In this document: positions 1 to 14,786 of the stretch, one piece after another | How positions within the stretch are numbered: the first letter of the stretch is position 1 | Layout of the letters: every line of letters begins with the position of its first letter | Virus record (IMG/VR): IMGVR_UViG_3300029068_000023 | Length of the DNA stretch: 14,786 nucleotides | Source: a virus | Taxonomy: Duplodnaviria > Heunggongvirae > Uroviricota > Caudoviricetes | Reading direction: 5' to 3' (one strand) | The notes under the pieces: generated by a model | What the model was told of the DNA's origin: nothing | Database searches by the model: none | The model's input: the letters and a program-made list of their open reading frames with translations, nothing else | Translations under genes and position numbers: made by a program

Positions 1-92
1 CAGCTGGCAAGCGAATGTAAAGACTGACTAAGCATGTAGTACCGAGGATGTAGGAATTTCGGACGCGGGTTCAACTCCCGCCAGCTCCACCA
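1..92 (+). ncRNA. ssrA: 3' portion of the tmRNA gene (ssrA), ending at the CCA terminus; 5' part lies outside the window
   Basis: Positions 1-92 match the sequence I recall for the 3' end of enterobacterial tmRNA, ending ggacgcgggttcaactcccgccagctccacca (61-92). A P4-type integrase follows directly, as at the E. coli ssrA locus. Confidence 0.88.
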
Positions 93-128
93 CTTGCTCT
101 TCCGGATACGTCCGGCGAAATACTGAAA

Positions 129-160
129 GCCCGCATGGCACAAGCTCTGCGGGCTTTTTT
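129..160 (+). terminator. Rho-independent terminator downstream of ssrA
   Basis: Perfect inverted repeat gcccgca (129-135) / tgcgggc (148-154) with a 12-nt loop, followed by T6 (155-160). Confidence 0.7.
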
Positions 161-204
161 GTGTCTCTCCTTGTCCGAGAACATCCGGCTAAATCCAGTG
201 ATTA

Positions 205-256
205 TTGGTATACATTTAGGTATACGGTAGGATGTATACCTAAACACGTATACCAA
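205..256. promoter_or_regulatory. Cluster of four GGTATAC heptamers upstream of int; probable integrase arm-type or Vis/AlpA binding sites
   Basis: ggtatac at 207-213 and 219-225 (direct, 12-bp spacing); gtatacc at 234-240 and 248-254 (inverted). The 23-mer ttggtatacatttaggtatacgg (205-227) recurs as ttggtatacgattaggtatacgc at 11029-11051. Confidence 0.5.
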
Positions 257-276
257 TTCATGATGGAGTAACTACA

Positions 277-1500
277 GTGGCACGGACAACACGTCCTCTG
301 ACCAACACTGAAATTCTGCGGACTAAAGCTTTAGAGAAGGATCTAACACTGCATGATGGCGAGGGGCTTTTCCTGATAGTGAAAACAAACGGGAAAAAAC
401 TCTGGCGTTTCCGTTATCAACGTCCAACAACAAAACAGCGAACAATGATGGGGCTTGGTGCCTTCCCTGCCTTATCGCTTGCTGATGCCCGAAGGCTAAG
501 GGCTGAATACCTTTCCTTATTAGCCAATGGAATTGACCCGCAAATACAAGCTGAAGTTGCAGAGGAGCAGCAGAAAATCGTGCTTAACAGTATTTTTTCA
601 GCAGTCGCCTCTAACTGGTTCTTGCTCAAAAGCAAAAGTGTTACTCCTGATTACGCAAAGGATATTTGGCGCTCATTGGAAAAAGACGTACTCCCTGCTA
701 TTGGCGAGATCCCCGTTCAGCAAATCAAAGCCCGAACACTAGTTGAAGCACTTGAACCAATCAAAGCTCGCGGAGCACTGGAAACAGTTCGTCGCCTAGT
801 ACAACGTATTAACGAAATAATGATTTATGCGATTAACACTGGTTTGATTGATACTAATCCAGCATCAGGCATTGGTATGGCTTTTGAAAAACCCAAAAAG
901 CAAAACATGCCAACACTGCGGCCTGAAGAGTTACCTAAGCTGATGCGTTCTTTAGCTATGTCAAATCTTTCTATTCCAACTCGCTGTCTAATTGAATGGC
1001 AACTCCTGACACTTGTACGCCCATCTGAAGCTGCCGGTGCTCGATGGGTAGAGATCGATCTTGAAACAAAACTATGGACAATTCCCGCAGAACGGATGAA
1101 AGCCAAGCGTGAGCACATTGTTCCTTTATCACCACAAGCGTTAAATATACTCGATGTTATGAAGCCAATTAGTGGCCACCGAGAATTCATTTTTCCCAGC
1201 AGATGTGACCCGAAGAAGTCAATGAACAGTCAAACGGCGAATGCTGCTTTGAAACGGATAGGTTATGGAGGTAAACTGGTTGCCCATGGAATGCGCTCAA
1301 TAGCCAGCACGGCAATGAATGAATTTGGATTCAACCCAGATGTAATTGAAGCTGCACTTGCTCATATTGATAAAAATGAAGTTCGACGCGCGTACAACCG
1401 CTCAGTTTATCTTACTCAGCGTAAAGAATTGATGGAATGGTGGGGGGAACAATGTGTTTCGCAATTCTCATCTATTAGAAATAAGTGGCCCGTCTCCTAA
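277..1500 (+). CDS. int: P4-family tyrosine integrase (site-specific recombinase), GTG start
   Basis: 407-aa ORF next to the tmRNA 3' end. N-terminal arm-binding-like region (DGEGLFLIV...KLWRFRY) and C-terminal catalytic region with HGMRS...AHID...RRAYNRSVYL (conserved R, H-x-x-R, Y). GTG at 277 preceded by ggag (264-267). Confidence 0.92.
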   Translation: MARTTRPLTNTEILRTKALEKDLTLHDGEGLFLIVKTNGKKLWRFRYQRPTTKQRTMMGLGAFPALSLADARRLRAEYLSLLANGIDPQIQAEVAEEQQKIVLNSIFSAVASNWFLLKSKSVTPDYAKDIWRSLEKDVLPAIGEIPVQQIKARTLVEALEPIKARGALETVRRLVQRINEIMIYAINTGLIDTNPASGIGMAFEKPKKQNMPTLRPEELPKLMRSLAMSNLSIPTRCLIEWQLLTLVRPSEAAGARWVEIDLETKLWTIPAERMKAKREHIVPLSPQALNILDVMKPISGHREFIFPSRCDPKKSMNSQTANAALKRIGYGGKLVAHGMRSIASTAMNEFGFNPDVIEAALAHIDKNEVRRAYNRSVYLTQRKELMEWWGEQCVSQFSSIRNKWPVS

Positions 1501-1543
1501 TTTGGTAGTTTTGTTCATTTGAGATACATAGCAAGGATTTGAA

Positions 1544-2644
1544 ATGTACATTCAAGATATTCCTAAAGATTCAAAATTTTGGGTTGTTCGATCTGGTGAT
1601 GGCGGTATGTTTTATGACCACTTTGTGCACAACTCCATAGCAGCTATTGGGCACATTGACGCTATGGAATTTAGCGATCAGACCCTCAGTAATAAAGATG
1701 AAGTGATTAAACTCGTTTATAATTACAAACAAACTTTGCTTGAAAAAAAGGAAACACTTGCATCTGCATCTAATAAAGCAGGCCAAGTTCTACGTTTCAT
1801 TAATGAAATGTCAGTCGGTGATATAATTATAACTCTAGATGCAAGGAGAATAGTGGTCGGCAGGATCATATCTGGTCCTTATAAAGATATGGAAAATGTA
1901 ACATTACTCAATGTTGATGGAACAACAGATGAAAAATTGCTTAAATTTACCCTTAGACGTAAAGTTGAATGGGGAAAAACGCAGTTTCGTGACAAACTTC
2001 CATTAGCCATAAATAATAGTTTCAGGGCTAATCAAACTGTTTTCTCAGCAAACGAGCACTGGAAAGAGCTTAATCACTGGTTATCTGTTGCATTTATATC
2101 AGATAATGAAGCTTATATTTCCTCACGGATTGAGCAAACAGAAGGGATTAACAATCTTGACATTGCTCAATACTCCATAATAATAAATAAAATTGAAGCT
2201 ATTGCTCAAACAATCGCTAACAATGACAACTATCATTTCGATGATGATAAATTATTATCTCTCTTTGAAGATACATATAAAGAACTAAGAAAAAGTAGAA
2301 CATTTACGGTAACGACACAACAGGTATTTCTTTCACCAGGAGATCTTTGGGCAAAAATATCTGGAAGCCGTAAAAAAAGCCTGTTAGTTATCTGCACATT
2401 TCTTATAATGTTCAATATTGAGCCATCTTTCGCAGATGAAAATGACAAAATATTTTTCGACAACAACTATGAAGCAATATCTTTATTAATTAATAAAGTA
2501 AAACATGATGAAAACTTTGAGGAAGTAAAAAATGGATTAGCATTAAAAGTTCCTGCACAAAAACTAAACACAAAAAACACCTCTACAAACCCCAATAAAA
2601 AACGCTATGATGATGTAGAACCAGACGACTTTGAAGGCATTTAA
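1544..2644 (+). CDS. Hypothetical protein (366 aa), cargo gene A of the int-cos hotspot; function unknown, candidate anti-phage protein
   Basis: Long ORF with RBS aagga (1533-1537) 6 nt before ATG 1544. DNA is very AT-rich relative to the flanking P4 backbone. No Walker A, HEPN, PLD, RT or TIR/SIR2 motifs found by eye; acidic C-terminal tail (YDDVEPDDFEGI). Confidence 0.75.
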   Translation: MYIQDIPKDSKFWVVRSGDGGMFYDHFVHNSIAAIGHIDAMEFSDQTLSNKDEVIKLVYNYKQTLLEKKETLASASNKAGQVLRFINEMSVGDIIITLDARRIVVGRIISGPYKDMENVTLLNVDGTTDEKLLKFTLRRKVEWGKTQFRDKLPLAINNSFRANQTVFSANEHWKELNHWLSVAFISDNEAYISSRIEQTEGINNLDIAQYSIIINKIEAIAQTIANNDNYHFDDDKLLSLFEDTYKELRKSRTFTVTTQQVFLSPGDLWAKISGSRKKSLLVICTFLIMFNIEPSFADENDKIFFDNNYEAISLLINKVKHDENFEEVKNGLALKVPAQKLNTKNTSTNPNKKRYDDVEPDDFEGI

Positions 2645-3302
2645 GAGGATGATGAAGTTCATAAAAAAATGGTGGGATAACCATGATAAATCTAATAATT
2701 TTTTATCAGGTATCCATTACATCGTCATTTCGCTAGCTATCATAATTGGTGGCGCGTGGTCGTTGTATACCTTTGACGCATTACAAATGGCCAAAAATGC
2801 GGAAATCCAACTAAAAAAGGCTAACGAAGATTTAAAACAAATAAAAGAGCAAATTAAGGGCACTGACTCTAGCAGTATTGCTATTAATGTTATCCCGTTA
2901 AAAACACAGCTAGGAATGATTATTAATGTAACCATAAAAAATAACGGCAAACGACCATTATCCTTTGACACATCCAAAGGAGCTTTAACTGTGTACAAAG
3001 TAAGCGCAAATGGCGATAAAGTTGAACAATCTCAATCTTTTACACCAAATCTCTATACATCTTTGAGAGATAAAAAACACTATCCAGAATCAAAAAGCAA
3101 ATCATTATCAAAGACACATGTTTTAATAGGAGCAGAAAAAACCCTTAGCTATATTGTTGGATTAAATAAGCCAGGCGTTTATTATATTACATTTAGGTCA
3201 ACACCAGATGATAATTTTGACACAGAAGAATTAAAAAACAAAAAACCTGTAGAATGGTTCGCTTCTTCATATGTTGAAATTACCCCACAAAAATATAAAT
3301 AA
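2631..3302 (+). CDS. Hypothetical single-pass membrane protein (about 217-223 aa), cargo gene B; start ambiguous (TTG 2631, ATG 2649 or 2652)
   Basis: Overlaps or abuts the stop of gene A (2642-2644), suggesting translational coupling. AAGAGG at 2643-2648 precedes ATG 2649/2652. Basic N-terminus (KRMMKFIKKWW), one hydrophobic helix (FLSGIHYIVISLAIIIGGAWSLYTF), then a coiled-coil-like stretch and a beta-rich C-terminal domain. Confidence 0.7.
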   Translation: MKAFKRMMKFIKKWWDNHDKSNNFLSGIHYIVISLAIIIGGAWSLYTFDALQMAKNAEIQLKKANEDLKQIKEQIKGTDSSSIAINVIPLKTQLGMIINVTIKNNGKRPLSFDTSKGALTVYKVSANGDKVEQSQSFTPNLYTSLRDKKHYPESKSKSLSKTHVLIGAEKTLSYIVGLNKPGVYYITFRSTPDDNFDTEELKNKKPVEWFASSYVEITPQKYK

Positions 3303-3609
3303 AAAAAATAAGAAGCACACAAATGTTTTTATAGCCTAAAAAACCGCCACAATATTTAACAGCCACATTAAAACACATGCATTATGTTAATGCATTAAAT
3401 GAAATTAATCCTCCATCCACTCCGTAAAAATAACACTATCATAAACACATCAATAGAGTCATCCAAAAACACAAAAATAACTTTAACTCAATAATATTAA
3501 ACATTCCCCTTTCTAATCACTACTCTAACTTATTGTCGTAGATGAAGCGAGCAAACTCAATTGCGCTCTCAGACTTTGAAAAAATTGAACACATCAACAT
3601 TTGCGCGCA

Positions 3610-3628
3610 GTGCTTTCCCCGCCTCGCC
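3610..3628. other. cos site (cohesive-end 19-mer of P2/P4-type phages)
   Basis: gtgctttccccgcctcgcc (3610-3628) is the exact reverse complement of the 19-nt P2/P4 cohesive end GGCGAGGCGGGGAAAGCAC as I recall it; it lies next to psu as in P4. A GC hairpin ccgccc/gggcgg plus T4 follows at 3628-3651. Confidence 0.7.
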
Positions 3629-3731
3629 CGCCCGCTTTGCAGGGCGGTTTTAATGCAGTTGCACTGACACGCTCAGGCCGCGCCGGGAATGGCGCGGTCT
3701 GCAGAAAATGAGGCAGGAAAACGCATGCAAA

Positions 3732-3762
3732 GCCATGCACCTTATCGATGCATGGCTTTTTT
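3732..3762. terminator. Bidirectional stem-loop terminator between the cargo region and psu
   Basis: gccatgca (3732-3739) / tgcatggc (3749-3756), followed by T6 on the plus strand (3757-3762) and preceded by an A-rich run (terminator for the minus-strand psu transcript, stop at 3793). Confidence 0.55.
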
Positions 3763-3792
3763 CAGTAAAAACGGGCGGATTTTCGGGGGATT

Positions 3793-4365
3793 TTACACAG
3801 ACTGATGTGATGCCAGTTGCGCACTTTTACGCGAAAAAATCATGTTCTGCGCAGGGGTGAATTTTTCACGGCTGTCGTCCACCGAAGCCGCGTCAGGCCT
3901 GAATCCGATGGCCGTTAAAATGTCGCTATCCTGTGCGGAATAATTAATTTTTTCACCCTTTGCAAGCCAGGACAGAAGGGCTTCACGCAGGGCATCTGTG
4001 GCACGCTGTATGGCACAGTTTCGGGCAATGGCCGTCAGTTCACTGTAGCCCATCAGCTCCGGTGCCAGTGCGGCCGCCAGTACTGTGCCGTGCTGCTGCA
4101 TAAAATCATTCAGCCGGTCGCGGATGCTGATGTGCTGAACGGCTTCATGCGAACGAATATAACGACCGGCGGCCTGATTCACCTGCCATTTTCTGACTTC
4201 GATAATATTGCGTAATTCGTCCAGGCGACTGACGTTTCTGCCTTCTCCTGACAGAAGCCGCAGGTATTCCTGTTCGGCCGCTGCCAGCTCATTTTTGCGT
4301 TGCAGCCATGCTGCTTTGTTATTCTGACAGGTGTCAAAGGCCTGCTGTAAGGCTGTGCTTTCCAT
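3793..4365 (-). CDS. psu: Polarity suppression protein Psu (Rho antagonist / capsid decoration), P4-type
   Basis: 190 aa, the length of P4 Psu; sequence MESTALQQAFDTCQNNKAAWLQRKNELAAAEQEYLRLL... matches my recollection of P4 Psu; last gene of the sid-delta-psu operon next to cos. Confidence 0.9.
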   Translation of the reverse strand: MESTALQQAFDTCQNNKAAWLQRKNELAAAEQEYLRLLSGEGRNVSRLDELRNIIEVRKWQVNQAAGRYIRSHEAVQHISIRDRLNDFMQQHGTVLAAALAPELMGYSELTAIARNCAIQRATDALREALLSWLAKGEKINYSAQDSDILTAIGFRPDAASVDDSREKFTPAQNMIFSRKSAQLASHQSV

Positions 4366-4438
4366 CGTTATCTCTTTCTCATCATGCTGAAGAATAAAAA
4401 TACGGTGTGCGGCGACGGCCGGGGTTAACCGGCAGCCC

Positions 4439-4939
4439 TCATTCCAGACGCAGCGAATATGATTGTGTTTTTAACCGTACTGGCGGCAGTTCCTGTTTTT
4501 CATGCAGGCGTTCTGCCAGTTCGTCCGGCGTGACCGGGCGGACAATGAAGCGGTTGATGGTCTGAAGCGTTTTAAACACCAGACCACAGCCCGGATCCGT
4601 GCACACATAAAAACGTTCAGTGACTTCCTGAGACAGACGCCGCGATGTTCTTGACAGTGCAAGGCCTTTACATCTCCGACAACAATATCCGGTAACAAGC
4701 ATTCTTTTCGGGCGTTTCATACTGCCGGAGGCTGACGTCAGTGAATCGCGGTATCTCTGTTTGCCTGAAATGTATTCCATTCCTGAATCTTTACTGTCAG
4801 AGAAAAAGCTTTCACTCGCTTCAAATGTCGCAGAGCAATAAATATTCCGGCACTGTGCAATCATTATCTTGGTGCCATCGTCCATGAAATGTGCGCGACG
4901 GGTGTGAGCAACATGTCCACACGACGGGCAGTAAATCAT
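4439..4939 (-). CDS. delta: Delta, Ogr-family zinc-finger late transcription activator (tandem Ogr-like domains)
   Basis: 166 aa; two Cys-rich Ogr-like halves (MIYCPSCGH...CRNIYC and CCRRC...YVCTDPGCG); start overlaps the sid stop (ATGA at 4936-4939). Confidence 0.9.
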   Translation of the reverse strand: MIYCPSCGHVAHTRRAHFMDDGTKIMIAQCRNIYCSATFEASESFFSDSKDSGMEYISGKQRYRDSLTSASGSMKRPKRMLVTGYCCRRCKGLALSRTSRRLSQEVTERFYVCTDPGCGLVFKTLQTINRFIVRPVTPDELAERLHEKQELPPVRLKTQSYSLRLE

Positions 4940-5670
4940 GACAGCAGTCCTCTGGCCTTAAGCTCTGCTCCCTGCTGGTCTATTTTGTCCTGCCACACCT
5001 TGCGCTGTGCCGGTGTGCCTGCCACCTCATAATCCATGTGCGGGAGTGTTGCCGCTGACAGTCCGGTCAGCCGGAGAACCGGCTCGCCGGTGAGGCTGAT
5101 TTGCATCTGTTTAATTTTCTGTTCCAGCGATGATTTCACCTGCTGCATGACAGCCTTTTCCGGTGCGACGTAGCCCTGATGGCCGGTGGTGTTGGCGAGC
5201 GGATTTTCCTGTACCAGGATGCTCAGATGCATTGCCCGGACAAGCGCCTCACAGGTTTCATTCAGGGCGTGTTCCAGCTCATGCTCTGCATACAGACTCA
5301 GAAGGTGATGATGTGCCTTCCGGTAGGCGGTGGCCGTGCTGTCACACGCCCCTTTCAGGCGTTCACGTTCAAAATTCAGCACCACGGCCAGATTGTCATA
5401 TTCCTGTACCAGCTCCCGGCGTGCCACGCGCTCAATGTGGCGCTGTTTCAGCTCGTCGCTCAGGACACCACCGGCTGCACGAAAGGCTGTGCGCCAGTCA
5501 TCAGCGTCATTTCCGTCGGCCTGCGCCAGCGCATTTTTTTCCTGCTCTGCCCGTTCAATGGCCGTGACGGTCTCATCCATCAGGCGGGCGTTCTCAAGGT
5601 GGGCGGCTCTGGCCTTTTCCAGTTGTGCCAGTGCGGGTTGCAGATATTCAGGGATGGTGTTGTCAGACAT
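4936..5670 (-). CDS. sid: Sid, external scaffold/capsid size determination protein
   Basis: 244 aa from ATG at 5670 (MSDNTIPEYLQPALAQLEKARAAHLENARLMD...), with strong SD GAGGAG 7 nt upstream on the minus strand. The ORF-track start at 5688 is a GTG without an SD and is probably an over-extension. Confidence 0.88.
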   Translation of the reverse strand: MSDNTIPEYLQPALAQLEKARAAHLENARLMDETVTAIERAEQEKNALAQADGNDADDWRTAFRAAGGVLSDELKQRHIERVARRELVQEYDNLAVVLNFERERLKGACDSTATAYRKAHHHLLSLYAEHELEHALNETCEALVRAMHLSILVQENPLANTTGHQGYVAPEKAVMQQVKSSLEQKIKQMQISLTGEPVLRLTGLSAATLPHMDYEVAGTPAQRKVWQDKIDQQGAELKARGLLS

Positions 5671-5695
5671 TTTCCGGCTCCTCGTCACTTCAGGT

Positions 5696-5760
5696 TAAGA
5701 AAATTGTGACGTACACCGGACAACAACACGACGCATTGCAGATGTGCCAGCCCTGACACA
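5696..5760 (-). promoter_or_regulatory. Psid-like late promoter with two TGT-N12-ACA activator (Delta/Ogr) sites
   Basis: TGT-N12-ACA at 5743-5760 and 5705-5722; centres 38 bp apart, fitting the -55 and -18 arrangement described for P4 late promoters if the sid transcript starts near 5696. Confidence 0.5.
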
Positions 5761-5839
5761 GGAGACTCATCCTCAGACCGGCAAGCCAGGAAAAGGTCGC
5801 AGGAAAAACCGGCTTACTGTTTGTTTTTTTATATTTTAC

Positions 5840-5943
5840 TGTTCACCTCTGTTCACCATAAGAAAAAAGATAAGTAATACAGTAAGTTAAATGGTGAACA
5901 ATCGCAGTAATGACTGTTCACCGTCTGTTCACCACTGTTCACC
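5840..5943. repeat. ori1-like cluster of six TGTTCACC iterons (alpha-protein binding sites)
   Basis: tgttcacc at 5840-5847, 5850-5857, 5915-5922, 5926-5933, 5936-5943 and inverted ggtgaaca at 5893-5900, in an AT-rich intergenic region between the divergent late promoters, about 4.8 kb from the crr repeats. Confidence 0.6.
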
Positions 5944-6102
5944 CGCTCATGGACTTTTTGTGCTGTTTATTACTGTTTGTTTTTATTAATTCGCCGGGAA
6001 TGAATAAGAAAAAACGATTTGTATTTCACTATAAAAATTACGAATTGCTTTAAGTGGCTTTAAATGACTTTAAGTGGAGATGAACAAAAAACACACAAGC
6101 TT

Positions 6103-6166
6103 TGTAAGGCTGCCGGAACAAATCCCCCCTGTTGCGTCTGCTGAAAATATTCACAAAATAAAGCGC
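6103..6166 (+). promoter_or_regulatory. PLL-like late promoter upstream of vis with a TGT-N12-ACA site
   Basis: TGT-N12-ACA at 6103-6120; a site centred at -55 would put the start near 6166, about 57 nt upstream of the vis ATG. Confidence 0.4.
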
Positions 6167-6222
6167 TACCCGAAGCCGGACGGACTTATCCGGTGCTGTA
6201 TGGACATTAACGAGGTAGCCCG

Positions 6223-6489
6223 ATGCAAGCTGTTTTTTCTTCCCCGTCTCCCGCCCCTGTGACGCCACTGATGCCGCTGCCGGACATCACACAGGAGCGT
6301 TTTTTACGTCTTCCGGAAGTGATGCACCTGTGCGGCCTGTCACGCTCGACCATCTACGAACTCATCCGTAAGGGGGAATTTCCGCCGCAGGTGAGTCTTG
6401 GCGGTAAAAATGTGGCCTGGCTGCACTCTGAAGTCACCGCATGGATGGCCGGACGCATTGCCGGACGCAAACGGGGGTACGACGCATGA
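6223..6489 (+). CDS. vis: Vis, AlpA-family excisionase-like DNA-binding regulator
   Basis: 88 aa (P4 orf88/Vis length); helix-turn-helix core [29 protein letters not shown] typical of the AlpA family; SD gagg 7 nt upstream of ATG 6223. Confidence 0.8.
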
Positions 6490-7085
6490 TGATACCCGCT
6501 CTGCAAAAACTCCCTTTTTCTGGCTTGCCTTTTTCCGGCATTTGCGGATATAGTTTTTCCGCTGCCGCAAAATCGGCAGCCGGGCGTGAGAACCCGAGCA
6601 ATTCACAGGCGACATATGACGCGCCACGCGTCTTTTTTTGTGTCGCAATCAATGCCACAGAGCGCCAGATTATGGTGTGGTGTGTGGTCAGTCGTGCAGA
6701 TGGCATTCCGTGCATCCTGCCCGCGTCCGCTCATTATGCCGCAGAGTCAATGGTAGCTCAGGCGGGGCAGCCTCCGGGCTGGCCGGTATCCTGTGAAGCC
6801 GGTATTCTCACCCCCGTCTGGGCTATCGCCATCGAGCGTGAGAACTCCGGCGATAGCGTTATTTGCTATTCACAGGAGGCTGCCATCATGGCTACAACCC
6901 TTACCCCCTCACACCCTGAATTTGTCTTTGTGTTTGCGGCTGTCCGTCGCGCAGACCGTCATCCCCGTATCTGTATGCTTCGCACCGTCGCCGGTGATGA
7001 ACGCAGTGCCCGCCGTTCCCTTGTCCGTGACTATGTGCTCTCCCTTGCTGCCCGTCTGCCGGTGGTGGAGGTGTCCCGTGCGTAA
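6486..7085 (+). CDS. 199-aa ORF coupled to vis by an ATGA overlap and spanning the immunity-like region; coding status uncertain
   Basis: ATG 6486 overlaps the vis stop; the ORF runs 600 bp to TAA 7083-7085. The N-terminal two-thirds is Cys-rich and overlaps structured RNA-like elements; the last 65 codons have their own strong RBS (aggagg 6874-6879, ATG 6888). Either the full ORF or only 6888-7085 may be the real gene. Confidence 0.4.
6584..6876 (+). ncRNA. Immunity-like structured region (candidate CI-RNA / seqA-seqB-seqC type transcription-termination control)
   Basis: Two copies of gcgtgagaac (6584-6593, 6836-6845), each followed by attcacagg (6601-6609, 6868-6876); a partially complementary ttctcac at 6805-6811; a 9-bp stem hairpin at 6822-6857 enclosing the second copy; an intrinsic terminator at 6618-6639. 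Assignment to individual P4 elements is not resolved. Confidence 0.35.
6618..6639 (+). terminator. Intrinsic terminator within the immunity-like region
   Basis: gacgcg (6618-6623) / cgcgtc (6627-6632) stem with 3-nt loop, followed by T7 (6633-6639). Confidence 0.55.
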
Positions 7086-7365
7086 TAAAAAAGCCCCTCA
7101 GACCGTCTCAGCACGTCATGACGCCCGTGAACACCTCAGCATTGAGGCTTACCATAAGCTCAACCGCGCCAGCGCCGTATCCCGGTTTGTTGGGGGTGAT
7201 TTGATTCACCGTGAACTCTCCGGCCTGCATCAGCTCTACATTCCGCATATTTTCAGCTACCTGAATGAAGATATTGATTTTGTGCTGAATGAGCTGAAAG
7301 CCAAAGGCCTGTGCCGCGATTTTCTCGCCCAGCAGAAAGACCGGGGAGACAGGACGCATGTTTGA
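7078..7365 (+). CDS. Epsilon, anti-repressor-like protein (derepresses helper P2 prophage in P4)
   Basis: 95 aa (P4 Epsilon length) from GTG 7078 with SD ggagg (7067-7071); begins [20 protein letters not shown]. The 190-aa ORF-track call from 6793 is an N-terminal over-extension. Start overlaps the stop of the preceding ORF. Confidence 0.7.
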
Positions 7366-7813
7366 TTTTCCCCAGCCCGGTGAGATTTACCGTTCTGCCG
7401 GTTTTCCCGATGTGGCCGTGGTCGGCATTCTGGAAGACGGTATTCCGTGGGAAATGCCGTACCGCTGCCCGGAAATTGTCTGGAACCCGTACCGCCGTAA
7501 ATTCAGTATCCTTGTGCGTATCCTCGCTGACGGGCGCACCACAGACATCCCGCTGGGGCGTTTTCTGCGGGAATTTACCTGTGACCGTCCTGACCTGTTT
7601 AAACGCAGCCCCGTAAACCGGCATGCGGTACTGAAAGAAATGGCCGGAGACCCGGAATTACAGAAATGGCGGGAGAAATATCTGGATATTTACCCGCAGG
7701 ACCCTGTTCCGGTCAGCCGGGCGGCACCGGTGGCGCGGGAATGGCGGGAAATTCCCCGCACGGAGCCTGACCCGGAAATCACCCCGGATAACAGTTACCG
7801 CAATTATCTGTAA
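7358..7813 (+). CDS. P4 orf151-like protein (151 aa), function unknown
   Basis: 151 aa exactly; ATG 7358 overlaps the end of epsilon; position in the left operon upstream of alpha. Confidence 0.75.
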   Translation: MFDFPQPGEIYRSAGFPDVAVVGILEDGIPWEMPYRCPEIVWNPYRRKFSILVRILADGRTTDIPLGRFLREFTCDRPDLFKRSPVNRHAVLKEMAGDPELQKWREKYLDIYPQDPVPVSRAAPVAREWREIPRTEPDPEITPDNSYRNYL

Positions 7814-7948
7814 TTAAAAAACGACACCCGAAAAATTAAATGTGCGTATTCGCGCAGGGATACGCACGTCTTCAGGAGACGCAGATATGCCTTATCAGTT
7901 AATGCAACCGGCACGGAATGCAGTCATCTGTCACAGGGAGGAAAGCAA

Positions 7949-8269
7949 ATGAAAACACCCTTACCGCCCGTCTTACGCGCAGCCCTTTACCGTCGTGCTG
8001 TCGCCTGTGCCTGGCTGACCGTGTGCGAACGTCAGCACCGCTACCCGCATCTCACCCTTGAATCACTGGAGGCGGCCATCGCCGCTGAGCTGGAAGGCTT
8101 TTATCTGCGCCAGCACGGTGAGGAAAAAGGGCGTCAGATAGCCTGTGCCCTGCTGGAAGATTTAATGGAATCCGGCCCCCTGAAGGCCGCGCCGTCGCTG
8201 TCCTTTCTCGGGCTGGTTGTGATGGATGAACTCTGTGCCCGTCACATAAAAGCGCCGGTACTGCACTGA
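7949..8269 (+). CDS. Hypothetical protein (106 aa) between orf151 and alpha
   Basis: Strong RBS gggagg 8 nt upstream of ATG 7949; stop 15 nt before the alpha start. I cannot confirm from memory whether P4 has an equivalent ORF here. Confidence 0.6.
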
Positions 8270-8283
8270 AGGAGAACAACACC

Positions 8284-10617
8284 ATGAAAATGAACGTAAC
8301 CGCCACCGTCAGCCATGCGCTCGGCCACTGGCCGCGTATTCTCCCGGCGCTGGGGATTCAGGTGCTGAAAAACCGTCATCAGCCCTGTCCGGTCTGTGGC
8401 GGGAGTGACCGCTTCCGTTTTGATGACAGGGAGGGGCGCGGCACCTGGTACTGCAATCAGTGTGGTGCCGGTGACGGCCTGAAACTGGTTGAAAAGGTGT
8501 TTGGTGTTTCCCCGTCCGACGCGGCCGCAAAGGTGGCTGCCGTGACCGGCAGCCTGCCCCCGGCTGACCCGGCAGTGACGGCTGCCGCCGGTGCTGAAAC
8601 AGACGCCGCCCGGAAGAACGCCGCCGCACTGGCACAAACCCTGATGGCGAAAACCCGTCCCGGAACCGGTAACGCCTACCTGACCCGCAAGGGCTTTCCC
8701 GGCCGGGAATGCCGGATGCTGACCGGCACACACAGAGCCGGTGGCGTGAGCTGGCGCGCCGGTGACCTTGTGGTGCCACTGTATGACGACAGCGGCGAAC
8801 TGGTTAACCTTCAGTTAATCAGTGCTGACGGCCGTAAGCGCACCCTGAAAGGCGGACAGGTCAGGGGCACCTGTCACACCCTTGAAGGACAGAATCAGGC
8901 CGGAAAACGTCTGTGGATAGCGGAGGGATACGCGACCGCACTTACCGTGCATCACCTGACCGGTGAAACGGTGATGGTGGCGCTTTCTTCCGTGAACCTC
9001 CTTTCTCTGGCCAGCCTTGCCCGGCAGAAGCACCCCGCCTGTCAGATTGTCCTTGCCGCTGACCGTGACCTCAGCGGTGACGGCCAGAAAAAAGCCGCCG
9101 CAGCCGCAGATGCGTGTGAAGGTGTTGTTGCCCTGCCGCCGGTCTTCGGTGACTGGAATGATGCCTTCACGCAGTACGGCGGGGAAGCCACCCGTAAGGC
9201 CATTTATGATGCCATCCGGCCACCGGCTGAAAGCCCGTTCGACACCATGAGCGAAGCGGAGTTTTCCGCCATGAGTACGAGCGAAAAGGCCATGCGTATC
9301 TATGAGCATTACGGCGAGGCGCTCGCGGTCGATGCCAACGGCCAGCTTCTGTCCCGTTATGAAAATGGTGTCTGGAAGGTGCTGCCACCACAGGACTTTG
9401 CCCGGGATGTGGCCGGGCTGTTTCAGCGGCTACGCGCGCCGTTCTCCTCCGGGAAGGTGGCCTCCGTGGTGGACACCCTGAAGCTGATTATTCCGCAGCA
9501 GGAAGCCCCCTCCCGCCGCCTGATTGGCTTTCGTAACGGCGTGCTCGACACGCAGAACGGCACGTTCCACCCGCACAGTCCGTCACACTGGATGCGCACC
9601 CTGTGCGATGTGGATTTCACCCCGCCGGTGGACGGTGAAACGCTGGAAACCCACGCTCCCGCGTTCTGGCGCTGGCTTGACCGTGCTGCCGGTGGTCGTG
9701 CGGAAAAACGCGACGTGATTCTGGCCGCACTGTTTATGGTGCTGGCAAACCGCTACGACTGGCAGCTCTTTCTGGAGGTGACCGGTCCCGGCGGCAGCGG
9801 CAAAAGTATCATGGCCGAAATAGCCACCCTGCTGGCCGGGGAGGATAACGCCACGTCGGCCACCATTGAGACGCTGGAATCCCCGCGTGAACGTGCCGCG
9901 TTAACTGGCTTCTCACTGATACGCCTGCCGGACCAGGAAAAATGGAGCGGCGACGGAGCCGGACTCAAGGCCATCACCGGCGGCGATGCGGTGTCCGTTG
10001 ACCCGAAATACCGGGATGCGTACTCCACGCACATCCCGGCGGTGATTCTGGCCGTGAACAATAACCCGATGCGCTTCACCGACCGCAGCGGCGGCGTGTC
10101 ACGCCGGCGGGTGATTATTCACTTCCCGGAACAGATAGCCCCGCAGGAGCGCGACCCGCAGCTTAAGGACAAAATCACCCGCGAGCTGGCGGTCATCGTG
10201 CGTCACCTGATGCAGAAGTTCAGCGACCCGATGCTCGCCCGGTCACTGCTTCAGTCCCAGCAGAACTCAGACGAGGCACTGAACATCAAACGGGATGCCG
10301 ACCCGACGTTTGATTTTATCGGCTATCTGGAAACCCTGCCGCAGACCAGCGGCATGTATATGGGGAACGCCAGTATCATCCCGCGTAATTACCGTAAATA
10401 CCTCTATCACGCCTATCTGGCCTACATGGAGGCAAACGGCTACCGGAATGTACTCAGTCTGAAAATGTTCGGGCTGGGGCTGCCGGTGATGCTGAAGGAA
10501 TACGGACTGAATTACGAGAAGCGCCATACCAAACAGGGGATACAGACCAACCTGACGCTGAAAGAGGAAAGCTACGGCGACTGGCTGCCAAAATGTGATG
10601 ACCCTGCAACAGCCTGA
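8284..10617 (+). CDS. alpha: Alpha, bifunctional primase-helicase replication protein (zinc-binding primase + superfamily-3 helicase + C-terminal origin-binding domain)
   Basis: 777 aa (P4 alpha length). N-terminal zinc motif CPVCGGSDRFRFDD...WYCNQCG, TOPRIM-like primase region, Walker A GPGGSGKS (near 9786-9809); SD aaggag upstream of ATG 8284. Confidence 0.95.
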   Translation: MKMNVTATVSHALGHWPRILPALGIQVLKNRHQPCPVCGGSDRFRFDDREGRGTWYCNQCGAGDGLKLVEKVFGVSPSDAAAKVAAVTGSLPPADPAVTAAAGAETDAARKNAAALAQTLMAKTRPGTGNAYLTRKGFPGRECRMLTGTHRAGGVSWRAGDLVVPLYDDSGELVNLQLISADGRKRTLKGGQVRGTCHTLEGQNQAGKRLWIAEGYATALTVHHLTGETVMVALSSVNLLSLASLARQKHPACQIVLAADRDLSGDGQKKAAAAADACEGVVALPPVFGDWNDAFTQYGGEATRKAIYDAIRPPAESPFDTMSEAEFSAMSTSEKAMRIYEHYGEALAVDANGQLLSRYENGVWKVLPPQDFARDVAGLFQRLRAPFSSGKVASVVDTLKLIIPQQEAPSRRLIGFRNGVLDTQNGTFHPHSPSHWMRTLCDVDFTPPVDGETLETHAPAFWRWLDRAAGGRAEKRDVILAALFMVLANRYDWQLFLEVTGPGGSGKSIMAEIATLLAGEDNATSATIETLESPRERAALTGFSLIRLPDQEKWSGDGAGLKAITGGDAVSVDPKYRDAYSTHIPAVILAVNNNPMRFTDRSGGVSRRRVIIHFPEQIAPQERDPQLKDKITRELAVIVRHLMQKFSDPMLARSLLQSQQNSDEALNIKRDADPTFDFIGYLETLPQTSGMYMGNASIIPRNYRKYLYHAYLAYMEANGYRNVLSLKMFGLGLPVMLKEYGLNYEKRHTKQGIQTNLTLKEESYGDWLPKCDDPATA

Positions 10618-10624
10618 CCCACCT

Positions 10625-10649
10625 GACCGGCATCTGCCGGTCTTTTTTT
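10625..10649 (+). terminator. Rho-independent terminator after alpha
   Basis: gaccggca (10625-10632) / tgccggtc (10635-10642) followed by T7 (10643-10649), immediately after the alpha stop (10615-10617). Confidence 0.6.
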
Positions 10650-10667
10650 ATCCCGACATCCCCCGAA

Positions 10668-10762
10668 GGTGAACAATCCACTGTTCACCCTTCACCGTAT
10701 ATTCACCCGTTATCACACTGAAATTAAAAGAGAAAAACGAAAGGTGAACAGTGTGAACAATC
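10668..10762. repeat. crr-like direct repeat 1 (cis replication region) containing TGTTCACC/GGTGAACA iterons
   Basis: ggtgaaca 10668-10675, tgttcacc 10682-10689, ggtgaaca 10743-10750, gtgtgaaca 10751-10759; about 85% identical by eye to the repeat at 10850-10944, with 182-bp periodicity; followed by an A9/T6 tract. Confidence 0.7.
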
Positions 10763-10849
10763 AAATCAAAAAAAAACTTTTTTCTCCCTGTGCGATTTTC
10801 AGTGCAGGGAATTAATCACCGGTATGAGTCACACCGGCAGAATGCCGGA

Positions 10850-10944
10850 GGTGAAGAATCGAATGTTCACCCTTCACCCATTATTCACCACCTATCATAC
10901 TGAAATAAAATGAGAAAAAAGAAAGGTGAACAGTGTGAACAGTT
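10850..10944. repeat. crr-like direct repeat 2
   Basis: ggtgaaga 10850-10857, tgttcacc 10864-10871, ggtgaaca 10925-10932, gtgtgaaca about 10933-10941; followed by an A8/T7 tract (about 10952-10966). Confidence 0.7.
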
Positions 10945-11028
10945 CTTCCGAAAAAAAATTTTTTTCCTGTACGATATAGCATCAATCCAAGTAAAAATGC
11001 GCTTTCATTTCACATTAACTTACAGCCA

Positions 11029-11051
11029 TTGGTATACGATTAGGTATACGC
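11029..11051. repeat. Right-end copy of the GGTATAC arm-type repeat pair
   Basis: ttggtatacgattaggtatacgc, with ggtatac at 11031-11037 and 11043-11049 (same 12-bp spacing as 207-213/219-225); 20 of 23 positions identical to 205-227. Confidence 0.5.
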
Positions 11052-11103
11052 ACAAAAACTGAATTAAACAAAATCATTAAAAATCAAAGCAATACAGTAG
11101 TTA

Positions 11104-11120
11104 TTCAAACTCCGCCAGCC
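11104..11120 (+). other. Candidate attR core: degenerate direct repeat of the ssrA 3' end
   Basis: ttcaaactccgccagcc (11104-11120) versus ssrA ttcaactcccgccagct (70-86): same orientation, matching blocks ttcaa / ctcc / gccagc with one indel pair. Located about 55 bp beyond the right arm-type repeats. Confidence 0.35.
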
Positions 11121-11251
11121 AATCATGATTGGACGGTGTAAGGACAACACCAACAAAAACAGGAAGTTAGAAGTCTCAGCAAAACACCGACCAGACGGTG
11201 AGGAGACATAAAAGGATACGCAAAGGAGCCGCGGCTCCTGATAACATGAAA

Positions 11252-11272
11252 GCCCACAGATGTGGGCTTTTT
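11252..11272. terminator. Stem-loop terminator downstream of the autotransporter gene (T-run on plus strand)
   Basis: gcccaca (11252-11258) / tgtgggc (11261-11267) plus T5 (11268-11272); a second palindrome ggagccgcggctcc lies at 11224-11237. Confidence 0.5.
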
Positions 11273-11281
11273 CGTTGATGG

Positions 11282-14200
11282 TCAGAACGACCAGTTCACA
11301 CCAGCTACCGCGTTCCACGGGGATTCCACACCGGCACTATGGCTATACCCCACCCCAAGATGCCCGCTTAACGTACTGCTGAATGAGGCTTTAATACCTG
11401 CCTGGTATATTCCACGTCTGCCCGACAAATAATTGACGAAATTACCGTCACTATTCACTTTCACCCGGTTATCATCGACAAATTCTTTGCGCACAGCCGC
11501 CTTCAGCCACGGCTCAACTTCCATACCGTTCCCCAGACGCATGTTGTAACTCAGCGTTGCGCCCAGTTCACGATATATACTGCGGGTATCGACTGATTTC
11601 GATTTCATGCCATTGGATAAATGATATTCGGGGTTATCAGCGGTGAACCCCGTTAACGATGCATACGGCGTCAGGTTCCAGTTACCATCGGTAAATCGCA
11701 TCCCGGTTTCAATGTGACCGCCCAGCCCGTTGCTGTGGTAACTGCCATTGGCGGCTCCACCGCTGCTCATTTTACCTGCTACGTTACTTTTAAAACGGTT
11801 CAGCTTCACGACACCGTCCAGATAGAAACCACTTTCATGTTCCCAACTGGCATAGCCGCCCAGAGAATAACTGCCCACACTGCCATGTCCTCCGCGATCA
11901 AAACCGATATGTGAATGGGAATAGCCCATAAAAGCGCCTAGCGTGGTAATTCCTTCAGGAATATCATTACGGCTGTCGATCCCCACTGTCATTCCGGTCA
12001 GCGTCTGCTCAAACCCGGCACCCGCATCGGTGGTGACATTATTACGGGTGTTATACGTCGCCCCCCAGACATTATTGTTGTGTGGACTCGCTTTCATTAT
12101 GTTCAACCGCTCGCGAATACTGTTTAGCTCAGCATCAAATACCAACGGTAATGTTGCTGCCATATTGAGTACGGCTGGCGTAGAAGGCGTAATGCGTTTC
12201 TCCGGAACGGGTGTCGGCGTTGGATCGGGAGTAGGGTCTGGTTTTGGATTTGGGTCTGGCTTTGGATCGGGTTTTGGGTCTGGCTTTGGATTTGGGATGG
12301 GGTCCGGGTTGGGTTTGACATCATTGGTCAGGTTCCAGTTGCTGTTGCCGTCACTTTTCAGGACATACTCATAGGTCCCAAGATCAACGAAACCGCCGGT
12401 ATTGCCCAGCGTAAACGAAGCATCCCCTCCCCCTGTTTTCACCAGCGTCATCGCGTCGTCAGACTGTGGGCTGACGCCGGTATCCTGAACAAAGATTTTA
12501 AAATTACCAGTGGCGTTGTTGTTGACGACCAGTTGATCGCCCCGGGAGCCTGCAACGTTGGTATGCAGGTAGAAATTACCGCTACCGGAAAGTTCATTGG
12601 TTGTCAGCGTATTGTAGATACCGTTAGTTGTGGCAGGCGCTGCTGTTTGTGCTGACAAATAAACATCACCGTCGTTGAGTAGCAAACTGTTTACTCTATA
12701 TTCGCAGTTGCTGGTACCTGCACAGGAATTATTGCTGTTAAGCCAGACACTGCCCCGGCTGGCAGCCGTCAGGTCGGCAAGCGTGGTATCGACGCCATTT
12801 CCCAGAGTCAATGTCGCGCTATCGGTAATCCGGACCGCCCCTTCGAGTTTAACTGGCGTAACATTATCCCGTGGCGTCATTAACGACAGGCTTCCTGTCG
12901 CGCCACTGACCGATGCATCCGCCAGCGTACCTGCGTAGACGATTGCCGTACCGCCAGCGACCTGGAGATCTTCTGCCCGGGCCAGAGCCTGAAACTCATC
13001 TTTTGACCGCCCAAGGGTATATTGCCCGCCAGAGTTAACCTTTGTGGCGGAGTCCTGACCCAGGTTTTGCATTGCCCCACCCTTGCCAACCGTGGAGTCG
13101 CGAGCTTCGGTACCTGCTAATACCAATAAATTACCGCCATTTTCCAGCAACATATTGGTCGCTAAATTGCCGGAAATGGAAAAAGTACCGTACTGGTGAG
13201 TACCGCTGATTTCAATACCGTTAGCCGTGCTCGTCTGGAGAGCGGCACCGCTGTTCTGGACGATATCTGTCGCTTTGCCATTATCGTTGACTGTCAGCGT
13301 ACCGCCTTCATTGATCTTTGTTTTTATTGCCTCTCCGTTAGCTGAAACTGTTTGTATTCCGCCGTCGTTAATTGTTGTCTCATTCGCCACACCCTCGACA
13401 ATTTGTTCACCGCCGGTGAGCGTCGTGCCTGTCGCAGTGGCTTTTGTTTTGACGATCTCCCGTCCGCCCATATTGACCTGTGTTTTGTCAGAAGAGGTGT
13501 CTGACTCCACGGTTAACACGCCGCCATTTGCCAGCAGGATATTGTTCGCCGCACCCTGCTCGATGCTGAACGCGACGCCATCCGCGCGTGTTCCTGTGAC
13601 CCGCGTCGCCCTGGTGGTTGCAACCAAAGCGCCCTGGCTACTCTGCTGTATCCCCGTTGCGCTGCCTTTCTCCCGCACATCGAGTGTGCCGCCGTCATTA
13701 AGCACCGAGTTTTCAGCCAGACCGCCCTCATTAACTACCTGTGAACCCCCATTAATAATGGAACCTTCCGCTGTCCCGTTTGCCATAATTTGTTGTAGGC
13801 CAGAGACGATATCGGTATTGATTGCCTTACCATAATTCTGAACGGTTTGCGTGCCACCATTGATGTGTGTTTTCTCTGTTGACCCACCATCAACAATTTG
13901 TTCACCACTTTCGATATTTGCTTCAGTGGCTAAACCATATACCGTTTGCTTGCCACCTTTGATATTTGCTTTATCAGAAGTGGCACTGGCATATATTGTT
14001 TGGGTGCCAGCACTATTGAGTACAGTGCCAACATCTTTTCCATAAACATCCATTTTGCCGTTGGCATTAATAATCGTGTCAACTGCGCGGGAACCAGTGA
14101 CGACTGTTAATGAGCCAGCGTTTTCCAGCACTACATTTTTAGCTTCTGAATTCCTGATGTAGAAAGCATCACCATAACTGTTGGTTCCTTCGATAAGTGT

Positions 14201-14755
14201 TCCGGAGGTCGTGGAAGCAATTAATGCGCCGCCGGATTGTTGCTCAACATGCTTAGCCTCACCACCGTCCTGAACCTCCAGAACGCCGCCATTATTAAGT
14301 CTGGTGCTATCTGTTTTAGCCTCCTTCTGGACAATCAGCTTACCGCCAGTATCAATGGTAGTATTTTTCGCCGAGGTTTTAGCCACTACCGTCAGTTCGC
14401 CGGTATTTTCCAGCACAACATAGTTAGCCTCCCCTCCGGTAATAGTGAAGTGAGAGAGCTTGTTGTATCCTTCGATATCAGTCCCTGCACCCGTGTTGGC
14501 AACTAAAGCACTGCCCGTCTCCTGGTTAACCCCATGTGCAATACCGCCGGTATAGACAATCAGCGAGCCTCCGGCGCTAATATTGCTGCCAATTGCCGTA
14601 CCATCTTTCTCAACAACCTGCCGGCTCCCGGAGGATATAATTGTTGTGTCAGCTTTCCCGCCGCTTTTGATATTTTGCGTTCCGCTGTTGATATTGGTGC
14701 GGCTTTGTTGAATAAATAAGATTTCGTGCGAACGACCCTGTAGCTGGCTGGATTT
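11282..14755 (-). CDS. Autotransporter (type Va) adhesin-like protein: beta-helical passenger, proline-rich linker, C-terminal beta-barrel; N-terminus not resolved in the window
   Basis: C-terminus ends ...AGVNWSF (aromatic terminal residue typical of outer-membrane beta-barrels); linker PNPDPIPNPKPDPKPDPKPDPNPKPDPTPDPTP; passenger has repeated Gly-rich beta-helix motifs. By my translation the frame is open from 14755 to 11282 (the ORF track starts it at GTG 14416), with an in-frame TGA at 14756-14758. Position next to the ssrA island resembles ypjA of E. coli K-12, not confirmed. Confidence 0.8.
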   Translation of the reverse strand, partial: KSSQLQGRSHEILFIQQSRTNINSGTQNIKSGGKADTTIISSGSRQVVEKDGTAIGSNISAGGSLIVYTGGIAHGVNQETGSALVANTGAGTDIEGYNKLSHFTITGGEANYVVLENTGELTVVAKTSAKNTTIDTGGKLIVQKEAKTDSTRLNNGGVLEVQDGGEAKHVEQQSGGALIASTTSGTLIEGTNSYGDAFYIRNSEAKNVVLENAGSLTVVTGSRAVDTIINANGKMDVYGKDVGTVLNSAGTQTIYASATSDKANIKGGKQTVYGLATEANIESGEQIVDGGSTEKTHINGGTQTVQNYGKAINTDIVSGLQQIMANGTAEGSIINGGSQVVNEGGLAENSVLNDGGTLDVREKGSATGIQQSSQGALVATTRATRVTGTRADGVAFSIEQGAANNILLANGGVLTVESDTSSDKTQVNMGGREIVKTKATATGTTLTGGEQIVEGVANETTINDGGIQTVSANGEAIKTKINEGGTLTVNDNGKATDIVQNSGAALQTSTANGIEISGTHQYGTFSISGNLATNMLLENGGNLLVLAGTEARDSTVGKGGAMQNLGQDSATKVNSGGQYTLGRSKDEFQALARAEDLQVAGGTAIVYAGTLADASVSGATGSLSLMTPRDNVTPVKLEGAVRITDSATLTLGNGVDTTLADLTAASRGSVWLNSNNSCAGTSNCEYRVNSLLLNDGDVYLSAQTAAPATTNGIYNTLTTNELSGSGNFYLHTNVAGSRGDQLVVNNNATGNFKIFVQDTGVSPQSDDAMTLVKTGGGDASFTLGNTGGFVDLGTYEYVLKSDGNSNWNLTNDVKPNPDPIPNPKPDPKPDPKPDPNPKPDPTPDPTPTPVPEKRITPSTPAVLNMAATLPLVFDAELNSIRERLNIMKASPHNNNVWGATYNTRNNVTTDAGAGFEQTLTGMTVGIDSRNDIPEGITTLGAFMGYSHSHIGFDRGGHGSVGSYSLGGYASWEHESGFYLDGVVKLNRFKSNVAGKMSSGGAANGSYHSNGLGGHIETGMRFTDGNWNLTPYASLTGFTADNPEYHLSNGMKSKSVDTRSIYRELGATLSYNMRLGNGMEVEPWLKAAVRKEFVDDNRVKVNSDGNFVNYLSGRRGIYQAGIKASFSSTLSGHLGVGYSHSAGVESPWNAVAGVNWSF
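12205..12315 (-). repeat. Short tandem repeat encoding the Pro-Asp-Pro-Lys linker of the autotransporter
   Basis: Tandem units of ggatttgggtct / ggctttggatcg type on the plus strand, giving the PNPKPDPKPDP repeats on the minus strand. Confidence 0.6.
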
Positions 14756-14786
14756 TCAGGCAATACGCACGCTTTCTGGCATCCCA

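What the first reader, a model, noticed from the sequence alone, without database searches (positions are those of the whole stretch)
1..11120. Apparently intact P4-like satellite at ssrA: P4-type backbone combined with an ssrA-targeting integrase
Seen: every module needed for a functional P4-type satellite is present with uninterrupted reading frames (int, vis, cos, psu/delta/sid, epsilon, alpha primase, ori iterons, crr), and several protein lengths equal those I recall for P4 itself. Established: P4 integrates at a leucine tRNA gene, while the E. coli ssrA locus hosts a P4-type integrase island. Inference: this element pairs a P4-like backbone with an integrase specific for ssrA and is probably still mobilisable by a P2-like helper, so its cargo would be mobile too.
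Basis: partly seen in the sequence, partly recalled or inferred. Interest (0 to 1): 0.5.

Follow-up and report, generated by a model that had tools for sequence, protein, structure and literature searches.

The report
P4-like phage satellite at ssrA
This is an ordinary, already catalogued kind of element: a near-copy of the phage satellite P4 whose integration module has been swapped for one that targets the tmRNA gene ssrA, complete in every gene but with a worn right-hand attachment site.

Summary
Window 3629-10964 matches phage P4 nt 11624-4291 at 98.5% identity. All nine P4 reading frames there keep their exact P4 lengths with no stops: psu, delta, sid, vis, the cI-region ORF, epsilon, orf151, cnr and alpha. 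All 16 alpha-binding iterons, the crr, the 19-nt cos end, the CI RNA and the helper-activator sites are conserved.

P4's gop-beta-cII-int-attP block is replaced. In its place are a P4-family integrase (36% identical to P4 Int, 62% to CP4-57 IntA), arm-type repeats on both arms, and a low-GC two-gene cargo next to cos.

The element (about 11,034 bp) lies between the ssrA 3' end and ypjA. About 245 of 5,426 complete E. coli genomes carry the same design. Integrase exchange and the int-psu hotspot are both published.

One blemish: the displaced ssrA end at attR has shrunk from TCCACCA to CA. Excision would therefore leave a broken tmRNA gene and must use an altered core half-site. Strain WB61 carries exactly that excision scar, so recombination remains possible. 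Mobilisation by a P2 helper is likely but untested. Low novelty.

The parts
1..92 (+). 3' part of ssrA (tmRNA gene). Its last 7 nt (TCCACCA, 86-92) are supplied by the element.
   Evidence: Rfam RF00023, 77 bits, model positions 278-374. The sequence is identical to the ssrA end in an empty-site strain.
79..86 (+). attL crossover region: CCGCCAGC is shared with attR, and the following T at 86 marks the 3' limit of the exchange.
   Evidence: attL/attR/attB comparison. The WB61 and DTU-1 excision scars and the perfect attR of MCJCHV-1 place the exchange 3' of CTCCC and 5' of the T.
93..160 (+). Element-supplied ssrA trailer with a hairpin and T-run terminator (129-160).
   Evidence: Read directly from the sequence. 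Conserved with the CP4-57 trailer.
204..256 (+). P' arm-type integrase sites: two direct repeats (TTGGTATAC, TAGGTATAC) and two inverted copies. A TCCGAG...AAATCC block lies upstream, at about 175-202.
   Evidence: the repeat finder D11/D14. The layout is collinear with the P' arms of P4 and CP4-57. The repeats are identical in four other ssrA P4-like elements.
277..1500 (+). int: a P4-family tyrosine integrase, 407 aa, with a GTG start.
   Evidence: Pfam domains; NCBIfam NF007246, 587 bits. It is 36% identical to P4 Int and 62% to K-12 IntA. R248, H337, R340, H363 and Y373 are invariant.
1544..2644 (+). Cargo gene A: a DUF8426 (PF28530) protein of 366 aa, function unknown.
   Evidence: Homologues carry PF28530. 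Only the N-terminal half matches the PADLOC candidate PDC-S02. GC is about 0.32.
2649..3302 (+). Cargo gene B: 217 aa, with an N-terminal hydrophobic segment read by eye as a transmembrane helix, followed by a segment that looks beta-rich by eye.
   Evidence: Translation. Homologues lie next to gene A in several genera.
3600..3700 (-). cos region. The 19-nt cohesive end GGCGAGGCGGGGAAAGCAC is at 3628-3610, with a conserved GCGCGC flank on the cargo side and P4-identical sequence on the psu side.
3793..4365 (-). psu (190 aa).
   Evidence: Same length as P4, 4 substitutions.
4439..4939 (-). delta (166 aa, two Ogr-type zinc fingers).
   Evidence: All eight zinc-finger Cys are kept. The C72G/G73S difference from P4 is shared by six natural elements.
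4936..5670 (-). sid (244 aa).
   Evidence: One substitution against P4.
5705..5760 (.). Two TGT-N12-ACA activator sites upstream of sid (Psid region).
   Evidence: Identical to P4.
5840..6077 (.). ori: six type I iterons (5840-5943) and three type II repeats (6048-6077).
   Evidence: All are identical to the features annotated in P4.
6103..6120 (+). TGT-N12-ACA activator site upstream of vis (PLL region).
   Evidence: The half-sites are kept; there are three spacer SNPs against P4.
6223..6489 (+). vis (orf88, AlpA-family excisionase/regulator, 88 aa).
   Evidence: One substitution against P4. 36% identical to K-12 AlpA.
6548..6833 (+). P4 immunity region: CI RNA target sequences (6548-6638) and the CI RNA itself (6746-6833).
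   Evidence: Rfam c4-a1b1, isrK and C4, all above their gathering scores.
7078..7365 (+). epsilon (95 aa, helper derepression).
   Evidence: Identical to P4.
7358..8269 (+). orf151 (7358-7813) and orf106/cnr (7949-8269).
   Evidence: Same lengths as P4; 3 and 0 substitutions respectively.
8284..10617 (+). alpha primase-helicase (777 aa), followed by its terminator at 10625-10649.
   Evidence: 5 substitutions against P4; the terminator is identical.
10663..10964 (.). crr: two 120-bp repeats carrying ten type I iterons.
   Evidence: the repeat finder D2. All iterons are identical to P4.
11028..11050 (+). P-arm arm-type integrase sites (TTGGTATAC, TAGGTATAC).
   Evidence: the repeat finder D14, 91% identical to the P' copy.
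11103..11121 (+). attR: TTCAAACTCCGCCAGC from the element, then CA. That CA is all that remains of the displaced chromosomal TCCACCA.

Best explanation
The region is a P4-type phage satellite integrated at the 3' end of ssrA.

**Helper-exploitation and replication part.** About 7.3 kb is essentially P4 itself. By analogy with P4 (established knowledge, not tested here):
- The CI RNA keeps the prophage silent.
- Epsilon derepresses a P2-like helper.
- Delta and the helper activators switch on late promoters through the TGT-N12-ACA sites.
- Alpha replicates the excised circle from ori and crr.
- Sid and Psu build and decorate small capsids.
- The helper terminase cuts at cos.

**Integration module.** The whole module has been exchanged for one related to CP4-57: int, both att arms and the core. 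Its integrase recombines inside CCGCCAGC in the acceptor-stem strand of ssrA. The element supplies the last 7 nt of ssrA plus a trailer and terminator.

**Cargo.** Between int and cos, in the published variable hotspot of P4-like satellites, sits a two-gene cassette of unknown function. It is probably an accessory or anti-phage cassette.

**State of the element.** Every gene and every element-borne cis site is intact. The chromosomal half of attR has decayed. Excision is therefore probably less efficient than for fresh integrants and would inactivate ssrA. The excised circle itself would carry a perfect attP.
For: **Shown**
- 98.5% identity to P4 over 7,334 nt, with all reading frames intact.
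- Iterons, terminator, cos and activator sites conserved.
- CI RNA and its targets found by Rfam.
- 53 synonymous against 18 non-synonymous codon changes relative to P4.
- Integrase domains and catalytic residues present.
- Arm repeats on both arms, collinear with the P4 and CP4-57 arms.
- The empty attB is known from about 2,650 genomes.
- At least 42 complete genomes carry the same satellite design with a perfect attR.
- Excision scars in WB61 and DTU-1 fix the crossover. They agree with the published one-base change after CP4-57 excision (PMC3105296) and the U deletion after CP4So excision (PMC5148205).
- Hotspot position: homology to sister elements stops at window position 1404-1449 in the 3' part of int (corresponding to int codons 376-391) and resumes at window 3602-3603, a few nt before cos. 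Other elements carry NACHT, restriction endonuclease or hypothetical genes there.

**Inferred**
- The roles of individual P4 genes, taken from the P4 literature.
Against: - attR keeps only CA of TCCACCA, so the core half-site to the right of the crossover differs from that of active integrants.
- No excised or packaged form of this integrase type was found in IMG/VR, JGI metagenomes or GTDB genomes.
- Vis is P4's own, while Int and the att arms are heterologous. Their compatibility is not shown.
- The helper phage is not visible in the window.
- Cargo function is unknown: no Pfam family of known function, no PDB sequence match, and no structural match.
Confidence: 0.85

Rival explanations
1. 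The satellite is locked in. Decay of the chromosomal half of attR has made it excision-defective in practice. It now persists as a vertically inherited defence or accessory island. Its cargo is renewed by homologous recombination with incoming satellites rather than by its own transfer.
For: - The attR remnant is shortened in many genomes. At least 35 have the window's alignment span, taken as the CA form (sequence-verified only in the window and ATCC 8739). At least 23 have the CCA-form span.
- Elements with the same decayed attR carry different cargo and different int alleles: window against ATCC 8739, and N61 against CFS3292.
- Excision would destroy ssrA.
Against: - All genes remain intact, with a strong excess of synonymous changes.
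- WB61 shows a precise attL x attR event on exactly this attR form.
- K-12 CP4-57 still excises although its attR lacks the T (PMC3105296).
- Damage to ssrA does not matter in a cell that the helper is about to lyse.
Confidence: 0.3
2. It is a decayed cryptic prophage remnant comparable to CP4-57, with no remaining satellite function.
For: It occupies the same chromosomal site as CP4-57, and its integrase is 62% identical to IntA.
Against: - There are no pseudogenes.
- All P4 genes are full-length, and cos, ori and crr are conserved.
- At 11,034 bp it is 95% of P4's own 11,624-bp genome.
- CP4-57 shares only the integration module.
Confidence: 0.03
3. It is an assembly chimera that joins P4 DNA to an unrelated ssrA island.
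For: None beyond the sharp changes in GC content and similarity at window positions 1500 and 3600.
Against: The same junctions occur in independent complete genomes at 99% identity (Ec1120, S1-INA-02-B). The same architecture occurs in about 245 genomes.
Confidence: 0.01

Closest known systems
Satellite phage P4 (X51522 / NC_001609)
   Same: - 98.5% nucleotide identity over P4 nt 4291-11624.
- Identical gene order and protein lengths for psu, delta, sid, vis, epsilon, orf151, cnr and alpha.
- Identical iterons, crr layout and cohesive end.
   Different: - P4 nt 30-4290 (gop, beta, cII, int, attP) is absent.
- The integrase is only 36% identical and targets ssrA instead of leuX.
- The arm repeats are GGTATAC-type instead of GGGGGCAT-type.
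P4-like satellites of Enterobacterales (Moura de Sousa & Rocha, PMC8628076; Rousset et al., PMC9122126)
   Same: - All seven core components are present in the canonical order.
- The variable cargo lies between int and psu, next to cos.
- This very cargo pair is listed in Rousset's supplementary file 2, the list of P4-hotspot loci.
- About 245 complete E. coli genomes, including ATCC 8739, carry sister elements at ssrA.
   Different: - Nothing differs in kind.
- This copy has a rare int allele, about 84% nucleotide identity to the common one. Among the loci examined it is shared only with Ec1120 and S1-INA-02-B; in the ranked listing the next hit after Ec1120 is at 83%.
- It also has a strongly shortened attR remnant.
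Cryptic prophage CP4-57 of E. coli K-12 (IntA/AlpA, at ssrA)
   Same: - Same attB and same crossover region.
- The element supplies the ssrA 3' end and a related trailer and terminator.
- Int is 62% identical to IntA.
- The attR also carries a damaged ssrA end.
   Different: - CP4-57 has no P4 helper-exploitation or replication genes and no cos.
- Its arm repeats differ (GGCCCA-type).
- AlpA is only 36% identical to the Vis encoded here.
CP4So of Shewanella oneidensis (PMC5148205)
   Same: A P4-type integrase element at ssrA whose excision leaves a mutated ssrA 3' end (loss of the wobble U).
   Different: A different genus, a 36-kb cryptic prophage rather than a P4 satellite, and the ssrA change is a single nucleotide.

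Membership tests
P4-like satellite (SatelliteFinder Type A definition, PMC8628076) | All seven core components are co-localised: integrase, psu, delta, sid, alpA/vis, epsilon and alpha. | tested here: met
   All seven are found as intact ORFs.
P4-like satellite (SatelliteFinder Type A definition, PMC8628076) | Canonical order int - (cargo) - psu - delta - sid - vis - epsilon - alpha, a size near 10-11 kb, and a chromosomal location. | tested here: met
   The order is as in P4. The distance between the att cores is 11,034 bp. The element lies between ssrA and ypjA.
Phage P4 itself (same element as X51522) | Near-identity over the whole 11,624-bp genome, including int and attP for leuX. | tested here: not met
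   Only P4 nt 1-29 and 4291-11624 match. The int-attP-gop-beta-cII block is replaced. Int is 36% identical.
Packageable by a P2-type terminase | A P2/P4 cos: the 19-nt cohesive end with its conserved flanks. | tested here: met
   The 19-mer is exact. The psu-side flank is P4-like. The cargo-side GCGCGC is shared by P4 and all six natural elements compared. Whether this flank is sufficient could not be checked, because the Ziermann & Calendar 1990 paper is not held.
Replication-competent P4 replicon | Alpha primase-helicase plus its iterons in ori and crr. | tested here: met
   Alpha is 777 aa with 5 substitutions. All 16 type I iterons and all 3 type II repeats are identical to P4.
Excision-competent integrated element (tyrosine recombinase) | Intact integrase with its catalytic residues, and arm-type sites on both arms. 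| tested here: met
Excision-competent integrated element (tyrosine recombinase) | attL and attR have matching crossover regions and intact flanking core half-sites. | tested here: inconclusive
   The 8-nt CCGCCAGC is identical in attL and attR. The sequence immediately 3' of it in attR is CAATCAT instead of TCCACCA. One natural genome (WB61) carries the corresponding excision scar.
Excision-competent integrated element (tyrosine recombinase) | A cognate recombination directionality factor. | not testable with these tools
   An intact P4-type vis is present. All five annotated sister elements at ssrA encode the same Vis protein accession. Its binding to this att region is unknown. A conserved TCCGAG...AAATCC block shared with the P4 and CP4-57 arms is only a candidate site.
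CP4-57-type ssrA integration module | A P4-family integrase next to ssrA, an att core in the last 15 nt of ssrA, and an element-supplied 3' end and trailer. | tested here: met
Known anti-phage defence system (cargo) | A full-length match to a validated defence family. | tested here: not met
   Only the N-terminal half of protein A matches the unvalidated PADLOC candidate PDC-S02. Nothing matches in the local Pfam copy (only a sub-threshold DUF4352 hit for protein B) or NCBIfam; homologues of protein A carry the uncharacterised PF28530/DUF8426. There is no PDB sequence match and no Foldseek match.

The most novel reading that the evidence does not exclude
The 7 nt of displaced ssrA at attR is a local mutation hotspot rather than a neutral relic. 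At least six length alleles occur there, next to a 45-nt flank that differs at only one position in each of two of the twelve loci read out. The hotspot might arise from abortive integrase cleavage, or from selection to lock the satellite in. Satellite excision would then be coupled to inactivation of tmRNA in the induced cell. That coupling could influence the helper or competing phages that depend on trans-translation.
Probability: 0.08. Interest if true: 0.45.

Novelty: already known. Interest (0 to 1): 0.15.

Why it matters
This is a clean example of how P4-like satellites evolve by modules. A conserved helper-hijacking and replication core carries an exchangeable integrase/att module and an exchangeable cargo slot beside cos. 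Both points are already published, and this architecture is common in sequenced E. coli.

Two modest points of practical interest remain:
- Excision of many ssrA-borne satellites would leave a broken tmRNA gene.
- The DUF8426 plus putative membrane-protein cassette recurs in satellite hotspots and in prophage accessory-gene slots, yet is untested as a defence system.

Tried and rejected
**Crossover models rejected**
- A crossover in the T-loop (TTCAA) is rejected. WB61 and DTU-1 keep CTCCC from attL, and attR carries ACTCC-G from the element.
- A crossover in the terminal CCACCA is rejected. The scars inherit the damaged 3' nucleotides from attR. This matches the published one-base change after CP4-57 excision (PMC3105296).

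**Searches that found nothing**
- The predicted attP junction gave 0 hits in IMG/VR, JGI metagenomes and GTDB genomes.
- A shorter pattern gave only one relevant hit, an integrated perfect attR.

**Cargo function**
- The local Pfam copy gave nothing for protein A and only a sub-threshold DUF4352 hit for protein B; NCBIfam and PDB sequence searches gave nothing. The homologue search assigns protein A's family to the uncharacterised PF28530/DUF8426.
- An AlphaFold model of protein A (mean pLDDT 68.8) had no Foldseek PDB match better than E = 0.1.

**Vis binding sites**
- A 9-mer search for a motif shared by the PLL region, P4 attP and this element's arms gave only A/T-rich chance matches.

**Papers not held**
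- Papers tried directly and not held: Williams 2003 and Wang 2009. Calì 2004 turned up only as a reference in another paper. Kirby 1994 and Ziermann & Calendar 1990 were not retrieved; one search aimed at the latter failed on a syntax error.

**False alarms**
- The apparent loss of a Cys in Delta (C72G) is not a defect. It lies outside both zinc fingers, and all natural elements share it.
- An apparent break in ypjA at 14416 is an artefact of the ORF listing. The frame is open as far as 14700.


Full report
**What is there**

The window opens inside ssrA. Rfam places the last 97 model positions of tmRNA at 1-92. ARAGORN finds nothing because the gene is cut by the window edge.

The features run in this order:
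- An integrase gene at 277-1500.
- Two low-GC genes at 1544-3302. GC here is about 0.29-0.35, against 0.50-0.64 further on.
- A 7.3-kb block matching phage P4.

BLAST against the phage collection, and a direct alignment, show that window 3629-10964 equals P4 (X51522) nt 11624-4291 on the opposite strand at 98.5% identity. There are 110 differences. The only indels are two single-base insertions in A/T runs of the crr.

**Checking each module against P4**

Using the P4 record's own annotation, all nine P4 coding sequences in this block map to reading frames of exactly the same length. None has an internal stop.

| Gene | Amino-acid changes vs P4 |
|---|---|
| epsilon | 0 |
| orf106/cnr | 0 |
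| cI-region ORF | 0 |
| sid | 1 |
| vis | 1 |
| delta | 2 |
| orf151 | 3 |
| psu | 4 |
| alpha | 5 |

Further points:
- Across the coding sequences, 53 changed codons are synonymous and 18 are not.
- The two Delta changes (C72G, G73S) lie outside the eight zinc-finger cysteines. Six other natural elements share them, so the P4 reference is the odd one out.
- All 16 type I iterons are identical to P4: six in ori at 5840-5943 and ten in crr at 10663-10964.
- The three type II repeats and the alpha terminator are also identical to P4.
- The TGT-N12-ACA activator sites upstream of sid and of vis keep their half-sites.
- Rfam finds the CI RNA (C4 family, 6746-6833) and its target sequences (6548-6638) above their gathering scores.
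- The 19-nt cohesive end GGCGAGGCGGGGAAAGCAC is exact at 3628-3610.
- The psu side of cos matches P4. On the other side only about 7-10 nt (GCGCGC) are conserved. This is also where six sister elements and P4 itself diverge.
- Rousset et al. describe this same cos-proximal boundary of the hotspot (PMC9122126).

**What replaced P4's left arm**

P4 nt 30-4290 (gop, beta, cII, int, attP) is absent.

The integrase:
- It has the three domains of P4-family integrases.
- It is 36% identical to P4 Int and 62% identical to IntA of the K-12 cryptic prophage CP4-57.
- The catalytic Arg, His-x-x-Arg, His and Tyr are invariant in a seven-sequence alignment.

The att arms:
- Arm-type repeats (TTGGTATAC, TAGGTATAC) occur twice directly and twice inverted between ssrA and int. 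They occur twice more just inside the right end at 11028-11050.
- The ssrA-proximal arm is collinear with those of P4 and CP4-57. All three have a conserved TCCGAG...AAATCC block, then two direct arm repeats, then an inverted copy.
- The repeat sequence itself differs in each element.

So the whole integration module was exchanged for a related one of the same family. Moura de Sousa & Rocha report that integrases of P4-like satellites are often exchanged (PMC8628076).

**Boundaries and the attachment sites**

About 2,650 of 5,426 complete E. coli genomes have an empty site. There ssrA is followed directly by ATCATGATTGG and then ypjA.

In the window:
- attL reads ...AACTCCCGCCAGCTCCACCA, followed by element DNA.
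- attR reads ...TTCAAACTCCGCCAGC-CA-ATCATGATTGG.

Sister elements with the same right arm show a series at this junction:

| Remnant after GCCAGC | Example strains | Genomes (at least) |
|---|---|---|
| TCCACCA (perfect) | MCJCHV-1 | 42 |
| CCACCA | Ec1120, S1-INA-02-B, H7; also K-12 CP4-57 | 17 |
| CCCCA | MLI023K2 | 1 |
| CCCA | ETEC1703 | 1 |
| CCA | N61, CFS3292 | 23 |
| CA | this window, ATCC 8739 | 35 |

Most of these counts come from alignment span lengths. Each class was verified by reading one or more sequences. Several listed genomes are repeat assemblies of the same strain, so the counts are not independent lineages.

Two genomes fix the crossover:
- The laboratory strain DTU-1 has ssrA ending ...CCCGCCAGCCCACCA.
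- The wild-bird isolate WB61 has ...CCCGCCAGC-CAATCATG.
- Each is the left half of attL joined to the right half of a decayed attR.

This agrees with two published observations:
- CP4-57 excision leaves ssrA with a one-base change (PMC3105296).
- CP4So excision in Shewanella deletes the wobble U (PMC5148205).

From this I draw three conclusions:
- The exchange occurs inside CCGCCAGC (window 79-86 and 11112-11119).
- The element supplies the final TCCACCA of the working ssrA.
- The displaced chromosomal copy at attR is free to decay.

The element spans 11,034 bp between the two cores, which is 95% of P4's length.

**Consequence for 'intact and mobilisable'**

Everything the element carries with it is intact. 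The attP regenerated by excision would be perfect, because the damaged nucleotides stay in the chromosome.

The half-site immediately right of the crossover in attR now reads CAATCAT instead of TCCACCA. Excision would also leave ssrA without TCCAC, so there would be no complete acceptor stem or CCA end.
- That cost is irrelevant in a cell about to be lysed by a helper.
- It would select against spontaneous curing.
- WB61 shows that this attR form has recombined at least once.
- I could not find an excised junction in IMG/VR, JGI metagenomes or GTDB genomes.

Vis is P4's own protein, with one substitution, and is paired here with a heterologous integrase. All five annotated sister elements at ssrA encode the same Vis protein accession. 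This suggests the pairing works, but it is not proof.

I put functional excision and transfer with a P2 helper at roughly 0.6. The locked-in alternative stands at 0.3.

**Cargo**

The two genes occupy the published int-psu hotspot. Sister elements carry other genes at the same place: a NACHT protein, a restriction endonuclease or other hypothetical genes.

The boundaries of homology to sister elements are:
- On one side it ends in the 3' part of int, at window 1404-1449. The integrase C-terminal tail beyond WWG therefore differs with each cargo.
- On the other side it resumes at window 3602-3603, a few nt before the cohesive end at 3610.

The two proteins:
- Protein A (366 aa) belongs to DUF8426 (PF28530). 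It has a partial N-terminal match to the unvalidated PADLOC candidate PDC-S02.
- Protein B (217 aa) has an N-terminal hydrophobic segment that I read by eye as a transmembrane helix.

Where the pair occurs:
- In the same hotspot of P4-like satellites in Salmonella. Its 90%-identity cluster is recorded on 757 contigs, and the two places examined were P4-like satellites.
- In a P4-like element next to smpB in Pectobacterium.
- In an accessory-gene slot among the tail genes of Providencia prophages.
- In Rousset's supplementary file 2, which lists the P4-hotspot loci, as 'hypothetical + hypothetical'.

Sequence and structure searches gave no functional lead. A role in phage defence or exclusion is inferred from context only.

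**Comparison and verdict**

The element works like P4 and passes the definition of a Type A P4-like satellite. It is not P4 itself, because the integration and cargo third of the genome differs. Its integration module belongs with CP4-57.

How common it is:
- Roughly 245 complete E. coli genomes carry the same design at ssrA, among them ATCC 8739.
- Two genomes (Ec1120, S1-INA-02-B) carry this same int allele and cargo at 99% identity.
- Modular integrase exchange and the cos-adjacent hotspot are published.

The finding is real and well read by the first stage, but ordinary. The only points beyond the literature I could access are the graded decay of the displaced ssrA end, the natural excision scar in WB61, and the wide distribution of the untested DUF8426 cassette.

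Noticed in passing
L014 (E. coli WB61, NZ_CP020025.1) around locus position 440-460: ssrA ends ...AACTCCCGCCAGC and is followed directly by CAATCATGATTGG. This is the exact scar expected from excision of an ssrA element whose attR had decayed to the window's form. This wild isolate should therefore lack a functional tmRNA 3' end.
   Followed up: partly
window 11112-11121, and the same junction in L002, L006-L013: The 7 nt after GCCAGC at attR occurs in at least six length forms: TCCACCA, CCACCA, CCCCA, CCCA, CCA and CA. The 45 nt of downstream flank read out differs at only one position in each of two of the twelve loci compared. The window shares the CA form with ATCC 8739 but has the neighbouring arm SNPs of Ec1120. 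The shortening is therefore either recurrent or moved by recombination.
   Followed up: partly
window 277-1500 compared with L007-L010: The window's int allele is only about 84% identical in nucleotides (86-89% in protein) to the int of other E. coli ssrA P4-like satellites. The rest of the element is 98-99% identical. The integrase C-terminal tail after WWG differs with every cargo, so the hotspot boundary lies inside the 3' end of int.
   Followed up: partly
L017 and L018 (Providencia prophages) 8001-9749; L016 (Pectobacterium) 6745-9752; L019/L020 (Salmonella): The DUF8426 plus putative membrane-protein gene pair also sits among the tail genes of siphovirus-type prophages, next to umuDC-like or YafO-toxin genes. 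It is also found in P4-like satellites of Salmonella and Pectobacterium. The Pectobacterium element shows no Psu-family gene (none of its called genes hits Pfam Psu) and has a PhdYeFM/ParE pair after the primase.
   Followed up: partly
window 14701-14786: The similarity to ypjA stops at 14700. The last 86 nt are the end of an IS5-family insertion sequence, with 100% matches under 'IS5 family transposase' in many genomes and plasmids. So ypjA is interrupted in this strain. Its frame is open from 14700 down to the stop at 11282.
   Followed up: yes
window 6098-6115: Six SNPs against P4 cluster in and just upstream of the TGT-N12-ACA site ahead of vis. Three are in the spacer and three immediately 5'. 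The half-sites are unchanged. Ec1120 has the window's spacer but P4's 5' bases.
   Followed up: partly
L001 (P4 reference) delta codons 72-73 and alpha codons 104 and 775: At these positions the 1990 P4 reference differs from the window and from all six natural elements compared. This suggests strain-specific changes or old sequencing errors in X51522.
   Followed up: partly
L010 (MCJCHV-1) 296-330: In this perfect-attR sister element, the element-supplied sequence after ssrA begins AATCATGAT. That copies the chromosomal flank of attB and extends attP/attB identity to about 23 nt. The window's element has CTTGCTCTT there.
   Followed up: no

What the first reader, a model, noticed from the sequence alone, without database searches (positions are those of the whole stretch)
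1544..3302. Unrecognised AT-rich two-gene cargo in the int-cos hotspot of a P4-like satellite: candidate novel anti-phage system
Seen: two co-directional ORFs (366 aa and about 220 aa) sit between the integrase stop (1500) and cos (3610)/psu (3793). Their DNA is much more AT-rich than the backbone on either side (individual 60-nt lines look roughly 20-40% GC against well over 50% in the backbone, by eye), which marks a horizontally acquired insert. The genes overlap or abut, so they form an operon. Established: in P4 this slot holds the dispensable gop/beta/cII genes, and in P4-family satellites it is a known variable hotspot for diverse anti-phage defence systems. Inference: gene A shows no Walker A, HEPN Rx4-6H, PLD HxK, reverse-transcriptase YxDD, nucleotidyltransferase or TIR/SIR2 signature by eye, and gene B is a single-pass membrane protein, so the pair matches no defence family I recognise. 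It may be a new system built from a cytoplasmic sensor/effector and a membrane partner.
Basis: partly seen in the sequence, partly recalled or inferred. Interest (0 to 1): 0.88.

Follow-up and report, generated by a model that had tools for sequence, protein, structure and literature searches.

The report
Uncharacterised two-gene satellite cargo, probably antiviral
A phage satellite integrated in E. coli carries, in its known defence-gene slot, a conserved and unstudied gene pair: a modified-base-reader-like protein that has no nuclease, and a membrane protein, which together are probably an untested anti-phage system.

Summary
Two co-directional genes sit between the integrase and cos/psu of a P4-like satellite integrated at ssrA: A at 1544-2644 (366 aa) and B at 2649-3302 (217 aa). 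The cargo is 33% GC against 56% for the backbone.

A belongs to DUF8426, a large family of about 1000 clusters at 50% identity. Members occur in Proteobacteria and in Firmicute prophages and satellites.

B has one transmembrane helix, a long helix I read as a coiled-coil stalk, and an Ig-like β-sandwich that is probably periplasmic. It has no known family.

A and B stay adjacent and co-diverge down to about 28-34% identity in Salmonella, Providencia, Aeromonas, Kistimonas and Pseudomonas (there next to DRT8). Two distant A relatives pair with unrelated membrane proteins.

The best reading is an uncharacterised sensor plus membrane-effector defence system. Defence itself is untested, and I found no paper on it. 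Novelty: a new variant of a known kind. Interest is moderate.

The parts
277..1500 (+). P4-type integrase, the left border of the hotspot (context)
   Evidence: ORF; annotated as an integrase in the 99.9% identical E. coli locus
1501..3567 (.). AT-rich cargo insert, GC 0.328
   Evidence: Composition. Homology to thousands of other E. coli P4-like elements resumes only at about window 3568-3580
1544..2644 (+). Gene A, a 366-aa DUF8426 protein
1571..2128 (+). Gene A N-domain (aa ~10-195): EVE/YTH-like (PUA-type) reader fold with a helical insert (aa 45-88). Family-invariant residues are W13, H37, D93, G106 and W143
2141..2548 (+). Gene A C-domain (aa 200-335): family-specific alpha/beta domain with no catalytic motif and no structural relative found
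   Evidence: AF2 pLDDT about 80-90. No Pfam or PDB hits. 103 of 150 family representatives match it
2309..2359 (+). Beta-hairpin 'TVTTQQVFLSPGDLWAKI' holding the only invariant C-domain residues, S264 and G266
   Evidence: The same QSPG motif occurs in Firmicute homologues
2378..2434 (+). Conserved hydrophobic segment 'SLLVICTFLIMFNIEPSFA' (aa 279-297). It is either a core helix or a membrane-interacting element, and is not a convincing transmembrane helix
   Evidence: KD19 1.73, found at the same position across the family. A simple Hessa-type sum is about +4 kcal/mol
2552..2641 (+). Disordered tail ending in the short motif 'VEPDDFEGI'
   Evidence: pLDDT <50 for aa 337-366. The motif recurs in distant homologues
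2649..3302 (+). Gene B, 217 aa (alternative TTG start at 2631), with no known family
2700..2774 (+). Gene B transmembrane helix (aa 18-42)
   Evidence: KD19 1.99; AF2 helix 19-71
2775..2861 (+). Gene B helical stalk (aa 43-71), read as a coiled coil from the spacing of invariant Q54, L62, I65 and I69
   Evidence: No coiled-coil predictor was run
2874..3281 (+). Gene B Ig-like beta-sandwich (aa 76-211), predicted to be periplasmic
3303..3567 (.). AT-rich non-coding spacer belonging to the cargo
   Evidence: GC 0.306. Partly conserved in the Salmonella element. No terminator or RNA family found
3793..4365 (-). psu, the right border of the hotspot (context)

Best explanation
The pair is a two-gene anti-phage cargo of the P4 int-psu hotspot.

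Gene A is a cytoplasmic sensor. Its N-domain is an EVE/YTH-like reader of modified bases or nucleotides, and it is homologous to the recognition domain of Mrr-type (PADLOC PDC-S02) restriction endonucleases. In A the nuclease half has been replaced by a non-catalytic domain with an invariant SPG hairpin and a hydrophobic helix.

Gene B is an inner-membrane protein with an N-terminal anchor, a helical stalk and a periplasmic Ig-like domain.

Working model, step by step:
(i) Shown: domain homology, gene order, co-inheritance of A and B, and defence-type neighbourhoods.
(ii) Inferred: during infection the A reader domain binds a modified nucleic-acid cue. This could be modified phage DNA, as in Type IV restriction. 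It could instead be a modified mononucleotide released by genome degradation, as in Metis.
(iii) Inferred: A has no enzyme domain, so the output is at the membrane. A's C-domain engages B, and possibly the bilayer through its hydrophobic helix. The B complex then compromises membrane integrity and stops phage production, that is, abortive infection.

I put the probability of a defence function of some kind at about 0.7. The specific sensor-to-membrane abortive mechanism is about 0.4-0.45.
For: Location:
- The order int-A-B-psu is found in E. coli and in a Salmonella P4-like satellite at a different attachment site.
- This slot is an experimentally established defence hotspot (PMC9122126).
- 6 of 8 randomly chosen unknown P4 loci protected against phages (PMC13586616).

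Sensor module:
- PADLOC PDC-S02 E 2.5e-18 and REase_II E 2.8e-5.
- The same N-domain is fused to Mrr_cat in a Proteus plasmid gene that sits in a methylase/helicase/GIY-YIG island.
- W13, D93, G106 and W143 are invariant in the 80-sequence family alignment. In the mixed set that adds Firmicute and Mrr-fused relatives, only R16, F85 and D93 are invariant, and W13, G106 and W143 are 90% or more conserved.

No enzyme in A:
- No Pfam hit in 80 family members.
- The only invariant C-domain residues are S264 and G266.

Pairing:
- A and B are adjacent (-4 to +47 nt apart) and co-diverge. A/B identities to the window are 90/92% (Salmonella), 40/45% (Aeromonas), 33/36% (Kistimonas), 34/34% (Pseudomonas), 32/41% and 28/30% (two metagenome contigs).
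- Two distant A relatives are followed by unrelated membrane proteins.

Defence neighbourhoods:
- DRT8 in Pseudomonas.
- An MvaI/BcnI-type R-M system.
- ParD-like and SocA/Panacea genes on the same contig.
- The lysogeny modules of Strep and Staph prophages and satellites.

Precedents:
- PUA-type sensing of m6dAMP, and a P4-hotspot system whose effector is a membrane protein (Metis, bioRxiv 10.1101/2025.11.05.686725).
Against: - No experiment exists, and neither gene matches a validated defence family.
- B's bulk is predicted to be periplasmic and only about 17 residues face the cytoplasm, so coupling to a cytoplasmic sensor is unexplained.
- A's hydrophobic helix is too short and too weak for a clear transmembrane segment.
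- Firmicute DUF8426 genes lack any B-like neighbour, and two A relatives have no membrane partner. B may therefore not be the effector.
- The pair is rare in E. coli: 2 of 5426 complete genomes.
Confidence: 0.45

Rival explanations
1. Non-abortive entry guard (superinfection exclusion). B sits at the inner membrane with its Ig-like domain in the periplasm, where phage tails and ejection proteins arrive. It tethers A under the entry site, and A's reader domain binds incoming (modified) DNA and blocks its translocation or use. The cell is not killed.
For: B's large domain is predicted to be periplasmic. A has a DNA-reader-type domain but no nuclease or other enzyme. Membrane proteins encoded by mobile elements often act at injection, for example YmfE/Kunado, which was proposed to act as an exclusion protein.
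Against: Firmicute homologues work without any B-like partner. Known exclusion proteins are usually single small membrane proteins. Nothing shows that A is membrane-bound.
Confidence: 0.2
2. Addiction or toxin-antitoxin-type module, or a satellite-helper interference function, rather than dedicated defence. B or A's C-domain would be a membrane toxin held in check by the other protein, stabilising the satellite. P4's own gop/beta genes occupy the same slot.
For: The canonical P4 genes in this slot behave like a toxin-antitoxin pair (PMC9122126). The two genes are tightly coupled. TA genes lie near several homologues.
Against: A 366-aa reader-domain protein is unlike known antitoxins. The family is also found in chromosomal defence islands next to DRT8 and R-M systems. 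TA-like behaviour and abortive defence are not mutually exclusive.
Confidence: 0.12
3. Two functionally independent genes that merely travel together. A would be a stand-alone DUF8426 sensor-effector and B an unrelated envelope protein.
For: DUF8426 occurs alone in Firmicutes and in some proteobacterial contigs.
Against: The two genes are adjacent and co-diverge over six further loci, down to about 28-34% identity, with start/stop coupling of -4 to +10 nt in most. B homologues were found only next to A homologues. None was found in the phage or plasmid collections.
Confidence: 0.1

Closest known systems
PADLOC candidate PDC-S02 / Mrr-type 'restriction endonucleases' with this N-domain (e.g. 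WP_159287660.1 on Proteus plasmid pHFK418-NDM)
   Same: The N-terminal ~160-190 aa are homologous (HMM E 2.5e-18; N-domain profile E 3.4e-18 to the Proteus protein). Both occur in defence islands and mobile elements.
   Different: PDC-S02-type proteins carry a C-terminal Mrr_cat nuclease and are single genes. Gene A matches only profile positions 3-165 of about 320. It has a non-catalytic C-domain instead, and a membrane partner.
EVE/YTH (PUA-superfamily) modified-base readers, including modification-dependent restriction enzymes such as VcaM4I (EVE-HNH; PMC6765204)
   Different: There is no sequence-level match to Pfam EVE or to any PDB chain. A has a 45-aa helical insert and no nuclease domain.
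Metis (MisA/MisB; type II MisB/MisC), the PUA-Cal-HAD system
   Same: A PUA-type module senses a modified nucleotide. Type II uses a membrane effector and was first found in the P4 hotspot.
   Different: There is no calcineurin-like or HAD phosphatase, and no 3-TM MisC. In type II Metis the membrane protein itself binds the ligand. The ligand of gene A is unknown.
Other sensor plus transmembrane-effector defence systems of P4/P2 hotspots (RT-nitrilase + TM, TIR + TM, HAD + TM; PMC9122126)
   Same: The same slot, and the same two-gene logic of a soluble protein plus a membrane protein.
   Different: The proteins are unrelated. B's main domain is an Ig-like sandwich predicted to lie outside the cytoplasm, which is unusual for such effectors.

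Membership tests
P4-like satellite int-psu hotspot cargo | Located between the P4-type integrase and cos/psu of an element that carries psu, delta, sid, alpha primase and the C4/isrK immunity RNAs | tested here: met
   The same arrangement is seen in Salmonella
DUF8426 (Pfam PF28530) | Match to the family model | tested here: met
   Precomputed PF28530 on the 99%-identical P0001 and on nearly all full-length homologues; the family name is shown. The model is absent from the local Pfam copy, so the window protein itself was not scored directly
PADLOC PDC-S02 | Full-length match to the PDC-S02 profiles (reader domain plus C-terminal half) | tested here: not met
   Only profile positions 3-165 of 299-346 align, both for the window protein and for 10 diverse relatives
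Type IV / modification-dependent restriction endonuclease | A nuclease domain (Mrr_cat, HNH, PD-(D/E)xK, GIY-YIG) joined to the reader domain | tested here: not met
   No nuclease family in Pfam, NCBIfam or PADLOC for A or B, nor in 80 family members. No conserved acidic or lysine catalytic residues in the C-domain
EVE domain (PF01878) / PUA superfamily | Sequence match to the EVE model | tested here: not met
   No Pfam hit at E<=1. Profile searches of the PDB found no EVE or YTH chain
EVE domain (PF01878) / PUA superfamily | EVE/YTH-type beta-barrel fold | tested here: inconclusive
EVE domain (PF01878) / PUA superfamily | Binding of a modified base in an aromatic pocket | not testable with these tools
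   W13 and W143 are invariant or nearly so, and are candidate pocket residues. This needs binding assays or a co-fold
Metis (types I and II) | MisB HAD phosphatase together with MisA (PUA-calcineurin) or MisC (3-TM) | tested here: not met
   No HAD or metallophosphatase domain and no PADLOC hit to the hydrolase-3TM system. B has 1 TM and no relation to a 3-TM protein
Phage lysis proteins (holin / i-spanin) for gene B | Holin or spanin family match and a lysis-cassette context | tested here: not met
   No Pfam or PHROG family for B. There is no endolysin or o-spanin neighbour, and the periplasmic part is mostly beta-sandwich

The most novel reading that the evidence does not exclude
DUF8426 would be a widespread, unrecognised class of immune protein carried by prophages and satellites. 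In it, a Type IV-restriction-style modified-base reader has lost its nuclease and instead drives a membrane-directed response. In diderm bacteria it would have recruited a partner whose Ig-like domain lies in the periplasm. That would link cytoplasmic sensing of modified nucleic acid to the cell envelope, a coupling not described for any defence system.
Probability: 0.3. Interest if true: 0.75.

Novelty: new variant of a known kind. Interest (0 to 1): 0.55.

Why it matters
If active, the pair would add a defence family built from a restriction-type reader domain with no nuclease. It would also give a function to DUF8426, a family with about 1000 clusters at 50% identity. Members are found in Salmonella, E. 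coli, Klebsiella, Providencia, Aeromonas and Pseudomonas. They are also found in Streptococcus, Staphylococcus and Clostridium prophages.

It would show how sensor modules are re-wired from DNA cleavage to membrane outputs. The predicted periplasmic location of the partner's main domain raises a specific question: how is a signal passed between a cytoplasmic reader and the envelope?

On the practical side, the pair is common in Salmonella P4-like satellites and could affect the host range of therapeutic phages.

Tried and rejected
- **Family scans for B** (PADLOC, Pfam, NCBIfam, PHROGs): nothing significant. Three divergent B homologues also gave nothing in PADLOC.
- **Sequence searches of the PDB** with four profiles: nothing.
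- **Foldseek of model A against the PDB:** best E 0.3. The afdb50 library was unavailable.
- **Pfam on 80 A-family members:** no domain.
- **The search for related loci:** The narrower one found only 2 loci in each of genome contigs and viral contigs.
- **A as a transmembrane protein:** not supported. The hydrophobic run is about 13 aa, and the simple Hessa-type sum is about +4 kcal/mol.
- **Internal signal-peptide-like 'RKK-hydrophobic-SFA|D' in A:** rejected, because the small -3/-1 residue pattern is not family-wide.
- **The 264-aa 'truncated' A proteins in Salmonella, Klebsiella and Cronobacter as pseudogenes:** rejected. In the Salmonella locus examined the full 367-aa ORF is intact, and the short proteins reflect a mis-called start.
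- **Weak PDC-S20 hit of the Aeromonas homologue** (E 0.0016): not seen for the window protein and not pursued.
- **Literature:** no paper mentions DUF8426 or the RefSeq accessions. The ten papers that mention PDC-S02 were seen only as titles and abstracts.
- **attR:** no second copy of the ssrA 3' end in the window.

Full report
**Setting.** The window is a P4-like satellite integrated at ssrA. Bases 1-92 are the 3' end of tmRNA. They are followed by:
- the integrase (277-1500);
- the two genes of the finding;
- psu (3793-4365), delta (4439-4939) and sid (4936-5688) on the minus strand;
- the isrK and C4 immunity RNAs (6548-6833);
- the alpha primase (8284-10617);
- the chromosomal autotransporter gene ypjA.

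Two complete E. coli genomes carry the same locus at 99.7-99.9% identity, and both genes are annotated there as 'hypothetical protein'. In the other ~2250 E. coli genomes with a match, homology starts only at about window 3568-3580. The variable cargo is therefore about 1501-3567.

**Observation.** Both ORFs exist as described. GC is 0.328 over the cargo, 0.56 over the backbone and 0.447 for int. Gene A stops at 2642-2644. Gene B most likely starts at ATG 2649 or 2652, behind an AAGAGG Shine-Dalgarno sequence. This start is the RefSeq call and fits the N-termini of homologues. The genes therefore abut with a 4-7 nt gap. No promoter-like or terminator-like site stands out beyond chance.

**Gene A, N-terminal half.** Residues ~10-190 match five PADLOC models of the candidate system PDC-S02 (best E 2.5e-18). 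They also match a Type II REase model and an unannotated PHROG. All these matches cover only the N-terminal half of the PDC-S02 profiles, and the same is true for ten diverse relatives. tblastn and profile searches show the same N-domain fused to an Mrr_cat nuclease in proteins annotated as 'restriction endonuclease'. One example is on a Proteus plasmid, inside a methyltransferase/helicase/GIY-YIG island.

**Gene A, C-terminal half.** Residues 200-335 form a confidently modelled alpha/beta domain with no detectable relative. Across 80 diverse members only S264 and G266 are invariant. They lie in the hairpin 'TTQQxF(M/L)SPGxxW', and no catalytic-type residue is conserved. A moderately hydrophobic helix follows directly (aa 279-297) and is conserved in position across the family. 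It is too short and too weak for a clear transmembrane helix. The protein ends in a disordered linker and a short recurrent terminal motif, VEPDDFEGI.

**The A family.** An exhaustive HMMER search found 989 clusters at 50% identity with E<=1e-3. Most are 340-390 aa and match over their full length. Homologues carry the precomputed Pfam label PF28530, DUF8426. Members occur in Enterobacterales, Aeromonas, Pseudomonas and Kistimonas. They also occur in Streptococcus, Staphylococcus and Clostridium prophages, in satellites, and on a Bacillus plasmid. In the Strep and Staph elements they sit in the repressor-integrase module, and they keep the QSPG-plus-hydrophobic-stretch signature.

**Gene B.** No family was found in any library, and no homologue in the phage or plasmid collections. 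The AF2 model shows a helix spanning aa 19-71, which covers the transmembrane segment and a stalk. The invariant stalk residues Q54, L62, I65 and I69 are spaced in a way I read as a coiled coil, although no predictor was run. A beta-sandwich follows (aa 76-211, pLDDT about 90) and resembles generic Ig/FN3/arrestin/ApaG domains. Three divergent homologues have two transmembrane helices joined by a positively charged loop. By the positive-inside rule this places the sandwich outside the cytoplasm. This is an inference, and fusion reporters would settle it.

**The pair is a unit.** A B homologue directly follows the A homologue in:
- Salmonella, in a P4-like element with the same int-A-B-psu order at another attachment site;
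- Providencia;
- Aeromonas, between a cI-like repressor and an integrase remnant;
- Kistimonas, with a 4-nt overlap;
- Pseudomonas, next to DRT8;
- three metagenomic contigs, and probably a fourth where the downstream gene is cut off.

Identities to the window fall in parallel. For A/B they are 90/92, 40/45, 33/36, 34/34, 32/41 and 28/30%. Two distant A relatives are instead followed by unrelated small membrane proteins. Two others have no membrane partner, and one of those lies next to a type II R-M system. The Firmicute genes examined have no B-like neighbour. B may therefore be a diderm-specific accessory and A the core of the system.

**Mechanism.** What is shown:
- a restriction-type reader module with no nuclease;
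- a conserved non-catalytic domain;
- an obligate-looking membrane partner in Proteobacteria;
- locations typical of defence genes.

What is inferred is the working model. A senses a modified nucleic-acid cue, and the response is executed at the membrane by B, perhaps together with A's hydrophobic element, giving abortive infection. The cue could be modified phage DNA, as for its Mrr-fused relatives. It could instead be a modified nucleotide, as shown for the PUA-containing Metis system. A type II Metis operon (membrane effector MisC with MisB) was first described as a P4-hotspot system. I rate a defence function at about 0.7. This rests on the hotspot's record in PMC9122126 and on 6 of 8 random unknown P4 loci being active in PMC13586616. 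I rate the specific sensor-to-membrane abortive mechanism at about 0.4-0.45.

**Rivals.** The main alternatives are:
- a non-lethal entry guard that uses B's periplasmic domain;
- a toxin-antitoxin-like or satellite-stabilising module;
- two independent genes that travel together.

The chief weakness of every model is topological. How a cytoplasmic reader communicates with a protein that exposes only about 17 residues to the cytoplasm is not explained.

**Known or new.** No characterised system matches. The pair fails the membership tests for PDC-S02, Type IV restriction and Metis. No paper in the searchable library mentions DUF8426 or these proteins. It is best filed as a new variant of a known kind: a sensor plus membrane-partner defence cargo that re-uses a restriction-enzyme reader domain. 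Uncharacterised cargo in P4 hotspots is common, so the finding alone is not surprising. The nuclease-less reader, the envelope-facing partner and the size of the DUF8426 family make it a worthwhile experimental target.

Noticed in passing
window 1-92: The 3' end of tmRNA (ssrA), so the satellite is integrated at ssrA. No second copy of the ssrA 3' end (attR) was found in the window with up to 3 mismatches.
   Followed up: partly
window 6548-6833: Rfam matches to c4-a1b1, isrK and the C4 antisense RNA. This is the P4-type immunity region.
   Followed up: no
window 10663-10784 and 10845-10966: Two direct copies of a 122-nt sequence (82% identity, 182 nt start to start) just downstream of the alpha primase gene. 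From my recollection of P4 biology this looks like the crr replication region.
   Followed up: no
window 11282-14416 (minus strand): A long autotransporter ORF (ypjA/ehaD) flanks the satellite. It is annotated as an N-terminally incomplete or frameshifted pseudogene in the two matching E. coli genomes, one of them next to IS1.
   Followed up: no
L021 6692-7795 (Salmonella) and proteins P0025-P0028, P0035: Many database entries for the A homologue are 222-264 aa 'truncated' proteins. In the Salmonella locus the full 367-aa ORF is intact, so there the short form is a mis-called start and not a pseudogene.
   Followed up: yes
L005 3986-6386 (Pseudomonas sp. S3_B08): A DRT8 reverse transcriptase and its PD-(D/E)xK partner lie immediately upstream of the A-B homologue pair on the opposite strand, forming a small defence island.
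   Followed up: partly
L012 2556-7556: Next to a distant A homologue and its unrelated membrane partner lie a 742-aa protein with no family and a protein of more than 1398 aa with weak DEAD/Helicase_C hits. These may be another defence system.
   Followed up: no
window 2552-2641 (gene A aa 337-366): A disordered linker followed by a terminal motif 'FP..E..D[FI]..I', which recurs in homologues from Aeromonas, Kistimonas and a metagenome contig. It looks like a docking peptide for an unknown partner.
   Followed up: partly

What the first reader, a model, noticed from the sequence alone, without database searches (positions are those of the whole stretch)
2631..3302. Gene B is an N-in single-pass membrane protein with an exported beta-rich domain: possible superinfection-exclusion factor or membrane effector
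Seen: a basic N-terminus (KRMMKFIKKWW) precedes one hydrophobic helix, then a coiled-coil-like stretch (AKNAEIQLKKANEDLKQIKEQIKG) and about 150 residues rich in beta-forming residues. The positive-inside rule predicts the C-terminal domain is periplasmic. Inference: this architecture is typical of small phage-encoded proteins that block DNA injection, or of membrane-disrupting abortive-infection effectors. The start codon is ambiguous (TTG 2631 overlapping gene A, or ATG 2649/2652 right after AAGAGG), which changes the length of the cytoplasmic tail.
Basis: partly seen in the sequence, partly recalled or inferred. Interest (0 to 1): 0.6.

Follow-up and report, generated by a model that had tools for sequence, protein, structure and literature searches.

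The report
Membrane partner of two-gene defence cargo
Gene B is a real inner-membrane protein with a coiled-coil stalk and a periplasmic Ig-like domain, always paired with an upstream protein that has a modified-base-reader fold, and the pair travels as cargo in known anti-phage hotspots of satellites and prophages, so it is probably an unnamed two-gene phage-defence module.

Summary
Gene B (best start ATG 2649/2652, not TTG 2631; stop 3302) encodes a 216-217 aa protein. It has a short basic N-tail, one transmembrane helix (aa 18-42), a heptad coiled-coil stalk (aa 43-73) and a confidently modelled beta-sandwich (aa 74-211). Relatives with an extra N-terminal helix place the beta domain outside the cytoplasm, and the putative signal-peptidase site is not conserved.

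In 12 distinct loci, down to 27% B identity, it directly follows gene A (DUF8426). Gene A's N-terminal domain has an EVE/YTH-like fold, as found in readers of modified bases, and no nuclease domain was found.

The pair is AT-rich cargo in the int-psu hotspot of a P4-like satellite at ssrA. Only 2 of 5,426 complete E. coli genomes carry it. It also sits in the cI-int prophage hotspot, in a Proteus prophage moron region and beside a type I R-M system.

B matches no PADLOC, NCBIfam or Pfam family above threshold. Its fold is a generic Ig/DUF4352-like sandwich. The closest characterised architecture is mycobacterial Mpr.

My best reading is an unnamed two-gene anti-phage module acting at the inner membrane. 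No function was tested.

The parts
1..92 (+). 3' end of ssrA (tmRNA); attachment site of the element
   Evidence: Rfam RF00023, 77 bits, cut at the 5' end. In the matching complete E. coli genome the same integrase follows ssrA.
277..1500 (+). P4-type tyrosine integrase; left flank of the hotspot
   Evidence: Pfam Arm-DNA-bind_3, Phage_int_M and Phage_integrase.
1544..2644 (+). Gene A, 366 aa, DUF8426 family; obligate upstream partner of B
   Evidence: Homologues carry PF28530/DUF8426. An A homologue lies directly upstream of B in 12 distinct loci.
1574..2128 (+). Gene A N-terminal domain (aa 11-195): PUA-like EVE/YTH/ASCH fold
2303..2359 (+). Gene A motif FTVTTQQVFLSPGDLWAKI (aa 254-272), the most conserved stretch of A
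   Evidence: Mean pairwise identity is 91%, against 67% for the EVE-like domain. AF2 pLDDT is below 50 for aa 255-266. SPGD-I/L-W is kept in a 32%-identity relative, L023.
2369..2410 (+). Gene A hydrophobic helix (aa 276-289)
   Evidence: Hydropathy peak 1.73. AF2 helix 276-289. The uninterrupted hydrophobic core is only about 12 residues, which is short for a membrane span (inference).
2549..2641 (+). Gene A disordered tail ending in the conserved acidic motif DDVEPDDFEGI
   Evidence: pLDDT is below 50 for aa 336-366. An acidic tail with a G-[IML] end is kept in the window, L004, L012, L002, L006 and L011, and more loosely in L018.
2643..2648 (+). Shine-Dalgarno-like AAGAGG, overlapping the stop of A (TAA 2642-2644)
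   Evidence: Read directly from the sequence. The junction is equally tight in all pairs, from -29 to +18 nt.
2649..3302 (+). Gene B, 217 aa from ATG 2649 (216 aa from ATG 2652); stop TAA 3300-3302
2649..2699 (+). B cytoplasmic N-tail (aa 1-17), conserved WWDNHDKSNN motif
   Evidence: W9, N11, H12 and N16 are invariant or nearly so in the close family.
2700..2774 (+). B transmembrane helix (aa 18-42) with GGxW...YTF aromatic end
   Evidence: Hydropathy 1.99. W37 is kept in 88 of 89 relatives, G35 in 78 of 89, F42 in 79 of 89. It is the most conserved region family-wide.
2775..2867 (+). B coiled-coil stalk (aa 43-73)
   Evidence: Stalk length varies in 7-residue steps across the family: 24, 31, 38, 45. 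AF2 models it as a helix.
2868..3281 (+). B periplasmic Ig-like beta-sandwich (aa 74-211)
3303..3593 (.). AT-rich non-coding remainder of the cargo; the right edge of the variable region is at about 3593-3603
   Evidence: GC is 0.29 for 3001-3500. Similarity to other P4-like elements starts at query position 344-354 of window 3250-3850. No Rfam hit.
3793..4365 (-). psu (polarity suppression protein); right flank of the hotspot
   Evidence: Pfam Psu E 2.4e-88.

Best explanation
Gene B is the inner-membrane subunit of a conserved two-gene module (A plus B). The module is mobile cargo in anti-phage hotspots and is most likely an unnamed anti-phage defence system.

Shown here:
- B has a short conserved cytoplasmic tail, one transmembrane helix, a heptad coiled-coil stalk and a beta-sandwich.
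- The beta-sandwich faces the periplasm, as judged from relatives with two transmembrane helices.
- A has an EVE/YTH-like fold of the kind that reads modified bases, followed by a helical domain and a conserved acidic C-terminal tail. No nuclease domain was found.
- The two genes are translationally coupled and diverge in step.

Inferred, not shown:
- B oligomerises through its stalk.
- B holds A at the membrane, plausibly by A's acidic tail binding B's basic WWxNH tail.
- B exposes an Ig-like head with two hypervariable loops to the periplasm.

The mechanism I commit to is action at the point of genome entry. The head detects or obstructs the phage's envelope-crossing apparatus. The tethered A then engages the incoming, possibly modified, nucleic acid, and infection stops early. 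This would work like Kiwa or Mpr rather than like a pore-forming suicide effector.

Rough likelihoods:
- Topology and architecture: about 0.85.
- A and B as one functional unit: about 0.85.
- Anti-phage role: about 0.65.
- The entry-site mechanism in particular: about 0.3.
For: Architecture and topology.

A-B linkage: an A homologue lies immediately upstream of B in 12 distinct loci.
- Loci: E. coli, Salmonella, Pectobacterium, Yersinia, Proteus, Providencia, Aeromonas and five metagenome or read-assembly contigs.
- Gene junctions span -29 to +18 nt.
- Divergence is matched: in Aeromonas, A is 40% and B is 41% identical to the window proteins.

Hotspot cargo:
- GC is 0.29-0.35 in the cassette against 0.43-0.64 in the rest of the window.
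- 2,250 of 5,426 complete E. coli genomes share the psu-side flank, but only 2 carry A+B.
- int-psu is an experimentally established defence hotspot, and so is cI-int in K139-like prophages (PMC9122126). The Aeromonas locus and L011 lie between a cI/S24 repressor and an integrase.
- Six of 8 randomly chosen unknown cargoes at P4 defence loci protected against phages (PMC13586616).

Neighbours elsewhere include type I R-M, putAbiC, Fic/YhfG, RES and ParDE.

Precedent for the architecture: Mpr is about 215 aa with one transmembrane helix and a periplasmic DUF4352 domain. It gives non-abortive phage resistance, and escape mutations map to a minor tail protein (PMC9262609; PMC12596739).

Within B, the transmembrane region is the most conserved part and two head loops are hypervariable.
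Against: - No experiment bears on function.
- B matches no defence family in PADLOC 2.0.0. Neither did 89 diverse relatives, apart from two weak single hits.
- B has no match in 50,697 phage records.
- The beta-sandwich is a generic fold with no diagnostic neighbour.
- The K/R bias around the transmembrane helix is weak family-wide: mean 1.99 before against 1.69 after. Topology therefore rests mainly on the two-helix relatives.
- The A-B contact through the two tails is pure inference. No complex model could be run.
- Remote B-like proteins occur without A (L009, L019). A remote A-like protein occurs with a different partner (L023). Neither protein is therefore intrinsically dependent on the other.
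- A has no recognised effector domain, which fits equally well with A as sensor and B as effector.
- Newer DefenseFinder models and DefensePredictor could not be consulted.
Confidence: 0.4

Rival explanations
1. Abortive infection with B as the effector. A senses a phage-derived nucleic acid or modified nucleotide through its EVE-like pocket in the cytoplasm. It then triggers B through B's short cytoplasmic tail. B oligomers disrupt or depolarise the inner membrane, killing the cell before phage release.
For: - Sensor-like fold in A with no effector domain found.
- B has a highly conserved transmembrane helix with a GGxW packing motif and an oligomerising coiled coil.
- Overexpressed Mpr, and Mpr truncations that keep the transmembrane helix, damage membrane integrity (PMC9262609).
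- A PUA-family domain in another E. coli defence module senses a modified nucleotide (abstract of bioRxiv 10.64898/2026.01.15.699771).
- From my own knowledge: many two-gene systems use small membrane effectors.
Against: - Only about 17 residues of B face the cytoplasm.
- A conserved 140-residue periplasmic domain on a stalk of quantised length is not needed for a simple membrane-disrupting effector.
- A single transmembrane helix per chain is a weak basis for a pore.
Confidence: 0.3
2. B alone is a superinfection-exclusion protein that blocks DNA injection from the periplasmic side. A is an independent neighbour, for example a single-gene system like PDC-S02.
For: - B's architecture resembles small membrane-anchored exclusion proteins and Mpr.
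- PDC-S02, which matches A's N-domain, is catalogued by PADLOC as a candidate. From my own knowledge, its 'S' label denotes a single-gene candidate.
- Remote B-like proteins occur without A.
Against: - Twelve of 12 loci of B's own clade keep A immediately upstream, with overlapping or abutting stop and start codons and matched divergence, in unrelated mobile-element backbones.
- B matches no known exclusion family in Pfam or PHROGs.
Confidence: 0.12
3. The pair is not a defence system. It could be an addiction (toxin-antitoxin-like) pair, a counter-defence or host-manipulation cargo, or an envelope or adhesion function useful to the satellite or host.
For: - No defence family matches B.
- Ig-like domains are common in adhesins.
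- Neighbours include toxin-antitoxin genes.
- Two of 8 unknown P4 hotspot cargoes gave no protection in PMC13586616.
Against: - The pair sits in two different established defence hotspots and next to a type I R-M system.
- An EVE/YTH-like fold is typical of modification-sensing immunity (PMC7641849 and PMC7897488, listed).
- The pair is rare and patchy across genera, as defence cargo is.
Confidence: 0.15

Closest known systems
Mpr (multicopy phage resistance protein, MSMEG_1236) of Mycobacterium smegmatis
   Same: Similar size, about 215 aa. One N-in transmembrane helix (aa 33-50), a linker, then a predicted extracytoplasmic DUF4352 beta-sandwich (aa 83-211). It is membrane-bound, oligomerises and confers phage resistance. 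The resistance is reported as non-abortive, with escape through a minor tail protein (PMC9262609; PMC12596739).
   Different: B itself scores 18.0 bits against DUF4352, below the 25.9 cutoff, over only 26 residues. B has a heptad coiled-coil stalk where Mpr has a low-complexity linker. B's cytoplasmic tail is about 17 aa, against about 32 aa in Mpr, where an exonuclease activity is claimed. Mpr is a single chromosomal gene, whereas B is coupled to gene A on mobile elements.
Kiwa (KwaA/KwaB) and Zorya: membrane sensor plus cytoplasmic DNA-acting partner. This comparison rests on my own knowledge of the literature, not on a paper read here.
   Same: Two-part logic: a membrane-embedded component at the envelope and a soluble nucleic-acid-binding partner encoded next to it. 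These systems act early, at or after genome entry.
   Different: No sequence relationship: neither A nor B hits a Kiwa or Zorya model in PADLOC. From my own knowledge, KwaA is polytopic and ZorAB is a motor-like complex. B is single-pass with a large periplasmic Ig-like head.
EVE-HNH and other PUA-superfamily modification-dependent (type IV) restriction enzymes, e.g. VcaM4I
   Different: A has no HNH, PD-(D/E)XK or other recognisable nuclease domain. Its partner is a membrane protein. No Pfam EVE, YTH or ASCH model matches A by sequence.
PADLOC candidate system PDC-S02
   Same: Five PDC-S02 models match A aa 11-189, best E 2.5e-18.
   Different: The match covers only the N-terminal half of both A and the models (positions 3-165 of about 300-346). 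PDC-S02 is an uncharacterised candidate, listed only in surveys, with no B-like partner. B hits nothing in PADLOC.
Small prophage-encoded injection blockers such as lactococcal Sie2009, S. thermophilus TP-J34 Ltp and T4 Imm/Sp. This comparison is from my own knowledge.
   Same: Small, membrane-anchored proteins with an extracytoplasmic domain, encoded by resident mobile elements and active against incoming phages.
   Different: B shows no detectable homology to them: no Pfam or PHROG match to any exclusion family. Those proteins act as single genes, whereas B is obligately paired.

Membership tests
DUF4352 (PF11611; Mpr/YcdA-type Ig-like domain) | Sequence match to the Pfam model at or above the gathering score of 25.9 bits | tested here: not met
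   B scores 18.0 bits, E 0.0036, over aa 96-121 only. Five of 89 relatives match, best E 9.2e-6. The family profile hits the DUF4352 lipoprotein YcdA (4r4g) at E 0.032. This is a remote relationship at most.
DUF4352 (PF11611; Mpr/YcdA-type Ig-like domain) | Beta-sandwich (Ig-like) fold placed outside the cytoplasm after an N-terminal membrane anchor | tested here: met
   [not shown]
Known anti-phage defence proteins (PADLOC-DB 2.0.0) | Match of B to any of the 5,027 models | tested here: not met
   No family at E up to 1 for B. Among 89 relatives there were only two isolated weak hits, Avs1b at 0.0025 and DpdE at 0.0076.
PDC-S02 (PADLOC candidate) | Full-length match of gene A to a PDC-S02 model | tested here: not met
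   The match is limited to A aa 11-189 and model positions 3-165 of about 300-346. The C-terminal halves differ.
EVE/YTH/ASCH (PUA-like) modified-base readers: gene A N-domain | PUA-like beta-barrel fold | tested here: met
   [not shown]
EVE/YTH/ASCH (PUA-like) modified-base readers: gene A N-domain | Sequence match to a Pfam EVE, YTH or ASCH model | tested here: not met
   No Pfam family at E up to 0.1 for A. No PDB sequence hit with the A profile at E up to 1.
EVE/YTH/ASCH (PUA-like) modified-base readers: gene A N-domain | Aromatic cage that binds a flipped modified base | not testable with these tools
   Many invariant aromatic residues exist (W13, F27, Y61, F85, W143, W173, W179).
Superinfection-exclusion families in Pfam and PHROGs (such as T4 Imm and SieB) | Sequence match of B | tested here: not met
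   Pfam gave only four sub-threshold, unrelated hits. PHROGs gave only phrog_806, of unknown function, at E 0.049.
P4-like satellite int-psu hotspot cargo | Located between the P4-type integrase and psu, variable between otherwise similar elements | tested here: met
   Gene order is int 277-1500, A, B, psu 3793-4365, delta, sid-like, alpA, Ash, DUF5375, alpha primase. The psu flank is shared by 2,250 of 5,426 genomes and the cargo by 2. The hotspot is defined in PMC9122126.
Single-pass N-in membrane protein (uncleaved signal anchor) | One hydrophobic span of about 20 or more residues, no conserved signal-peptidase site, cytoplasmic side more positively charged | tested here: met
   Hydropathy 1.99. 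The -1 residue is I, V, L or F in 59 of 89 relatives. K+R counts are 4 against 1 in the window protein and 39 in the loop against 3 at the N-terminus in 13 two-helix relatives. Dedicated predictors were not available.

The most novel reading that the evidence does not exclude
A+B may be a new type of anti-phage system. In it, a nuclease-less EVE/YTH-like reader of modified bases is tethered to the inner membrane by a coiled-coil, periplasm-facing Ig-like receptor. Recognition of the phage's injection apparatus outside the membrane would then be coupled to capture of modified incoming nucleic acid inside it. The wider B-like family of transmembrane helix, heptad stalk and beta-sandwich has 431 representative proteins and no Pfam or defence annotation. 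It would then be a general envelope-side sensor module reused with different partners.
Probability: 0.2. Interest if true: 0.8.

Novelty: new variant of a known kind. Interest (0 to 1): 0.5.

Why it matters
If the pair protects against phages, it adds an unnamed system to the defence repertoire of P4-like satellites and prophage hotspots.

It also has an unusual logic. A modified-base-reader fold with no nuclease is coupled to a membrane protein whose bulk lies in the periplasm. That would bear on how bacteria detect or stop phage genome entry at the envelope, a question now being opened by work on Kiwa, Zorya and Mpr.

It would also give a first functional handle on a widespread unannotated protein family (431 clusters at 50% identity) and on DUF8426.

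If it does not protect, it remains an ordinary pair of hypothetical cargo genes.

Tried and rejected
- TTG 2631 as the start codon: rejected. The extension is not conserved, the AAGAGG motif lies inside it, and PGAP uses ATG 2649.
- Cleavable signal peptide (GGA|W): rejected, because the -1 residue is not conserved as a small residue.
- C-domain in the cytoplasm, as in a Cap15-like effector: disfavoured by the two-helix relatives.
- Antisense ORF 2717-2998: treated as a shadow ORF in AT-rich DNA.
- Sequence libraries for B (PADLOC, NCBIfam, PHROGs, Pfam): nothing above threshold.
- PDB sequence search with the A and B profiles: nothing useful.
- tblastn of B against 50,697 phage records: no match.
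- The search for related loci with diverse B alignments failed for lack of a conserved stretch. With the close alignment it found only one species-representative genome and three viral contigs.
- The second profile search with the search for homologous proteins added few distant members.
- Literature searches for PDC-S02, DUF8426, protein accessions, and EVE plus transmembrane: no characterisation of this pair.
- The six systems described from unknown P4 cargo in PMC13586616 (Crouga, Bandua, Aernus, Toga, Reve, Hailong) do not fit A/B by their descriptions. That paper's supplements are not held.
- An S24/cI-like repressor as a third component: rejected. It is the prophage repressor that flanks the cI-int hotspot, and the three copies are only distantly related.
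- Salmonella 'truncated' A (264 aa): this is an annotation start artefact, and the frame is intact over 367 aa.
Full report
**What the window is**

The window starts with the 3' end of ssrA (tmRNA, 1-92). A P4-type integrase follows at 277-1500. Next comes a low-GC stretch holding gene A (1544-2644) and gene B (to 3302).

On the minus strand lie psu (3793-4365), an Ogr/Delta gene (4439-4939) and a sid-like ORF. After these come AlpA, the P4 immunity RNAs (isrK, c4-a1b1, C4), an Ash-family gene, DUF5375, an alpha-type primase (8284-10617) and an AIDA/Ag43-type autotransporter.

This is a P4-like satellite integrated at ssrA. A complete E. coli genome with 99.7% identical DNA has the same order and annotates both A and B as hypothetical proteins.

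GC is 0.29-0.35 across A, B and the spacer, against 0.43-0.64 in the rest of the window.

Yes.
- Hydropathy gives one clear transmembrane segment. The 19-residue Kyte-Doolittle peak is 1.99, at aa 18-42 of the 217-aa form.
- AlphaFold2, run with 20 homologues, gives one long helix (aa 2-71) followed by a 10-strand beta-sandwich (aa 76-211). pLDDT is about 83-94 over most of aa 80-185. Mean pLDDT is 77.7.
- The 'coiled-coil-like' stretch is supported by more than appearance. In 88 relatives, the segment between the conserved YTF and SSSI motifs is 24, 31, 38 or 45 residues in 67 cases. Of the 29 that are longer than 24, 23 differ by a multiple of seven. Indels that keep heptad register are what a functional coiled coil predicts. 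B therefore very likely oligomerises.
- The gene is conserved at 54-100% identity in 31 clusters from Escherichia, Salmonella, Leclercia, Pectobacterium, Buttiauxella, Plesiomonas, Providencia, Morganella, Proteus and Yersinia.

**Start codon**

Orthologues begin M-(G/K/S)-F-(I/F)-K-K, which aligns with ATG 2652. One begins MM, as in the window. AAGAGG (2643-2648) overlaps the TAA of gene A and would fall inside a TTG-2631 ORF. PGAP chose ATG 2649.

I reject TTG 2631. ATG 2649 and 2652 cannot be separated by sequence alone. In all pairs the stop of A and the start of B are -29 to +18 nt apart, which points to translational coupling.

**Topology**

- In the window protein, the 15 residues before the helix hold four K/R and the 15 after hold one. 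Family-wide the bias is weak (1.99 against 1.69).
- Thirteen relatives carry an extra N-terminal helix. Summed over them, K+R is 3 before helix 1, 39 in the loop homologous to B's N-tail, and 27 in the 15 residues after helix 2. By the positive-inside rule the loop, and hence B's N-tail, is cytoplasmic, and the stalk and beta-sandwich are outside.
- The sequence GGA|W could look like a signal-peptidase site. However, the -1 position is I, V, L or F in 59 of 89 relatives, so an uncleaved signal anchor is the better reading.
- W37 (88 of 89), G35 (78 of 89) and F42 (79 of 89) form a conserved GGxW...YTF end of the helix. The transmembrane region is the most conserved part of the protein family-wide. 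That is unusual for a passive anchor.

**What the beta domain is**

By sequence the only lead is DUF4352. B scores 18 bits, below the 25.9 cutoff. Five of 89 relatives match, with best E 9.2e-6. The family profile touches the DUF4352 lipoprotein YcdA at E 0.032.

No catalytic fold is indicated. Two loops of the head (aa 138-156 and 185-201) are much more variable than the rest.

**The family**

An exhaustive profile search of 1.84 billion representatives finds 431 proteins at E up to 1e-3, and 88 at E up to 1e-10. Nearly all are 190-260 aa and match end to end. None of 89 sampled members has a PADLOC or Pfam name beyond the weak hits above. Gene B therefore belongs to a widespread, unannotated family of proteins built as transmembrane helix, heptad stalk and beta-sandwich.

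**Gene B is not alone**

In every locus of B's own clade that I could read, a homologue of gene A lies directly upstream. The loci are:
- E. coli (this window);
- Salmonella (L026), where A is intact over 367 aa and the 264-aa call is an annotation artefact;
- Pectobacterium (L027);
- a 71%-identity metagenome contig (L021);
- Proteus (L004), Providencia (L012), Yersinia (L002) and Aeromonas (L006);
- four more distant contigs (L011, L018, L008, L010), reaching down to 27% B identity.

Divergence is matched. In Aeromonas, A is 40% and B is 41% identical to the window proteins.

At greater distance the modules separate. Two remote B-like genes lack A (L009, L019). A 32%-identity A-like gene has a different 129-aa partner (L023).

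**Gene A**

Homologues carry PF28530 (DUF8426), a family newer than the local Pfam copy.

PADLOC's candidate PDC-S02 (E 2.5e-18) and a REase_II model (E 2.8e-5) match the same region. These folds read modified bases in type IV restriction and related immunity (PMC7641849 and PMC7897488, listed). At least one PUA module senses a modified mononucleotide (abstract).

The rest of A is helical and contains:
- an extremely conserved motif, FTVTTQQVFLSPGDLW, at 91% pairwise identity and low model confidence;
- a short hydrophobic helix (aa 276-289);
- a disordered tail ending in the conserved acidic DDVEPDDFEG-[I/M].

I found no nuclease or other effector domain.

**Context**

The int-psu interval of P4-like satellites is an experimentally established hotspot of anti-phage systems (PMC9122126). 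Similarity to other E. coli P4-like elements resumes at about window 3593-3603. In all, 2,250 of 5,426 complete genomes share that flank, but only 2 carry A+B.

The same paper defines a second hotspot, between cI and int of K139-like prophages. The Aeromonas locus and L011 place A+B exactly there, and L011 has putAbiC alongside.

Elsewhere the pair sits:
- in a moron cluster inside the tail module of a Proteus prophage;
- in another primase/AlpA satellite in Yersinia;
- next to a type I R-M system;
- next to Fic/YhfG, RES and ParDE toxin modules.

In a 2026 study, 6 of 8 randomly chosen unknown cargoes at P4 defence loci protected against phages. The systems described there do not fit A/B (PMC13586616).

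**How it most likely works**

What is shown is the architecture of both proteins, their coupling, and their residence in defence hotspots.

The rest is inferred. A+B is probably a membrane-tethered complex. The only cytoplasmic part of B is its conserved basic tail (KFIKKWWDNHDKSNN). The most obvious partner for that tail is A's conserved acidic C-terminal tail.

I favour action at genome entry. The oligomeric, stalked Ig-like head with variable loops would meet the phage's envelope-crossing machinery. A's reader domain would meet the incoming nucleic acid. The outcome would be early and non-abortive.

Three things support this choice. The first is the size and conservation of the periplasmic part. 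The second is the precedent of Mpr, a single-pass protein of similar size with a periplasmic DUF4352 domain, which gives non-abortive resistance with escape in a minor tail protein (PMC9262609 and PMC12596739). The third is the membrane-sensor-plus-DNA-binder logic of Kiwa and Zorya, which I cite from my own knowledge.

The main rival has A as sensor and B as a membrane-damaging abortive effector. It is nearly as likely. A stand-alone exclusion role for B is less likely because of the strict pairing. No function has been tested, and none of these can be decided from sequence.

**Comparison, novelty and verdict**

B fails the sequence tests for DUF4352, for every PADLOC model and for the exclusion families, so I do not file it under any of them. 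It resembles Mpr in architecture only. A shares a fold, but no detectable sequence family, with EVE/YTH readers, and it overlaps PDC-S02 only in its N-terminal half.

The kind of thing, defence-type cargo in a satellite hotspot, is well known. This particular pair, and the combination of a nuclease-less reader fold with a periplasm-facing single-pass partner, was not described in any source I could search. I rate it a new variant of a known kind, with moderate interest (0.5).

Noticed in passing
window 2303-2359 (gene A aa 254-272): The motif FTVTTQQVFLSPGDLWAKI is the most conserved part of gene A, at 91% mean pairwise identity against 67% for the EVE-like domain. AlphaFold2 is not confident there (pLDDT below 50 for aa 255-266). 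SPGD-[IL]-W survives in a 32%-identity soil relative that lacks a B partner (L023). It could be an active site or an oligomer interface.
   Followed up: partly
window 2609-2641 (gene A C-terminus): A disordered tail ends in a conserved acidic motif with a hydrophobic last residue, DDVEPDDFEG-[I/M]. It is kept in relatives down to about 40% identity and lies directly upstream of B's basic N-tail codons. It is a candidate docking peptide for B.
   Followed up: partly
L004 and L005, 6400-13400 (Proteus mirabilis prophage): Here the A+B pair lies in a cluster of accessory genes inserted between the tail assembly chaperone genes and the tape-measure gene of a siphophage-like prophage. The cluster includes DUF4145, an HTH-S24 repressor-like gene, ORF6N and an antirepressor. 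This is an unusual place for moron cargo.
   Followed up: no
L009 5983-7267 and L019 487-1083: A remote subfamily of B-like proteins, with an NSQLQVQNAxAQL-type stalk, occurs without any A homologue. In L009 the B-like gene overlaps a downstream 216-aa polytopic membrane protein and sits among transposases and group II introns. In L019 a SnoaL-like gene lies upstream.
   Followed up: partly
L023 2237-3665: A 32%-identity A-like protein (348 aa, soil metagenome) lacks the acidic tail. It is followed, with an 8-nt overlap, by a 129-aa soluble protein instead of a B-like membrane protein. The reader module therefore appears to be reused with other partners.
   Followed up: no
window 3303-3593: About 290 nt of very AT-rich DNA lie after gene B, inside the variable cargo. 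There is no ORF of 50 aa or more and no Rfam match. A terminator-like hairpin lies further on, at 3628-3647 on the + strand, in the conserved psu-side flank. The stretch could be a remnant of earlier cargo or a regulatory region.
   Followed up: partly
window 11282-14757 (- strand): An AIDA/Ag43-type autotransporter (AIDA repeats, Pertactin, Autotransporter beta-domain) lies next to the satellite. Its reading frame stays open upstream of the listed GTG start, to about 14757, where there is a stop. No Met or signal peptide is visible in that stretch, so the gene may be N-terminally disrupted or may use a start I did not identify.
   Followed up: partly
window 6548-6833: The P4 immunity RNA set is intact: c4-a1b1 (6548-6600), isrK (6561-6638) and C4 antisense RNA (6746-6833). 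They overlap ORFs listed mechanically in this region, including the Ash-family ORF 6441-7085.
   Followed up: no
[not shown]
   Followed up: no
L026 6196-6990 and protein clusters P0056-P0059: Many Salmonella, Klebsiella and Cronobacter records annotate gene A as a 251-264 aa protein. In L026 the full 367-aa frame is intact, so these are start-site miscalls that hide the EVE-like domain in public annotation.
   Followed up: yes

What the first reader, a model, noticed from the sequence alone, without database searches (positions are those of the whole stretch)
6486..7085. Immunity-like region with repeated complementary elements embedded in a 199-codon ORF coupled to vis
Seen: gcgtgagaac occurs twice (6584-6593 and 6836-6845), each followed by attcacagg; a partially complementary ttctcac lies at 6805-6811; the second copy sits in the loop of a 9-bp stem hairpin (6822-6857); a canonical intrinsic terminator lies at 6618-6639. 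All of this is inside an ORF of exactly 199 codons that starts at an ATGA overlap with vis, whose last 65 codons have an independent strong RBS (6888). Established: P4 immunity is mediated by a small processed RNA that pairs with two upstream/downstream complementary sequences to terminate left-operon transcription. Inference: this is the equivalent locus, but I cannot assign the individual elements or decide whether the whole ORF, or only its 3' third, is translated.
Basis: partly seen in the sequence, partly recalled or inferred. Interest (0 to 1): 0.45.

Follow-up and report, generated by a model that had tools for sequence, protein, structure and literature searches.

The report
Satellite phage P4 RNA immunity locus
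This stretch is the well-studied immunity region of satellite phage P4, base-for-base identical to the reference phage: a small antisense RNA pairs with two matching target sites to shut off the satellite's replication genes, so the finding is correct but already known.

Summary
It is the P4 immunity region itself. Window 3600-10964 is 98.5% identical to phage P4, and 6562-7112 is identical base for base.

All elements can be assigned:
- PLE promoter: 6525-6554.
- seqA / IsrK-like leader RNA: 6561-6638, ending in an intrinsic terminator at 6618-6639.
- CI RNA (Rfam C4 family): 6752-6831, carrying the two seqB segments at 6789-6797 and 6805-6811.
- seqC: 6836-6845 and 6868-6876, the latter overlapping the kil Shine-Dalgarno sequence.
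- kil: 6888-7085, 65 codons, Icd-like. It contains the Rho-dependent terminator timm (6888-7044).
- eta: 6486-7085, 199 codons, ATGA-coupled to vis.

In 70 distinct relatives from Enterobacterales, seqA, seqB and seqC co-vary (6 a-types and 14 b-types). The CI fold shows compensatory changes. Only kil shows a protein-coding substitution pattern. The first 134 eta codons stay open in 72 of 72 loci but show no amino-acid-level constraint. This fits the published model in which translation of eta, not its product, overrides termination.

Novelty: already known. Interest: low.

The parts
6223..6489 (+). vis (orf88, AlpA-type excisionase/regulator). Its TGA stop overlaps the eta ATG (ATGA).
   Evidence: Pfam Phage_AlpA, E = 7e-21. 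P4 annotation ORF88 at 9030-8764.
6486..7085 (+). eta: 199-codon ORF that contains PLE, seqA, t1, cI, seqC and kil. It is translated in full only from the upstream late promoter.
   Evidence: Sequence. PGAP CDS 'Icd-like protein' in E. coli Ec1120. Frame open in 72 of 72 relatives, with in-frame indels. Mechanism from PMC10111431, section 20.
6525..6554 (+). PLE, a constitutive sigma-70 promoter (TTGCCT, 18-nt spacer, TATAGT). Transcription probably starts near 6561.
   Evidence: Promoter scan. The -10 sequence annotated in X02534 maps to 6549-6554. The Rfam isrK model starts at 6561.
6561..6638 (+). seqA leader RNA (IsrK-like). It has hairpin 6561-6567/6574-6580, a hairpin presenting the a-module in its loop (stem 6581-6584/6593-6596), a single-stranded b-module, and a terminator hairpin.
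   Evidence: Rfam RF01394, 69.7 bits against a cut-off of 50, and RF03163, 49.5 bits against 46.7. Fold. PMC3632133 and PMC4825925 equate IsrK with P4 seqA RNA.
6584..6593 (+). seqA a-module (GCGTGAGAAC, core GTGAGAA at 6586-6592). It pairs with CI 6805-6811.
6601..6609 (+). seqA b-module (ATTCACAGG). It pairs with the CI loop at 6789-6797.
6618..6639 (+). Rho-independent terminator (6-bp GC stem, CCA loop, T7). This is terminator t1 of the P4 literature, by my own recollection of Briani et al. 2000.
   Evidence: It forms the 3' hairpin of the isrK model. The codons that spell it (DAP.VFF) are invariant in 19 diverse homologues.
6752..6831 (+). CI RNA (cI gene), the roughly 80-nt processed immunity RNA. 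It has a 16-17-bp closing stem, two hairpins and a 3' GCCA tail (tRNA-like).
   Evidence: Rfam C4 RF01695 at 6746-6833, 74.9 bits. MFE -49.5 kcal/mol, z = -5.4. 99.9% of cells paired, with 5 pairs showing double changes, across 71 relatives. The exact ends are from my memory of P4 coordinates 8501 and about 8423.
6789..6797 (+). seqB b' segment, in the loop of CI hairpin 2 (TCCTGTGAA).
6805..6811 (+). seqB a' segment, in the single-stranded bulge of CI (TTCTCAC, extending into CCCCCG).
6822..6857 (+). Conserved 9-bp hairpin. It uses the 3' strand of the CI closing stem and displays the seqC a-module in its loop. It is followed by GTTATTTGCTATT and is a candidate for the CI-dependent terminator t4.
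   Evidence: I5. 99.4% of cells paired, with 3 pairs showing compensatory double changes, in 71 relatives. The t4 assignment is inference.
6836..6845 (+). seqC a-module (GCGTGAGAAC).
6868..6879 (+). seqC b-module (ATTCACAGG), overlapping the kil Shine-Dalgarno sequence GGAGG (6875-6879).
6888..7085 (+). kil: 65-codon Icd-like cell-division inhibitor, nested in frame at the 3' end of eta.
   Evidence: NCBIfam phage_ICD_like, 76 bits against a cut-off of 25. Third-codon-position variation 0.44 against 0.17-0.20 at positions 1 and 2; pN/pS 0.35. Homologues in N15 gp32 and PY54 icd.
6888..7044 (+). timm, the Rho-dependent terminator fragment (P4 X51522 coordinates 8365-8209).
   Evidence: Coordinates quoted in PMC3177188, mapped through the gap-free alignment. 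The sequence is identical to P4.
7078..7365 (+). epsilon (helper derepression protein), the first gene protected by the immunity terminators.
   Evidence: Pfam Derepression, E = 9e-51. P4 annotation.

Best explanation
This is the immunity region of satellite phage P4, carried here by a P4 prophage variant inserted at ssrA in an E. coli chromosome.

The constitutive promoter PLE (6525-6554) lies inside the eta ORF. It transcribes a leader that carries seqA, an intrinsic terminator (t1) and the cI gene. Host RNases process this transcript into the stable CI RNA of about 80 nt (6752-6831).

CI exposes two segments, a' (TTCTCAC) and b' (CCTGTGAA). Both are complementary to two target sites on the same operon's RNA. 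One target is seqA, upstream. The other is seqC, downstream, and its b-module overlaps the kil ribosome-binding site.

Pairing promotes termination at the leader terminators and blocks kil translation. The untranslated RNA is then terminated by Rho at timm, inside kil. As a result epsilon, orf151, cnr and the alpha primase stay off, the prophage stays quiescent, and a superinfecting P4 is repressed.

When the upstream late promoter fires, transcripts start before vis. Ribosomes finishing vis reinitiate at the ATGA overlap and translate the whole 199-codon eta frame through seqA, cI and seqC. This overrides immunity-dependent termination.

Shown here: sequence identity to P4, the RNA family matches, the structure, three-way covariation in relatives, a coding signature only in kil, and an upstream frame that is kept open.

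Taken from the literature: RNA processing, Rho dependence, Kil toxicity and the antitermination effect of eta translation.
For: - Identity to P4: 99.1% over 6102-7400. The only differences inside the finding are at 6494 and 6560/6561.
- Rfam hits above gathering score for C4, isrK and c4-a1b1. C4 and isrK are both present in 20 of 20 relatives tested.
- The repeats exceed chance, and the complementary elements are exact.
- Predicted duplex energies: CI with seqC -56.9 kcal/mol (0 of 300 shuffles as good); CI with seqA -43.0 kcal/mol (7 of 300).
- Covariation in 70 distinct relatives: the a' 7-mer is perfectly complementary to seqA in 70 of 70 and to seqC in 69 of 70, across 6 types.
- The seqA b 8-mer is perfectly complementary to the CI loop in 55 of 70. 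An identical 8-mer is present in seqC in 60 of 70, across 14 types.
- Cross-type complementarity averages 3.6 of 7 positions for the a-module and 4.6 of 8 for the b-module, far below the within-locus matches.
- The CI fold has z = -5.4 and shows compensatory changes.
- kil alone has a coding signature and an Icd-like domain.
- The eta frame is open in 72 of 72 loci. Upstream lengths are all multiples of three, while the other two frames carry 3.7 and 5.6 stops on average.
- The ATGA overlap with the upstream ORF is kept in 40 of 74 loci.
- The mechanism is summarised in PMC10111431 and PMC4825925. The timm coordinates come from PMC3177188.
Against: - Nothing in the sequence contradicts this explanation.
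- No expression data exist for this strain, so activity of this particular copy is inferred from identity to P4.
- The primary P4 papers (Sabbattini 1995, Forti 1999, Briani 2000) are not in the held library. The names t1 and t4 and the exact CI ends rest on my memory.
- The set of relatives was retrieved by a protein-guided search. This favours intact frames, so the 72 of 72 figure is somewhat ascertainment-biased.
Confidence: 0.96

Rival explanations
1. The 199-codon ORF encodes a conventional 199-aa protein (the 'Ash family' or Bro-network regulator) whose amino-acid sequence is the functional product. On this view the repeats and hairpins are secondary.
For: - Pfam Phage_ASH matches residues 22-146 at 85 bits.
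- PHROG 'transcriptional repressor' families match.
- There are 1260 database homologues of about 180-200 aa.
- PMC10111431 groups eta with Bro-network genes.
Against: - Codons 1-134 show no third-position excess. Pairwise differences at positions 1, 2 and 3 are about equal, and pN/pS is 0.63-0.95, against 0.35 in kil.
- The conserved 'residues' coincide with the promoter, the hairpins, the terminator and the CI RNA.
- The variable 'residues' (for example E/G/R at position 35, L/S/P at 108 and E/G/R at 119) are the co-varying RNA modules.
- NCBIfam recognises only the Kil part.
Confidence: 0.08
2. The locus is primarily a type-I-like toxin-antitoxin (addiction) module. Kil is the toxin and CI is the antisense antitoxin. 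Its main role would be to stabilise the plasmid or prophage state, with control of the replication operon secondary.
For: - Kil belongs to the Icd-like cell-division-inhibitor family.
- CI pairs across the kil Shine-Dalgarno sequence.
- PMC10111431 states that Kil functions in cell killing.
Against: - The same pairing controls terminators upstream of epsilon and alpha.
- seqA and the t1 terminator have no role in a simple toxin-antitoxin scheme, yet they are as conserved as seqC.
- The literature attributes immunity to transcription termination.
Confidence: 0.05
3. The repeats and hairpins are chance features of a GC-rich coding sequence.
For: None beyond the short length of each motif.
Against: Shuffle expectations are 0.02 and 0.14. 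Rfam matches have E-values around 1e-13. Three-way covariation is seen across 70 relatives.
Confidence: 0.005

Closest known systems
Bacteriophage P4 immunity region (PLE, seqA, cI/seqB, seqC, kil/eta, timm; GenBank X51522 about 8767-8168)
   Same: The sequence is identical from window 6562 to 7112, and there are three substitutions in all within the finding. Gene order is the same (vis, eta/kil, epsilon, orf151, cnr, alpha), and all RNA elements are the same.
   Different: - Only the host element differs. It sits at ssrA with a non-P4 integrase and different cargo genes.
- Position 6561 is G, where the P4 reference has C. This adds a base pair to the first leader hairpin and matches the relatives.
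P1/P7 ImmI region (C4 antisense RNA with a1/b1 and a2/b2 targets, followed by icd and ant); the related modules of N15 (gene 32/cA) and PY54 (icd)
   Same: - Same Rfam families (C4 RF01695, c4-a1b1 RF03163).
- Same two-module (a and b) pairing logic, with one target upstream and one over the ribosome-binding site of an Icd-like gene.
- Kil is about 44-50% identical to N15 gp32 and PY54 Icd and matches NCBIfam phage_ICD_like.
   Different: - In P4 the downstream genes are the helper-derepression and primase genes, not an antirepressor.
- The whole RNA module is embedded in a longer ORF (eta) that is translationally coupled to vis.
- Comparison with P1 itself was not run here.
Salmonella Gifsy-1 IsrK / orf45 / anrP (Rfam RF01394)
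   Same: The leader RNA at 6561-6638 matches the isrK model end to end, including the terminal Rho-independent terminator. PMC4825925 and PMC3632133 call IsrK a structural homologue of P4 seqA RNA and note a CI-like processed RNA (STnc1160) downstream.
   Different: IsrK is described as a trans-acting activator of translation of its own read-through mRNA. In P4, seqA is described as a cis target of CI. Whether the t1-terminated P4 leader RNA also acts in trans was not tested here.

Membership tests
P4-type RNA immunity system | A CI/C4-class RNA with a long closing stem, two hairpins and a tRNA-like 3' end, encoded in the leader of the left operon | tested here: met
   Rfam RF01695, 74.9 bits against 45. 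MFE z = -5.4. Compensatory changes in 71 relatives.
P4-type RNA immunity system | Two target sites (seqA upstream, seqC downstream) complementary to seqB in CI | tested here: met
   Exact complements. Duplex energies. Three-way covariation across 6 a-types and 14 b-types.
P4-type RNA immunity system | A constitutive promoter (PLE) upstream of seqA and internal to eta | tested here: met
   TTGCCT, 18-nt spacer, TATAGT at 6525-6554. The -10 sequence matches the one annotated in X02534. Promoter activity itself was not tested.
P4-type RNA immunity system | Nested genes: kil (65 codons) as the 3' end of eta (199 codons), with eta coupled to vis | tested here: met
   Sequence. Description in PMC10111431. 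The arrangement is conserved in relatives.
P4-type RNA immunity system | A Rho-dependent terminator (timm) within kil that acts when kil is not translated | not testable with these tools
   The sequence is identical to the P4 timm fragment 8365-8209. Rho dependence cannot be computed.
P4-type RNA immunity system | Processing of the primary transcript to mature CI by host RNases | not testable with these tools
   The GCCA 3' tail and acceptor-like stem are consistent with RNase P recognition. No RNA data were available.
P4-type RNA immunity system | Location in a P4-type satellite, between sid-delta-psu/vis and epsilon/alpha | tested here: met
   Window 3600-10964 aligns to P4 at 98.5%. PGAP annotation of the same locus.
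Rfam isrK (RF01394) | A three-hairpin leader RNA ending in a Rho-independent terminator | tested here: met
   69.7 bits against 50, matching the full model length. The fold reproduces the three hairpins. Present in 20 of 20 relatives.
Icd-like cell-division inhibitor (NCBIfam NF033153) | The 48-residue Icd-like domain | tested here: met
   Kil residues 12-59, 76 bits against 25. The coding substitution pattern is seen only here.
Pfam Phage_ASH (PF10554) as a protein family | Residues 22-146 conserved because of selection on the protein | tested here: not met
   The HMM score is met (85 bits). However, codon positions 1, 2 and 3 vary equally and pN/pS is 0.63-0.95 over this span. Conservation follows the RNA and promoter elements.

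The most novel reading that the evidence does not exclude
The first 134 codons of eta may be a reading frame translated for the act of translation only. Across Enterobacterales it stays open, with in-frame indels and ATGA coupling to vis. Yet it shows no amino-acid-level selection, because its sequence is dictated by a promoter, two RNA genes and their targets. If so, Pfam PF10554 ('Ash family') and the N-terminal two-thirds of the 'Icd-like protein' gene calls are largely RNA genes modelled as protein. In addition, the a and b pairing modules reassort freely (30 a-by-b combinations among 70 relatives), which would give P4-like satellites a combinatorial set of immunity specificities. Surveys of P4-like elements (for example PMC8628076) have not catalogued this.
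Probability: 0.5. Interest if true: 0.3.

Novelty: already known. Interest (0 to 1): 0.1.

Why it matters
For the scan, this finding can be closed. It is the textbook P4 immunity locus, present in about a fifth of complete E. coli genomes (1048 of 5426).

Its practical value is for annotation:
- Current RefSeq and PGAP records label the region only as an 'Icd-like protein' CDS.
- The P4 reference still carries an obsolete 137-aa 'cI repressor'.
- Neither record annotates CI RNA or the seqA RNA.

The comparative by-products would interest people working on satellite-helper conflict, but they extend a mechanism that is already established. These by-products are the modular a/b specificity types, an upstream frame kept open without protein-level constraint, and a conserved alternative hairpin around seqC.

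Tried and rejected
- The primary P4 papers (PMC176756, PMC94026 and the Forti 1999 DOI) are not held in the library. I relied on secondary summaries and marked my own recollections as such.
- A literature search for seqA/seqB/seqC gave mostly unrelated papers. A four-term search found only the IsrK paper.
- ARAGORN found no tRNA or tmRNA, because ssrA is cut at the window edge. Rfam found the ssrA 3' end.
- I looked for an attR copy of the ssrA 3' end after alpha. There is no exact repeat of 12 nt or more. Only a 23-nt arm-type repeat is present, at 204-226 and 11028-11050. The right boundary of the element remains undefined.
- Folding the seqC hairpin region alone gave no energy signal (z = -0.4). 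Its support comes from covariation instead.
- I rejected the idea that the terminator at 6618-6639 marks the end of an independent gene. It is the 3' hairpin of the leader RNA model and lies inside the same operon.
- I rejected the reading that the repeats are transposon or att-type DNA sites. They co-vary as RNA complements, not as DNA-binding motifs.

Full report
**Observation.** All the listed features are present.
- GCGTGAGAAC occurs only at 6584-6593 and 6836-6845 in the window. The chance expectation is 0.02, and 0 of 200 shuffles gave two copies.
- ATTCACAGG occurs only at 6601-6609 and 6868-6876, with a chance expectation of 0.14.
- The repeat scan confirms TTCTCAC at 6805-6811 as the complement of both GTGAGAA cores, extendable to 16-19 nt.
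TCCTGTGAA at 6789-6797 is perfectly complementary to both TTCACAGG(A) copies.
- It confirms the 9-bp hairpin 6822-6830 / 6849-6857.
- The consensus scan finds one sigma-70-like promoter (TTGCCT, 18-nt spacer, TATAGT, 6525-6554). It also finds the intrinsic terminator GACGCG-CCA-CGCGTC plus T7 at 6618-6639.
- The ATG at 6486 overlaps the vis stop (ATGA) and opens 199 codons ending at 7085. GGAGG at 6875-6879 precedes the ATG at 6888, which opens the last 65 codons.
- An in-frame ATG at 6441 inside vis gives the mechanical 214-aa ORF.

**Identity.**
- Megablast against phage records gives phage P4 at 99.1% over 6102-7400.
- A whole-window comparison shows that 3600-10964 is P4 at 98.5%. It covers cos, psu, delta, sid, vis, eta/kil, epsilon, orf151, cnr, alpha and crr, in reverse orientation to the P4 map.
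- Inside 6102-7400 the alignment has no gaps, so P4 coordinate = 15253 minus window position.
- Only 12 substitutions lie in that span, and three are inside the finding: 6494 and 6560/6561. From 6562 to 7112 the window is identical to P4.
- The integrase (277-1500) and the two cargo ORFs (1544-3302) do not match P4.
- The window begins with the 3' end of ssrA.
- The same 14-kb arrangement lies in E. coli chromosomes between ssrA and ypjA.

**RNA elements.** Rfam gives three matches above gathering score on the + strand:
- C4 antisense RNA at 6746-6833, 74.9 bits against a cut-off of 45.
- isrK at 6561-6638, 69.7 bits against 50.
- c4-a1b1 targets at 6548-6600, 49.5 bits against 46.7.

Two papers state that IsrK and C4 are the structural homologues of what the P4 literature calls seqA RNA and CI RNA (PMC3632133; PMC4825925).

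Folding of 6752-6831 gives the expected shape at -49.5 kcal/mol, z = -5.4. It has a long closing stem, two hairpins, an 8-nt single-stranded bulge carrying most of TTCTCAC, and a 3' GCCA tail. The leader 6561-6640 folds into three hairpins. The second presents CGUGAGAA in its loop, and the third is the terminator.

Predicted intermolecular duplexes of CI are as follows:
- With 6832-6892: -56.9 kcal/mol (0 of 300 shuffled targets as good).
- With 6575-6615: -43.0 kcal/mol (7 of 300).

The seqC duplex covers the kil Shine-Dalgarno sequence.

**Assignment of the elements** (P4 names):

| Element | Window coordinates |
|---|---|
| PLE | 6525-6554 |
| seqA a-module | 6584-6593 |
| seqA b-module | 6601-6609 |
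| Leader terminator | 6618-6639 |
| cI / CI RNA | 6752-6831 |
| seqB b' | 6789-6797 |
| seqB a' | 6805-6811 |
| seqC a-module | 6836-6845 |
| seqC b-module | 6868-6876 (overlaps the SD) |
| kil | 6888-7085 |
| eta | 6486-7085 |
| timm | 6888-7044 |

- The timm coordinates come from P4 8365-8209, quoted in PMC3177188.
- From my own memory of Briani et al. 2000 (title confirmed, text not held), the leader terminator is 't1'. It is Rho-independent and needs CI and seqA.
- From the same source, a second CI- and seqC-dependent site, 't4', lies between cI and timm.

**Mechanism from the literature.** PMC10111431, citing Forti et al. 1999, makes these points:
- Processing of that transcript yields the stable immunity RNA CI.
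- Kil, a truncated Eta that kills cells, is translated on read-through.
- Full-length Eta is made only from the upstream late promoter and is translationally coupled to the alpA homologue (vis).
- Eta translation prevents termination.

PMC4825925 adds that CI acts as an antisense RNA. It causes premature termination by pairing with seqA and seqC.

**Test in relatives.** A search with Eta found 1260 homologues of about 180-200 aa across Enterobacterales, named 'Icd-like' or 'ash family'. From one genome per species I fetched 80 loci at 45-96% amino-acid identity. Rfam finds both C4 and isrK in 20 of 20 diverse loci tested.

In 70 distinct sequences the pairing modules co-vary:
- The a-module has 6 types. 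The CI a' 7-mer is perfectly complementary to seqA in 70 of 70 and to seqC in 69 of 70.
- The b-module has 14 types. The seqA b 8-mer is perfectly complementary to the CI loop in 55 of 70. An identical 8-mer is present in seqC in 60 of 70. The imperfect cases are listed.
- 30 different a-by-b combinations occur.
- Complementarity between different types averages 3.6 of 7 for the a-module and 4.6 of 8 for the b-module.

The CI fold is kept in 99.9% of cells, with five pairs showing changes on both sides.

**Which part is translated as protein.** A codon alignment of 71 sequences shows a third-position excess only in kil:

| Region | Variation at codon positions 1 / 2 / 3 | pN/pS |
|---|---|---|
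| kil (codons 135-199) | 0.20 / 0.17 / 0.44 | 0.35 |
| Codons 1-134, five segments | roughly equal (within 0.09) | 0.63-0.95 |

- The eta frame is nonetheless open in 72 of 72 usable loci.
- The upstream part has lengths of 345-402 nt, all multiples of three.
- The other two frames carry 3.7 and 5.6 stops on average and are never open.
- One of the 80 loci (L070) has a frameshift.
- The exact ATGA overlap with the upstream ORF is kept in 40 of 74 loci.
- NCBIfam recognises only the Kil part (phage_ICD_like). Kil has homologues in N15 gp32 and PY54 icd.
- Pfam Phage_ASH covers residues 22-146, which is the RNA-encoding part.

My reading is that kil is a real protein gene. The upstream two-thirds of eta is kept translatable but is not selected as a protein. 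This fits the published idea that ribosome passage, rather than the product, overrides termination.

One caveat applies. The loci were found by a protein-guided search, which favours intact frames.

**The 9-bp hairpin.** Its 5' arm is the 3' strand of the CI closing stem, so the two structures exclude each other. In 71 relatives it is paired in 99.4% of cells. Three of its pairs show compensatory double changes, so it is a conserved alternative structure. It displays the seqC a-module in a loop, just as the seqA hairpin displays its own copy, and it is followed by GTTATTTGCTATT. I infer, without a test, that it may be the CI-dependent terminator t4 or a processing switch.

**Verdict.** The locus is the known P4 immunity region, and it is common. 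It occurs in 1048 of 5426 complete E. coli genomes, in 205 of them at 99% identity or more. Novelty: already known. Interest: low. The comparative results extend an established mechanism. These are the modular specificity types, an open frame without protein-level constraint, and the conserved alternative hairpin.

Noticed in passing
window 1-3302: The P4 core (98.5% identical to P4) is joined to a non-P4 tyrosine integrase (277-1500) next to the 3' end of ssrA (1-92). It also carries two cargo ORFs in the position of P4 cII/beta/gop. The 366-aa one matches PADLOC candidate-defence family PDC-S02 and weakly a type II restriction enzyme. The 223-aa one has no family. Only 2 of 5426 complete E. 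coli genomes hold this exact int-plus-cargo arrangement.
   Followed up: partly
window 6486-6887 (Eta residues 22-146): Pfam PF10554 'Ash protein family' and several PHROG 'transcriptional regulator' families match the part of the ORF that encodes PLE, the seqA RNA and the CI RNA. That part shows no codon-position signature of protein selection. These families may largely model translated RNA genes.
   Followed up: partly
window 6560-6561: The window reads CG where the P4 reference reads GC. G6561 pairs with C6580, extending the first leader hairpin, and it matches the conserved GCT/GTx codon in relatives. The reference P4 sequence may carry an error or a laboratory mutation here.
   Followed up: partly
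window 6766-6775 and 6875-6884: There is a further perfect 10-nt complementarity between the 5' strand of CI hairpin 1 (GGCAGCCTCC) and the kil Shine-Dalgarno region (GGAGGCTGCC). It adjoins the b-module pairing and overlaps it by 3 nt. It could extend or compete with the seqB-seqC duplex.
   Followed up: no
window 6822-6857: The hairpin built from the 3' strand of the CI stem and a downstream arm is conserved with compensatory changes in 71 relatives, so it is an alternative to the CI fold. Its role (terminator t4, or a processing switch) is unknown to me.
   Followed up: partly
L005-L083 (seqA, seqB and seqC segments): The a and b pairing modules reassort independently, giving 6 a-types, 14 b-types and 30 combinations in 70 distinct loci. 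This suggests many immunity specificities among P4-like satellites.
   Followed up: partly
NC_001609.1 8168-8584; NZ_CP126598.1 locus L084 17988-18587: Public annotation is out of date. P4 RefSeq still lists a 137-aa 'cI transcriptional repressor' CDS. PGAP labels the eta ORF 'host cell division inhibitor Icd-like protein'. Neither annotates CI RNA or the seqA RNA.
   Followed up: yes
window 204-226 and 11028-11050; 11282-14416 (- strand): A 23-nt imperfect direct repeat (GGTATACG-type, probably integrase arm sites) flanks the element. No copy of the ssrA 3' end of 12 nt or more was found on the right side, so attR is undefined. The adjacent 1044-aa ORF is the YpjA/EhaD autotransporter adhesin, which is annotated as N-terminally truncated in strain Ec1120.
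   Followed up: partly

What the first reader, a model, noticed from the sequence alone, without database searches (positions are those of the whole stretch)
11029..11120. Right boundary: degenerate ssrA-like core plus a second copy of the GGTATAC arm-type repeats
Seen: the 23-mer carrying two GGTATAC heptamers upstream of int (205-227) recurs at 11029-11051, and about 55 bp further a 17-mer (11104-11120) resembles the ssrA 3' end in the same orientation but with mismatches and an indel. Inference: this is the attR side of the element. The imperfect core suggests an old integration or a core shorter than the similarity I aligned by eye, which may affect excision proficiency.
Basis: partly seen in the sequence, partly recalled or inferred. 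Interest (0 to 1): 0.45.

Follow-up and report, generated by a model that had tools for sequence, protein, structure and literature searches.

The report
Right attachment site of P4-like satellite
This is the right-hand end (attR) of a P4-like satellite prophage inserted in the E. coli tmRNA gene, ordinary in kind, but its leftover copy of the tmRNA tail has lost 5 bases, so cutting the element out should leave a broken tmRNA gene.

Summary
The GGTATAC pair at 11031-11049 repeats the pair at 207-225 (22-mer found only twice; heptamer 7 times against 0.83 expected). Empty-site genomes put the junction at 11119-11122. The window is ssrA 3' end, an 11-kb P4-like satellite, then ypjA. The heptamers occupy the positions of the attP arm repeats annotated in phage P4: two tandem 12-mers about 55 nt before the core, two more 112 nt after it. 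Int is full length (36% identical to P4 Int, 62% to K-12 IntA).

A sister element inserted in pepT of strain NCTC9088 fixes the crossover inside the 8-bp CCGCCAGC (11112-11119). It also shows that the element supplies ssrA's last 7 nt at attL. The mismatches left of the core are the element's own conserved sequence, not decay.

Right of the core the displaced chromosomal tail TCCACCA is reduced to CA. Related copies show a nested series of such deletions, 0-11 nt (about 50 in arrays), all with the same left end. Only the 1-nt form is documented (CP4-57, CP4So). Predicted excision here gives a tmRNA gene without acceptor strand or CCA. A new member of a known kind; the deletion hot spot is the only unusual part.

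The parts
1..92 (+). 3' part of ssrA (tmRNA gene), intact through the CCA end; forms attL with the element
   Evidence: Rfam tmRNA, 77 bits, model positions 278-374, cut at the 5' end. Identical to the ssrA of an empty-site genome.
78..85 (+). CCGCCAGC, the crossover segment in attL
   Evidence: It is the only sequence shared by attP and the pepT secondary site in NCTC9088. It is the longest exact attL/attR match in this window.
86..92 (+). TCCACCA, the last 7 nt of ssrA, inferred to be supplied by the element
   Evidence: attL in pepT reads pepT-CCGCCAGC-TCCACCA-CTTGCTCTTCC, whereas native pepT has CCGCCAGC-GCGGTCATG. Inferred for this window by homology of the P' arm.
93..276 (+). P' arm of the att module, between the ssrA end and the int start codon
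   Evidence: P4-like geometry: 112 nt from the core end to the first arm 12-mer, as in P4. The same arm follows ssrA-like blocks in 40 IMG/VR loci.
126..160 (+). Hairpin plus T-run carried by the element; replacement terminator for ssrA
   Evidence: Read directly: AAAGCCCGC...GCGGGCTTT followed by TTT. The scan reports a terminator-like site at 142-156. Conserved in all P' arms and in K-12 CP4-57.
205..228 (+). Two tandem 12-mers TTGGTATACATT TAGGTATACGGT; arm-type sites P'1 and P'2 (heptamers 207-213 and 219-225)
   Evidence: Same position as P4 repeats 3965-3942.
234..254 (-). Two inverted heptamers GGTATAC (234-240 and 248-254) just before int
   Evidence: P4 has one inverted arm repeat at its int start.
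277..1500 (+). int, a heterobivalent tyrosine integrase of the IntA/P4 type
   Evidence: Pfam Arm-DNA-bind_3, Phage_int_M and Phage_integrase. 36% identical to P4 Int and 62% to K-12 IntA.
6223..6489 (+). 88-aa AlpA/Vis-family protein, the candidate excision directionality factor
   Evidence: Pfam Phage_AlpA, 7e-21. Same length and position as P4 ORF88, annotated 'excisionase and transcriptional regulator'.
10663..10966 (+). crr-like pair of 122-nt direct repeats with P4 type-1 iterons; end of the P4-identical replication module
   Evidence: the repeat finder D2, 82%. 95.7% identical to the P4 t-alpha/crr region; homology stops at about 10964. GGTGAACA/TGTTCACC iterons.
10967..11103 (+). P arm of the att module
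   Evidence: At least 80% covered at 95-100% identity in 306 of 307 E. coli genomes that hold it. No match in the phage collection.
11029..11052 (+). Two tandem 12-mers TTGGTATACGAT TAGGTATACGCA; arm-type sites P1 and P2 (heptamers 11031-11037 and 11043-11049)
   Evidence: Same position as P4 repeats 4174-4151. Spacing to CCGCCAG is 62 nt in 67 of 71 related junctions and 63 nt in the other 4.
11104..11111 (+). TTCAAACT, element-borne sequence left of the crossover that resembles ssrA TTCAACTC; presumed core-type Int half-site
   Evidence: Constant in copies of the element. Family consensus TTCA(A/G)A(C/T)T. The role as a binding site is inferred.
11112..11119 (+). CCGCCAGC, the crossover segment in attR
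11120..11121 (+). CA, all that remains of the displaced chromosomal ssrA tail TCCACCA (TCCAC deleted)
   Evidence: Alignment with the empty site. The same variant is an exact match in 46 complete E. coli genomes.
11122..11281 (+). Native ssrA-ypjA intergenic flank, including the original hairpin at 11248-11270
   Evidence: 96-99% identical to empty-site genomes. Hairpin AAAGCCCAC-AGAT-GTGGGCTTT read directly.

Best explanation
Positions 11029-11121 are the attR junction of an 11-kb P4-like satellite prophage integrated in the 3' end of ssrA.

The element carries an integration module (int, P' arm, core, P arm) that differs from P4's own but has the same geometry. The two GGTATAC 12-mers at 11029-11052, together with the four heptamers before int, are the arm-type sites for the integrase's N-terminal arm-binding domain. 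TTCAAACT-CCGCCAGC is the element's core. Strand exchange with the chromosome happens inside CCGCCAGC.

On integration the element's own TCCACCA plus a terminator complete ssrA at attL. The chromosome's original TCCACCA is moved to attR. In this copy that displaced tail has lost TCCAC.

The exchange segment itself is intact, so excision may still be possible. However, excision would join ssrA to ...CCGCCAGC-CAATCATG, a tmRNA gene lacking the G3-U357 pair, most of the acceptor 3' strand and the CCA end. The element is therefore either locked in or costly to lose.

Shown: the repeats, the junction position, the P4-like geometry, the crossover segment, the 5-nt deletion and the in-silico product. 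Inferred: protein binding to the heptamers, the half-site role of TTCAAACT, and whether excision still works.
For: - Repeats are beyond chance.
- tmRNA 3' end at 1-92.
- Empty site and alignment place the junction.
- Element genes match P4: psu, delta, sid, Vis-like protein, Icd, alpha primase. C4 and isrK RNAs are present. The crr region is 95.7% identical to P4.
- The P4 record annotates arm repeats two-tandem / 53 nt / core / 112 nt / two-tandem plus one inverted. The window has the same layout, about 55 nt and 112 nt.
- Arm sequence co-varies between the two arms within each element: GGGGGCA in P4, GG(N)CCA in K-12 CP4-57, GGTATAC here.
- Arm-to-core spacing is fixed at 62-63 nt in 71 junctions.
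- Int has arm-binding, central and catalytic domains. My reading of the alignment is that the catalytic R, H-x-x-R, H and Y residues are aligned with P4 Int.
- The NCTC9088 insertion in pepT gives attP = TTATTCAAACT-CCGCCAGC-TCCACCA-CTTGCTC and places the exchange within CCGCCAGC.
- Perfect attR junctions (with TCCACCA) exist for the same P arm in 48 complete genomes. The window's form is therefore derived.
- ARAGORN on the predicted excisant cannot pair the native 5' end and finds no CCA.
- Published: CP4-57 excision deletes T357 and inactivates tmRNA (PMC10107115). The same is reported for Shewanella CP4So (PMC5148205).
Against: - No binding or recombination data exist for this element.
- No free attP form was found in IMG/VR or the phage collection.
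- The promoter scan found no sigma-70 match before int, so autoregulation through the heptamers is unsupported.
- The 17-mer's similarity to ssrA is not significant on its own.
- Whether the altered sequence right of the core still supports Int binding is unknown. The pepT site shows tolerance of an unrelated sequence there, but that is a single event.
Confidence: 0.88

Rival explanations
1. The imperfect core is random decay of an old integration. Both the mismatches left of CCGCCAGC and the missing bases to its right accumulated neutrally after the element became fixed.
For: attR differs from the ssrA tail by an insertion, a deletion and a 5-nt gap. The displaced tail has no function while the element is in place.
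Against: The left-hand differences are constant across copies of the element and shared with a 62%-identical integrase family. The surrounding flank is 96-99% identical to empty sites. A single 60-nt flank haplotype carries up to 6 different junction variants. Apart from one substituted form (L022), the changes are deletions sharing one left end, not scattered substitutions.
Confidence: 0.07
2. The 5-nt loss is one step of an integrase-associated erosion. Repeated cleavage or abortive exchange at the right edge of the CCGCCAGC segment in attR-type complexes removes bases from the chromosomal side. The element side is held by the P-arm protein complex, which gives nested deletions with a fixed left end.
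For: Among 71 unique junctions with this family's P arm, 2 are perfect, 41 lack T357 and 28 are shorter, all keeping GCCAGC(C). The deletions reach 11 nt into the flank and about 50 nt into a neighbouring element's arm. The same pattern appears on CCCCCAGC cores different from E. coli's, apparently from other species. Junctions with the same ssrA tail but another sequence on their left are perfect in 40 of 40 cases.
Against: No biochemical evidence exists. Simple tyrosine-recombinase chemistry at the right edge of the overlap would tether the chromosomal side, not the element side. Selection alone could give the same asymmetry (next rival).
Confidence: 0.3
3. The deletions arise by ordinary mutation and are enriched by a one-way trap. 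A perfect attR lets the element be lost without cost, so the site returns to 'empty'. Any lesion in the displaced ssrA tail makes loss of the element inactivate tmRNA, so such lineages stay occupied. The element side is conserved because it is needed to rebuild attP.
For: Exchange inside CCGCCAGC means lesions to its right stay in the chromosome and never travel with the element. Excision of CP4-57 and CP4So does yield defective tmRNA. Unrelated occupants share the same remnant: Sakai Sp17 also ends GCCAGC-CAATCATG. One variant is seen with different P arms on the same flank.
Against: This does not explain why the lesions are almost always deletions starting at one nucleotide rather than substitutions anywhere in TCCACCA. 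It also does not explain why loss of T357 recurs on different core sequences.
Confidence: 0.3
4. The deletions are slippage or hairpin events caused by local sequence. These are the CCA-CCA repeat and the 14-bp perfect palindrome CCAATCATGATTGG that overlaps the CCA end.
For: The palindrome is read directly at 11119-11132 and in the empty site. Loss of one CCA unit and of single C residues fits slippage. In the window's form the palindrome is kept whole and abuts GCCAG.
Against: The same anchored deletions occur where the tail is followed by other elements' arms that lack this palindrome, for example GCCAGCC-CACTTTTTAG, -CTTTTTAG and -TTTTAG. The larger deletions show no flanking microhomology. 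Tails preceded by other sequences are stable.
Confidence: 0.1

Closest known systems
Phage P4 attP (arm repeats and 20-bp core at leuX, as annotated in NC_001609)
   Same: Order crr, two tandem 12-bp arm repeats, about 53-55 nt, core ending in the CCA of a t(m)RNA gene, 112 nt, two tandem plus inverted arm repeats, int. The replication module is 95.7% identical.
   Different: The arm sequence is GGTATAC instead of GGGGGCA. The target is ssrA instead of leuX. Int is only 36% identical. The identity block is 15 bp (8 bp left in this copy) instead of 20 bp, with an imperfect ssrA mimic on the element side.
E. coli K-12 cryptic prophage CP4-57 (IntA/AlpA) at ssrA
   Same: Same target and same core: TTCAGACTCCGCCAGC against TTCAAACTCCGCCAGC. 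The integrase is 62% identical and an AlpA-family regulator is present. The element supplies the ssrA tail and terminator. attR is imperfect, so excision damages tmRNA.
   Different: CP4-57 is a 22-kb cryptic island with GG(N)CCA arm repeats, and its attR lacks only T357. The window element is an 11-kb P4-type satellite with GGTATAC arms, and its attR lacks 5 nt.
Shewanella oneidensis CP4So
   Same: A prophage with a P4-like integrase in ssrA whose attR lacks the U of the G-U pair. Excision abolishes tmRNA function (PMC5148205).
   Different: Different genus, a 36-kb mosaic prophage, a single-nucleotide defect, and excision that is regulated by cold.
P4-like satellites with defence hotspots (surveyed in PMC13586616)
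   Same: Core gene set, with a variable cargo slot between int and psu. att sites were delimited there by comparison with empty intervals.
   Different: In the passages I read, that survey delimits att sites by BLAST similarity. I found no discussion there of arm sites, the crossover position or attR erosion.

Membership tests
P4-type attachment module (heterobivalent tyrosine integrase with arm sites) | Integrase with an N-terminal arm-binding domain plus a tyrosine-recombinase catalytic domain | tested here: met
   Pfam Arm-DNA-bind_3 (8-92), Phage_int_M and Phage_integrase. Full-length alignment to P4 Int at 36% identity.
P4-type attachment module (heterobivalent tyrosine integrase with arm sites) | Repeated arm sequences on both sides of the core at P4-equivalent positions | tested here: met
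   two tandem 12-mers about 55 nt before the core, and two tandem plus two inverted 112 nt after it. Spacing is conserved in 71 junctions.
P4-type attachment module (heterobivalent tyrosine integrase with arm sites) | Core shared with the 3' end of a t(m)RNA gene, with the junction confirmed against an unoccupied site | tested here: met
   Empty site L002. 15-bp block CCGCCAGCTCCACCA in intact copies; 8 bp remain here.
P4-type attachment module (heterobivalent tyrosine integrase with arm sites) | Int (and Vis) actually bind the arm repeats | not testable with these tools
   Needs footprinting or EMSA. Only positional homology and arm co-variation between elements are available.
IntA/CP4-57-type ssrA islands with defective attR | Integrase closely related to IntA, plus an AlpA-family regulator | tested here: met
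   62% identity to IntA. Phage_AlpA domain, 7e-21.
IntA/CP4-57-type ssrA islands with defective attR | Exchange at CCGCCAGC in ssrA, with the element supplying the last 7 nt | tested here: met
   Natural secondary-site insertion in pepT. The K-12 annotation starts CP4-57 at the same CCGCCAGC.
IntA/CP4-57-type ssrA islands with defective attR | attR copy of the ssrA tail is defective, so excision gives a non-functional tmRNA | tested here: inconclusive
   The sequence defect is shown (5 nt missing) and the in-silico product lacks the acceptor strand and CCA. Excision and tmRNA activity were not measured.
P4-like phage satellite | psu-delta-sid, Vis, CI/C4 RNA, epsilon region, alpha primase-helicase, crr | tested here: met
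   RefSeq annotation of the 99.1% identical copy. Rfam C4, c4-a1b1 and isrK. Primase domains. crr 95.7% identical to P4.

The most novel reading that the evidence does not exclude
The attR side of IntA-family ssrA elements may be a site-specific deletion hot spot. Starting at the nucleotide after CCGCCAGC, the displaced tmRNA tail is progressively removed (0, 1, 3, 4, 5, 7, 9, 10, 11 and up to about 50 nt), repeatedly and independently. The process would depend on the element's own integrase complex. The effect would be to hold the host's tmRNA hostage, because only cells that keep an element have a working ssrA. The known single-base defect of CP4-57 and CP4So would then be the first step of a general ratchet.
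Probability: 0.3. Interest if true: 0.65.

Novelty: new member of a known kind. Interest (0 to 1): 0.36.

Why it matters
For annotation, this fixes the exact right end of a common E. coli satellite (present in about 300 of 5,426 complete genomes). It also shows that its integration module is a swapped-in IntA-type cassette with its own arm sequence.

For biology, it extends the known CP4-57 and CP4So effect, where excision breaks tmRNA, from a one-base defect to a graded series. That series suggests these elements become fixed by making their loss costly.

If the integrase itself causes the deletions, that would be an unreported mutagenic side activity of a tyrosine recombinase at its own attachment site. 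It is testable with simple amplicon sequencing.

Tried and rejected
- **Free attP form.** I searched for a free or virion form of the element to read attP directly. IMG/VR gave only integrated copies, with no locus holding P and P' repeats about 200 nt apart. The phage collection had no match.
- **pepT junction as an inversion.** I first read the NCTC9088 P-arm/pepT junction as an inversion and searched for the reciprocal pepT-ypjA chimera. None exists. Fetching the region showed a whole element inserted in pepT.
- **attP lacking T357.** I considered that attP natively lacks T357 because 41 of 71 junctions do. This is rejected: attL in pepT carries T, and 48 complete genomes have a perfect attR.
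- **Exchange in the terminal CCACCA.** I considered that exchange occurs in the terminal CCACCA. This is rejected, because pepT shares only CCGCCAGC with attP.
- **Inverted-repeat half-sites.** I looked for inverted-repeat half-sites around the core by eye and found nothing convincing.
- **int promoter.** The sigma-70 scan found no int promoter.
- **Williams 2003.** This paper (J Bacteriol 185:1059, cited from memory) is not held, so its treatment of these sites could not be checked.

Full report
**What the window is.** Positions 1-92 are the 3' part of the tmRNA gene ssrA (Rfam, 77 bits). From 93 to about 11119 lies a P4-like satellite prophage. It carries:
- int at 277-1500;
- two cargo ORFs at 1544-3302;
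- psu, delta and sid on the minus strand;
- an AlpA/Vis-like 88-aa protein at 6223-6489;
- C4 and isrK RNAs at 6548-6833;
- a 777-aa alpha-type primase at 8284-10617;
- a crr-like pair of 122-nt repeats at 10663-10966.

After 11122 comes the native ssrA-ypjA spacer and then ypjA on the minus strand. The closest complete genome, strain Ec1120, is 99.1% identical over 1-14700.

- The 22-mer TTGGTATACNNTTAGGTATACG occurs only at 205-226 and 11029-11050, with none expected by chance.
- GGTATAC occurs 7 times against 0.83 expected. Six of these lie in the two att regions.
- The 17-mer at 11104-11120 aligns to the ssrA tail with one insertion and one deletion. The longest exact match is CCGCCAGC at 11112-11119.
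- Taken alone that similarity is not significant. A better chance match lies on the minus strand around 8093-8723, in or near the primase gene. The position of the 17-mer is what counts.

**Where the junction is.** Many E. coli genomes have ssrA directly next to ypjA. In one of them (L002) the sequence reads ...GGGTTCAACTCCCGCCAGCTCCACCA|ATCATGATTGGACGG. The window's attR reads ...TTATTCAAACTCCGCCAGC-CA-ATCATGATTGGACGG. The element-specific sequence therefore ends at 11119. Positions 11120-11121 (CA) are the remnant of the ssrA end, and the flank resumes at 11122.

**What the heptamers are.** The GenBank record of P4 annotates 'attP arm sequence repeat' 12-mers (xxGGGGGCAxxx). Two tandem copies lie on the crr side, 53 nt from the 20-bp core. 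Two tandem copies plus one inverted copy lie 112 nt beyond the core, at the int start. The window has the same plan:
- TTGGTATACGAT TAGGTATACGCA lies about 55 nt before the core;
- TTGGTATACATT TAGGTATACGGT begins exactly 112 nt after the ssrA end;
- two inverted heptamers follow, then the int start codon.

K-12 CP4-57, whose IntA is 62% identical to this Int, has the same plan with GG(N)CCA repeats on both arms. So the arm sequence changes between elements but stays matched between the two arms of each element. That is what is expected of binding sites for the integrase's arm-binding domain, which Pfam detects here. In 71 related junctions from IMG/VR the distance from the repeats to CCGCCAG is 62 nt (67 cases) or 63 nt (4 cases), although the intervening sequence varies. 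Binding itself was not testable.

**The integration module is a swapped cassette.** Window 10618-10964 is 95.7% identical to P4's t-alpha/crr region. The homology stops where the P arm begins. Int is only 36% identical to P4 Int.

**Where the strands cross.** Strain NCTC9088 carries the same kind of element, with the same P' arm and GGTATAC repeats, inserted in pepT. The three relevant sequences are:
- native pepT: TTGCAATA-CCGCCAGC-GCGGTCATGATTTC;
- left junction: TTGCAATA-CCGCCAGC-TCCACCA-CTTGCTCTTCC;
- right junction: TTATTCAAACT-CCGCCAGC-GCGGTCATGATTTC.

No base is lost or gained. It follows that attP is ...TTATTCAAACT-CCGCCAGC-TCCACCA-CTTGCTC... and that exchange lies inside the 8-bp CCGCCAGC. 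The last 7 nt of ssrA at attL (window 86-92), together with the hairpin and T-run at 126-160, come from the element.

This agrees with published work. CP4-57 excision leaves ssrA without T357, which lies just right of CCGCCAGC and forms the G-U pair needed for alanylation (PMC10107115). The same holds for Shewanella CP4So (PMC5148205).

**The 'imperfect core', resolved.**
- Left of CCGCCAGC, the differences from ssrA (TTCAAACT against TTCAACTC) belong to the element. The P-arm stretch up to 11114 is at least 80% covered in 306 of 307 E. coli copies, and the sequence is conserved as TTCA(A/G)A(C/T)T across the family.
- Right of CCGCCAGC lies the displaced chromosomal tail. In 48 complete genomes with this same P arm it is intact, TCCACCA. 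In 42 it lacks T357. The window's form, lacking TCCAC, matches exactly in 46 genomes (94 matches in total).

So the window's attR is a derived, damaged form. Joining ssrA to the window's attR in silico gives ...CCGCCAGCCAATCATG. ARAGORN can no longer pair the native 5' end and finds no CCA. The exchange segment is intact, and the pepT event shows that an unrelated right-hand sequence can be tolerated, so excision may still occur. If it does, it should inactivate tmRNA.

**An unexplained pattern seen on the way.** Among copies next to the ypjA flank, the sequence after GCCAGC takes these forms:
- TCCACCAATCATG
- CCACCAATCATG
- CCCAATCATG
- CCAATCATG
- CAATCATG
- CTCATG
- CATG
- CTG
- TG

Where another ssrA element follows, the same anchored losses run into that element's arm, up to about 50 nt.
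- Of 71 unique junctions, 2 are perfect, 41 lack T357 and 28 are shorter.
- One 60-nt flank haplotype carries six variants and another carries five. The junction therefore changes far faster than its surroundings.
- The same ssrA tail is perfect in 40 of 40 junctions where something other than this family's P arm lies on its left.
- Elements whose cores read CCCCCAGC, apparently from other species, show the same loss of T and short deletions.
- Sakai prophage Sp17, an unrelated occupant, ends in the same 5-nt-deleted remnant. This fits lesions staying with the chromosome.

Three explanations remain open: an integrase-associated process, a selective one-way trap (a lesion makes loss of the element costly), and local slippage. 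The last is the weakest, because the pattern persists without the 14-bp palindrome CCAATCATGATTGG. I found no description of the series in the papers I could search. Williams 2003 could not be read.

**Verdict.** This is a correctly identified attR of a P4-like satellite with an IntA-type integration module. It is known in kind, and the exact anatomy is now defined. The part worth following up is the anchored deletion series in the displaced tmRNA tail. The window's 5-nt loss is one member of that series.

Noticed in passing
L148 (NZ_LR134226.1 2677632-2691327); native site in L147: A sister satellite is integrated inside pepT of strain NCTC9088, at a secondary site that shares CCGCCAGC and, 4 nt further on, TCATGATT with the ssrA site. 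The spacing of the two blocks matches the 4-nt-deleted attR form (CCGCCAGC-CCAA-TCATGATT), not the intact ssrA site.
   Followed up: yes
window 11119-11132: The native ssrA end and flank form a perfect 14-bp palindrome, CCAATCATGATTGG, overlapping the CCA end. In the window's deleted form it is kept whole by using the last C of CCGCCAGC. Its role is unknown.
   Followed up: partly
window 126-160: The element carries its own hairpin plus T-run directly after the ssrA end. It is conserved in all related P' arms and in K-12 CP4-57. The native hairpin is displaced to 11248-11270.
   Followed up: partly
window 1544-3302: Two cargo ORFs (366 and 223 aa) sit in the slot between int and psu and have no Pfam match. 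The first hits the PADLOC candidate defence family PDC-S02 (2.5e-18) and, weakly, a type II restriction enzyme model. Other copies of the element carry SIR2, NACHT, AAA ATPase or ABC-three-component genes here.
   Followed up: partly
window 10618-10966: The terminator and crr region is 95.7% identical to phage P4, including TGTTCACC/GGTGAACA iterons. The adjoining att/int module is unrelated at DNA level. There is a sharp module boundary at about 10965.
   Followed up: yes
window 6548-6833: Rfam finds c4-a1b1, isrK and C4 antisense RNA, the P4 immunity RNA region.
   Followed up: no
window ~14690-14786: The last ~90 nt match the end of an IS5-family element present in many copies in E. coli. 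All ypjA homology stops at 14700, so ypjA is interrupted here. In the closest genome it is cut by IS1 instead.
   Followed up: partly
L005, L006, L008, L012, L015, L017, L025, L027, L028 and others: Tandem arrays are common. About 134 of 307 E. coli copies of this P arm are followed not by ypjA but by the P' arm of another ssrA element with different arm repeats (for example ATGGCACCCTGA ATGGGACCCACT).
   Followed up: partly
L017, L044, L063, L073, L084, L101, L116, L126, L130, L133 (upstream of the P' arm): Other element types lie upstream of this family's P' arm, with perfect ssrA identity blocks of about 23-45 nt starting at different points (before the T-stem or earlier). Several integrase lineages therefore appear to cross over at other positions in ssrA.
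   Followed up: no
L004 (Sakai, Sp17 right end): The lambda-like prophage Sp17 ends ...GGGACGCCAGC-CAATCATG. This is the same 5-nt-deleted remnant as the window, although the occupant is unrelated.
   Followed up: partly
window ~8093-8723, minus strand: A chance local similarity to the ssrA 3' end scores higher than the true attR site. Similarity searches alone would mislocate the boundary.
   Followed up: no
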